DNA of 64,000 bases from Eledone cirrhosa (taxonomy: Eukaryota). The notes under the pieces are model-generated. The model searched no databases, was not told the origin of the DNA, and saw nothing but the letters and a program-made list of their open reading frames with translations. The stretch covers positions 131,440,001 through 131,504,000 of the forward strand of contig OZ024740.1 in the NCBI GenBank assembly GCA_964016885.1. The letters are read 5' to 3'. Position 1 is the first letter of the stretch; each line of letters starts with the position of its first letter. Shown here piece after piece: positions 1-64,000 of this stretch. A program made the translations under genes and the position numbers.

Positions 1-83
1 ATTCTATTCTATTCTATTATATTCCAAATCGGTTTCAACACACGTTTTGAGATAAAGAATCTTGCTAAATAAATTCAGAAACG

Positions 84-85
<2 letters not shown>

Positions 86-153
<68 letters not shown>
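86..153. repeat. (TA)n microsatellite
   Basis: Perfect TA dinucleotide run. Confidence 0.95.
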
Positions 154-158
<5 letters not shown>

Positions 159-934
159 GAAAACGCTTTAATAAAAAAAAAATCAACTGTAATGTATGTA
201 TGCATGTATTTATGTGTTTGTATGAGCGGGGAAATGCAAGTAAATATTACTTTGTGGACAGGTTCCCCTTAGCATAATATTCATGCTAGAACAGCATATA
301 TTTGAAAGTTTTCATGGAGTTGAATTACTGATTTTGGATCGGCAGCTTTAGCTTTGAAAAAATTAAATGTGCAGTGTAAACATTTTTTATTATTCCTCCG
401 GGGATGAATCTTCTCTGACTTTTTCGATCTCTTTCATTCTGTCTGGAAGAAATAAGCCGTAGTAGGACCTAAATAAATGTTTAGATACACCATGACCCAC
501 CGTGCATCACGCTGGAGTTGAAAAGCAGACTTAGAACATGGCGTTGTGTGGGGGTGGCTCGCATCCCAATGTTTTAGGGGGAGCAAACGAACAAGAAGAA
601 AAAGAAGAAGGTGTGAGCTGGAATCCTATCAAATATGTAGGTTGTGTCTTAAATTGAAGGTTTAGTAGAAACAATTCGTGTATAGTTTTGTACTTTTCTT
701 TTTGTCATTCATATATAAACAAATCTAATATATAAATTGGAAGTGGCCGGACGTTTGTATATGTAGGTGTAGTCGAATAAACGTCGGAACCGCTTGGTGG
801 AATGCAGCGAAAATTTACACAGTTATGCAGAATGACACGAAGAGGCGTTGGGTCGTCGTTCAAGCTACAAGCTTCCATGGTTACGGAGAAAATCCATGAA
901 ACAGGAATTTCCCATTCAAATTGAACTGAGAGTA

Positions 935-1230
935 ATCTGTAGAACGCAAAAGTAAATATTTCGTGGAACGTTGCAACCGAACGAAAACAGGAAGACGATA
1001 TTTTGGTTCGTGAAAATGTTCCCTGGCAATAAATGGGAAAAAAGCGAGGATAATACGTCCTTATGTGGAGCGTGAAGAACAATATCATGCAAAGACAAGA
1101 CCAAGTTTATGGTATAAATGGAGACGTTAGACTAATATTCTATTTAAAATAACAGAATGATTTCCAGCCACGGAGTTTAAGAACCATGTAAATAAAATTT
1201 AAAGCGTAAATGACGGAGGTTATTAAAACA
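935..1230 (+). repeat. Diverged copy of a dispersed repeat family also present at 34979-35780
   Basis: Collinear motifs aacgttgcaaccg...caggaagacgata...ttccctggcaa...taatacgtc...tttatggtataaa...tagactaat are shared with 35092-35260. Confidence 0.8.
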
Positions 1231-1901
1231 GTAAAAGTAAATAGTGAAGATTTAGACCAGTACATACGTATGCCCCGACGGTTATACACATACAGACGCA
1301 CACACAAATACATACCCTTCCCCCCCTCACACACACACGAACGCACGCGCGTATGTATAAAGCTTATGCATTTCTACAGTATTTATACCAAATTTAACAC
1401 ATAGGTTACTTATGTACTCCGGACGCTCATGGGCCCTGTCATTTTTCCAGATATTGATTGTAGTGTCCCCAGGCAGATAACCCCTTTAACCACTTTCTTG
1501 GAGTCGACTGAAGCACTGCAGTGCAATGCAAAAAAAATGTCATAACTTCTACAGTTCGCAACTGATTTTCAAAAAACTTGACACATGGGCTACCTTTGTC
1601 CTACAGATGAATGTGAACTCTCAGATTTGACACATATTGGGTAGGAGACCCCTGGGGACAGGTACCACCTTTAGGAAAAATACGATAATTTTGTAAAAGA
1701 CATATATGGTATACACAACTGCTATTTAATATCCGAGCACACGCCGGGTACCTCTGCAAGTATATATATATATTGGGAAACAAGATTAAATCTATATTTT
1801 AAAAAAAGACCCCTGTTGCATTTTCGATTTCATCATTTTCCTTATACTTTCAGTCGTGTAGCACACCGCGTTTTTTTCATTTCGTAAAGAAACCCTCACT
1901 G

Positions 1902-1904
<3 letters not shown>

Positions 1905-1944
<40 letters not shown>

Positions 1945-2016
1945 ATATATTATATATATATATATATATATTATATTTATATATATATTATATATATATA
2001 TTATATATATTATATA

Positions 2017-2065
<49 letters not shown>

Positions 2066-2207
2066 ATGTATATATATATTATATATATATTATATATATT
2101 TAATATATATATATTATATATATATTATATATAGATATATATTATATATATATATATTATATATTATATATATATTATATATATATATATTATATATATA
2201 TATATAT

Positions 2208-2268
<61 letters not shown>

Positions 2269-2309
2269 ATATATATATGTTATATATATATATATATATT
2301 ATATATATA

Positions 2310-2378
<69 letters not shown>

Positions 2379-2433
2379 ATATATATTATATATATATATA
2401 TATTATATATATATATTATATATATATATATAT

Positions 2434-2465
<32 letters not shown>

Positions 2466-2484
2466 ATATATTATATATATTATA

Positions 2485-2527
<43 letters not shown>

Positions 2528-2545
2528 ATATATATTATATATATA

Positions 2546-2619
<74 letters not shown>

Positions 2620-2811
2620 ATATATATATATTATCTATATATATATATTATATATATATAAGTCTATTATATATATATATATATATATTATCTATATATA
2701 TTATATATATATAAGTCTATTATATATATATATATATATTATCTATATATATATATTATATATATATATATATATTATCTATATATATATATTATATATA
2801 TATAAATATAT

Positions 2812-2843
<32 letters not shown>

Positions 2844-2908
2844 AAATATATTATATATATATATATATATATTATCTATATATATATATTATATGTATAT
2901 AAATATAT

Positions 2909-2979
<71 letters not shown>

Positions 2980-3221
2980 ATATATATTATATATATATAT
3001 TATATATATTATATATATATATTATATATATTATATATATATATTATATATATTATATATATATATTATATATATTATATATATATATATTATATATATA
3101 TATATATTATATATATTATATATATATAAATATATATTACATATATATATATTATATAAATATATATTTCATATATATATATATATTATATATATATATA
3201 TATATATATTACATATATATA

Positions 3222-3261
<40 letters not shown>

Positions 3262-3302
3262 AATATATATATATTATATATATATATATTATATATATAT
3301 AT

Positions 3303-3355
<53 letters not shown>

Positions 3356-3501
3356 ATATTATATATACATATATATATATTATATATTTATATATATATA
3401 TATTATATATAAATATATATATATTAAATATATATATATTATATATATATTATATATAAATATATATATATTATATATATATATATTATATATATATATT
3501 T

Positions 3502-3532
<31 letters not shown>

Positions 3533-3635
3533 AATATATATATATTATATATATATATATTATATATAAATATATATATATTATATATATATATATATAT
3601 ATTATTTATATATATTATATATAAATATATATATA

Positions 3636-3679
<44 letters not shown>

Positions 3680-3790
3680 AATATATATATATTATGTATA
3701 TATATATATATATTTATATCTATATATATATTAGATATAAATATATATATATTATATATATATATATATATTTATATATATTTATATATT
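1905..3790. repeat. ~1.9-kb imperfect (TA)n tract
   Basis: Almost pure A/T alternation with TT interruptions. The YI-repeat ORFs here are artefacts. Confidence 0.95.
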
Positions 3791-4468
3791 GGAATAAATG
3801 CTCTGAAATAGCGATATATATGTGAATATAGACATAGAATATTCGAAAATATTCTGTATGTTTATAATAAACATTTTGAAGACCTAATCGCTATAGAATA
3901 GAATACGTCACGTATTACAATTAGATTCTCGATAAAAGCAAGGGAAGTAATCTACGCGTTTCATTCTTATTAGAAATCTTCAGGACCACATATCCAATGC
4001 TTTTATCGAGAATGACACAGCTAGAGACTTATAGAATACTTAGCTGTGTACAGGAACTGGTTTGAAAGAGCGGTTGCCGGTCCGGCAGAAATTAGAAATT
4101 GGAATAAATGCTCTGAAATAGCGATATATATGTGAATATAGACATAGAATATTCGAAAATATTCTGTATGTTTATAATAAACATTTTGAAGACCTAATCG
4201 CTATAGAATAGAATACGTCACGTATTACAATTAGATTCTCGATAAAAGCAAGGGAAGTAATCTACGCGTTTCATTCTTATTAGAAATCTTCAGGACCACA
4301 TATCCAATGCTTTTATCGAGAATGACACAGCTAGAGACTTATAGAATACTTAGCTGTGTACAGGGACTGGTTTGAAAGAGCGGTTGCCGGTCCGGCAGAA
4401 ATTAGAAATTGGAATAAATGCTCTGAAATAGCGATATATATGTGAATATAGACATAGAATATTCGAAA
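3791..4468. repeat. 310-bp tandem repeat, ~2.2 near-identical copies, running into the gap
   Basis: ggaataaatgctctgaaatagcg recurs at 3791, 4101 and 4411. Confidence 0.93.
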
Positions 4469-4668
4469 NNNNNNNNNNNNNNNNNNNNNNNNNNNNNNNN
4501 NNNNNNNNNNNNNNNNNNNNNNNNNNNNNNNNNNNNNNNNNNNNNNNNNNNNNNNNNNNNNNNNNNNNNNNNNNNNNNNNNNNNNNNNNNNNNNNNNNNN
4601 NNNNNNNNNNNNNNNNNNNNNNNNNNNNNNNNNNNNNNNNNNNNNNNNNNNNNNNNNNNNNNNNNNNN
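4469..4668. other. Assembly gap (200 N)
   Basis: Run of 200 Ns between two different satellites. Confidence 0.99.
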
Positions 4669-7600
4669 TGTTTCCTCAAAAACCAGTATGACTCTAAAAA
4701 CCGGTTTGTCTGTGTGTTTACATACAGAATAGCTGGACACTCACAGTAAAGTGACCAGTGAAAAACTCGGTACATCTACATATGTATACGTGTGTGTATT
4801 CCTATGCATACTAGTATTTCAGTATACATATGTGGATGTACATTTTTAACTTAATTGTTTAAGCGTCAGTCATACAAAAGTGAGTTACAAACGAAGCGAA
4901 ATTTAATTTCGTTTCGTTATTTGTTTTTATCGTCTCCGTTGAACCGGTACGTACTCACGCTCTATGCAAATTGGTCTGCCCACTACTAATTTTCATAGAA
5001 AAGGCATATAACGATATGTGCTTTTACGATTCTCTAGAAGGGCCGGAAGATAGGTAAATATTGCTGATGAGATGTAACAACATCGAAACAAGTTCAATGT
5101 TCCTTGTCTGGCTTTCTGGAGAATAGAGGAAAGGTCTTTCCTCAAAAACCAGTATGACTCTAAAAACCGGTTTGTCTGTGTGTTTACATACAGAATAGCT
5201 GGACACTCACAGTAAAGTGACCAGTGAAAAACTCGGTACATCTACATATGTATACGTGTGTGTATTCATATGCATACTAGTATTTCAGTATACATATGTG
5301 GATGTACATTTTTAACTTAATTGTTTAAGCGTCAGTCATACAAAAGTGAGTTACAAACGAAGCGAAATTTAATTTCGTTTCGTTATTTGTTTTTATCGTC
5401 TCCGTTGAACCGGTACGTACTCACGCTCTATGCAAATTGGTCTGCCCACTACTAATTTTCATAGAAAAGGCATATAACGATATGTGCTTTTACGATTCTC
5501 TAGAAGGGCCGGAAGATAGGTAAATATTGCTGATGAGATGTAACAACATCGAAACTAGTTCAATGTTCCTTGTCTGGCTTTCTGGAGAATAGAGGAAAGG
5601 TGTTTCCTCAAAAACCAGTATGACTCTAAAAACCGGTTTGTCTGTGTGTTTACATACAGAATAGCTGGACACTCACAGTAAAGTGACCAGTGAAAAACTC
5701 GGTACATCTACATATGTATACGTGTGTGTATTCATATGCATACTAGTATTTCAGTATACATATGTGGATGTACATTTTTAACTTAATTGTTTAAGCGTCA
5801 GTCATACAAAAGTGAGTTACAAACGAAGCGAAATTTAATTTCGTTTCGTTATTTGTTTTTATCGTCTCCGTTGAACCGGTACGTACTCACGCTCTATGCA
5901 AATTGGTCTGCCCACTACTAATTTTCATAGAAAAGGCATATAACGATATGTGCTTTTACGATTCTCTAGAAGGGCCGGAAGATAGGTAAATATTGCTGAT
6001 GAGATGTAACAACATCGAAACTAGTTCAATGTTCCTTGTCTGGCTTTCTGGAGAATAGAGGAAAGGTGTTTCCTCAAAAACCAGTATGACTCTAAAAACC
6101 GGTTTGTCTGTGTGTTTACATACAGAATAGCTGGACACTCACAGTAAAGTGACCAGTGAAAAACTCGTTACATCTACATATGTATACGTGTGTGTATTCA
6201 TATGCATACTAGTATTTCAGTATACATATGTGGATGTACATTTTTAACTTAATTGTTTAAGCGTCAGTCATACAAAAGTGAGTTACAAACGAAGCGAAAT
6301 TTAATTTCGTTTCGTTATTTGTTTTTATCGTCTCCGTTGAACCGGTACGTACTCACGCTCTATGCAAATTGGTCTGCCCACTACTAATTTTCATAGAAAA
6401 GGCATATAACGATATGTGCTTTTACGATTCTCTAGAAGGGCCGGAAGATAGGTAAATATTGCTGATTAGATGTAACAACATCGAAACTAGTTCAATGTTC
6501 CTTGTCTGGCTTTCTGGAGAATAGAGGAAAGGTGTTTCCTCAAAAACCAGTATGACTCTAAAAACCGGTTTGTCTGTGTGTTTACATACAGAATAGCTGG
6601 ACACTCACAGTAAAGTGACCAGTGAAAAACTCGGTACATCTACATATGTATACGTGTGTGTATTCATATGCATACTAGTATTTCAGTATACATATGTGGA
6701 TGTACATTTTTAACTTAATTGTTTAAGCGTCAGTCATACAAAAGTGAGTTACAAACGAAGCGAAATTTAATTTCCTTTCGTTATTTGTTTTTATCGTCTC
6801 CGTTGAACCGGTACGTACTCACGCTCTATGCAAATTGGTCTGCCCACTACTAATTTTCATAGAAAAGGCATATAACGATATGTGCTTTTACGATTCTCTA
6901 GAAGGGCCGGAAGATAGGTAAATATTGCTGATGAGATGTAACAACATCGAAACTAGTTCAATGTTCCTTGTCTGGCTTTCTGGAGAATAGAGGAAAGGTG
7001 TTTCCTCAAAAACCAGTATGACTCTAAAAACCGGTTTGTCTGTGTGTTTACATACAGAATAGCTGGACACTCACAGTAAAGTGGCCAGTGAAAAACTCGG
7101 TACATCTACATATGTATACGTGTGTGTATTCATATGCATACTAGTATTTCAGTATACATATGTGGATGTACATTTTTAACTTAATTGTTTAAGCGTCAGT
7201 CATACAAAAGTGAGTTACAAACGAAGCGAAATTTAATTTCCTTTCGTTATTTGTTTTTATCGTCTCGGTTGAACCGGTACGTACTCACGCTCTATGCAAA
7301 TTGGTCTGCCCACTACTAATTTTCATAGAAAAGGCATATAACGATATGTGCTTTTACGATTCTCTAGAAGGGCCGGAAGATAGGTAAATATTGCTGATGA
7401 GATGTAACAACATCGAAACTAGTTCATTGTTCCTTGTCTGGCTTTCTGGAAATAGAGGAAAGGTGTTTCCTCAAAAACCAGTATGACTCTAAAAACCGGT
7501 TTGTCTGTGAGTTTACATACAGAATAGCTGGACACTCACAGTAAAGTGACCAGTGAAAAACTCGGTACATCTACATATGTATACGTGTGTGTATTCATAT

Positions 7601-10370
7601 GCATACTAGTATTTCAGTATACATATGTGGATGTACATTTTTAACTTAATTGTTTAAGCGTCAGTCATACAAAAGTGAGTTACAAACGAAGCGAAATTTA
7701 ATTTCGTTTCGTTATTTGTTTTTATCGTCTCCGTTGAACCGGTACGTACTCACGCTCTATGCAAATTGGTCTGCCCACTACTAATTTTCATAGAAAAGGC
7801 ATATAACGATATGTGCTTTTACGATTCTCTAGAAGGGCCGGAAGATAGGTAAATATTGCTGATGAGATGTAACAACATCGAAACTAGTTCAATGTTCCTT
7901 GTCTGGCTTTCTGGAGAATAGAGGAAAGGTGTTTCCTCAAAAACCAGTATGACTCTAAAAACCGGTTTGTCTGTGTGTTTACATACAGAATAGCTGGACA
8001 CTCACAGTAAAGTGACCAGTGAAAAACTCGTTACATCTACATATGTATACGTGTGTGTATTCATATGCATACTAGTATTTCAGTATACATATGTGGATGT
8101 ACATTTTTAACTTAATTGTTTAAGCGTCAGTCATACAAAAGTGAGTTACAAACGAAGCGAAATTTAATTTCCTTTCGTTATTTGTTTTTATCGTCTCCGT
8201 TGAACCGGTACGTACTCACGCTCTATGCAAATTGGTCTGCCCACTACTAATTTTCATAGAAAAGGCATATAACGATATGTGCTTTTACGATTCTCTAGAA
8301 GGGCCGGAAGATAGGTAAATATTGCTGATGAGATGTAACAACATCGAAACTAGTTCAATGTTCCTTGTCTGGCTTTCTGGAGAATAGAGGAAAGGTGTTT
8401 CCTCAAAAACCAGTATGACTCTAAAAACCGGTTTGTCTCTGTGTTTACATACAGAATAGCTGGACACTCACAGTAAAGTGACCAGTGAAAAACTCGGTAC
8501 ATCTACATATGTATACGTGTGTGTATTCATATGCATACTAGTATTTCAGTATACATATGTGGATGTACATTTTTAACTTAATTGTTTAAGCGTCAGTCAT
8601 ACAAAAGTGAGTTACAAACGAAGCGAAATTTAATTTCGTTTCGTTATTTGTTTTTATCGTCTCCGTTGAACCGGTACGTACTCACACTCTATGCAAATTA
8701 GTCTGCCCACTACTAATTTTCATAGAAAAAGCATATAACGATATGTGCTTTTACAATTCTCCAGAAAGGACGGGAGATAGGTAAATGTTGCTGATGAGTT
8801 GTAACAACAACGAAACTAGTTCAATATTCCTTGTCTGGCTTTCTGGAAAATAGAGGAAATTTGTTTCCTCAAAAACCAGTATGACTCTAAAAACCGGTTT
8901 GTCTGTGTGTTTACATACAGAATAGCTGGACACTCACAGTAAAGTGACCAGTGAAAAACTTGGTACATCTACATATGTATACGTGTGTGTATTCATATGC
9001 ATACTAGTATTTCAGTATACATATGTGGATGTACATTTTTCACTTAATTGTTTAAGCGTCAGTCATACAAAAGTGAGTTACAAACGAAACGAAATTTAAT
9101 CTCGGTTCGTTATTTGTTTTTATCGTCTCCGTTGAACCGGTACGTACTCACACTCTATGCAAATTAGTCTGCCCACTACTAATTTTCATAGAAAAAGCAT
9201 ATAACGATATGTGCTTTTACAATTCTCCAGAAAGGCCGGGAGATAGGTAAATATTGCTGATGAGTTGTAACAACAACGAAACTAGTTCAATATTCCTTGT
9301 CTGGCTTTCTGGAGAATAGAGGAAAGGTGTTTCCTCAAAAACCAGTATGACTCTAAAAACCGGTTTGTTTGTGTGTTTACATACAGAATAGACTAGTATT
9401 TCAGTATACATATGTGGATGTACATTTTTAACTTAATTGTTTAAGCGTCAGTCATACAAAAGTGAGTTACAAACGAAACGAAATTTAATCTCGTTTCGTT
9501 ATTTGTTTTTATCGTCTCCGTTGAACTGGTATGTACTCACACTCTATGCAAATTAGTCTGCCCACTACTAATTTTCATAGAAAAAACATATAACGATATG
9601 TGCTTTTACAATTCTCCAGAAAGGCCGGGAGATAGGTAAATGTTGCTGATGAGTTGTAACAACAACGAAACTAGTTCAATATTCCTTGTCTGGCTTTCTG
9701 GAAAATAGAGGAAAGGTGTTTCCTCAAAAACCAGTATGACTCTAAAAACCGGTTTGTCTGTGTGTTTATATACAGAATAGCTGGACACTCACAGTAAAGT
9801 GACCAGTGAAAAACTTGGTACATCTACATATGTATACGTGTGTGTATTCATATGCATACTAGTATTTCAGTATACATATGTGGATGTACATTTTTAACTT
9901 AATTGTTTAAGCGTCAGTCATACAAAAGTGAGTTACAAACGAAACGAAATTTAATCTCGTTTCGTTATTTGTTTTTATCGTCTCCGTTGAACCGGTACGT
10001 ACTCACACTCTATGCAAATTAGTCTGCCCACTACTAATTTTCATAGAAAAAGCATATAACGATATGTGCTTTTACAATTCTCCAGAAAGGCCGGGAGATA
10101 GGTAAATGTTGCTGATGAGTTGTAACAACAACGAAACTAGTTCAATATTCCTTGTCTGGCTTTCCGGAGAATAGAGGAAAGGTGTTTCCTCAAAAACTAG
10201 TATGACTCTAAAAACCGGTTTGTCTGTGTGTTTACATACAGAATAGCTGGACACTCACAGTAAAGTGACCAGTGAAAAACTTGGTACATCTACATATGTA
10301 TACGTGTGTGTATTCATATGCATACTAGTATTTCAGTATACATATGTGGATGTACATTTTTAACTTAATT
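4669..10370. repeat. 466-bp satellite, ~12 copies
   Basis: The same 60-aa pseudo-ORF recurs at 5024, 5490, 5956, 6422, 6888, 7819, 8285, 8751, 9217, 9606 and 10072. One unit has a 77-bp deletion near 9391. Confidence 0.97.
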
Positions 10371-10576
10371 ATATTATATATATATATTATATATATATAC
10401 ATATATTATATATATATATATTATATATATATATTATATATATATATATATATTATATATATATATATATATTATATATATATATATATTATATATATAT
10501 ATATATTATATATATATATATATTATATATATATATATATATTAGATATATATATATATTTTATATATATATATGT

Positions 10577-10608
<32 letters not shown>

Positions 10609-10702
10609 ATTATATATATATATATATTTTATATATATATATATATTATATATATATATATATATTATATATATATATTATATATATATATATTATATAT
10701 AT

Positions 10703-10733
<31 letters not shown>

Positions 10734-10820
10734 AATATATTATATGTATATAGATATATGTATATATATTGTATATATATATATATTATATGTATATATA
10801 TATATATTATATATATATAT

Positions 10821-10851
<31 letters not shown>

Positions 10852-11061
10852 ATATATATATATATATTATATATATTATATATATATTATATATATATAT
10901 ATTATATATATATATATTATATATATATATATTATATATATATTATATATATATATATATTATATATATATATATATTATATATATATATATTATATATA
11001 TATTATATATATATATATATATTATATATATATATTATATATATATATATTATATATATAT

Positions 11062-11093
<32 letters not shown>

Positions 11094-11125
11094 ATTATAT
11101 ATATATATATATTATATATATATTC

Positions 11126-11160
<35 letters not shown>

Positions 11161-11170
11161 ATATATATAA

Positions 11171-11217
<47 letters not shown>

Positions 11218-11319
11218 TATATATATATTATATATATATTATATATATATATATATTATATATATATTATATATATATATTATATATATATTATATATAT
11301 ATTATATATATATATTATA

Positions 11320-11362
<43 letters not shown>

Positions 11363-11442
11363 ATATTATATATATATATATATTATATATATATATATAT
11401 AATATATATATATATATATAATATATATATATAATATATATA

Positions 11443-11516
<74 letters not shown>

Positions 11517-11625
11517 ATATATAATATATATATATAATATATATATATATATTATATATATATATTATATATATATATATATAATATATATATATATATA
11601 TAATAATATATATATATATATAATA

Positions 11626-11656
<31 letters not shown>

Positions 11657-11672
11657 ATATTATATAATATAT
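10371..11672. repeat. ~1.3-kb imperfect (TA)n tract
   Basis: AT alternation. Confidence 0.95.
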
Positions 11673-11846
11673 TGGTGGTTTGAACTTTACAACACCAGCT
11701 ACCTCTTTGAGGTCAAATAGCAACCCTACTACCATCTACAAACTGACCAATGAGAATCATGAATATTCCTGCTGACAACATTAAATTATTCCTAACAAGC
11801 TCATATGTCCGAAGGCTCTGATACCATCAACACAATAAACACTCTA

Positions 11847-11902
11847 ACTGGCTGATGAGGTCATAATCATTCAATGGCTATCATCGAAATATATATAGCA
11901 GT
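11847..11902 (+). ncRNA. Minimal type I hammerhead ribozyme (5' pseudo-LTR copy, mutated stems)
   Basis: actgg-CTGATGA-ggtcataatcattcaatggctatcatc-GAAA-tatata-TA-gcagt. Confidence 0.7.
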
Positions 11903-12091
11903 AAATAAAGGAATATGAGTTCATGCAATTGACTTATGTTTCGTCACTATTATAAGTCCTGAACTTATATCTTCGTTGAGTGCTCCCAATCCGCATACTG
12001 AAGTACTGGATTTTACCAACACTTACTTTCTTGCTTACCCCATGCACCACACCCTGTTGAGCGCTTCATACAGTAGCGGACCGCAGCCAAT

Positions 12092-14747
12092 ATGAATGAA
12101 CTCACTACTCTGGCATCACTGAAGGACATCCCATTACCGGGTAAAAGAGAATACACCAGGAATTTCACTAAGAGTGCTGACTCCCTAATACGCAGGATGC
12201 GGTGGAGGGCTTACCACTCTGATAGAGGAAACCCCAAAATTTTAATAACCAAAAAATCATGGAGTGCCTCTTCAGATCAAGAATAACGCCCCCCCCCCCA
12301 CAACATACTATTGGAAAAGTTTCAGAACGAAATGATGGCATCATTTACATCATCAAATTTTCCGACCACCCATACCGGGGTTGAGAATACCTTAGACGAC
12401 TGGAAAATGGAATTACCGAGCGTAAGGAATCTACAGGAATACTCGTCCATGCTGACAAAACCAACAAGCTTTACAGCATGGACGTTCAACTTTACCATGA
12501 GCTAATCCTCAGGGAATTGAGAAAAAGCTACAAAAAAAAACGACCGAGGCTACACTGGAGCATATCAACATCAAGGCTTATGAGATCGTATCTGGTCTTG
12601 GTATAGATGATAGGACGGCCCCATACCAACCAAGGGAACCGAGGATTACCATTAAGGACTACAAAACAAACTTTGAGTCTAACCTCCCGGTCAGAATGAT
12701 AGCCCCCTCCCGGTCAGACATGGGGGTTATTAGCAAAAGCATTTTAGATAGGATCCTCCCCACACTTAAGAGTAAAAATGTTACAACTCTGATCCTGCAC
12801 CAGCCAGCTGCTGGACTGGTTTACAGTTTTACCTGACAAACATACCACCAGCTTCATACAACTAGACATCAACAATTACTACTCTTCTATCTCGCCTATA
12901 GTCCTGAACAAGACACTCATATTCGCGATGAATAGGACATACCTAACACGCGAGGAGGTCCGAAATATACACGCCGCCAGAAAGACTCTGATGCGATTCA
13001 GTGGTGACATATGGACCCGGAGTGACTGGCCAAATAATTTTGACATTACAATGGGCTCCAGTGACTCCGCGCAGCTAACGGACTTGGTTGGAATAAACAT
13101 ACTCTAGGAGATCAGGAGGGAAATACCCAACCTGGGTGGCGGGCTGTACCGAGACGACGCACTCTTCACCGTACTGGACGACAGCACCACAATGGTCGAA
13201 AATATGAAGAGGATAATTAGGCACTTCTTTAGCAAGGTAGGAATTAAGGTAGAGATGGAACCCAATAGAAAAGTAGTGACTGTCCTGGACACCACCCTCA
13301 ACCTTAACACCAAGCTACACCACCCATATCATAAACCCAATGAGGAGCTGGTGTATATCAACGCTGGGTCTAATCACCCTAGATCTATAGTTAAGGTCAC
13401 AGTTATGAGTGTCTCTGATAGGATCTCTAAATTATCGGCCAATAAAGAGATCTTCAATAGTAACGCTGATTACTATAACTCAGCGCTAGATAAGGCGTCC
13501 CACAGCGATAGGATCAGCTATAACCCTATGGGACATGATCGAGATGACCCAAGGGTACCCCGGACCAATACCATCAGGAGCATGAGTGGCCCACCTAATA
13601 CCTCGGTAACAAGTAGTAACACTCCCAGACCCTTATCCGTCACCACCCCCGGTAGAAGGTCCCGCCTACCCCATCGGTCTAATACCTACAACGCTGAATA
13701 CCACTGTGCTGCGGAGCATAGGCACCCCTGCACCGGCCCCACAACACGCCGAACCATAATTGAGCAAGGAGGCCGCACCTCGCAGGTTTATAATCCCACG
13801 GTGGGCCCATATAACCCTCATGATAGTGACCGCTCCGCACACCCAAGTGACACCAACCGACCTCGACCTGACCTGTGCACAACCACGCGATGGCCCACGG
13901 CGGACACCCAACAACCCCGAAAGAATAGGACGAGGTATGTCAAATGGTATAACCCTCCGTAATGGGTGGGTCTACGTACCTACCAGCCTGGCTAGAACAT
14001 TATTTAGAGTACTGGATAAATGATTCCCTAGGGCCCACAAGTAACATAAAATATTCAACAGGCCAACGGTGAAACTTTCCTACTCAACCACACGCTCCGT
14101 AGCCCAGCACATAGCTGGTATAAATAGGAATAGGCTCACTGCCTATAATACCACCGTAAACCCCGGAGCCACCGAACAGGACCAGCACGCGGGACGCAGC
14201 AGAACCCGGACAGGCAAAACTAGCACACCGGAACCCAACGACCTTGTGCTGATTGCGGAGGCTACACAGCCAACCCTGAGTGATGGTAACGACGCGGTAT
14301 ATGTGGTGGGGCTTAAGAAGTCATGTAATTGCAGAGACCCATCACTATGCCCCCCTTAGTAATGAATGTATGACGAAAAACCTGGTCTACAGATGCAAAA
14401 TGACAACGCCTAACTCGGAGCACCACTACATAGGATCCACAGCGACGAGCTTCAAAGATCGGTGGTATAACCATCGCTATTCCTTTAACAGAATACATAA
14501 GAGGAAATGTACGGCCCTTTCTGAATTGATCTGGAAGTTGAAACTTGAAAAGACCCCGCACTCTCTGGTCTGGTCGGTGGTTAGAAAGGCTCCTCCAGAC
14601 AGAGGCGGGTCTGGTATTTGCAACCTCTGGCTTAGAGAGACACTCGAGATTCTTCATGGCGGAACCAAGCTATTAAACAGAAATGTCGATTTATTCGGTG
14701 CCTGCAGACACCTAAGGACGGGAACTTTACTCAAGCTATATGGATAA
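12092..14747 (+). pseudogene. PLE reverse transcriptase + GIY-YIG endonuclease, frameshifted with stops
   Basis: Motifs across frames: SLKDIPLP..RMRWRA, ADKT, ITIKDYKTNF, QLDINNYYSSI, FDITMGS, GLYRDD, WYNPP, KIFNR.TVKLSYS, CNCR..CP, VYRC..YIGST..FKDRWYNH, TALSELIWKLK, LLNR..CRH. This matches the Naiad-type PLE consensus as I know it. Confidence 0.88.
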
Positions 14748-14922
14748 ACCCCGGTTACGGCCTCTCACAACGACCCCCCCCCCCTGTAGGTCCCCTACAC
14801 CCCGTACCAATAACCACTGGACAATAACAACCATCCGTAGTTTTTGGTCCCTATGGTGGATGGTCCACCGGATCCTCTACTGGTTAGGAGTCATCTAAAC
14901 CACGTTTTATTGAACCTGATTT

Positions 14923-15300
14923 TATATATATATGTATATATGTATCATGTGTAAATAAATATATGTTATATGTGTATATATGTGTATTATATATATATGT
15001 ATGTATATATATGTATATATTTTATATATATATGTATATGTATGTGTATTTTATATATATATATATGTATGTATGTTTTATGCGTGTATATAATTTGTGT
15101 ATGTGTGTATTTTATGTATATATATATATTTGTTATGTTTATATATGTATATATTTTATATATATGTATGTTCTGTATATATATATATACTTCATATATA
15201 TATATATATAATTGTGCGTACATACATACATACATACATGTATATATGTACACACCTATTTGGATTTGTGTGTAGATGTGTGAGTGTCTGAGGGGGTAGG
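14923..15300. repeat. (TA)/(TG)/(TACA) compound microsatellite within the PLE 3' region
   Basis: Low-complexity dinucleotide sequence. Confidence 0.85.
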
Positions 15301-15796
15301 TGTGAGTGTATGTACAAGTCAACCAGCATAACACTTTTATTTCTAAATTTTCTAAACTATCTAAGTATTGGACTCTAACCATTATTTTAAGTATTACCAC
15401 CCCACATGTTGTATGTGTGGATGTGTGTGTGTGAAGGTGGGTGTGAGTGTAGTGCAAGCCAACCTTTTTACTTGTAAATTTTCTAAACCAACCATAAATT
15501 TCAGTAGCACCACTCCACATAAATTCCTCAATTTAAGAATGACCTGTACTAACATTAATTCAATATATATCTGACCAGGAATGCTTTTTGTGAAAATCAG
15601 TCATATGGATCTATTGTCATATTGCCTGATGATTTGAACTTTACAACACCACCTACTACCATCTAAAAACTGACCAATGAGAATCAAGACTATTCCTGCT
15701 GACAACATTAAATTATTCCTAACAAGCTCATACGTCCCAAGGCTCTGATACCATCAACACTATAAATACAGAGCTGGCATATCTAAGAACTGACTA

Positions 15797-15852
15797 ACTG
15801 CCTGATGAGGTCATAGCCATTCAATGGCTATCATCGAAATATATATAGCAGT
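15797..15852 (+). ncRNA. Minimal type I hammerhead ribozyme (3' pseudo-LTR copy)
   Basis: Stem I actgc/gcagt, core CTGATGA, stem II atagcc/ggctat, GAAA, palindromic tatata, UA cleavage site. This is the PLE-type minimal HHR. Confidence 0.85.
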
Positions 15853-15925
15853 AAATAAAGGATTATGAGTTCATGCAATTGACTTATGTTTCGTCACTAT
15901 ATATATATATATATGTTTTATTCGT

Positions 15926-15956
<31 letters not shown>

Positions 15957-16157
15957 CATGTATTAACGGTCTATTCTCCGATTTCTTACTTTCCCACGTG
16001 CTTACGCTCTGCTAATTTCTAGCCCACTAAATATTAACGCTTCGAATATTTAATACTGCCGGCATTAATATCGAGCACCTTTGACATACGCTACTTGGCA
16101 AATAACTATATGTATCACCTATCCTCCCCTTTATTTCTCTCTCTCGATACGCAAATA

Positions 16158-16216
<59 letters not shown>

Positions 16217-16221
<5 letters not shown>

Positions 16222-18456
16222 ATTATCGTATACATAAAATTAAAGATATATATATGTTGCAACTGTTCACTTTTAAGCTCTATGAAGAATTAATAAATTA
16301 AAATCAAAAAATCAGAGCATTATATCATAAATCATGTCTTTAGAATCATCAGATATTAAAATATATACTATTTCTTCTTCTAATTAGCATAATTAACCAT
16401 ATACAAAATCAAATCTAGCAAGCTTTAAGAATAAATTTTCTTATGGGGAAATCTCTGACAAACAATCGACCGTAGCCTCTTCGCGGCAGCTCCGTTCCAT
16501 TATCTATCGAACATTTCGACAGCATGTAGACTTCGACCAAATATACCATCAACCACACACAATTAGTAGTAAAATTAAACTTAGAAGAAATGCGCACATA
16601 ACGTCATTATATCCCTACCATGGTTTCTTCCTTATTTAGGACATCCAAATAATATGAATTTCCGGAGTTAGTTTCATCAGGGGATAAACTCAAAATCAGA
16701 CATTTAGTTTTTCAATCCGATCCCGCCAAATTTAGATTCAAAAATGGCTAAAAATAGCTATGGAGCTGTGTTCCAGCCAGAGAGAAAGAGTGTGATTGGT
16801 TGCTTACGGCAGGTAGGCTTGCTGATAGAAAGTGCAGCCATATATCGCCAAATTTAATCTCAACCAATTGGGAGATTATTAAATATAAATGTTATCATAT
16901 ACATAAAATTAAAGACATATATATGTTGCAACTGTTCACTTTTAAGCTCTATGAAGAATTAATAAATTAAAATCAAAACATCAGAGCATTATATCATAAA
17001 TCATGTCTTTAGAATCATCAGATATTAAAATATATACTATTTCTTCTTCTAATTAGCATAATTAACCATATACAAAATCAAATCTAGCAAGCTTTAAGAA
17101 TAAATTTTCTGATGGGGAAATCTCTGACAAACAATCGACCGTAGCCTCTTCGCGGCAGCCCCGTTCCGTTATTTATCGAACATTTCGACAGCATATAGAC
17201 TTCGACCAAATATCCCATCAACCACACACAATTAGTAGTAAAATTAAACTTAGAAGAAATACGCACATACCGTAATTATATCCCTACCATGGTTTCTTCC
17301 TTATTTAGGACATCCAAATAATATGAATTTTTCTCTGGCTGGAACACAGCTATATTGCGATTTTTAGCCATTTTTGAATCTAAATTTGGCGGGATCGGAT
17401 TGAAAAACTAAATGTCTGATTTTGAGTTTATCCCCTGATGAAACTAACTCTGGAAATTCATATTATTTGGATGTCCTAAATAAGGAAGAAACCATGGTAG
17501 GGATAAAATTACGGTATGTGCGCATTTCTTCAAAGTTTAATTTTACTACTAATTGTGTGTGGTTGATGGTATATTTGGTCGAAGTCTACATGCTGTCGAA
17601 ATGTTCGATAAATAATGGAACGGGGCTGCCGCGAAGAGGCTACGGTCGATTGTTTGTCAGAGATTTCCCCATAAGAAAATTTATTCTTAAAGCTTGCTAG
17701 ATTTGATTTTGTATATGGTTAATTATGCTAATTAGAAGAAGAAATAGTATATATTTTAATATCTGATGATTCTAAAGACATGATTTATGATATAATGCTC
17801 TGATTTTTTGATTTTAATTTATTAATTCTTCATAGAGCTTAAAAGTGAACAGTTGCAGCATAAATATATCTTTAATTTTATGTATATGATAACCTTTATA
17901 TTTAATAATCTCCCAATCGGTTGAGATTAAATTTGGCGATATATGGCTCCGCTTTCTAGCAGCAAGCCTACCCGCCGTAAGCAACCAATCACACTCTTTC
18001 TCTCTGGCTGGAACACAGCTACATAGCGATTTTTAGCCATTTTTGAATCTAAATTTGGCGCGATCAGGTTGAAAAACTAAATGTCTGATTTTGAGTTTAT
18101 CCCCTGATGAAACTAACTCTGGAAATTCATATTATGTGGATGTCCTAAATAAGGAAGAAACCATGGTAGGGATATAATTACGGTATGTGCGCATTTCTTC
18201 TAAGTTTAATTTTACTACTAATTGTGTGTGGTTGATGGTATATTTGATCGAAATCTACATGCTGTCGAAATGTTCGATAAATAATGGAACGGGGCTGCCG
18301 CGACGAGGCTACGATCGATTGTTTGTCAGAGATTTCCCCATAAGAAAATGTATTCTGAAAGCTTGCTAGATTTGATTTTGTATATGGTTAATTATGCTAA
18401 TTAGAAGAAGAAATAGTATATATTTTAATATCTGATGATTCTAAATACATGATTTA
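16217..18456. repeat. 669-bp tandem unit arranged as a ~2.2-kb fold-back
   Basis: The same pseudo-ORF occurs at 16415 and 17084 (-) and ends at 17700 and 18369 (+), period 669. Orientation switches at ~17330. Confidence 0.93.
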
Positions 18457-18567
18457 TGATATATATATATATATATAATGTAGGAGGTGTGTTTTTTTGT
18501 AGCACAATAAAGCAATGCAAATATCGGATAAGTACCACTCAACAGTTTATAGGACTGGAGTTTGAAG

Positions 18568-18673
18568 AATTGTTTCTACTTCTAGCACCAGGCCAGCAAT
18601 TATCCAGTACATTACTGGTACTTTATTTTATCGACCGCCGTAAGGATGAAAGGCAAAGTTAACTTCGGCGGAA
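18568..18673 (-). mobile_element. tRNA-derived SINE, 3' fragment
   Basis: Reverse complement of the aactttgcctttcatcctt..ggtcgataaaataaagtacc core seen at 37299 and 38079. Confidence 0.8.
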
Positions 18674-18848
18674 ATAATGAGATCAAAAGATTGTTAAAAG
18701 AGTTCCCTGCTTGCAATTGTTTATTAAGCATCATATCATGTCTCACTATTTTATCTGATGAGAACACAAATATCATCCCAAGATGATATTTGTTTTTGAA
18801 ATGCGCATAATAAAATACATGGAAGTCTTTTAACCATCTTTTTGATCT

Positions 18849-18914
<66 letters not shown>

Positions 18915-19007
18915 AAACAGAATAGTATTCACCGTATTTTTAACTAAAGTAATTTAACATAATATGGGGGTTTAGAAACCTCAGATAAAAAGGAAAAAGA
19001 TGAGTAT

Positions 19008-19077
19008 TGACGTACATGGGAGCGAACCCATTTTTTGGTTACCCAGACCACTGTCCTAACATTACACCAATAACATC
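19008..19077 (-). tRNA. tRNA-like unit, inverted degenerate copy (anticodon GGG)
   Basis: Reverse complement of the array cloverleaf. Confidence 0.4.
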
Positions 19078-20212
19078 ACCCATCTGCATCCTTTAAAATT
19101 AGAAGCTACATTCTTAGCGAGTATAAATGACAAGTAAGTATCTTTTGAAACAGTGAGCAGGATTCAAATTAGAAAATAGAATAGCTTTCACCGTACTTTT
19201 GACTAAAGAAATTTTAGCCTCATAATGTGGTTTTAAATTCTCAGAGGAAAAGGAAAGAGATGAGTATTGACGTACATGGGAGGCAAACCCACATCTTTAG
19301 TTATTTGTCAAAAATACGGTGAAAGCTATTCTATTTTATAATTCCAAATGTGCTCACTGTTTCAAAACATACTTACTTGTCATTTAGTGTCGCTAAGAAT
19401 GTAGCTTCTAATTTGAATGGAAGCAGATGGGTTATGTGTTGGTGTAATGGTAGCACAGTGGTCTAGATAAGCAAAGATTGGGGTTCGACTCCAATGTACG
19501 TCAATACTCATATTTTTTTCATTTTATCTGAGTGTTCTAAACCCCATTATCAGGCTAACATTTATTTAGTCGAAAAAAAGGTGAGAGCTATTTTATTTTA
19601 GAATTTCAAACCTGCTCACTGTTTCAAAACATACTTACTTGTCATTTATACTCGCTAAGATTGTAGCTTCTAATTTGAACGGAAAGAGATGGATGATGTG
19701 TTGGTGTAGCGGTAGCACAGTGGTCTGGATAACCAAATATGCGGGTTCATCTCCCATGTACGTCAATACTTATCTTTTTCCATTTTATCTGACGATTCTA
19801 ATCCCCATTATCAGGTTAACATTTATTTAGTGAAAAATACGGTGAAAACTATTCTATTTTCTAATTTCAAACCTGCTCACTGTTTCAAAACATACTTAGC
19901 ATTTATTGTCGCTAAGAATGTAGCTTCTAATTTGAATGGAAGGAGATGGGTGATGTTGTCGGGTAAAGGTAGCAGAGTGGTTTGGGTAACCAAAGTTGTG
20001 GGTTCGACTCCCATGTACGATAATACTCATCTTTCTCCATTTTATCTGAGGGTTCTAATCCCCATTATAAGGCTAACATTTCTTTAGTCGAAAATACGGT
20101 GAAAGCTATTTTATTTTCTAATTTTAAACCTGCTCACTGTTTGAAAACATACTTACTTGTTATTTATACTCGCGAAGAATATAGCTTCTAATTTGAATGA
20201 AAAGAAATGGGT

Positions 20213-20283
20213 GATGTGTTGGTGTAACGGTAGCACAGTGGTCTGGAAAACCAAAGATGTGGTTTCGAATCCCATGTACGACA
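20213..20283 (+). tRNA. tRNA-like cloverleaf, anticodon GGA, short variable loop (representative copy)
   Basis: GATGTGT-TG-GTGT-AACGGTA-GCAC-A-GTGGT-CTGGAAA-ACCAA-AGAT-GTGGT-TTCGAAT-CCCAT-GTACGAC-A, 71 nt. Confidence 0.5.
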
Positions 20284-20981
20284 CTACTCATTTTTTCCAT
20301 ATTATCTGAGACTTCTAAATCCCATTATCAGGCTAAAATGTTATTAATCAAAAATACGATGAATGCTATTCTATTTTCTAATTTCAAACCTGCTCATTCT
20401 TTCAAAACATTTATACACTCTAAGAATGTAGTTTCTAATTTGAATGGAAGGAGATGGGTGATGTGTTGGTGTAGCGGTAGCACAGTTGTCTGGATAACCA
20501 AAGAAGTGGGTTTGACTCTCATGTACGTCAATACTCATCCTTTTTCATTTTATCTGAGGGTTCTAAACCCCATTATCAGGCTAAAATTGCTTTAGTCAAA
20601 TATGCGGTGAATGCTATTCTATTTTCTAATTTCAAACCTGCTCACTGTTTCAAAACATAACTACTTGTCATTTATACTGTCTAAGACTGTAGCTTCTAAT
20701 TTGAATTGAAGGAGATGGGTGATGTGATGTTATAACGGTGGCACAGTGGTCTGGAAAGCCAAAGATGTGGGTTCGAATCCCATGTATGACAATACTCATA
20801 TTTTTCCATTTTATCTGATGCTTCTAATCCCCATTATCAGGCTAAAATTTCTTTAATCGAAAATACGGTGAAAGCTATTATATTTTATAATTTCAAACCT
20901 GCTTACTGTTTCAAAACAAACTTACTTGGCATTTATACTCGCGAAGAATATAGCTTCTAATTTGAATGGAAGGAGATGGGT

Positions 20982-21052
20982 GATGTGTTGGTCTAATGGT
21001 AGGACAGGGCTCTGGATAACCAAAGATGTGGGTTCGACTCCCATGTACGTCA
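20982..21052 (+). tRNA. tRNA-like cloverleaf, anticodon GGA (representative copy)
   Basis: Intact acceptor and T arms, D-stem GTC/GAC, weakened anticodon stem, TTTTT ~10 nt downstream. Confidence 0.5.
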
Positions 21053-22009
21053 ATACTCATCTTTTTCCATTTTATCTAAGGGTTCTAAACCCCATTATCA
21101 GGCTAACATTTCTTGACTTCAAAATATGGTGAAAGCTATTCTATTTTACAATTTCAAACCTTTTCACTGTTTCAAAATATACTTACTTGGCATTTACTGT
21201 CGCTAAGAATGTAGCTTCTAATTTGAATGGATTGTGTTGGTATAACAGTAGCACAGTGGTCTGGAAAACCAAAGATGTGGGTTCGAATCCCATGTACGGC
21301 AATACTGATCTTTTTCCATTTTATCTGAGTCTCTAAACCCCATTTTCAGGCTAAAATTAATTACTCAAAAATGCGGTGAATGCTATTCGATTTCCTAATT
21401 CCAAACCTGCTCATTCTTTCAAAACATACTTACTTGTCATTTATACTCACTAAGACTGTAGCTTCTAATTTGAATGGAAGGAGATGGGTGATATGTTGGT
21501 GTAGCGGTATCACAGTTGTCTGGATTACCAAAGGTGTTGGTTAGACTCTCATGTACGTCAATACTCATCCTTTTCCATTTTATCTGAGGGTTCTAAACCC
21601 CATTATCAGGCTAAAATTAATTACTAAAAAATGCGGTGAATGCTATTCTATTTTCTAATTTGAAACCTGCTTACTGTTTCAAAACAAACCTACTTGTCAT
21701 TTATACTCGCAAAGAATATAACTTCTAATTTGAATGAAGGAAATGGGTGATGTGTTGGTGTAATGGTAGCACAGGGCTCTGGATAACCAAAGATGTGAGT
21801 TCGACTCCCATGTACGTCAATAGTCATCTTTTTCCATGTTATCTAAGGGTTCTAAACCCCATTATCAGGCTAAAATTTCTTGACTTCAAAATACGGTGAA
21901 AGCTATTCTATTTTACAATTTCAAAACTTTTCACTGTTTCAAGGTATACTTACTTGGCATTTACTGTCGCTAAGAATGTAGCTTCTAATTTGAATGGGTA
22001 GAAATGGGT

Positions 22010-22080
22010 GATGTGTAGGTATAACAGTAGCACAGTGGTCTGGAAAACCAAAGATGTGGGTTCGAATCCCATGTACGTCA
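22010..22080 (+). tRNA. tRNA-like cloverleaf, anticodon GGA (representative copy)
   Basis: Anticodon arm gtggt-CTGGAAA-accaa, T arm gtggg-TTCGAAT-cccat, 3' gtacgtca. D-loop mutated. Confidence 0.45.
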
Positions 22081-25000
22081 ATACTGATCTTTTCCCATTT
22101 TATCTGAGGATTCTAAACCACATTATCAGGCTAAAATTAATTACTAAAAAATGCGGTGAATGCTATTCGATTTCCTAATTCCAAACCTGCTCACTCTTTC
22201 AAAACATAATTACTTGTCATTTATACTCACTAAGACTGTAGCTTCTATTTGAATGGAAGAAGATGGGTGATATGTTGATTTAACGCTAGTACAGTTTTCT
22301 GGATAACCAAAGATGTAGGTTCGATTCCCATGTACGTCAATATTCATCTTTACCATTTTATCCGAGGCTTCTAAACCCCATTATCAGGCTAAAATTTCTT
22401 GACTTAAAAATACGGTGAAAGATATTCTATTTCATAATTTCAAACCTGCTCACAGTTTCAAAATATACTTACTTGGCACTTACTGTCGCTAAGAACGTAG
22501 CTTCTAAATTGAATGGAAGGAGATGGGTGATGTGTTGGTGTAATGGTAGGACAGGGATTCTGGATAACCAAAGATGTGAGTCCGACTCCCATGTACGTCA
22601 ATACTCATCTTTTTCCATTTTATCTAAGTGTTCTAAACCCCATTAGCAGCCTAAAATTTATTTAGTCAAATATGCGGTGAATGCTATTCTATTTTCTAAT
22701 TTCAAGCCTGCTCACTGTTTCAAAACATACTTAATTGTCATTTATACTCACTAAGATTGTGGCTTCTAATTGGAATGGAAGGAGATGGGTGATATGTTGG
22801 TGTAGCGGTACCACAGTTGTCTGGATTACCAAAGATGTGGGTTCGACTCTCGTGTACGTCAATACTCATCCTTTTCCATTTTATCTGAGGGTTCTAAACC
22901 CCATTATCAGGATAAAATTTAATTAGTCAAAAATGCGGTGAATGCTATTCTATTTTCTAATTTCAAACCTGCTCATTCTTTCAAAACATTTATACTCGCT
23001 AAGAATGTAGTTTCTAATTTGAATGGAAGGAGAAGGGTGATGTGTTGCTGTAGCGGTAGCACAGTTGTCTGGAGTTCCAAAGAGGTGGGTTCGTCTTTCA
23101 TGTACGTCAATACACATCCTTTTCCGTTTTATCTGAGGGTTCTAACCCACATTATCAGGCTAACATTTCTTTAGTCAGAAATACGGTGAAAGCTATTCTA
23201 TTTTCTAATTTCAAACCTGCTCACTGTTTCAAAACATTTTTACTCGCTAAGAATGTAGTTTCTAATTTGAATGGAAGGAGATGGGTGATGTTTTTGTGTA
23301 ACGCTAGCACAGTGGTCTGGATAACCAAAGATGTGGGTTCGACTCCCAAGTACATAAATACTCATCTTTTTCCATTTTATCTGAGGCTTCTAAACCCCAT
23401 TATCAGGCTAATATTTCTTGACTTGAAAATACGGTGAAAGGTATTCTATTTCATAATTTCCAACCTGCTCACGGTTTCAAAATATACTCACTTGGCATTT
23501 AACATCGTAAAGAAAGTAGCTTCTAATTTAAATGGAAGGAGATGGGTGATGTGTTGGTGTAATGGTAGGAGAAGAGGTCTGGATAACCAAAGATGTGGGT
23601 CCGACTCCCATGTACGTGAATACTCATCTTTTTCCATTTTATCTAAGGGTTCTAAACCCCATTATCGGGCTAAAATTTAGTAAGTCAAAAATGATTTGAA
23701 TGCTTTTCTACTTTCTAATTTCAAAGCTGCTCATTCTTTCCAAACATTTATACATGCTAAGAATGTAGTTTCTAAGTTGAATGAAAGGAGATGGATGATG
23801 TGTTGGTGTAGCGGAGCACAGTCGTCTGGAAAACCAAAGATGCGGGCTCAAATCCCATCTACGTCAATACTCATATTTTTACATTTTATCTGAGGCTTCT
23901 AAACCCATTATCAGGCTAAAATTTCTTTAGTCGAAAATGAGATGAAAGCTATTCTATTTTCTAATTTCAAAACTGCTCACTATTTCAAAACATAATTACT
24001 AGTCATTTATACTGTCTAAGACTGTAGCTTCTAATTTGAATTGAAGGAGATGGGTGATGTGATGTTATAACGGTGGCACAGTGGTCTGGAAAGCCAAATG
24101 TGTGGGTTCGAATCCCATGTACGACAATACTCATATTTTTCCATTTTATCTGATGCTTCTAATCCCCATTATCAGGCTAAAATTTCTTTAGTCTAAAATA
24201 CGGTGAAATGTATTTTATTTTATAATTTCAAACCTGCTCACTGTTTCAAAACAAACTTACTTGTTATTTATACTCGCAAAGAATATAGCTTCTAATTTGA
24301 ATGAACGGAGATGGGTTATTTGTTGGTGTAATGGTATGACAGGGCTCTGGATAACCAAAGATGTGGGTTCGACTCCCCTGTACGTCAATACTCATCTTTT
24401 TCCATTTTATCTAAGGGTTCTAAACCCCATTATCAGGCTAAAATTTAGTGAGTCAAAAAAGTATATTCTATTCTAATTTCTAATTTCAAAGCTGCTCATT
24501 CTTTCAAAACATTTATACATGCTAAGAATGTAGTGTCTAAGTTGAATGGCAGGAGGTGGGTGATGTGTTGGTGTAGTGGTAGCACAATCGTCTGGAAAAC
24601 CAAAGATGTGGGTTCGAATTCCATGTACGTGAATACTCATACTTTTCCATTTTATCTGAGGCTTCTAAACCTCATTGTCAGGCTAAAATTTCTTTAGTCG
24701 AAAATAAGGTGAAAGCTATTCTATTTTCTAATTTCAAACCTGCTCATTCTTTCAAAACATAATTAGTTGTCATTTATACTCACTAAGACTGTAGCTTCTA
24801 ATTTGAATGGAAGGAGACGGGTGATTTGTTGGTGTAACGCAAGTACAGTGGTTTGGATAACCAAAGATATAGGTTCAACTCTCATGTATCTCAATACTCA
24901 TCTTTTCCCATTTTATCTGAGGCTTCCAAATCCCATTATCAGGCTAAACATTCTTGACTTAAAAATACGGTGGAAACTATTCTATTTTATAATTTCAAAC

Positions 25001-26069
25001 CTGCTCACAGTTTCAAAATATACTTACTTGGCATTTACAGTCGCTAAGAATGTAGGTTCTAATTTGAATGGAAAGCAATGGGTAATGTGTTGGTGTAATG
25101 GTAGCCGAGTGGTCTGGAAAACCAAATATGTGGGTTCAAATCCAATGTACGTCAATACTCATCTTTTTCCATTTTTTCGATTTTATCTGAGGCTTCTAAA
25201 CCGCATTATCAGGCTAAAATTTAATTAGTCAAACATTCGGTGAATGCTATTCTAATTTCTAATTTCAAACCTGCTGACTGTTTCAAAACATACTTACTTG
25301 TCATTTATACTCGCTAAAATTGTAGCTTCTACTCTGAATGGAAGGAGATGGGTGATGTGTTTCTGTAATGGTAGCACAGTGGTCTGGATACCTAAATACG
25401 CTGGTCCGGCTCCCATGTACGTCAATACCCATATTTTTTTAATTTTATCTGAGGGTTCAAAACCCCACTATCAGGCTAAATTATTTAGTCATATATACGG
25501 TGAAAGCTATTCTATTTCATAATTTCAAACCTGCTCACTCTTTCAAAACATGCTTACTTGTCATTTATACTCGCTAAGAATGTAGCATCTAATTTGCACG
25601 GAAGAGATGCGTGATGTGTTGGTGTAATGGTAGCACAGTGGTCGTCATAACCAAAGATGTTGGTTCAACTCCCATGTACGTCAATGCTCATCTTTTTCCA
25701 TTTTATCAGAGGGTTCTAAACCCCATTGTCAGGCTAAAATTGTTTTAGTAAAATATACGGTGAAAGCTATTCTATTTTCTAATTCCAAACCTGCTCACTC
25801 TTTCAAAACATTCTCACTTGTCATATATATATATACGTATATTCATATATATTGCTCTGCTTTGTGGGCAGCTAAACGGCAAACAATCATCAATTAAGCT
25901 GTGGGGGTAGTGGCTTTTTAAGGAACCCTTCAAACTAAAAAAAAAAAAAAGATCTAGAATTGATCGCTGGCAATGAAATTGTCGGAAATATATATCTCCG
26001 TTTAATTGTTCATTTATCGAGTAAAATAGGTAAGGGATGGACACCGCCTATATCTATTCTTTGACTTAT

Positions 26070-26270
<201 letters not shown>

Positions 26271-27325
26271 TCTGTGTGTTGATTTATAGTTTCTGGCACA
26301 AACTATAGCAAAGAGAAAACAATACGCCGCATAAAACTGATTTTACATGTGTCATGCATTGCTAGTGGCTCCGTAGATGTAAACACAAATAAATTCTTCA
26401 GGTTGTTCTGATATACATCCTAACCGTACACATACTCGCATACACGCTCACTCAAACGCATACATACACCCAAAAGCTCACACACATGCATACACACACC
26501 GCGCGCTGCACGCACACACACACAGACACACACTCTCTCTCTCCTTCACTCTCTCCCACACTCTCACGCGCACACACACACACATATATGTATATGTATA
26601 TATAAACTGAAATATAAATATATTTACATACAACGTAATCAACGGATGTACTTATTCAGGTAGCTGATATATATAATCGTATGAGTGTAAGGATGTGTGT
26701 AAAAATATGTCCAATTTAATGAAGTATATTTTGTTTAATTCACCTGATTTGTTTAGAATATGTTTGCATAGAAGAGAAATGAATAATATCTATTTTGTCT
26801 ATCCCATCTCTGAAAATGTTCGAAACTCCCATGACTACACTTGCACCAACCTTAATAGAATCAGTTGATCGCACTGCGTTCTTTTCATTAATCACTTAGC
26901 TGAGAATGAAATTCACATCAACACTTAATTGAGTACATAAAACATTGGACCATAAGACAAACAACAAATAAACATCATGTAGGTAGAAAAAGTCAAATAT
27001 CATAACTTCGTGTATTTTTTCATCTGATACATATTGCTACCTTAATTACTTTTGACACATACAAAACTCCATTACATCACCATTATATCGCATAGTAGCA
27101 AATAATGCAACAATGCTTACAACAATCAAAACAGTAGAATAATAAAATTCAGTTTAGAAGCTCTATGTAGGAATACATTGGTCTACAATCAATCATGGCA
27201 TTGACTAGAATCAATGTATCTACCATATAAATCTCTAGGTATTTTTAAAGAAAAAATGCAGGAAGGACAGTTGTCCATGTATTTTCTGTAGTAATTTTGC
27301 TTCCATGATAATTACACGTATTTCA

Positions 27326-27419
<94 letters not shown>

Positions 27420-27429
27420 ATATATATAT

Positions 27430-27600
27430 ATAGGAAAAAGTGTGACACAGACGGCAGAGCTCAGAAATAGCCGTCGAAACAGCTTGAGCTCTGCCGTCGG
27501 GGTCATACATGTTCCTATTACCCACTCTGCTACCCTCAGTATTGAGTACTCTGGTACGTGTTATGGTCCATCTGGTTCCTTACCACATTTCCTTCGTTAT
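27430..27600. mobile_element. Short hairpin-containing element inserted in (TA)n; internally deleted copy of 39100-39300
   Basis: Collinear with 39100-39300 and flanked by TA runs on both sides. Confidence 0.8.
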
Positions 27601-27627
27601 ATATATATAAAAATATATATATGTATA

Positions 27628-27707
<80 letters not shown>

Positions 27708-30700
27708 TATAGATAAGTGTGTATATATATATATGTATGTGTGTGTGTGTGTGTGTGTGTATGTGTGTGTGTATATATATATAGTTTTAGGGATCACATT
27801 GATTTACAGCACATTGCAGAAAATCAACATATTTTTACTAAGAGCATGAAATTACCTCATTACTTATCAATCAATCAATTAGTATAATTGTTATCATAGT
27901 ATTATCAACCGAAACAAACATATATCATTACGAAAGTGTTTAAACGCATGTTATGACATCTAGAAATATAAAAGTTATCTCTATTAACAAAATATTTCGT
28001 GTTGAAACATGCAGTACGTAATGTAAATATTAAATGTTTAAATTATGTTAAAATCGTTGAATATTCAACTTTAATTGCTGCGATTCAAGATATAATAACT
28101 TAAACAAGTAAATTAAACAAACCCAACGGGAAGTGAAGGTATGTTTTGGTTGGTTTCTTCGCGCATCACACACAAACAAACAAAAGGTGACAATAGAAAA
28201 GTAAGTACATCAATGGAATAAGGGTGTAATGCGGAATGTTTATTGATACTAGTTTTATAATATCAGGAAGAAAAATACCCCGGGTTTGCAAAGCAGCCTG
28301 ACTGCTGTTTCTAGCATTAGCAATCAACCATATGAGATTCTCTCTGCACGTCCGTTAATGTTGATCGTGTTTCGTGGCCAGCGTCTCCGATTTGAAGGCA
28401 GGTTTACACACAGATGCACGAACACACACAAGCAAGGGCACACGCACACATACACACATACACGCACATACACACGCGCGCGCACATGCACGCCTTGACA
28501 TACAAAGACTCACAAACATACAAATACACATTCATATATAATTATCTATGTCTATATCCATATAGAATGATCTATATCTGCATCTACATATAATATAAAA
28601 GATTGGAACCTCCATCATTCTTTTAAGAAGTGTGGACCAACCATGTATTTGCAATGACACGCTCTTTGCGGTCAGACGGAAGATGAACCATCTGGTAATG
28701 ATCACTGTCTTTGGAGGAAGTCTTTAAGGAGAAAATTCATGTATTCCAAAGATTCCTTTCATCCATTTTTCTAACGAGCTGTCATTCAAATTCTCAAGAC
28801 TTCAGTTCCTTGTTAGGGCCAGGTTTGCTGTGGCCACATATAAAGCTCATGCTCAGAGTTTTCAAGTTGTAGAATTGATTACAAACCGATCGCTTTTTAC
28901 CAACAGTTAGGTATTTATAGGTTCACGAATGGGAACACCTAGAAGTCTTCATATACTATGCACGAACGGTGAAACGAAGAATCTGGTTTATCTGGAAGAT
29001 TCTTTACAGTTTTTCCTTTTGCTTTTGCTTTGTTTGTCCTGCCCCACATACACACCACAGTCTCGTTTCTTATTGTAAACCAGATACAGTCATTTTCTCT
29101 TCTACCTGTCTTGTTTTATCACATGTTTACTCGGTCGACCTGGACACGACAGTTAGTGCTCTATAAAACCTGCCAGTTGAGTAAATAAATGCAAACGTCA
29201 AATGCGCATAACTGAGGGAATGGTACATCCGGTTGTGCAGTAGAAACTCAGTGGCAACTATAGAAAATAGTATGACTTAAATATTTGACGTGACCCACAC
29301 ATCAAATATGCTTGAATGCTTGCCAAGACTAAGTGTTAAATGTTGGCTAGAAACAGAATCGAAACTGTATCAAGATATTGCCAGAAAAAAATGCATATTG
29401 CCGCAAAGTTACAACAAAATCTTTTCGAAAAATATGGGCCATGTGCAACTATACAGACAAAGCATTTCAGAAATATATGTTAGATACTCGTCTTAAGTTA
29501 AGGATATTTTGATGAACAATCTGTTTGTGTCTGAATGAAAATATTACGCAGAACATGTTTGATAAGTTTCCAAATGTCTGAAATTTTAGATGCAAAATCA
29601 TAATATATGACATTCGAAATAGAAGGCCTCTTGGAACTCCGTTCATAATTCGCTATGTCCGAAATACTAAAACTACAAATAAAATAATCTAGTAACTGCG
29701 TACTAGATATACGCACTGATATAAAGAGTCATATATAATACTAATTCAATTAAAAGATCAATCACTTTCATGGTATACCCAGTAGATTGGATAATTATTC
29801 ATTATTCTCTTTCTCAAATGTAGTATATTCGAGTTATTCAGTGATCTAAATAGAGAGCCCTTCATAGAAAAGCGTCGGATGTGAAGAAACAATTTAAAAC
29901 ATTAAAAGCGAATTAGATTTGCACGACAATTGAGGATATGTAAATGCATATGTGTGTTTTATAACGAATAATAAAATTATTCTATTATTTTTCAGTGCTA
30001 GGACAAAAGAATGACGATAGTCGTCTAAATCACTTAGTCTAAGAGGCTGTTTGCTTGGAAACGAATCGAATATTATCATTATTCGACATAAATCTCATGA
30101 ATGAATTTACGCGTCCTCTATGTTTGAGCAAAACTAATTTTGTTTATAATTTCCTGAAAGGCCGCCGTAAAATCGATCGGTATGCAAATTAGGCTAATTA
30201 GCCTAGGTATACTTTACAGAATACTATATAATAGCAAGTGTTCTAGTGTGTGACAGTGAAGAGAGAGATATACAGTCTTCATAAAGGGCAATCACCGAGA
30301 AAGATATTATTGTCGAATGTTTCTCTCTGTCACAGCTAGGACAAAAGGACGTCGGTAGTCCTTTGAAAGAAATAGCGTAATGAAGCTGTTTTCTGACAAA
30401 ATAATCAAATATTAATACTATTCGATATAAAACTCACAAATGAATATTGAAATATCAAAAGAATGATACAATTCTGAAATAGAAAGAAAATAATCAATAA
30501 AAATTCCAGGCCATTAAATAGGGAACTTCGTCCTTCAAGAAGAGAAAACATTTCACAGATTGAAAGAACGTGGAGGAAAAAGAAATATACTTTAAGCTGA
30601 ATCTGGAAAATTCCGTTATTTTTACTGTTGTTTATATAAATAAAATTGAACAAATCCACCAATAACATAAAATTAAAATATTATGGATATCCGTATATTC

Positions 30701-31530
30701 ATTTGACGAAATGAATTCAAAGTTATACTCTATTAAACTCTTTTAAGTGACGGTGAGCTCTTATAATGCCTCAAACAATATTTGCCAAATTAATATCAGA
30801 CAATTTGACCTTAACTAATGCTAGCAATAAAATATACGTATTCGTTTAGTATGATTATCTTTGGTGACTGACAAGCAGAATTCGTGCCTTCATTGTGTCA
30901 CTATTGCAGATTCGATATATAAACAATTAATTGAATAACTAATGTGTTAATATCTAAATTAGTAGTCAATTCAATTGATATAAGTACTATTTAATCATAT
31001 AAAACAGTGATTATCTTTATTGGTTTCGACAACCACTATTTTAAATATTGTATGTGTAGCTGAATTAGTTTAACTAATAACTTATTGTAAGTTAATGGAT
31101 GTAAGATCATTTATCTTACTCTGACAATTATCACCGATACACGCTTATATTACTATTCAGGATATTGCAGAATCTCTTGATTTTCACGTCACAACCCGGT
31201 CAATTGTATTATCTAAAGAGTCAAAATAAAATAAAAAGACAAATGCATGTATATCCATGAATGACACACAAGAATTGCGCCCAGAATAATATATTAGCAC
31301 AATTATATTACGAATAATTATATTTATCGATTATTTCTATAATGAATTTCCCATATAGGTATGTAGCAGATGTTCCTCTTTGAGTCGTAGTTTGAGCAAT
31401 GTGTACCATCTAAATATTCGAGAAAGATATCTGCATCAAGTAATCTGAATCTACCTTAGTTTAGATAAGTAAGTTTCCTTCCATTTACAAATAATTCGAT
31501 TAGCTACAAGTATGCAATATATTTTTTCAT

Positions 31531-31577
<47 letters not shown>

Positions 31578-31579
<2 letters not shown>

Positions 31580-31636
31580 TGAGATTTGCGTTCCGCTTTG
31601 TTTTTGGCAAACGCCGAAATACGATCTCGCTGTAAT

Positions 31637-31722
<86 letters not shown>

Positions 31723-31777
31723 CAGCGAGATCGTATTTCGGCGGTTGCCAAAAACAAAGCGGAACGCAAATCTAAAG
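31578..31777. repeat. ~60-bp inverted repeat arms around a (TA)n spacer
   Basis: agatttgcgttccgctttgtttttggcaa..cgatctcgctg pairs with cagcgagatcg..ttgccaaaaacaaagcggaacgcaaatct. Confidence 0.9.
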
Positions 31778-31811
31778 ATGTGCGGCAAGCGCTCAATGGA
31801 CTAAAAGAAGA

Positions 31812-31867
<56 letters not shown>

Positions 31868-31914
31868 AATGAATAATAACAGGTAGACATCATAAAAAGG
31901 TAATTCATTCCGTG

Positions 31915-32026
31915 TGCTTACAAATGTTTCCACGGTGGTTATACAGCCTAGTTATGATATGTGCAAATTTACAACTATTTGCAGAACTCAAATATCAAAT
32001 GCTGTGACCACTGTGTCATCAGAGCA
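31915..32026 (-). ncRNA. Type I hammerhead ribozyme with extended stem II
   Basis: Minus strand: tgct-CTGATGA-cacagtggtcacagc...gctgtataaccaccgtg-GAAA-catttg-TA-agca. Confidence 0.78.
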
Positions 32027-32085
32027 GAATGGTTAAAATGTACAATGTAAAATAAATAAAAAAAAATTCGCTGTACTTACTATAT

Positions 32086-32173
32086 GTACATTTACCGAGC
32101 GGTTTCAAATCCCAAAATAAATGGATATTCCAGGCGGATTTCCATTGAGAAGGGGACTCTCGTCAGAAGGTTC
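32086..32173 (-). ncRNA. Type I hammerhead ribozyme, imperfect stem I
   Basis: Minus strand: gaacctt-CTGACGA-gagtccc...gggattt-GAAA-ccgctcgg-TA-aatgtac. Confidence 0.7.
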
Positions 32174-32203
32174 TTCTCGCTCAGAGAATATAAAATTCCA
32201 GAG

Positions 32204-34350
<2,147 letters not shown>

Positions 34351-34819
34351 AAATAAATAAATAAATAAATATATAAATAAATACACAAGCACAATCATAA
34401 CAAACACATACAAACACACACTAGTAAACTAAGTTAGAATACAATAACCAATACTCAGTCACCCAAAAACTATACACACACGCAAACGCATGCGTAGAGA
34501 AGAAGACAAACACAAATAAATAAATAAACAGACTAAATAAAGATGGCGTAGGCATACAATAAAATAGGAGGAAACATAATAGCTCCACTGACGATATTAC
34601 AGAAGTGCAACGAAATAACTTTGTTAGACTATATATATGTGTTTGTGTCTAATTATATCTGTATTTTTGGCCGTTGGTCAATCAATGGTAAATATTGAGG
34701 ACCGAATAAATTAAATTAACCGATATAAAAGACACGGAAGCGAAAACCAACCAAACAGTGAGTGTGTTCTGTTATTAATTCTGGCAATATTATTACACAA
34801 ATATGACCCTCCCTAAGTA

Positions 34820-34895
<76 letters not shown>

Positions 34896-34978
34896 ATAAT
34901 AATAAATTTGAAGACTAAAATCCAAAGAGGACTCGATAACGATAAATATATATCAAATGTATAAGAACCGTAAAGAAA

Positions 34979-35780
34979 ATATTTATTAAAATAACATTAA
35001 AGTTTAAGCAAAGAATCGCTGCTTTCAGACTTAACGGGATCTTCTGAAACTAACAAATCAATCTGTAAACGCAGAAGTGGATATTTCAAGAAACGTTGCA
35101 ACCGGAGGAAGACAGGAAGACGATACTTTGGTTCGTGGAAACGTTCCCTGGCAAAGAACGGGAAAAAACGAATATAATACGTCATTAATTGAAGCGGTGA
35201 AAAACAATTACGCGCAAAGACAGAACCACGTTTATGGTATAAAAGAAGTCGTAGACTAATGTTCTCTTAGGTGGTTCATAGAGACGTTCTCTGGCAATAA
35301 ACGGAAAAAACGAAGATAATACGTCATATGTGAACCGTGGAGAACAATTGCACGCAGAGACAAAACCACGTAAATGGTATAGCTGAAGTCGTAGACTAAA
35401 TTCTAACTAGGAAACCGAATGATTCTCCGCTTCAGAGTTAAGAAAAAGTAAATAAAATACAATACAGAGGTAATTGATATTAAATAAATACATACACGCA
35501 TCCAAATACGTACATACATAAGCATACGCAAAAATATTAGTCTACGGCTTCCTTCATACCACAAACGTGGCTCCGTCCTTGCGCGCAACTGCTCTTCACC
35601 GTTCCCACCAATGACGCACTATATTCGCTCTTCCCCGCTCCTTGCCAGGGAACGCCTCCACGAATTAAAGCATCGCCCTCCTGTCCTCCTCCGGCTGCAA
35701 CGTTCATTGAAACATCCCCCTCCGTGTCTACAGATTGACCCTGCTAGTTTCAGAAGATCCTCTGTTATTTTAATAAATAT
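34979..35780. repeat. Inverted repeat (~225-bp arms 35037-35260 and 35536-35760) with an internal partial direct copy at 35283-35400
   Basis: Manual alignment of the arms. Outer ends atatttattaaaataac / gttattttaataaatat also pair. Confidence 0.92.
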
Positions 35781-36874
35781 ATATATATGTATATATATAA
35801 AGAAAAAGAGAAATAATCGAAAATGCAACTGGAGTCTTATTTATTTTTTTTTTAAATATATATATTTATTTGGCTCCTTTACTGGTTTCGCAGTTCTTCT
35901 GCTTTTCAAAAGGTGAGTTGAGATGGAGGGTCTGTGGTTTTTCTCACATCTGGTTGGTCTCTGAATGTTACTTGTTTTATATGGAAAAAGTGGCTCGAAA
36001 TGCCAGGTTTTTCGAGAAGTAATTTGATTGGTTTGTCAATAATTATAATAAATTTCGCGCCAGTTCGCGTTACAATAGTTCTTCAAACAAGGGGGGGGGG
36101 GTCGCAGGTAGAGAGAGAGAGAGAAAGAGAGAGTTAAATAGTCAGGGATCCCTGCGGCCTAGCTCCGGTCGTTTCGACTGGTAGTTACGAACTAATCCAC
36201 CAGTATTAGAACGCCGGGAATCTAACTGAATATATTAAAGGATTCAGTCCATATATAGGCATGCAGTTAAAGCAAAAAAAAAAAAAATGAAGAAATACCT
36301 TCATCACGGCGGAGGGATAAGTAGGCCAAACTTGCAAGGGGAAGGGGTAAGAAAGGAGACTGACCTGAGGATGCCAACCAGCCAGGCCTGCACGCACGGC
36401 ATTAAGAGAGATTATATACTATACAACTATGTTTATTCTGTAGAGACCGTAACTTCAATTCAAAGGGTTAAAAGTAAAAATAAAAACACAGAAAAAATAT
36501 AATTTTGTCATGTAAGAATCAACGAAGGTAGAGTGTAGTGTTTAAGTTAACTTTGCTGAATCTAAACATGGCTAACAAGACAACAATATATATTTTATTA
36601 CTAATTCAGTTCCTGGTAAAGAAATATATTTATCAATTACTCTGAGGCACAGGAAGGGCGCTTCATACATTAATTTACTTGTTTTTTTCTTTTATATTTA
36701 AATACCCCAAAAAATCCACCCTTAGTCTAGTATGGTGCCATAGCTATTTTTTCGGCCGGTTCCATAGAGTGAAAATATTCCGACTTTACCTAAATATATA
36801 TGTGTGTGTGTGTGTGTGTTTGTATGTATATATATATATATATATGTGTGTGGGTATGTATATGTATATATATG

Positions 36875-36906
<32 letters not shown>

Positions 36907-37298
36907 TATGTATGTGTGTGTGAGTGTGAGTGTGCGTGTATCAGTGTGCATATGTTTATGTGATTGTTTGCGTAAATAAGACCGTCATTATTTTACCTGG
37001 AAAGTAAACATGTATATAAATACCAAATCAATCTACGAACTCAAGGATATGTAAAGATTAAACGTATATTAAGCAACACTCCAAACCGGCCAAACAGCTC
37101 CTATTCAGTAGCAATTAACACTAGGAGTGTGACGGCACCAATCTGCAGATATCATATCACGTAGTTTCTGTAATATTAAGAAAGTATGATATTTTTTAAG
37201 AATGATTATTCTGCTTCTTCTTATATATGGAATGATATAAATATTTATAATACTACATCAGTTATCCTAACTTAAACATTATATGGTGATATTATATG

Positions 37299-37477
37299 TG
37301 GATTGGCAGTATCTGTAGAGGGTTGGACGCCATGTTTTCACGTATAGAGTTACGGCCCTTGCCATTCTGAGTTCAAATCCCGCCGACGTTAACTTTGCTT
37401 TCATCCTTACAGGGTCGATAAAATAAAGTACCAGTAATGGCTAATTGCTGGCCTTGTGCCAAAAGTAGAAACAATTA
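37299..37477 (+). mobile_element. tRNA-derived SINE
   Basis: B box gagttcaaatccc, core tttcatcctt..gggtcgataaaataaagtacc, tail gctggccttgtgccaaaagtagaaac. Confidence 0.85.
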
Positions 37478-38078
37478 TACATTTTTAGTTGTACAGCCGT
37501 CTTCTAAGCATACTATGCCGTTGCATCGTCACATCAATATCGCTCTTATTTGGAATCTGCGTATTTTACCATGTTTGACCCTGTGGTTTATTTCATTAGC
37601 TCTTGTCATTCACTCTAGTCTGCTTTCTGAGAATCGTCTTTACTGTTTTACACAAAATATGCAACATTTTGCAAACCTATTTGCATTCGGTTACAATTCT
37701 ACCAAGAGGAGTGAATGGTGCAAATGTCTAAGTATCCATAGTAATCACTTCAAAATAAAACACATATTGCTTCATCCTATAATAGAGACTTTAAATTGAA
37801 ATTGATGGTGAAGAAATTAATGTTAGCAACGGGAAACTTAAAGTTTACGATGACGGAATTCATAATAAACAAATTCAGATGGAGAATCTGTATGTCTCCA
37901 TAAGATATGGCAGCTCCAGTGAACTGGAAATTATTAATTTGTATAGTTGAGATTCTTACGGTAGTAGGTAATTAAAGTTTACATTAAATTGTACAAAAAA
38001 ACCTTTGAAGTCTACTATGAATTCATATTTGCACAAACAGTATAGTACATTATTAATATGGATTATATATGTGCGCTG

Positions 38079-38262
38079 GATTGGCAGTATCGGTGGAGGG
38101 TCGGACGCTATGCTTTCCAGCATAGTTACGTCCCTTTACGATCTGAGTTCAAATCCCGCCGAGTTTGATTTTGCCTTTCATCCTTAAGGGGTCGATAAAA
38201 TAAAGTACCAGGGTAATTGCACTGGGTAATTGCTGGCCTTGTGCCTAAAGTAGAAACAATTA
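38079..38262 (+). mobile_element. tRNA-derived SINE (same family as 37299)
   Basis: Collinear with 37299-37477. Confidence 0.85.
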
Positions 38263-38278
38263 TATATGTATATATATG

Positions 38279-38535
38279 TGAAGGCACGTGCATCTGTGGT
38301 TAAGTTATACGTCTCACAACCGTAAGGTCGTGAGTTCAATTCCCGGCGGAACGTTGCGTCCTTGAGCAATACACTTTATATCACGTTTCTACATTCCACT
38401 CAGCTGGAAAAAATGGGTTGTGCATGTAATTCGAGGTCAGCCTTATCACAACCGGTGTCGCACTGAATCTCCCACTTGTGGAATGCTCAGCCCGTTAATT
38501 TAACAGGCTCTCCAGTTGATCGGAGTGCCTGTAAA
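38279..38535 (+). mobile_element. Second tRNA-derived SINE family
   Basis: A box gtggttaag, B box gagttcaattccc, core gtccttgagcaa.acacttt, ending in a TA run. Confidence 0.7.
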
Positions 38536-38612
<77 letters not shown>

Positions 38613-39047
38613 TAGATAGATAGATAGAAATGTCTGTGTGGGTATATGTATATATATATATATATATATATGCATATACTGTCGTTGAAATTTCACAAGA
38701 AGCTGAACTGCTAGAAGTAGACAATTACCCAAAATGCCTCAAGGTCAAAATGAAACCAAAGTAGTCAAGCATACAGACATAACCCCGCTGAACATGTATT
38801 ATAATATGAGAATATCTTAGTTGGTGAATACGAATCTCTAAAATGATTATACAGAAAAAATTTGACACATCAACATTTTTCTATTATTTAATGAGACAGG
38901 GCTGATTTACATTCAAGATAAAATATTGAATTAAATCAAGGATTAAGATAAGGCGTCTGAGAAATTTCATTCAATGAAGGTTTCATCTAGTTGTATAGAC
39001 TTAAATAATATTGAAAGTAATTACATTTTTCAGTCTCAGTTAAGACG

Positions 39048-39099
<52 letters not shown>

Positions 39100-39103
<4 letters not shown>

Positions 39104-39296
39104 AAAAAGTATGACCCCGGCGGCAGAGTTCAAGCCGTTTCGACGGGTATTTCTGGACTCAGTCCAGAAATAGCCGTCGAAACGGCTTGAGCTCTACCGT
39201 CGGGGTCATATGTTTCCTATTTCCCACTCTACTACCCTAAGTATTGAGTAATCTGGTGCGTTATGGTGCATCTGGTTCCTTACCACAATTCCTTTG

Positions 39297-39300
<4 letters not shown>
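39100..39300. mobile_element. Short element with a ~120-bp hairpin inserted in (TA)n
   Basis: tatgacccc..gtttcgacgg.tatttctggact-c-agtccagaaata.ccgtcgaaac..ggggtcata. Confidence 0.85.
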
Positions 39301-39324
<24 letters not shown>

Positions 39325-39329
<5 letters not shown>

Positions 39330-40576
39330 AATAAATTATCGAGAATTGGAACTTCGGCCCACGAAATAACGAAACACAATCTTCGAAATGTGCGGCAAAG
39401 TACTCAATGGTTCGGATAAACCAGAGCTATAACTAACGTTTAATACCAACACACTGAGACGATGTTTAAACAATCATTCGCACAGCCAAAAATACGACCA
39501 AGAAAATTCGGGTCAGACAAATAAAAATATATATGAAAGAAAAATTTACCCGGACCCCCTGGAAAGATGGTCAATTCCAGCATTTGGGTTTCTGCGGCTC
39601 CTAAATCAGTTACCGTCAGCCTACATAAAAAATGTCCGGCTTCTGGTAAGATGATGAACAAGGAAATCACTCTTTCAACAGGCGTTTAGTTCAATAATAC
39701 AAGGGAAGACCGTTACTAAATCCACGTGGGGACCAGCAAGGGAGGGAACCCCTATATTAGGCGAATGAATTCAGTTGTGTATATTATTGTAAGAATACAA
39801 AATATCACAAATCGATTTAGAGTTCTCAACAGACGGGTTAAAATTAACTTGAGCTATTCATCAGTCAATAGGATCAACTAAAAAATCAATAAAATTAACT
39901 GATCAATAGCTAGAGACTGGAGATAAATACAACTAAATTATCTAGAATCGGAACTTCGGCCCACGAAATAACGGAACACAATCTTAGAAATGAGAGGCAA
40001 ATTTCTCAATGGTTCGGATAAACCAGAGCTATAACTAACGTTTAATACTACCACACTGAAACGATGCTTAAACAATCATTCGCACAGCCAAAAATACGAC
40101 CAAGAAAATTCGGCTCAGACAAATAAAAATATATATGAAAGAAAAATTTATCCGGACCCACAGGAAAGATGGCAAATTCCAGCATTTGGGTTTCTGCGGC
40201 TCCTAAATCAGTTACCGTCAGCCTACGTAAAAAATGTCCGGCTTCTGGTAAGATGATGAAAAAGGAAGTCACTTTTTCAACAGGCGTTTAGTTCAATAAT
40301 ACAAGGGAAGACCGTTACTAAATCCACGTGGGGACCAGCAAGGGAGGGAACCCCTATATTAGGCGAATGAATTCAGTTGTGTATATTATTGTAAGAATAC
40401 AAAATATCACAAATCGAATTAGAGTTCTCAACAGTCGGGTTAAAATTAACATGAGCTATTCATCAGTCAATGGGATCAACTAAAAAATCAATAAAATTAA
40501 CTGATCAATAGCTAGAGACTGGAGATAAATACAAATAAATTATCGAGAATTGGAACTTCGGCCCACGAAATAACGA
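39325..40576. repeat. 602-bp tandem duplication (~2.1 copies)
   Basis: aaattatc.agaat.ggaacttcggcccacgaaataacg at 39333, 39935 and 40537. Confidence 0.93.
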
Positions 40577-40582
40577 GTTATG

Positions 40583-40937
40583 ATATATGGGTAAAAGGAA
40601 AAGAAAATGCTGACAAATTGTTCCCAGTGAAAAACAGTTTAATTAGGAATAAGTAAAAATTAGTAAAAATATTGGTTAGTATTCAGTTTTTGTTTTAAGT
40701 TTTACCGGTGGAGCATTTCTAATGCTTTTCAAAAATAATGTTGAGATAGAGCGCCCGTCAAACATCACGGGAGCTCTATCTCAAAATTATTTTTGAAAAG
40801 CATTAGAAATGCGCAACCGGTAAATCTTAAAACCAAAACTGAATACTAACCAATACTTTTACTAATGTTTACTTATTCCTAATTAAACTATTTTTCACTG
40901 GGAACAATTTGTCAGCATTTTCTTTTCCTTTTACCAA

Positions 40938-40942
<5 letters not shown>
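40583..40942. mobile_element. ~360-bp near-perfect palindrome (MITE/fold-back-like, TA-flanked)
   Basis: ~178-bp arms (ggtaaaaggaaaagaaaatgctgac... / ...gtcagcattttcttttccttttacc) with a ~4-nt loop near 40762. Confidence 0.85.
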
Positions 40943-40993
<51 letters not shown>

Positions 40994-41030
40994 GATGTTT
41001 ATATACATATATACATATATATACATACAT

Positions 41031-41083
<53 letters not shown>

Positions 41084-41088
<5 letters not shown>

Positions 41089-41673
41089 ACTAATTAGTTG
41101 GGAGTGAAATTTTAGTAAGTAAGTTAATTTTATAATTTTCTTATTTTACGTCTCTCATATTATTGCTCAGCAACCTCATGCATTGAACCACAAAGTTACT
41201 AAGACAAAACCTAAATATGTGCTACCATAAGTATGCATCTGTGTATATATATATTACTAGATATACGAATTCTTTATAATTATCTCCAAATTATTTGTCG
41301 AGCAAAAATTGGCCAAAATTGCTGCTATAGTGACAGTCCGGCTGCTGTCTTCTTAACAAACCACTCTCCACTGATTGACCTCGATATCACGTGATTAATT
41401 CTTTTGAATTTGCCACCGACGCAGTAGGCAGTGATTTTCTCAATGGCTTTGAATTTAGTCCACGCTTTGCTTATTCCATCCACTGAATTATTTTTGTATA
41501 AGTTCCCTGTGTCCACGTATTGCCTGGAAACTTAGCTGAGAATAGACTTCCCTGATGACGAAAGGCTTCTCTGTACGCTTCTTCGGAAAGTATGTTTATT
41601 CCCTTTCAGAAACTAATTAGTTTGGAGTGAAATTTTAGTAAGTAAGTTAATTCTATAATTTTCTTATTTTACG

Positions 41674-41683
<10 letters not shown>
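41084..41683 (+). mobile_element. Non-coding element with 77-bp terminal direct repeats and a degenerate hammerhead core (PLE/retrozyme-like)
   Basis: Repeats at 41084-41160 and 41607-41683. CTGATGA-cgaa..ttcg-GAAA at 41552-41589. Flanked by (TA)n. Confidence 0.6.
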
Positions 41684-41743
<60 letters not shown>

Positions 41744-41779
41744 CTATGTATGTATATATATGTATATATGTAACATGTA

Positions 41780-42030
41780 TCCCAGTACAACCTGTCCCAT
41801 GGTCGGGTCGTTGGCGACTAAACTGGCAACCCCACCAAGGTTTCTTGGTGAGGAGGGTGACTTTGGACATCCTTCAGGACTAAAAACAAAACCTGTCAAA
41901 GGGCAAAGGAGCTCTTAAGAGTCAATGGCCATCTAAAATCACTGGGAGAGATGACCCCTTAGTCTTTGTCAAGGCAGAATTCTAGGAGAAGGAAAACTCT
42001 GATATAACACCTGCAACCCTGATGGTATCC
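41780..42030 (+). mobile_element. Possible RTE-LINE 5' UTR-like fragment
   Basis: GC-richer segment with a taggagaaggaaaactctga motif I associate with RTE 5' ends. Not verified. Confidence 0.3.
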
Positions 42031-43689
42031 AATGATGTTGACTTGTTCTTCTTTTTGGTAAATATCATCTTGGTTAAGAGAGTGGGACTGGCTTTGTGCA
42101 GTGCCTTTGCTCACTATAAAAGCTTCACGGCACAGGCATTGCTTTATTTCTGGAGAACTCTCTGCACTTGTCGTCACATGGTACCATGGGCCCAACACTA
42201 TGTGTCAATAATTGTCACAAGTGCAGTGTTTGTACCAGAGTTTTCAAGTCGCTGGCTGGACTAAAAAGTCACACTCGTTCAGCGCATCGGTAGGGGTTCT
42301 CCTAGATGGATATAAAGTAGTGGCCGTACTCGAAAACGAGTTGGCAGCCACCATATGTATATAAACATCCACATCCTTCAATTTTCTAAATAATTTGTAT
42401 TTAGTCTTGAACCAAATAACCACTGATATTTAATAAAACTGAGTAATAACTAGCGGAAAATCTAAATCATTTTTCTAATATTAATATTTTATGTGTGTTG
42501 TTGCTCATGCTTCATCCGATAAACAAATTTCCAACTTCATGTTTCACAAATACAACAAAGTGTTCTAAATATATAATTTAGTAGACATATTATCTTTAAC
42601 CCTAAAATCACTTCATAATTCGAACATAAATATAAGTGCAACCACTTACTGATCTATTTACGTATATAAATCATGTACATCCTATCGGTTAGTTTTACCA
42701 AACACTTATATATTTCAGTCATGTTGGGCGTATTTGTTGGCGGCATCAAAATCCACCAATTTTCTTGGACTCCTTTCATGCCAAGTAATTTAATAGAATT
42801 AATGATCAGAAAGGCAAAGACAAACTGATATTGGTATCCCATGCGTGGTTTGAAGTATGAAACCGTCATACAAAGAAATATATCTACTGCTCATTAATCA
42901 ACATTTAAAAAGTATTCAACAAATGTGACTCTATTATATTCTGTATTATTTTTCCGGCTCTACGGGCATACGTTTCTCTGTAATATTCATTGCACACAGC
43001 ACACATACGTGAATTAGTACAACTAAGTTATAAATTATCACACATTTTATAGAACTTTTTCGAAATACCTACATGAAAAATTAAAAAAATTATTATAACG
43101 GCAATTTTGTTGAAATATAAGAATCGTAATTGCAGCATTCTTCCCCTTCTCAGACAGGCAAACTAATGTAAAACGCTCATCAATTATACTTGTGCTACAG
43201 TGAAAGTAAATTGACAAAAGTATAAATTGCGCAATTGATGCACAATCAAAATTGCATAAAATATTATCAATATTGTAATGTGTTAAATATTAAGAATTCA
43301 TGGCCATACGAATAGCACCACAAGGAACGAGATATGGATACAACTTCTCAGTGGTAAAACATATAGCTTTGTTAGGGCTCTGCTAGGAGAATAGGGATGT
43401 TAATGCATTAACTTGATGTACTATGATGAACGATGCCTTCCATCAGACTGCAGATACTTTTTAATGTGTTAACCTGATTGCACTTTTTAGAATTTATATC
43501 AAACAAACTCAGTTATGATATTTAGCTCGAAAACTCAACAAGGATAAATGATACTCAAATTTACAGAAATAAAGTTGTCGTGGTATAAGAAATTACGTGG
43601 TTTCAAGGCTAAAAGTACATCCAGATATTTGTGAAGAAAATGAAATCAAATATAAAACAATTGAAATTGGGAAAGATAGAACAATTTAA

Positions 43690-44400
43690 ATTTAAATCTG
43701 ACATCCAGAATGCCGTAATAACACTATGGCAAGAGAAATCCTTACATGGTCAATACTCAAAAAGCTAAATAGAAAGGAAGTAAAAGCTAAGACGCTAAGT
43801 TTTCGAATTACAGCGCAGGACCTAAGTCGACCTCACAGAAACTATCAGAAGTACATAATGAAACAAAGCACTATAAGTAACAGTAGAATATGTGGAGATG
43901 GGGAAGAAACAATCAAAAGCATAGTCTCTAGATGCCCAGCACTGGCCAAAAATATATATTTCCACAGGCATGCTTGATGGTACAACACACACCAGAAAAT
44001 GTGTCAGAGAATGACAAAGCAACCATTCACTGTGATATGCCGATACTTACAGACAGAGAGATAAAGGTCAATCAACCAGATTGTATAGGTAAAGGCCATA
44101 AAGAAAGGAAATGCCTTGTAATAGATGTATGTATCCTCATTGACGAAAATATATATTCCAAGGAAATAGAGAGACTCTCCAAATATGAAGATCTACAGAT
44201 AGAAATAAACTCGAATGTGGAAAATGAAAACAGAAACGATGCCTATAATGTTAGATGCTTTAAGAATAAAAAGAAAACACACAGACAAATACATAGCCGA
44301 AACCCCAGGACATACACATATATAGAGCATACAAAAGATAGTACTACTAGGCACTGAACACATTTTAGGAAAAGTACTATCAATACAATATAAACAACAT
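43690..44400 (+). pseudogene. Old 3' fragment of an R4/Dong-like LINE (zinc knuckle + restriction-like endonuclease)
   Basis: AQD, RICG..EETIKSIVSRCPALA, ILTDREIKVNQPD, CLVIDV, KE.ERLSKYEDL. Confidence 0.75.
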
Positions 44401-44479
44401 CATCAAACAACTAGACAGCTCAAACTTAAGGCGCACAGAGCTGTGCTCGGTACCGCAGTAATTACGCACAATGAAAATA

Positions 44480-45050
44480 AAGGTTGGTTACATAATATGA
44501 TAGAAAAGGTGATTTACTGGCATCAATGCAAACTAAAGAATTTAACACATTCTGAGAAGTGGTATGAGCATAAGCCAAAGACTGTGATAGAAAACGATCA
44601 GGTGAAGGTGCTATGGGATTTTAGAATACAGACGGACAAGAAATTAGAACACAACATGCCTGACCTTGTTGTTTTTGACAAGGAAAAAAATCGTGCCTGA
44701 TTGTAGTTGTACCCTGCTCATATGACACGAAAGTGCAAGAAAAGAAGAGGGAGAAAATTATCGGATACCAGGGATGAAAGGTGGAGTTATGATTTGGAAT
44801 TGCCTTGAGATCAAGGTGGTCCCGATTGTCATAGGAACACTAGGTACTATTTCAAGGAGTTTCCAAGGATGGTAAAATAAGATTAGTCCAGTCCCGTTTC
44901 TTTGGAACACTTCAAAAGGCATGCTTGCTGGGAACAACAAGACCCTTCCGTACGACCTGAATATCTAAGGCTACAGGTAGTGGCTTGACATTCATTCCAA
45001 CAAACTTTCAAGTTAAATAACATCAATGACTGAGACTGAAAGAATAATAA
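44480..45050 (+). pseudogene. 3' fragment of a Dong/R4-like LINE (same family as 45255-47460)
   Basis: KWYEHKPKTVIENDQVKVLWDFRIQTDKKLEHNMPDLVV; 3' UTR collinear with 47370-47460. Confidence 0.85.
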
Positions 45051-45143
45051 TTGTTTCTATTTTAGGCACAAGGCCAGCAACTACCCAGTACATTACTGGT
45101 ACTTTATTTTATCGACCCCGTAAGGATGAAAGGCAAAGTTAAC
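45047..45143 (-). mobile_element. tRNA-derived SINE, 3' fragment
   Basis: Reverse complement of the SINE core and tail. Confidence 0.8.
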
Positions 45144-45196
45144 AAAGAATAATAATGATAATAATAATGATGATGACGATGATGATGATGATGATG

Positions 45197-45254
<58 letters not shown>

Positions 45255-45256
<2 letters not shown>

Positions 45257-47460
45257 CCCAGATGGTGTGCAGGGGTATTGGATTAAAAATTTAACATCCC
45301 TCCACCCGAAGCTGACGGCAATGTTCAATGATTGCTTGGTGTCGGGTGAGGTGCCAGAGTGGTTGACAAAAGGTACCACAGTTCTGATAATGAAAGACCG
45401 AATCAAGGGTAATGATGTTACCAACTATAGACCTATCACATGTCTGTCCGTAATGTGGAAACTGTTGACGAGCATTGTGTCTGAGGAAATCTACCATCAC
45501 CTCCACACAAACAACTTGTTACGACGAACAGAAAGGATGCCGAAAGAAGTCACGTGGTACAAAGGACCAGTTACTTATTGATAAGATGGTAATGGGGAAT
45601 TGCAGGAGGAGACACACTGATCTTAACATGGGATGCATAGACTACAGAAAGGCATTTGACATGGTGCCTCATTCTTGGATCACCAAAAGCCTGGAGATCT
45701 TCAGGGTGTTAGATAACATCAGACAGTTGCTGGGCAGGAGTATGGGGTCCTGGGAGACGGAGTTGACATCAACTGGATTATCCTTGGGAAGCGTGAAGAT
45801 CAAGAGAAGTATCTTCCAGGGAGATAGCCTGTCCCCTCTGTTGTTTGTCCTTGCCCTGATGCCCTTGACCATTATGCTGCGAAAAGTGAGAGCAGGATAC
45901 AAGTTGGGAAACGGAGAGCTTACCATCAATCACCTCCTCTTCATGGACGATCTTAAGCTCTTCGGGAAAAGTGAGAAGGAGTTGGATGTGCTTGTTGACA
46001 CTGTCCGTATTTTTAGCAGTGATATATGTATGCAGTTTGGTATTAGTAAATATGGAGTCATTGTGATGAGGAGGGGTAGGTTGAGCAGAAGTAACGGGAT
46101 CCAGATACCAACAGGTGAGATGATAAAGGAAATTGACTCTGAGGAAAGATACAAGTATATGGGCGTTCTGGAGGCTGATGGCATAAAGAACAAAAAAATG
46201 AAGGAATTGTTAAGAACTGAATACATTCGGAGAGTAAGGAGCGTATTGAAGTCACATCTGAACAGCAGAAATGCCATAAGCGCAGTAAATTCCCGAGCTG
46301 TGTCTATTATTAGGTACAGTGCGGGAATTCTGAGATGGAATGTTGCTGAACAAAAAGAAATGGATAGGAAGACTAGGAAGCTATTGACTATCTACAACAT
46401 GTTCCAATAGGGGAGTGATGTCGATAGACTCTACCTAAGGAGATCTGAGGGTGGAAGAGGTCTTATCAGCATAGAGGACTGTGTTCAGATGGAGAAAAAC
46501 AACCTATACAAATACGTGACCTATATTAAGGAGCCAATGCTCAGAACTGTACTGAAGGAGGGGACAGTAGGCGAGGGGATGTCCAAGGAGGAAATAACAT
46601 CAAGGAGGAAGAGCAGCCTTAAGGGAAAATCCCTTCATAGTACCTTCTTTGAGAAAACTGAATTTAGAGATCCACAGACATGGAACTGGTTGAGAAGAGG
46701 AGACCTCAAAAAGGCTACAGAAGGAATGCTAATGGCTGCGCAGGAGCAGGCCCTCAAAACGAAGTGGTTGACGCACCATATTTACAAGGAGGAGACTAGC
46801 CCACTGTGCAGGATCTGTAGAGAGAGAGAGGAGACTGTGGCTCACATTGTGTCCGAGTGTAAACACCTAGCCCAGACCCACTATAAGGGCTGGTGACACG
46901 ATGTGATGGGCAGGGTGATCCTCTGGCACCTGTGCAAAGTAAACAATTTACCACATTCTGAGAAATGGTATGAGCATAGGCCAGAGGCGGTGATGGAGAA
47001 CAACCAGGTGAAGGTGCTGTGGGATTTTAGGATACAGACGGACAAAAAACTGGAACACAATAGACCTGACCTGGTGGTTGTGGACAAAGAAAAAAGATCG
47101 TGTCTGATTGTGGATGTGGCCTGCCCTTTCGACACGAGAGTGCAAGAAAAGGAGAGGGAGAAAATTAACCGATACCAGGACCTAAAGTGGGAGGTGAAAA
47201 GGATTTGGAACTGCCATGAAGTCTAAGTGATCCCGATTGTCATAGGCGCACTGGGGACTATCTCCAAAAGTTTCCAGGGATGGTTAAAGAAAATCGGCCC
47301 CTTCACGCTTTTTGGAACGCTTCAAAAGGCATGCTTGCTGGGAACAGCAAGAACCCTCCGATACGTCCTGAATATCTGAGGCTGCAGGTAGTGGCTTGAT
47401 ATTCATTCCAACGGACTTTCCAGTTAACCAACATCAATGACTAAGATTCAAGGAATAACA
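45255..47460 (+). mobile_element. 5'-truncated Dong/R4-clade non-LTR retrotransposon in a (TAA)n tract
   Basis: RT motifs [52 protein letters not shown]. Also GGRGL, CRIC..H..C and RPD..D..K..Y.DL. (TAA)n on both sides, the known Dong target. Few stops and frameshifts. Confidence 0.92.
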
Positions 47461-47462
47461 AC

Positions 47463-47495
<33 letters not shown>

Positions 47496-47497
<2 letters not shown>

Positions 47498-49130
47498 TTT
47501 CATTTATTAGCCACAAGGGCCGACATGTAGGGGACAATACAAAGACAGGGACAGTGGGGGTTTACAATAAGGTCGAGTAAAAATGCACAATGGCAAGACT
47601 AATTTAACAATGAAAATATAAAATATAAAATAAACTATGCAAAATGTAACAAAATAAATTCCCCGATAAGGGGTGGACGACCCTGGGGTATTCGGGTGCC
47701 CCACCAATCCTGAACCACCCTGCGCTTCTAGGGCACCCAGGAGAGCACCCCTCTCCTCAAGTTAGCTAGCCTATAGGCGCATGGTCAGAGTAGGCCCATT
47801 CACACGAGCCATTCTTGCCACATTCACCCACCTTTTAGCAAATGTACTGGGGGCCAGCACTTCTCTCTCCACCCTCAACCTCCTTTCCAGGTGAAACTTG
47901 AAGAAGTTGATGAGGGATTGGCCGAAGAGAAAAGTGCCTGTCTTTAGTCCTTTCAACCTGGTCCACCATATAATCTCTTTCGCAACTGCCACCAGACAGA
48001 GGAAAATGTCCTGCTCTTCCTGACCTAAGGAAGGTGGCGGCTCGATCTTCACTATGGACTCGGCCGATAACTGGATTCGTTCCACACACAACAGTAGGTG
48101 TTCGACATAACTCCACAAGTCAGTAATGCACGGACATTGGACAAGTGCGTGCAGAACGGTTTCGTCGTTCTGTGCGCATCTTGGGCAGGTCCGTCTGACA
48201 GCACTTCCGTGCCTGTAGAGTTTATCCCGAACCGGCAGTGCCCCCCGGTAGCACTGCCAAGCGAGGGATTTCTGGAAATTGTCCATCGTCCCCGGCTCAA
48301 AAGTCCTCCGGTACAGACTGGTCAGTTCGACTTCGTCGAGGCCCAAAGCTTCTCCGAGTGCGTCATCGCACTTGCCCACCACTAATCCTCTATAAAACTC
48401 GAGAGTGGAAGTTCCACTGATCGCATTGCCCGCTTGGTAGAGGGCAGTGAGTGCCTGGCAACATTCCAGGTGCCAGTCACCAAGTCTCGGTCTCTTCTTG
48501 ACCCAGGACTGCAGCTCAGTCAAAGAAATGAGCTGCGGAAAGGCCCGTCTGATAAACGGCGACCACACCTGTTCACCATTGAGGCAGAATATCTGGAGAT
48601 GTCGCAGCCTCAACGCATGTCTGCGCATCATTAGCCACGGCATGCCCAGCCCTCCGTGTAGAGGGTGCTGGCAGCAGATGGACCGCCTCACCAACGGAAC
48701 TTGTCCCCTCCACAAGAATTTGAAGAGCAGCCGTTCCAACTTGACGAGGCGCGGACGGAGGCAATGCACGACGGTTAGGCGGTAATAGATGACGGACGCG
48801 ATGTACGCATTCGCCACCTACGCGCGACCTTTCAGTGATAGCTTCCTCCCAGCCCATTTTTGGGTGAGACTGGCTACTCTGCTCGTTACCTCGTCCCAAT
48901 TCTTTTCCACCTGGAGGTCTGGTCCGAACCAAACCCCGAGCAACTTTACTGGTCCGTCCGTCCAGCGCCCCACGACGCTGTTGGACGGCATGGGCTTGCC
49001 TCTCCAGGTTCCGAGCTGCAAGCCCACCGACTTTTCCGGGTTAAGTTTGGCTCCTGTCAACCTTTCATATTCTTTCAATAAGGTGCCGACCACCTCGATT
49101 TCTGAGGTGTTCGACACCATCACGGTGATA
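47496..49130 (-). mobile_element. Tx1/L1-clade LINE, 3' part (RT C-terminus + zf-RVT)
   Basis: GAKLNPEKS, LLGVWF, W..RKLSLKGR, FKFLW..HGGLGMP, CPRC..ETVLHALVQC; (ATT)n tail. Confidence 0.9.
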
Positions 49131-49139
49131 ATAATAATA

Positions 49140-52100
49140 GTTTGTTTATTGGCCACAAGGCCTAACATGACTAAAGACATTACTGACAGCACAGCACGGT
49201 ACAAGACGATACAAAGTGGGTTTTGGCCGTGTAAACAGGTTATAACAAGATAGAAAAAAAAATTCTAACATCAAAAATTCCCCAAAAAGAGGGAGACATC
49301 CGATGGTCACTCGTGGTAAAAACCATACAAAAGACCACGGCCACCAATGTTTTATTTATTAACTCCAAGGGTTGACAAAATTATAATATTAAGAACAGCT
49401 TGATACAAACAGAGGATGTCTCAAAAAAAGAAACAAGTAAAAATCCCCCAGCAGAGGGAGACTTCCGAGGTTCGCTCGTGGAGACAGCCCAGAAAAAAGC
49501 AACGGTTACACTGACCGCTAAGGAAAGTGCCCCTTTTCAGTTTTCCTCATACGATGCTAAAGGCACATGCTCCGGGTTAGCCCATTCACAGGGGCAATTC
49601 TTTCTTCTCTCGACCACCTTTCCATAAACTGGCTGAAAGGCAGCAATACCCTTTCCACCCTAATTTTCCTTTTCAGGTGAAACCTGATAAAGTTAATGAA
49701 TGCGTCACCGTAGAGGAATGTACCCGTCTTCAACCCTTTCAGACTCGTCCACCATACGATATATTTTACCATGGCCACCAGGCAGATAAAAACTGCCTAT
49801 CCTACCGGCTAAAGGAAGGCGGCGTGGCAATCCACACGATGGACTCAGATGATAGCCTGATCCGTCATACACGCGACAGCAGGTGTTTGTGATAAACCCG
49901 CAAGACAAGTGCGTGCAAGACGGCACTTGCATTCCGACAGACGGCACTTGCATTCCTGTAGAGATTATTCCGAATTGGCAAAGCTCCTCGACAGCTCTGC
50001 CAGGCCAGGGCTTTCTGGAAGCTTTCCATGGGCCCCGGCCCGAAAGTTATCCCGAAGAGATTGGCTAGTTGTTTTTCGTCGACGCCTAGAGTTTCCCCAA
50101 GTACGTTGTCGCACTTTCCCTTCACTAATCCTCTATAGAACGCCAAAGTGGAGGTTCCACCGATCATTACTCGACTGGTCAAGGGTTGAGAGCGGCTGGA
50201 ACGTTCCAGTCTCCAAGCGCTCACTCTCGGTCTTCGCTTGACCCAGGACTGCAGCTCCGTCAATGGGACGAGCTGGGGAAAGACGCGTCTAGCAAACGGC
50301 GAACGCACCTGATCACCCTCGAGGAAGAGGTGGAGATGTCGTAGCCTGAGCTCGTGTCTGCGCATCATCAGCCACGGCATGCCCAGCCCTCCACGTAGAG
50401 GGTGTTGACAGCAGATGGACAGCCTGACGATCGGAGCGCGTCCCTTCCACAAAAAGCGAAAGAGCAAACGCTCCAGCTCAGTCAGGCGGGGCTTAGGACA
50501 AGGTACGACTGCCAGGCGGTAGTAGATGACGGACGCGATGTACGCATTACCCATCTTCGCTCGACCTGTCAGGGATAGGCTCCTCTCCGCCCATTTCTGG
50601 AGCTCCGAACCGAATCAGACCCCTAGCAATTTAACCGGTCTGTCCGTCCAGGGCCCGACGACGCTGTTGGACGACATGGACCTGCCTCTCCAGGTGCCGA
50701 GCTGCAGGCCCACTAACTTTTCCTGGTTGATTATTGCTCCTGTCACCGCTTCGTATTCTCTTAGTGTAGTGCCGATCGCCTCGATGTGTTTGGCGTTCGA
50801 CACCACTACGGTGACATCGTCCACATATGCTGACACAGATCTTCCGCATCCTAGATCGCGCGGGATCCACCTCAACGTCTCCAGTTCGTGCAGTAATGGC
50901 TCGAGAGTCAATACGTACAAGAGGGACGATTGGGGACATCCTTGGTAGACCGAGCGCATGATGTTGAACAGTTCCCTAAAGGTTCACTCTCACCACAGAG
51001 CAGATGTCGTTGTGCATGGCAGTGATCCATCCTCTGAAGACGGGCCCAGAGCGAGCCGCCCTCAGGACTGCCGGCAGATAACGATGGTCGACCCTATCGA
51101 AAGCTTTCGACTGATCTAAATTGATCAAGAACCCACCCGTGCCAAGTTCCCTAGCTACCCTCTCCACGAGGTATCGCATGAGGTGGAGGTTGTCTTGGAC
51201 GGATCTGTCGAGAATTTTGCATGTCTGCGCCTCTCCCACCAGACCATCAACGACAAGCGCCAACCTTTTGAACTCTTCAAAACTTGAACTCTGTGATTAG
51301 CAGAGTTATGGGCCTAAAATTATCTATGTTATCCCTCTTGTTCGGATCCTTTCTCATCAGCGCCACAGCTGGGAATTCTCCCGTTCTGTTGCCAATTGCC
51401 AAGTAGTCTGACCTCCGTACGCCTCCGAACAAGTCTAGCATCTGTACGTAAAGTTCATAGGGCAGACCATCCAAACCAGGCCATTTACCCCTTGTGCAGC
51501 CAGTCATTGCCTCCCGTACTTCAGCGGCTGTTATCGGCTTTTCGCAACACTCCGCCTCAGTGGCCGAGTGCCGCGTCAGTCCGTCGATGTAGACACTAAA
51601 GTCCATCCCTCGATCCGGCCCGCCGCTGCCCCCGAACAGCTGTGGGAAGTGTCGCTGAAAAGGTTCACACATTTTCCCGAGATCGAGTAGCATGCGCCCG
51701 TCGTGGTACACCAAAGACCGGATCGTGGATTTGTTGCCACGACGCGGCTCCGACATTCGGGCCCATTGAACGGCTTTCGTCCCCTCGTGTTTGAGAGCAC
51801 GCACCCTAGCTCTGACAACGCAGCCTTCGTTCTTTGCATTGAAGAATTGGTCAAGGGCCAATTTCGCCGCAAGAACGTCGGTCGCGATGCCTTTGCTAAG
51901 CGCCTCGTCTAATTTTCTAACTAATTCTCCCTCTGCTCTATTGTTCTCTCTTGCTAAAGCCTTACTAAACCTAATGGATTCTATTCTAATTGCTCTTTTC
52001 AGGGCAAACCACCAATTGTTGTTTACGATGGCCCCCGTCAAGGCCCACTTAACTAGTTCGCTAATCAGGTCTCTGTAGGCCTTGGGCGCTGGTAAGGACG

Positions 52101-54570
52101 CGTTTAGCTTCCAGTAGCCGGGTCCTCGTCTATGAAGCCTATCTAAGTCAATGAATTTTTGTTTTAGTGTCATGTACGTTTTCTGTGTGATGCGAGTGAT
52201 TTGTATGTGTGGAGGCGGTGTGAACTTTTGGGTTGTTCTGTAGTCTTTTTCTGTGATGCTGGTGTTGTGTTTGATGTAGTGTAATAATTGGTTGTAGTGT
52301 AATGAGCTCGTTTTGTTTTAGTGTCGTGTACGTTTTCTGTGTGATGCGAGTGATTTGTATGTGTGGAGGCGTTGTGAACTTTTGGGTTGTTGTGTAGTCT
52401 TTTTCTGTGATGCTGGTGGTGTGTTGGATGTAGTGTAATAATTGGATGTAGTGTAATGAGGTCGTTGTGCAGGTGGCCCTGCTTCCATGACGACCCCAAG
52501 GCACCCGCATTTATGGTGCCTATTCTGAGTGAGGTCATTTTGAAATGGAGTGGAAAAGATGGGAAAGACCACTTACCGTACTTTTCGTAGAGGAAGGATA
52601 GTTTCTTCATCCCTTTTCACTTGATCGTCTGGCGAAGGGACCGTTGAATCGTCCCTTCGGCTGGTCGTCGGCTTTTCTATGAGTATGTCCGAATATACTC
52701 TCTGGTTGAGAGTCCCCCTAGGTCTCTGAAATCACCAACTGCATTGGGGAATTTCGTTTTAATGTTTGTGTTTTGTTTCTGTGCTATTTTTCCCAGTCTT
52801 ATGTTCGTTGGTGTTTTGATTGGTGCTGGTATTATGTAGTCGTGCTGTGAAATGTCTGTGTGTACAATTATGTAAGTCATTAGTTTCTTGTTGTGTGTAT
52901 TTATTGCCGTGCATTTGTTTTTCTTGGGGTGGGTTTGGTTCTGCTATTTTCTTGTCGTTTTTGCTGGGTATGTGTGTTTTGTTGTTGTGTTTGCGATGTT
53001 GGTGCTTGTGGTGGTGGTGTTGAAGGAGTTGTTGTCGTTGGCGGTGGGGTTGTCGCCGGTGGTGATGGTGGTGCTACTGTGGGTGGTGATGGTGTTGGTG
53101 GTGTTGCTGCTGTGAGTCTCTTTGTAGTAGCCTTTACACATTTTTTCATTTCTTTCCTCCCTTTTCGAATGCGACGATGCGCTGATTCTGCCTTTGTGCC
53201 TTCTTGCGATCTTTTGCCATCCCTCTCCCACCTCACACTCCATGTCTGATTCTGAGGTCGGGGCGGGTTACCAGCTCTACTCTTTCATTTGTTGTAGTTG
53301 GTGATGTTTGCAGTGGAGTCTCTGTTGGAGCTGCAGTTGGTATTACTGTTGTTGTTAATACTTCCACTGCTGCTGCTGTTCTTGATTTCCGTGGCGTGGG
53401 TATGGGTGCCACGGACCTATCGTTCCTGGTTGCCGTTTGTCCTGTTGCTGGTAGCCGTGGAGCCGGTTTCGGAAGGAGGAGGGTTTTCTCCTCTCTCAGG
53501 ATCTTCTCGTCGCAGAAGGCCCTGATGTGAGTCTTCGATCCACAGCGAAAGGATTTCGGGGGCGTTTGCCCTCAACACTTATGGGCAGTTGAGTGCCGTT
53601 ATCGAAGTCTATCACATCCGGGATAGCATCTATGCACTCCTGGTTGGTTTGGATTAACATCTCAATGGAGGTGCCGACCCAATCTTCTCTTACTCTTTTC
53701 TGAACTTGCAGTACAGTTGTTTTGTCCTCGATACCGTCGAGGACAGACGCGGCCAGCCAATAAGGGGCCATCCCGGGGGGGGGGTCTGTTTGACCCTCAC
53801 AATTTTTGCCCGTAGTAGGAGGGCAGCAACACCATTTCCTCGCTCCTTAGGGTCACTAATGATTGAGCCTTTGCCTCCTGGGGTGTGGCAAAAAGCACGT
53901 CTACGGTGGCATATTTCTTGCCTCGGGTGATATGCGTTTTCCGCTGCCACACAGACCCTAAGGCTTTTTGTATTGAGCCTCTGTGGCTCTTTCAACCCTA
54001 CGAGATGTTGTGCTTACTGTACGGTACGTGACCGTACAGTGCTGTTGGGTTTCGAAAAATGTTTCCGCTGCCTTGCAGATTGCTCGGTGTCCAGTCTTTG
54101 TCACCATCTTCTTCGCTTCCTCTAATTCCTCATTTGTTATGAGGATTGTTTCCAGGTTTTTCGCAATACCTGCAAATGAGATTGTTTTTTCTTTGCTGCT
54201 GTTGTTGTTGTTGTCGTCAGAGCTGCTGTTACTTTTGTTATTGCTGCAGGTACTACGACTACTGCCTCCACCGCTGTTGCTGTGGTTGTTGTTGGTGTTG
54301 CTGCTGCTAATGCTGTTGTTGTTTATGCTGCTGGTGATGCTGTTGCGGCTGCTACTGTTGTTTTCATTGTCACTTTTGCTGTTGTTATTACGGCTGCTAC
54401 TGCTATTATATCTGACGTCAGACGAATGAACTGGGTTTTCGTATTTCCCGCACACCTGCTTCGTCGTTGTCGTCGTCGTCGTGGAGAAATCTTGCACGCT
54501 TTGCACGAGACTTTTCTTTTTTGTAGTCGCTTGCGAAAGAGAAGGGGGGGGAGAGAGACACATTTAAAGA
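49140..54570 (-). mobile_element. Decayed near-full-length Tx1/L1-clade LINE (ORF1 ~54563-52580; ORF2 ~52538-49557)
   Basis: ORF1: ISFAGIAK, LLPSYYG, ISVEGKRP, FRCGSKTHIRAFC knuckle. ORF2: LRIGTINA, GPGYWKLNASL, PGLDGLPYELY, NFRPITLL, LDQSKAFDRVDH, QGCP, YVDD, GGLGMP. Confidence 0.88.
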
Positions 54571-54892
54571 AGGGAGGGAGAGAGACAATCTTCTATCTGC
54601 TGTAGTGATGATTGAGGAAGAAGAAGACGGAATCAGTGGGAGTGACCTATGAAAATTCTTTTTCGTAGCCATGTTGTTGTTTTTTTTTGTTTAAAATAAA
54701 TATTGGGCACAAAACCCCAATAAGCAGTTATTTAACCCCGAAGGGCCAAATAACGGGCAGAAAGACCCCTCTCATGAGGAGGAGGGTGTTTTTGTCTACA
54801 AGTTCGTTAAAGTTTTAAACAATTTACAATTGTTATAGCGTTCAAAATTTACAATACCTTACAGAGCCGAGCCTCCGTCAACCATAGCATTC

Positions 54893-54945
<53 letters not shown>

Positions 54946-54947
54946 TA

Positions 54948-55112
54948 ATAATTGTTTCTAATGTTGCCACAAGGCCAGCAATTACCCAGTGCATTACAGC
55001 TACTTTATTTTATCGACTCCGTAAGGATGAATGGCATAGTTAACATCGGTGGGATTTGAACTCAGAATAGCAAGGGCCTTAACTCTATGCGTCAAAGCAT
55101 GGTTTCCAAACC
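54948..55112 (-). mobile_element. tRNA-derived SINE with (ATT)n tail
   Basis: Reverse-strand B box gagttcaaatccc, core and tail; (TAA)n at 54893-54950. Confidence 0.8.
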
Positions 55113-55126
55113 CTAATAATAATAAT

Positions 55127-57330
55127 GATTTCATTTATTAGCCACAAGGACCGACATGTAGGGGACAATACGAAGACAGGTACAGTGAGGGTTTAGAATA
55201 AGGTCGAGTAAAAGTGCACAATTGCAAGACTAATTTAACAATGGAGATATAAAAAAATAAAATAAACTATGCATAAATATAACAAAATAAATTCCCCAGG
55301 GGTGAGTCAGGTACCCCACTAATCCTGAAAAAACCCAGGGAGAGCACTCCTCTCCTCAAATTAGCTAGTCTATTTGCGCATGGTCAGAGTAGGCCCATTC
55401 ACACAGGCCATTCTCTCCAAATTCATCCACCTTTTAGCAAATGTATTGGGGGTCAGCACTTCTCTCTCAACCCTCACCTTCCTTTCCAGGTGAACCTTGC
55501 GGAAGTGAATGATGGATTGGACGAAGAGAAAAGTGTCTGCCTTCAGTCCTTTCAATCAGGTCCACCATATAACCTCTTCCGAAACGACCACCAGACAGAG
55601 GAATAATGCCTGCTCTTCCTGACCTAAGGAAGACGGCGGGTCGATCTTCTCTATGGAATCGGCCCACAGGCGGATCCGCTCCACACGCGACAGTAGCTGT
55701 TCGACATATCTCTCCAAGTCAGTAATGCACGGATGTTGGACAAGTGCGTCCAGAACGGTTTCGTCGCTCTGTGTGCATCTTGGGATGGTCCGTCTGACAG
55801 CACTTCCGTCCTTGTAGATTTCATCCCGAACTGGCAGTGCCCCCGGTAGCACTGCCAAGCGAGGCATTTCTGGAAATTTTCTCGCAAGTCCTCCGGTACA
55901 GACTCGTCAGTTCGACTTTGTCGAGGCCCAAAGCTTCTCCGAGTGCGTCATCGCACTCCCCCCCCCCTCACACAATAATCCTCTATAGAACTCGAGAGTA
56001 GAAGTGCCACTGATCACATTGCCCGCTTGGTAGAGGGCAGTCAGTGCCTGGAAACATTCCAGCTGCCTGTCACCCAGTCTCCGTCTCTTCTTGACCCAGG
56101 ACTGCAGCTCAGTCAAAGAAACGAGCTGCGGAAAGGCCCGTCTGATAAACGGCGACCACATTTGTTCACCGTTTAGGCAGAATATCTGGAGATGTCGCAG
56201 CCTCAGCGCATGGCTGCGCATCATTAGTCACAGCATCCCCAGCCCTCCGCGTAGAGGGTGCTGGCAGAAGTTGGACCGCCTCACCAACGGAACTTGCCCA
56301 TTCCAACTTGACGAGTCGCGGACGGGGCCAAAGCACGACGGTCAGGTAGTAGTAGATGACGCACGCGATGTACGCATTCACCACTTCCACACGACTTTTC
56401 AGTGATAGCTTCCTCCCAGCCAATTTTTGGGTGAGACCGGCTACTCTGCTCGTTACCTCGACCCAATTCTTTTCCACCTGGAGGTCTGGTCCGAACCAAA
56501 CCCCGAGCACTTTTACCTGTCGACGACGCTGCTGGACGGCATAAGTTCCGAGCTGCAAACCCACCGACTTTTCCAGGTTAAGTTTGGCTCCTGTCACTCT
56601 TTCATATTCCTTCAAAAAGGTACCGACCACCTCGATTTCTGAGGTGTCCGACACCATCACGGTGATGTCGTCTGCATAAGCCGACACCGCCTTTCCACGT
56701 CCCAGTTCGAGTGGGATGCCCTGCAACAGCTCCAGCTTCCGCAGTAAACGCTCGAGAGTCAATACGTACAGAAGAGAAGAGAGAGGGAACCCTTGGCGTA
56801 CCGATCGGGAGAGGCGAAATGGTTCCGAGAGGTGGCCATTAACCTTGACCTCCGAGTGTGTGCCGCTGTGCATTGCAGCGATCCTGCTTCTGAAGACAGG
56901 GCCGAAGCCAGCTGCTTTAAGGTCAAACTCTTGATACCGATGGGCAACCCTATCAAATGCTTTCGATTGATCTAAATTGATCAGTGCCCCACCGAAGCCA
57001 GGTTTTCACCCTAACCTCTCTATGATGTATCGCATGAGGTGGAGATTGTCGTGTATGGACCTGGCTCGGATTGCACAATTTTGCGCCTCCCCAACCAAAT
57101 CCTCGACGACAAGCGCCAAATCTCTTCGCTAACACCTTGGCCAAAATCTTAAACTCCGTGTTGAGCAGAGTTATGGGCCTGGAGTTGTCTAATGTATCCC
57201 TCTTGTTCTCGTCTTTCTTTATCAGCGTCAACACTCCCCTGCTCACAGAACTGAGAATGCTCCCATTCTGCTGCCAGTTGCAGTAGCGTGCTTCGAGGAG
57301 ATCGAAGAACAAGTCTGGCATATTTACGTA
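55127..57330 (-). mobile_element. 5'-truncated Tx1/L1-clade LINE (same family as 47496-49130)
   Basis: RPITLLNTEFKILAKVLA, SVRQGFPLS, SAYADDI. 3' end nearly identical to 47496ff. Confidence 0.9.
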
Positions 57331-57382
57331 GAAGAAGAAGAAGAAGAAGAAGAAGAAGAAGAAGAAGAAGAAGAAGAAGAAA
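57330..57382. repeat. (GAA)n microsatellite at the LINE 5' junction
   Basis: Direct reading. Confidence 0.95.
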
Positions 57383-58077
57383 TAAGGTAGTAACCGCAAA
57401 TCAATATGATGTGTTAATGGATGCATGGAAATTAATATCAATATACTCGCTAACATATCTTCGTAGTAAACCAAATTATATAACGAAATTATAATTAGCA
57501 CGCTTTAGACGTGAGAACAATAATGATGTAAATGTATGACTACTTTAAAAAGTTAGGGAAGAAAATTATGAAATTTTAATTAAGTAGATTTCATAAACTC
57601 TGACATCCTGTTGGAAGAAAGTAGGGTGATAATTATTATACCTCATTGGCGATATTTATTCTAGCTGTGATTGGAAGATCTATGCATCTTCATGAGATTT
57701 AATTACTACTTATTTAATGCTATATTAAACGTGCTGTAAATGAAGCCGTTATATTTCAAATTGAAGCTAAAGACAGGAAAAAGAATACGGATTTATATCG
57801 TATATGGTACGATTCGCTCTCTGCGAAAACAGTATCAGCAGTTTTGACTACTATAAAGTAAACAAATAAAAGGGCCATTGCACTAAAAGTTTGCTTGATT
57901 TAAATATCACTCCACTCTATTTCAAATAGGGGTGCGTTTTTTGTTGGGGGGGAGGGTCCTTTTATCATCACTACAAGCCTAGTGTGTAGCGTTTTCTGCA
58001 TAATATGTCTTAAATACAAGTATTTGTGATTGGGTGATTGTTTGTATTTTTGTTTAGAGGAAACGAAGAAATATATG

Positions 58078-58081
<4 letters not shown>

Positions 58082-58161
<80 letters not shown>

Positions 58162-58168
58162 GAGAGGG
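58082..58168. repeat. (TA)n(GA)n microsatellite
   Basis: Direct reading. Confidence 0.95.
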
Positions 58169-61100
58169 AAAGCACTTTGTGTAGAGAAACCCAGGATATA
58201 TTTCAAGAAATGTCCTGTTGGTGTTTGTGATGGGGCTTCTGCTGTTGGTGATGCTGATGTTTATGGTAGCGCTACTGCTGCGATTGTTGGTTTTGCTGTT
58301 TATTTTGCTTCTGCTACCGGCGTTTGGGTCTCTGGTCGCGGCCCTCTTTAGGGCTCAACTCTCAGGTTTCACACACTTAAGACAATGAGACATTCTGCTA
58401 TCAAAATAACATGCATATCCATCCCTTCGGAGAGCAAATGTGGTCTGGGATCTTGTGAATGTCTTTTGTTTTGATTTGAATCAGTATTTCAGCACTGACC
58501 TAAGACAGGTTTTGCTCGTCAGGTTCCTTTCTCCACCAGGAATGTGTTGCTTCCTTCATGGATGATACAGACCAACATGAATCATTTATTAACTTTTGTT
58601 AGAATCCCGAAAATCTTGACCTTACACTACTTGTATCTAGATAGGAATGGTAGTGTACATACTTATCGCCACGGTAGGTCACCACGCAATGTTTCAGGGT
58701 CGTCGCATCATTTTTTAAAAGCACTGAAAATCCCGCAAACTGCCTGGACGTCTCTGTTTTATGTCGGGCATTATTTCCTTCAGTACTTTTTCAGCGACAG
58801 ACTGACTCGTGAAAGTTTGACATCATGGATCTCTGCAAGGCACCTCAACAATGTCAATCAGGTGTAATAATCTCAATTTTGAAAAAGATAGACCAGTCAA
58901 TGCTTTAATTACAGAAGAAAACTACTTGTTAAACTTTCTGTTTAATGTATGGAAAAGTGATGCAGGGTTTTCGAGTCCAAACTAGCAGATGATCATTGTT
59001 TTTCGCTCAGGATGCAATATAGCCGACCAAATCTTCCCACTGTGGCAGGTCTTCCTGAAATATAGTGCGTATTTCTAAAATATACATGTTTTATTAGTAG
59101 ACCTAAAAAATGGGTGAGGCAAAATTAAATATACGGGAGTATTTGTGTTAATATAAATGGTTCTAATGTTGAAATCATTCAATGTGGTTGTCGCTCACCG
59201 CTAACGATGTGTACTGTCACCTCTCTTGCTTATATTGGTCATGAACAGTATTGTTATACGCAACCATATTGGAACTGTTACATTAACTGTCCAATTATCA
59301 AATAGTTCATAAACATCATGTTTCATGAGGCCCTCAAAAAGTGCAAGATATTTCGTTTGATGCCAAAACATTTTATAAATCCGCATGGAGTATAAATATA
59401 TATTATATATATATCCCTATATCGAACAGACATTTGCGATACAACCTGTTGTTACGTTTCTACTTTATTAATTGAGCACAAGAATTACTGAATTGAAAAT
59501 GCGAATTTAAATGATATTTTGTTATTTTATGTCAATAAAAAACATCACAATTGACAACATAGCCATGGCTGCAAATTTGACGTAACTTACGAGCAGAGAC
59601 CATTCAACCAACCTACTCTTTTGTAGTAAATATCTTATCCTCCCTCGTAATATAAATTCCCTTGCCTCGGACGATATGTACAATTAAGAATAAAATGAAA
59701 TAACTACATACCACAAATATATTTTTAACTAATGCCCTACTGATTTAAGCAATTGCTGTGCTTTTTCGTGGATATTTAGTAATATGAAATATAAGAGTCT
59801 CACTATTTTCCTTTTCTACAAAGTAAAATACAAGTATTTCAAACACAATTACAATTACATTCTTCATTTTACGGAGAAAATGTTTTTAAATGTAAAACAA
59901 TTAATGCAATAAAATATGATGAAATGCAATAAATTGTGATTGCACAGATAACAGAATATACAAACAGTGATATGCATCACTATTTTATGACATGTCTTGT
60001 AGACTTTTGATTACTTGCGAAGATTTTCCAAATAAAACGAGGAATCATAGTGACATGGTAAATCAGAATTTCATACAATAGAAATGAAAATATTGATAAA
60101 ACTAGAGATAATTATTTGAAATATTGCATAGAAACGCTTAATTATGGTGACCATGTTGTCAGTTGCCATGATCACTGAAAGATTGCAAATATTTTCACAT
60201 AAAAAAGAAAAGAATCTATATGAATATATTTCTGTTAAAATCCTGATGATTTTATTTTGAAAGTGATCATGCTATAAATTCGAATTCACTGACAGTTTGC
60301 TACTTCAAAAATAAAATGTTTACAATCTACACACACATTGAACACACAATCAGTTAATATTTGAAAATCAACTTTACCTTACATCCACAATCTCCTGCAA
60401 TATAAAGCCATCTGACTAGTTTTAATCTATGTTTTTCCGATTTTAACAACCTACTGCATCTAATGTGATACAATCTGGTGATTGCTAGTTTGTCAACTGT
60501 CGTGGATAGGATAGCAATTAAATATTCTTCAAATCCAATTCCATAATTTTAAAAGGAAACGATAACTTTTTAATGGGCAACAATTCAGTATTTTGTTTAT
60601 ACTTCAAGGTGAGAGACACGTATTGCCTGTTTATCTATAATGATCATACGCGGATCATACCTGGAGATTGCATGCTGTTAGGGTGTCCCGTCGTCCACTG
60701 ATTAATTATGGTCATAGGCATCTATACAAAATATAACCTGAGATTGCAATGACATGGAACAGGCATTTTATCTAAGATTTTACAAATTAGAGTAATTCCA
60801 GTAGTACTTTATTTATGTAGACTAAATTTGAATATAAATAAAGAGTTTATCCAGTATACACAGTCTGAAAGAAGGGAATAACCGATTGTAATATCTGGAA
60901 TACATTTGATCATATGTATTTTCTATCAAAGTGGCACTGTGAATAAATAATATGAATAGTTACTACACACCACATCTTAACCGTATGACTATTCAACATC
61001 CCCTCACAGATCTCCGAAAACAATGTTTATGTCATGAAAATTGTTTACATACAGATTTGCTGTAACCGTATACAATCACTGAAGATAAAACCAACGTCCA

Positions 61101-64000
61101 CTTGAACCGATTGGTTGACATAAACACAATTCCAACATCTCTAATCTTAATTTAGCTATAACAAAACTAACCATAGCAACCCATATGATTTCTGGAGTTA
61201 TTTTCCCTTGTCTTTCTTTTTTTTTTTTTTGTGGGGGGACGCAGAAGCCATAATAATTACCATAAACCATACATAACTGTCTTAAAGGAAATTCCTTTAT
61301 AAATGTCAAATAATATTAAAAAGCGTACGCCATCATTCTATTTGTTGCTCGCTTTCTATCACACTTTTCCTTAATTAAATGTATAATATTTACTTAAATC
61401 AAGCTATCAATTGAGCCGAAATTTACTGCAGGCTCCTCCCCATATATAAAGTTTCAAATTGACCATTATTTGTTATATTGTAAATAGTGTAAAGCCATCC
61501 TATCAACATTATACAACAATACATATTTATTAGATATCATTTAAACTAACTAAATTATGTAACCACATGTCCTCGGCTTACCAATGGGATTCTATTTATT
61601 TGTTTCTTTCTTTATTAGATACGTTTTAGATAACCATAATTCTTTAATTTTTTCTGAAATGTATTTGTTAAAATACATTTCAAAAAGGTTTACAAAAGCC
61701 CGAATAATTATGACATAAAACAATATTCTCTTTTGAATATAGAGTGACGTTCACCATTTGGAAATTATTTTAAAGAATATATTTCAAAACTAAATGCTCT
61801 GAATTACATAGTTAGATCTTCCACACCGCCTACATGCATTTGTTGGAGTGGGAGATATGATTCCTAAGTAATTCGACACGATGCAAAGTCAATGTATGTG
61901 CTTTAAAATATATGCTCCAGCTGTTTACAAAAATATTGGTTAAAAGCCAATATTATTTGAAATTGATGAGATGAAGTGGAACGCCAAATACGAAATACAT
62001 AAATAAGCAATACAATGAAACCATTTCCCTCGAACAAAAGTGAAGAAATTTCCCTGAAGTAAATTGGCGGCAGTTTGAGAACTTTCTTTTCACAAGCAAC
62101 AAACCATCGGAAACTATTCCAAACAAAACACTTCCAAGAAACTACAATCAGCGTAATACTAGATAGGAAAACCGAACAAAACATTTTATAAGCCAGTAAA
62201 ATGTACTCCTAAGATGAAGAATTTTTTTTTCATTATTTAAAACCTGTTTAGCGACCACTTGAAACAGTGGAATAGTACCTATTAAATCGGTTCAGTACTT
62301 GAAATAGTGTCATTTAAAGTAATGTCTGATGATGTACCTCCTATCCCAATAACATCACACATTACTTCATCACCCTACGTGTTGCTCTTTTCATTTATTA
62401 TGAATTAAATCAACTCATTAACATACTCTAGTCTACATTTGCGGATTTATAGCATTACGTGATCAACATTCATATTTACACGGTGATCCACAATCATATG
62501 TACACGGTTATCCACAATCATATTTGCATATCATCTCTACGTTGTAAATATAATATCTAATAGACAATCAATCAATTATGCAAGCTATTAGATATTTGAA
62601 AAGGGAGTAAGTTTCTATACGAAACAGAGCTTACAGAGAAAAAGTGGAATGGAAACAGCACGAAAATATATTTAAATTATCTGTTTTTTTTCTTTTTTTG
62701 TTTCTTTGATCCGTCGAAGTGACATTATTGAACAAAATGAGAGGAACAATTTGTTTTAAAAAAAAGAGTTTTATAATATGTAAAATATATATATAATATA
62801 ACCTGTTTCAATGTATCGGTGTAATCCATCTTATCAAATGTTTAATATTACACTTTAAAAGAATTAAAAGGAATTTAAAAATTCATCTTCCTTTTTGAGA
62901 AGAAGACCTATTATATATATATATATATACTTCTATATTTACATACATAGATTCTACTAAATGTAGATTTTGTAGAACATATGCATATCAATATAATGTG
63001 ACTTCAATAATATTCATTATACACAGATACAGATAATTTTCAATACAATTGTATAAATGCGGCATTATTGCATTCCTTGTGTATCACACCAATCTTGAAT
63101 CCCACTTCAATTTTATTAGGTACAAAAATTAAAAAAAGGTTATGTAAAAGTCGAGTAACTATTAATATTGTTTCCAATGGTAATCTTACAAGTTCTTTCA
63201 TTGTTATACTATATAATGTGTAGAGCATTGGTAATTGATGAATTTAATTGGAACACAGAAATATAAGGGAATATAACTAAATTCTGAAATGCATTAGTTC
63301 AGCAGGAAACATGATAATTTGTAATATAGGTTAAAACAACTCATTTGAGGGAAGAAAAGGTATAGAAACTTAGTACGTGAAAATGCTGATCATGTCCCTA
63401 AGCGTAAAGAAATTTATCATCTAAAAATATCATCTAAATATATCATCATAAGTGTCAAGATCACAAAGATAATCACATGACTGCCAGTCATGTCAAATTC
63501 ATCGGCATTGATGTCATATATGTTGCATGAAATTTGGTAGGACTTTTGCAAATCAGAATGTAGCAGAGAATAACATAATATCTCTTCCATACAGGCATAA
63601 TTTCCATCATAGTTTCCCTTCAGAATAACTTTCACCCAAATATAAGAAGAATATGTAAAAGGTGTGTTTATGAATTGTGTGGAAGGATGTCATGCGGATT
63701 ATTTTGATAATTTTTGTTAAATTTGTTTCAATCCTCGTTTTATTTTTACTTTCATTTTTCGATTTTATTTCTAAAGTTATATTTTCCTTAATTCTAAATT
63801 GGCTTCAATCGATAAACAGAAATTCTTTGAACGCAAATATCGATTTTGGATCTGTTATTAAGTCAATTCTGTTTGACGTTATGACCGAAACAAACCTCGT
63901 AACAAACCTAAATTTAAAGAAAAGAATACGGTGTTGGGCTGGAAAACTTGTGTAACTTTGAATTTAAAATAAAACTTGAATAACTAATGGAGAATTAAAT

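Follow-up and report, generated by a model that had tools for sequence, protein, structure and literature searches.

The genome of Eledone cirrhosa carries a tandem array of tRNA-like sequences, and this locus raises the question of whether they are genes for an unusual tRNA and, if they are not, how such an array came to be there. The window (the whole stretch of 64,000 nucleotides that was analysed) had been described in a sequence-only reading as containing 25 units of about 260 bp, each with a short-arm body of 71 nt and GGA at the anticodon position. Two explanations were offered in that reading, a tRNA-derived repeat or satellite family, or a tRNA of mismatched identity which could mistranslate Ser codons. 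The array was recovered by TRF (19301-25829, period 261, 25.3 copies, 81% matches) and its 25 units were aligned. GGA was found at the anticodon position of 22/25 units, the exceptions being unit 1 (AGA), unit 3 (GGG) and unit 25 (scrambled loop), while position 37 was indeed often T (T in 16/25, A in 8/25, G in 1/25) and motifs resembling the A and B boxes were directly visible in the units, as was a variable loop of 4 nt. The T run which had been taken for a terminator proved to be the 3' strand of a leader/trailer stem of 17-20 bp that closes the cloverleaf.

The 260-bp unit is a member of a dispersed family. One 3' motif gave 4,659 exact matches genome-wide and a motif in the anticodon arm gave 796, with 0 matches for the reversed control of each, and the genome contains three long arrays, each of 16-28 units. 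Majority sequences were compared for four subfamilies (A, B, C and D), the last of which had 247 matches. The leader/trailer stem includes G.U pairs, and the duplex was calculated at -19 to -25 kcal/mol on the sense strand compared with -14 to -19 kcal/mol on the antisense strand. One-sided changes between the subfamily majorities mostly preserved the leader/trailer pairing; a double compensatory change was not found among the four majorities, and two acceptor pairs are broken in subfamily B. Subfamily D has spread despite a broken B box, so that a Pol III promoter may not be needed. An Rfam search to E=5 over 18800-26000 returned only tRNA and TA-repeat miRNA artefacts, and the hammerhead descriptor CUGAnGA..GAA was absent from both strands of the four subfamily majorities.

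That the array contains functional short-arm GGA tRNAs which mis-decode Ser codons is extremely unlikely. The prevalence of GGA, the 12/25 units which reached the Rfam tRNA gathering score and the 8 units with A37 would favour such tRNAs, but only 2/25 units were called as tRNA by ARAGORN and the A37 form was private to the window array. The family majority has T37 and a G.A combination as the first anticodon-stem pair, a mismatch which the sequence-only reading had overlooked. GGA was kept in only 5/16 units of another long array and the anticodon position of subfamily D reads GGC, indicating that GGA was inherited from one source and not selected. Divergence pointed the same way. The sequence-only reading had named a cloverleaf diverging as fast as its spacer as evidence against its proposal, and equal decay of body and spacer is what was observed within copies: in 28 young dispersed loci the body differed from the majority by 2.40% and the rest of the unit by 2.38%, the corresponding values for the window array being 10.5% and 8.2% and for the two other long arrays 7.8 vs 6.8% and 9.4 vs 8.2%. 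A purine at position 37 with a paired anticodon stem was thus lacking in the family majority, as were conservation of the body over its flanks and a fixed anticodon in the copies. The acceptor stem also runs on into the long stem, which would be expected to hinder end processing. The GGA is without a decoding role and the units of the array are not tRNA genes. Of the two original explanations the tRNA-derived repeat family stands and the mistranslating tRNA does not; the family is not a plain satellite, being a mobile element with a PLE-type insertion structure as described below. When the body was compared with the Gln, Gly and Thr tRNAs of this genome and with the tRNA-like part of another repeat, identities were 44/71 for Gln(CTG), 35/71 for Gly(GCC), 36-37 for Thr and 42-43 for the other repeat.

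The layout of the locus is given in Table 1. The sequence-only reading had overlooked the minus-strand arm with its two further tRNA-like bodies and the (TA)n tracts which flank the array on both sides. The outer end of the inverted arm is the 'short' 3' end of the family, while the direct array starts at unit position ~132 and finishes at the 'long' 3' end, the 3' tail being present on the direct arm only.

Table 1. Features of the tRNA-like array and its flanks, in positions of the window.
Feature	Position	Strand	Basis or remark
Left (TA)n flank, likely target of the insertion	18849..18914	.	TRF
Inverted, 5'-truncated arm, ~1.5 units	18911..19304	-	86-90% to subfamily A
26th tRNA-like body, near-complete (positions 7-71), on inverted arm	19008..19070	-	
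Partial tRNA-like body (positions 35-71) at inversion junction	19268..19304	-	
Direct tandem array, 25 units of ~260 bp	19304..25823	+	TRF, unit alignment
First direct tRNA-like body, AGA at anticodon position	19433..19503	+	
Example leader/trailer stem around unit 7 body	20964..21073	+	z -4.0 relative to dinucleotide-shuffled sequences
Example 71-nt tRNA-like body (unit 7), A58 in T loop	20982..21052	+	
Last tRNA-like body, anticodon loop scrambled	25613..25683	+	
3' 'tail' between short and long end points, start approximate	25785..25823	+	
(TA)n tract, right flank	25824..25835	.	

Among the 25 units variants were common to blocks of units, and duplications inside the direct array were evident (units 6~19, 8~11, 7~20~10 and 9~14). 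The units were 6.5-17% from the young-copy majority and a variant private to the array had 2 matches genome-wide, both inside the window array, on which grounds the window array was rejected as the source of the dispersed copies. A common origin of the three long arrays was also rejected, the closest cross-array units being at least 13% from those of the window array. Three PLE-looking pieces of the window gave 0 matches in Pfam and tblastn of the window with three PLE frames gave 0 matches.

Insertion structure was read from 61 loci for which the 3' motif was the sole criterion of choice, these being the first places on contig C1 with duplicates removed. Both strands of the unit were present in 41/61 loci, with 40 arranged tail-out and 0 head-out, and the inverted arm was absent in the other 20; among D loci 51/69 were tail-out and 2 head-out. 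Contact with (TA)n was seen in 59/61 loci, on both sides in 47/61, and on at least one side in 59/69 D loci. A target-site duplication was unreadable inside (TA)n. In 34/39 inverted A/B/C loci a short 3' end was paired with a long one, the spacing between the two ends being ~40-45 in subfamilies A and C and ~60 in B and D. Copies were 5' truncated in both arms and had partial or full tandems, and segments within one locus often carried common private variants, as is expected if they were made from one template. When segments reached positions 1-9 of the body, 19/20 continued into the upstream unit and 1/20 ended at +1 to +9, indicating that templates begin upstream of the body. Processing by RNase P or RNase Z was rejected as the source of copy ends since there was no clustering at +1 or +72.

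According to the parts of the two papers available to us, PLE insertions show 5' truncation, partial tandems, an inverted 5'-truncated copy, a 30-40 bp tail at one end and (TA)n targets (Craig et al. 2021, PMC8557442), and PLE integration involves the cutting and extension of both strands, with two internal RT starts defining the tail and hammerhead cleavage being unnecessary (Frangieh et al. 2024, PMC11167929). The Eledone copies display the 5' truncation and tandems, the tail-out inverted copy, the one-ended tail and the (TA)n targets, although the end spacing (~40-60) exceeds the published tail length (PMC8557442, in the part available). We consider the window array to be one insertion of a 260-bp non-coding tRNA-headed repeat which was likely mobilized by the RT and endonuclease of an autonomous PLE and likely amplified in place, and we give this reading a probability of roughly 0.83.

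Inverted arms and TA flanks, together with the three long arrays, might instead point to a DNA-level element, such as a foldback, a MITE or a non-autonomous element of Helentron type, whose tandem repeats seed satellites and in which the tRNA-like part is a passenger. This is unlikely, given that the arms are unequal, with two different outer ends and variable inner junctions, that 20/61 loci have no inverted arm, that the inner ends follow an RNA feature (see below) and that G.U pairs make the sense-strand stem the more stable one; the lack of fixed, matching terminal inverted repeats already contradicts such an element. An ordinary LINE-dependent tRNA SINE which happens to form tandem arrays is very unlikely. 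Such a SINE would account for the tRNA-like head with its A/B-box motifs, for the conservation of the body between source lineages (0/71 differences between the A and C majorities vs 25/150 elsewhere) and for the LINE pieces that are common nearby, but the copies are without an A-rich or simple-repeat tail of their own, are circular permutations with starts other than the head, and have two 3' ends, the entire 3' end being inverted in tail-out fashion.

The PLE reading is favoured by the coding capacity of the genome, but no autonomous partner was found among the loci compared, which counts against it. Long frames with RT and GIY-YIG are present in the genome, where a first look gave 10,596 GIY-YIG candidates, 150 of which were scored. 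The 40 GIY-YIG loci compared with the unit, which are far too few of these candidates to exclude a partner, had no sequence in common with it, none of 166 segments had a PLE frame within 400 bases upstream, and published octopus Naiad 3' ends did not match the unit by eye or by motif search.

With a PLE as the carrier, tandem copies would produce RNA longer than one unit, presumably from the Pol III boxes of the upstream unit or by read-through, and the body in that RNA would fold as a cloverleaf on the long stem. The PLE protein, as suggested by PLE biochemistry, would cut both strands in (TA)n and begin cDNA on each strand at an internal site of its own, the two sites being separated by 40-60 nt, to give the short and the long 3' end. 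The T-loop A58 may be methylated to m1A by a host tRNA methylase and so arrest the enzyme, a step to which we give about even odds. Ends would then be trimmed to short microhomologies, either palindromes (CATG, GTAC, ACGT) or the AT of the target, before being joined to form inverted pairs. Local unequal exchange would probably have built the long array, which now appears to be decaying neutrally.

The RNA feature followed by the inner ends is a pile-up of 5' ends at body positions 55-69, new here, which is seen in the A58-bearing subfamilies and absent in D. Among segments extending at least this far, ends fell at these positions in 40/68 for A/B/C (A 18/27, B 7/14, C 15/26) and in 9/66 for D (Fisher p 4e-8), and in 31/52 vs 7/53 when one segment per locus was used. 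The contrast persisted in every divergence class and age was thus rejected as the cause. The A/B/C majorities have A58 and the GUUCRA motif in a T loop of 7 nt closed by 5 bp; D lacks A58 and the motif. The T stem and palindromes of A/B/C are retained in D, which has no pile-up, and neither the palindromes nor the T stem alone can be the cause. Stops outside 55-69 were alike in A/B/C and D (6/78 vs 6/78 at 85-99; 4/72 vs 6/72 at 70-84), and general processivity or the purging of promoter-bearing copies is therefore not the cause.

Outside tRNA, GUUCRA sites that resemble a T loop are methylated by TRMT6/61A, and RT is stalled by m1A (PMC6076376, in the part of the text available), and the pattern of ends suggests, at about even odds, that the A58-linked pile-up is caused by m1A58 arrest of reverse transcription. 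Against this cause, only seven of the 40 pile-up ends lay at 55-57, some of them including A58 itself, and the other 33 lay at 60-68, where a trimming step is needed under the m1A model. From these ends we tentatively propose, with somewhat less than even confidence, that the family consists of hammerhead-less tRNA-headed PLE passengers in which host-methylated A58 arrests the PLE RT and sets the ends of new copies, that insertions would record germ-line RNA modification, and that the methylase would act as a brake on promoter-bearing copies. It is also possible, though again short of an even chance, that the same element moved by the same PLE route and that the pile-up results from RNA cleavage within the T loop, at which the template would then begin, from protein binding to an intact T arm or from a less processive A/B/C enzyme. 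In keeping with these causes, misincorporation at A58 was not in excess (3/94 read-through rows listed, compared with 6 at the next base, by hand count), the ends mostly fall 4-12 nt downstream of A58, and the D vs A/B/C comparison is a single lineage contrast in which the next T-loop base, the anticodon loop and the 3' region of D are different as well, and D copies may come from another enzyme than A/B/C. The similar stop rates outside 55-69 argue against general processivity, and age does not explain the contrast. A58-dependent cleavage or protein binding is indistinguishable from m1A by DNA alone.

Several known systems resemble the Eledone family in part, the closest being Schistosoma Sm-alpha and the non-LTR retrozymes, and the comparisons which follow hold for the portions of the cited texts available. 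The SINE-like Sm-alpha/Sj-alpha elements of Schistosoma are likewise short tandem non-coding retroelements with a tRNA-derived part, which in Sm-alpha is tRNA-Gln; transcription of later units is believed to come from the unit upstream, and there are many thousands of copies (PMC6765202, PMC2770079). Sm-alpha has a hammerhead and the Eledone family does not, whereas the inverted arms of PLE type, the pair of 3' ends and the (TA)n targets of the latter are undescribed for Sm-alpha in those portions (PMC6765202, PMC2770079). Animal non-LTR retrozymes, which have been proposed to be non-autonomous PLE derivatives, share with the family units of ~300 nt, low GC and monomer-to-multimer tandems, but are defined by circular RNA and by a type I hammerhead per unit, in place of which hammerhead the Eledone unit has a tRNA-like cloverleaf (PMC7229834; bioRxiv 10.64898/2026.07.22.740005). 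Naiad/Chlamys PLEs and derivatives such as MRC1 have (TA)n targets, tandem and inverted insertions, a one-ended tail, no canonical hammerhead and multicopy head-to-tail non-autonomous forms, all as in the family; no tRNA-like part is described for them in the available text, where the word 'tRNA' is used a single time in the main article, in connection with Sec, and never in the supplement, and no 3' match of the unit to a cephalopod Naiad listed there was found (PMC8557442). Helenus elements (tRNA-bearing TRIMs) also place a tRNA-derived piece, often with disagreeing anticodon and body, in a non-autonomous non-SINE retroelement, but differ in having LTR structure, a primer-binding site and a TSD and in being moved by Gypsy/Copia and not by a PLE (PMC10886601).

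Neither a tRNA-headed hammerhead-less PLE passenger, which may sit unclassified in Repbase/Dfam-type libraries, nor m1A58-set truncation of genomic copies was found in our literature search. The analysis corrects an erroneous 'odd tRNA' call, an error that will recur in repeat-rich animal genomes, and PLE-dependent short elements would gain a tRNA-bearing, hammerhead-less form. The pairing of a short with a long end in most inverted loci (34/39) lends in vivo support to two-strand, two-start-site PLE integration. If the m1A model is true, insertion ends would be a DNA read-out of RNA modification, and subfamily D would be a simple natural mutant for the question of how tRNA-modifying enzymes limit retrotransposition. 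As a separate observation, runs X1, X4 and X5, which may come from this or from other species, also contained the family, with the same joint between opposite strands at 21042/21046.

Changes among copies were as frequent in the tRNA-like body as in the rest of the unit. In 28 dispersed loci, which were chosen as best matches and are therefore young, we counted 91/3791 changes in the body and 283/11911 elsewhere; in the window array the counts were 186/1773 and 344/4210, non-independent because variants are common to several units. In other long arrays the body likewise changes as fast as the rest, and GGA was kept in only 5/16 units of one of them. Thus the cloverleaf diverges as fast as the spacer, dispersed or arrayed, and with GGC at the anticodon position of subfamily D the proposal of a mistranslating tRNA was not borne out. 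The array bodies are not tRNA genes. The descriptive part of the sequence-only reading was confirmed, as 25 units of the described size could be aligned, 22 with GGA at the anticodon position and 16 with the T at position 37 that it had called frequent. The Rfam tRNA model was passed by 12 of the 25 bodies and ARAGORN called 2.

Between subfamily majority sequences the body was the conserved part (differences in body versus rest: A-C, 0/71 and 25/150; A-B, 4/71 and 31/152; A-D, 9/71 and 60/150), with the B, C and D bodies first sampled via a body-internal motif, which biases toward conservation. Most changes between majorities preserve pairing via one-sided swaps; no double compensatory change was found among them, and the B majority has two acceptor pairs broken. 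This conservation of a mostly paired body with a varying anticodon suggests that the fold, and not the anticodon, seems to matter to the source elements. Among the few isotypes compared, the body was nearest to tRNA-Gln (44/71 identical).

Queried with one unit, the 3.0 Gb genome gave 1,330 first-look candidates. Exact 3', anticodon-arm and T-arm motifs gave 4,659, 796 and 1,301 matches, each with 0 for the reversed control, and subfamily D motifs gave 123 and 247. Loci of the family sort into subfamilies A, A2, B, C and D. Two long arrays elsewhere are expansions independent of the window array, from another subfamily. In the window array, variants are common to blocks of units (closest pairs 6 and 19, 4.6%; 8 and 11, 5.4%; 7 and 20, 5.9%; mean 15%) and one common variant occurs at no other place in the genome, which points to local amplification. 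The T run 3' of each body pairs with the leader 5' of it in a 17-20 bp stem, G.U pairs included (z = -4.0 in unit 7, -0.6 in the more decayed unit 11). One copy (L249) has a C-type leader joined to D-type 3' sequence, possibly a template switch between the two subfamilies.

Features in the window and at loci elsewhere in the genome
Feature	Location	Strand	Description
Tandem array	window 19301-25829		period 261, 25.3 copies (TRF)
Inverted arm before array	window 18911-19304	inverted	one further body and one partial body
Long array, same family	G000:C3:191349400-191353800 (L341)		16 units, A2-like
Long array, same family	G000:C3:271498900-271506100 (L342)		~28 units, A2-like
Broken frame	window 13108-14747	+	resembles Penelope-like RT and GIY-YIG pieces, Hydra-clade motifs (by eye)
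Broken frame	window 33303-34118	+	resembles Penelope-like RT and GIY-YIG pieces (by eye)
Non-LTR retrotransposon RT frame pieces	window 45469-46896, 47771-57504		by eye
466-bp tandem repeat	window 3788-10370		~12 copies 98% alike, with a 310-bp doublet; a long (TA)n tract on either side
~1.7-kb non-coding element	L053, L055-L063 (~1173-2860 in L056)		dispersed, between (TA)n tracts
tRNA-like gene of ~1.7-kb element	1501-1573 in L056		high-scoring, anticodon mostly GGC
Ordinary tRNA-Thr, tRNA-Gly, tRNA-Gln tandem clusters	L052, L054 (G000:C1:243.65-243.68 Mb); G000:C1:141.18-141.28 Mb; G000:C1:168.21-168.28 Mb

Insertion structure was analyzed in 61 loci selected by 3' motif alone (first places on contig C1 among the 4,659 matches, 9 duplicates dropped). 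Both strands were present in 41, of which 40 were inverted pairs with 3' ends outward (tail-out) and 0 head-out, and 59/61 touched (TA)n. The 3' ends cluster at two points; one short and one long end were found in 34/39 inverted loci (59 loci after two further exclusions). Subfamily D gave 51/69 tail-out and 2 head-out loci, with 3' ends near 171-174 and 231-237; its short-long pairs are left uncounted because the limits set for the long class were too tight for D. Such structure has been described for Penelope-like elements (PLEs), Naiads in particular (Craig et al. 2021, PMC8557442); a PLE cuts and extends both strands, two internal RT starts define the tail, and hammerhead cleavage is dispensable (Frangieh et al. 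2024, PMC11167929). The window structure fits this pattern, with (TA)n on both sides of array plus inverted arm, a short end on the inverted arm and a long end on the direct arm.

PLE proteins are abundant in the genome. No autonomous partner was found among 40 GIY-YIG loci compared or upstream of 166 segments, and the two Penelope-like window frames gave no Pfam match. Neither an Rfam ribozyme search of the array region nor a motif scan of four subfamily majorities revealed a hammerhead, and the unit is therefore not a retrozyme as defined.

The 5' ends were mapped by one anchored-extension method in 80 A/B/C segments (61 loci) and 86 D segments (69 loci, of 247 D matches). Among A/B/C segments reaching body position 69, 40/68 end at 55-69 (A 18/27, B 7/14, C 15/26), whereas the rate elsewhere, taken in windows of 15 bases, was 0.3-1.1% per base. 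In D 9/66 end at 55-69, which equals its background rate (p 4e-8 for the contrast with A/B/C). The pile-up is seen in every divergence class and remains when each locus contributes a single segment (31/52 versus 7/53). The T stem and palindromes are shared by subfamily D, which carries T where the others have A58. At T-loop-like GUUCRA sites outside tRNA, TRMT6/61A adds m1A, a mark that stalls RT (PMC6076376). Together with the A58-linked pile-up this suggests that RT would arrest at m1A58 and that the ends would then be trimmed to a microhomology. Given the PLE model, we put m1A58 as the cause at about even odds. Against it, only 7/40 pile-up ends fall within 55-57, and A58 is included in some; read-through copies show no excess of A58 changes (3/94 rows, counted by hand from 100 listed of the 1,301 T-arm matches, 6 D-type rows set aside); and A/B/C versus D is a single lineage contrast. 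Cleavage of the RNA in the T loop, or a bound protein, would look the same. A CATG palindrome at body 61-64 is the centre of many inversions, and the joint is present also in three public DNA runs.

Of 20 segments that reach +1 to +9, a single one stops within that stretch, which places the template start upstream of the body, as in Sm-alpha, where the upstream unit transcribes the next (PMC6765202); D spread with a broken B box. The unit works like the tRNA-Gln-derived Sm-alpha (PMC2770079) and non-LTR retrozymes but without the ribozyme that defines them, inserts the way Naiads do, and parallels Helenus, which belongs to LTR elements. Our literature search found nothing on a tRNA-headed, hammerhead-less PLE passenger or on m1A58-set truncation. 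In a recent repeat annotation of octopus, 893 SINE families are listed as recently active and unclassified, alongside 31 PLE families (PMC13282606); the text part and supplement considered here describe no tRNA-headed PLE-type element.

The 466-bp repeat in the window may be another young PLE-type passenger. The ~1.7-kb element begins with a hairpin and ends with an inverted internal copy of ~180 bases; its anticodon loop and T arm resemble those of subfamily D.

Follow-up and report, generated by a model that had tools for sequence, protein, structure and literature searches.

Introduction

Avian retroviruses (Rous-associated virus as well as avian leukosis virus) are hyperedited by ADAR, according to excerpts of PMC12925331, and processed pseudogene insertions made by L1 in cultured human cells carry ADAR edits in inverted Alus in 3 of 235 cases (PMC11702581, excerpts). 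DNA editing of the APOBEC3 type (G>A) is described for vertebrate LTR retrotransposons, 19 invertebrate genomes being negative in the excerpted results of PMC4866542. The motif of hyper-editing consists of a G that is depleted upstream and enriched downstream of the edited A (PMC4365171, excerpts).

Penelope-like elements of the Hydra clade are characterised in excerpts of PMC8557442 by RWK, by DKG changed to DKT, by CxCX5C, by CxxC and CxH beside a conserved E and N, and by insertion at (TA)n; a canonical hammerhead ribozyme is described there as common in the clade and not as a defining feature. In vitro, the Penelope protein cuts and extends both target strands with sense RNA as the template, and reverse transcription begins at either of two RNA sites between which the tail lies (PMC11167929, excerpts).

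Here we analyse an inverted repeat in Eledone cirrhosa (assembly GCA_964016885.1, contig OZ024740.1, positions 131,440,001 to 131,504,000 of the forward strand; this whole stretch of 64,000 nucleotides is called the window, and coordinates refer to it unless a locus is named). A sequence-only reading had noticed that one arm of the repeat was A-to-G hypermutated and had proposed that a hyper-edited RNA was reverse-transcribed back into the genome.

Results

Identity and ends of the element

The repeat is, judged by its sequence, the 3′ end of a Hydra-clade Penelope-like retroelement, the clade being assigned on motifs. In longer copies the unit measures about 3.3 kb; partial tandems occur, and the ORF runs toward the fixed end. 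In broken natural copies the motifs follow each other in one orientation: the reverse transcriptase (RT) motifs GASDSAE and YRDDG (Y-x-DD), a linker, and then the Y-x-G-x-T, E and N region; the endonuclease is C-terminal to the RT, with the RT and then a GIY-YIG-type domain in a single ORF. RWR and DKT are present in all four long copies, as are CxCX5C and CxH, and CxxC-x2-E in three of the four. Among the atlas neighbours, PF26215 occurs in 27-56% of the members of the top three, and a further cluster has PF26215 with GIY-YIG. The Pfam scan of the ORF pieces of the element returned no significant match, and Rfam over 34000-37000 returned no hammerhead, only microsatellite-driven matches under gathering scores; inside three long copies no hammerhead core was found (two motif matches were both in flanks), and a variant core is possible. 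The family includes 5′ truncation, partial tandems (pseudo-LTR), an inverted 5′-truncated copy and an optional tail. A MITE, a foldback or a Naiad element was dropped as the identity given the ORF and its domain order.

The fixed ends of the family are sense 3′ ends at (TA)n, from which the copies fade out inward, and almost all family ends adjoin (TA)n. There are two fixed end versions, 86 bases apart: the A-end, with a tail, and the B-end, without it. The 62 distinct head-to-head junctions, which have a microhomology of 1-6 bases, comprise 41 A+B, 3 A+A and 2 B+B pairs and 16 with another end; the predominance of A+B fits the cutting and extension of both strands from two RNA start sites described in the excerpts of PMC11167929. 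A 34-base motif of the 3′ region has 11,564 matches in the genome. About seven tandem copies of the 140-base internal 3′ unit of the element were seen at L002:457-1784, and a hammerhead-core-like motif at L061:40-130, in a flank outside the studied element, perhaps belongs to another Penelope-like or retrozyme family.

Structure of the insertion in the window

The insertion lies between a left (TA)n microsatellite (34821..34892) and a right one (35777..35798). Its first arm, unedited, is on the minus strand at 34893..35537 (the coding strand, from the ORF orientation), and consists of the 3′ 650 bases of the 5′-truncated element, 94% identical to a long natural copy. This arm begins with the 86-base tail of the A-end (34893..34978, minus strand), recognised from the fixed end positions, the A+B junction pairs and PMC11167929 (excerpts), and we infer that RT began there for this insertion. 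It also contains two internal tandem units of about 140 bases each (35129..35404), found in other family copies and a normal part of the 3′ untranslated region. The arms meet head to head with a short microhomology at 35530..35537 (element positions 676|402). The second arm, at 35533..35760, is hyper-edited: alignment of the arms, short-read contigs and the family comparison place 35 A>G on the minus strand of the window, which is the antisense strand of the element. It is followed, after an internal deletion of about 40 bases, by an unedited B-type 3′ end (35761..35780, plus strand), recognised by comparison with the family ends. The arms of the sequence-only reading (35037-35260 and 35536-35760) were real but too short, since they span 34893-35537 and 35533-35780. 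The repeat beyond the right (TA)n had no A>G or T>C skew.

The ORF is on the strand opposite to the A>G changes. Given this ORF orientation, the A>G changes of the window are on the antisense strand, so that a plain edited mRNA is insufficient as an explanation.

Other repeats were seen in the window. That at 33000-34820, with long ORF pieces, reaches as far as the TA array into which the studied element inserted; another with long ORF pieces (13108-14747) has a weak GIY-YIG match at 14280-14744 (E 0.002, below the cut-off) and is probably, from that stretch, another Penelope-like family; 45469-46893, 47774-50983 and 56169-57005 are non-LTR retrotransposon fragments with RVT_1 and zf-RVT matches. 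The window has a 200-base assembly gap at 4469-4668.

The A>G changes are in the DNA

When 35037-35260 was aligned to 35536-35760 in reverse complement, 43 substitutions were counted, 35 of them A>G; the remainder were four G>A, two T>G, one G>T and one T>C, plus one 1-base indel, in agreement with the tally made earlier by hand (about 35 A>G, four G>A, four other changes and one indel). The excess of A>G over G>A between the arms was significant (p = 3e-7). By 5′ neighbour, the edited As were 22 of 42 after A, 7 of 14 after T, 2 of 12 after C and 4 of 21 after G (Fisher p = 0.04), the last count agreeing with the earlier remark that only about four changed As followed a G; scored against the family majority, 2 of 20 were edited after G (p = 0.003). 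Changes other than edits in this arm amounted to 7 among 221 conserved sites.

The polarity of the change is given by the family. The left arm is 96-98% identical to 39 other full-length places in the 3.0 Gb genome (40 scored of 1704 candidates), and the top non-self match of the G-rich arm is only 84% (40 scored of 1053 candidates). At the 35 edited sites the family base is A in 73-98%. The sequence-only reading had also noted that two other copies in the window mostly keep A: this holds for the copy at 934-1144, a relative of greater age (80% against the reference copy) in which 25 of the 32 alignable edited sites have A, and fails for 35283-35400, which was rejected as a separate family copy and is an internal tandem unit within the same left arm.

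A base-calling or polishing artefact of the hairpin, or an old G-rich subfamily, would produce a G-rich arm without any editing; the arms are inverted repeats, and the sample of the short-read runs X1, X2 and X3 may not be independent of the assembly. In each of these three runs, which come from one sample, a short-read Logan contig spans 35489/35494-35763, with 1, 0 and 0 letters differing from the window at depths of 7.8, 4.6 and 9.1; with 0-1 differences at single-copy depth, the G-rich arm is not a long-read artefact, and the read check suggested in the sequence-only reading came out as G, not A. The RAD-seq run X16 gave no cover of the edited arm. A widespread subfamily is contradicted by the 84% best match, by the 4 edited against 11,564 unedited motif matches, by 34 other head-to-head pairs of the family without skew (maximum A>G minus G>A imbalance of 4, against 30 in the window) and by the edited arms having only part of their edits in common (26 common and 26 differing between the window and L033). 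For the window, artefact and subfamily are largely refuted, and we give them a negligible probability. The palindrome at 40583-40942, proposed earlier as a control without skew, behaved as such (10 differences in 176, one of them A/G). The A>G changes of the window arm sit in the DNA itself and are strand-coherent, rare and, in their context, ADAR-like.

Further edited loci and the editing signature

Searches with the arm and with motifs gave five further edited loci with strand-coherent A>G, six in all with the window (about one edited arm per 3,000 copies). L032 and L033 were found by searching with the G-rich arm, and L074 by a further search. A motif built from three shared edits had five matches: the three already-known loci, L135, and a false positive, L134, an ordinary copy with two chance A>G that was excluded from all counts. 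A second antisense motif matched only the three already-known edited loci, so that few more edited arms are expected in that region. A sense-strand motif near the 3′ end had three matches, L135 (by construction), L136 and L138, and a sense-strand motif at element positions 380-411 had none. Both L136 and L138 consist of a solo 3′ end with its edits on the sense strand (4 of 19 and 9 of 35). Beside the sense-edited copy, L138:1700-2100 is GC-rich and looks by eye like intronless EGF-repeat coding sequence, perhaps a retrocopy. High-T>C matches considered as edited copies were a diverged related repeat with mixed changes, and the A>G-rich matches of window 10284-11552 were low-complexity TA/TG arrays.

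The order of preference of ADAR for the 5′ neighbour is U, A, C, G. Pooling the independent antisense arms, four in number, gave 237 edited As among 599 conserved ones (L074 was excluded from the pooled context counts because it has the same edits as L033): 74 of 139 after T (53%), 125 of 246 after A (51%), 27 of 105 after C (26%) and 11 of 109 after G (10%; p 1.5e-13), so that the 5′-G depletion holds here as it does against the family majority in the window. By 3′ neighbour, the edited As were 44 of 85 before G (52%), 66 of 129 before C (51%), 89 of 259 before A (34%) and 38 of 126 before T (30%); the 3′-G enrichment taken alone is weak (p 0.04 on three arms). The pooled neighbour pattern matches the hyper-editing motif in the excerpts of PMC4365171. 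The edited arms have A>G at 38.9% of conserved As, against a background of 0.9%, and every other change at no more than 2.3%; ordinary copies have a background A>G of 0.7-1.1% in every neighbour context. Isolated AA became AG 34 times, GA 4 times and GG 10 times in the edited arms, and in the sense-edited pieces pooled (L136, L138 and the fragment of L135) none of the 11 As after G was edited. An excess of A>C/A>T in the edited arms (11 of 610, p 0.006), considered as misread inosine, was not used, C>A being raised too. The changes of the sense strand are T>C or A>G, not the G>A of APOBEC-type editing.

Evidence for editing at the RNA level

The pair L135 (L152:5643-6987) and L143 (L150:7306-8507) is the best one for the mechanism. 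On one strand, L135 reads: unedited A-end arm, junction, sense fragment, tail, (TA)n, antisense arm, junction, and unedited sense arm to the B-end. The sense fragment has 4 of 17 A>G and the tail 0 of 20 (p 6e-5), and the antisense arm has 34 A>G, so both orientations of the element are edited on one physical strand. Two independent 1-in-3,000 events side by side are implausible; taken as a single event, L135 has the usual outer ends, one A and one B. Its inner junction recurs in L143, a palindrome without edits, and both loci have 26 variants in common in the loop region, some of them private, against 10 and 6 unshared. The predicted fold of the L143 transcript has a long stem over the positions edited in L135 and leaves the tail outside; the edits of L135 are limited to this predicted stem. 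The edited arm of L135 had no contig cover in the runs X1-X3 and X6, an absence that proves nothing. As far as the stem/loop boundary, the L143 sense arm at approximately L150:8190-8270 (element positions 240-331) has alleles that belong to another subfamily, the sole such case among 25 copies of its subfamily; this haplotype break could be a template switch or gene conversion. A template switch in L135, once considered, was withdrawn, because the break belongs to L143 and may be gene conversion.

A single complex insertion of 10 kb (L103:5895 to L104:6083) has L033 at one end and L074 at the other. The two loci have outer unedited A- and B-arms, one junction and a common private variant, and their edited arms have 91 edits in common against 3 discordant A/G sites. 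These common edits and the single junction imply that the template already held both when copying began from the two start sites. Between L033 and L074 lie other repeats and TA arrays, about 8 kb in all, either carried along or inserted later. Taken over all loci, editing is found in both orientations of the element, and at each locus it can be read as A>G on a single inferred strand of RNA.

These loci bear on the possibility that ADAR deaminated the dA of new cDNA in the RNA:DNA hybrid, in the manner of APOBEC3, each arm being its own cDNA and only one being hit. The asymmetry between arms would follow directly; if the arms are independent first-strand cDNAs, the A>G changes of the window, L032, L033 and L135 are on the cDNA strand; and in vitro, dA-C mismatches in hybrids are sites at which ADARs edit DNA (PMC12925331, excerpts). 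The sense-strand edits of L136 and L138 have the opposite polarity, which, with the upstream piece of L135, lowers this idea. The common edits of L033 and L074 also speak against it, and the 39% of As edited far exceed the mismatch-site activity described. As independent cDNAs, moreover, L033 and L135 would be B+B pairs (2 of 62 junctions), but as read-through copies they have ordinary outer A+B ends. We regard cDNA deamination as very unlikely.

The unedited partner arm

In the part of the window partner arm that is complementary to the edited arm, none of 67 sites has a reciprocal change (A>G on the sense strand), where about 27 would be expected; the caveat raised by the sequence-only reading, that the partner shows no reciprocal change, is thus real. 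The counts are 0 of 58 at L032, 0 of 53 at both L033 and L074, and 1 of 51 at L135. The hairpin of the window as a whole was consequently not itself the molecule that was edited and copied. At L033 the edits reach position 1000 and the local partner ends at 337, leaving about 660 bases beyond; this overshoot and the lack of reciprocal edits indicate that the edited arm had paired with a strand other than the copied sense arm.

HIV RT hypermutagenesis is the model for dG placed opposite template U, and an error-prone RT, or low dATP, acting in this way would yield A>G on the strand made as cDNA. Internal deletions, which are typical of RT jumps, are present in the edited arms of the window and of L032. 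The strong 5′-G avoidance and the asymmetry of AA toward AG disagree with such errors, as do the partner arms (0/67, 0/58, 0/53 and 1/51, without A>G excess), the opposite polarity at three loci and the limits set to the edits by the stem, and we consider this origin highly improbable.

How the partner arm stayed unedited can be approached from L135, which holds the same sense stretch twice, edited once and unedited once. The free sense 3′ end that the RT would need could come from an additional sense copy within the transcript, such as a full-length element with an inverted 5′ arm (seen at L060) would give, or from a second RNA that the RT then leaves by a switch; one of these two routes is required by L135. 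No extra upstream sense copy was found at L143, nor any parent having one. Editing follows the predicted double strand at L135/L143, where it is limited to the stem, and the tails are spared (L032 has 2 A>G in the tail against about 40 in the paired part); for the arms of the window, L032 and L033, confinement to double-stranded RNA is putative.

Parents were sought for the edited loci. The junction of the window is present, unedited, at L107, with the same difference between arms at one polymorphic site, in a family where the arms of a pair normally agree (283 of 300 polymorphic sites). L107 was nevertheless set aside as the parent, its short arm having no rare variant in common with the edited arm and a microhomology hot spot being possible. 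L060, a full-length element with an inverted 5′ arm, was rejected as the parent of L032, its junction being 2 bases off and the tested arms having no common rare variants. No unedited locus with the junction of L033 or the exact junction of L032 was found among 40 scored candidates each.

A separate antisense RNA has to be weighed against these data, the RT having left the sense RNA at a microhomology to continue on an antisense transcript that was edited, with the junction formed afresh, or antisense RNA being the normal template. All four long edited arms are antisense, the junctions have 1-6 bases of microhomology, L033 and L032 lack a parent among the candidates scored, and an antisense template has been proposed for Penelope elements (PMC3846280, excerpts). 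On the other side, the L135 junction exists unedited at L143 with common private variants, L033 and L074 were copied twice from one junction-bearing template, sense-edited ends exist, and the copies are fixed at a sense 3′ end and truncated 5′, sense RNA being the template in vitro (PMC11167929, excerpts). This is the strongest of the alternatives considered, and still an unlikely one.

Discussion

ADAR editing of RNA followed by reverse transcription, in some form, is very probably the origin of the edited arms. Hyper-edited RNA written into the genome, as the sequence-only reading had it, is supported and survives all three refutations which that reading had named, with what it lacked: the identity of the element, the antisense location of the edits and their occurrence in both orientations. 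As for the route, we think it likely that an ADAR-edited transcript of an earlier head-to-head insertion was copied by the RT of the element. Such an insertion would be transcribed as 5′-(UA)n-antisense arm-junction-sense arm-tail-3′ (the minus strand of the window), and the antisense arm of this read-through RNA would be double-stranded and hyper-edited by ADAR. The RT would start at one of its two start sites on a single-stranded, unedited sense 3′ end, from a further sense copy in the same RNA or from a second RNA with a template switch; it would then read through the junction and the inosine-rich arm, placing C opposite I, before rejoining the target at (TA)n. We propose no function for the resulting copy, which is dead and non-coding. 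The ordinary divergence on top of the edits suggests that the edited copies have been inherited.

More tentatively, and with slightly less than even confidence, germ-line ADAR editing may be a heritable route of hypermutation in this animal: the RT of Penelope-like elements would copy duplex RNA rich in inosine, whichever its polarity, into chromosomes, head-to-head palindromes would move in their entirety as read-through transcripts with template jumps, and edits of host transcripts that these elements carry could be fixed likewise. If so, the movement of palindromes with template jumps would be an unrecognised step of the Penelope-like cycle, recorded strand by strand by the edits.

No report of inherited ADAR-hyperedited invertebrate retrotransposon copies was found in the literature searched, which lies mostly outside subscription journals, and excerpts of PMC8096273, PMC7186786, PMC2873906 and PMC5974252, covered by the same search, hold no inherited ADAR-hyperedited retrotransposon copies. 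Inherited ADAR write-back in an invertebrate retrotransposon would be a new form of a process known from retroviruses and from L1 in cultured cells. Only about 1 in 3,000 copies records such an event, and the products are dead and non-coding; they nonetheless provide direct genomic evidence that normally transient ADAR edits can enter DNA and persist in an invertebrate genome, in contrast to the APOBEC-oriented LTR screen, which saw no editing in invertebrates in the excerpts of PMC4866542. As the edits mark which strand was RNA, they are a natural tracer for how Penelope-like elements build tandem and inverted structures and for whether antisense sequence serves as template, and a simple genome screen makes this testable in any species.

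Compared with the known systems, the avian retroviruses resemble these loci in A-to-G clusters that lie in a region of inverted repeats, affect near half of the As and became fixed through reverse transcription (PMC12925331, excerpts); the copies described here differ in coming from a Penelope-like element, which is not a virus, at six loci of a genome assembly, with long antisense-arm edits and an unedited partner. The L1 insertions likewise have edited duplex RNA written into chromosomal DNA by the RT of a retrotransposon, and also switch template between RNAs, but they are somatic, induced and made from host mRNA (PMC11702581, excerpts), whereas ours are natural, come from the read-through RNA of the element itself on the reading favoured above, and in several cases carry a few percent of ordinary divergence. 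With APOBEC3-type editing the common features are strand-coherent hypermutated retroelement copies fixed in genomes and an enzyme motif; that editing is G>A, arises by deamination of cDNA and affects LTR elements in the excerpts of PMC4866542, whereas here it is A>G of both polarities, putatively at the RNA level, in a Penelope-like element. The element itself agrees with the Hydra-clade and PAc elements, as far as these are described in excerpts of PMC8557442 and PMC11167929, in its C-terminal endonuclease order, motifs, (TA)n targets, partial tandems, inverted 5′-truncated copy and optional tail; it differs in a tail of 86 bases instead of 30-40 and in having no canonical hammerhead core, and editing marks and read-through palindrome mobility figure only here and not in those excerpts. 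Finally, compared with the antisense template proposed in PMC3846280 (excerpts), the antisense sequence copied here is best explained as part of a sense-primed read-through RNA.
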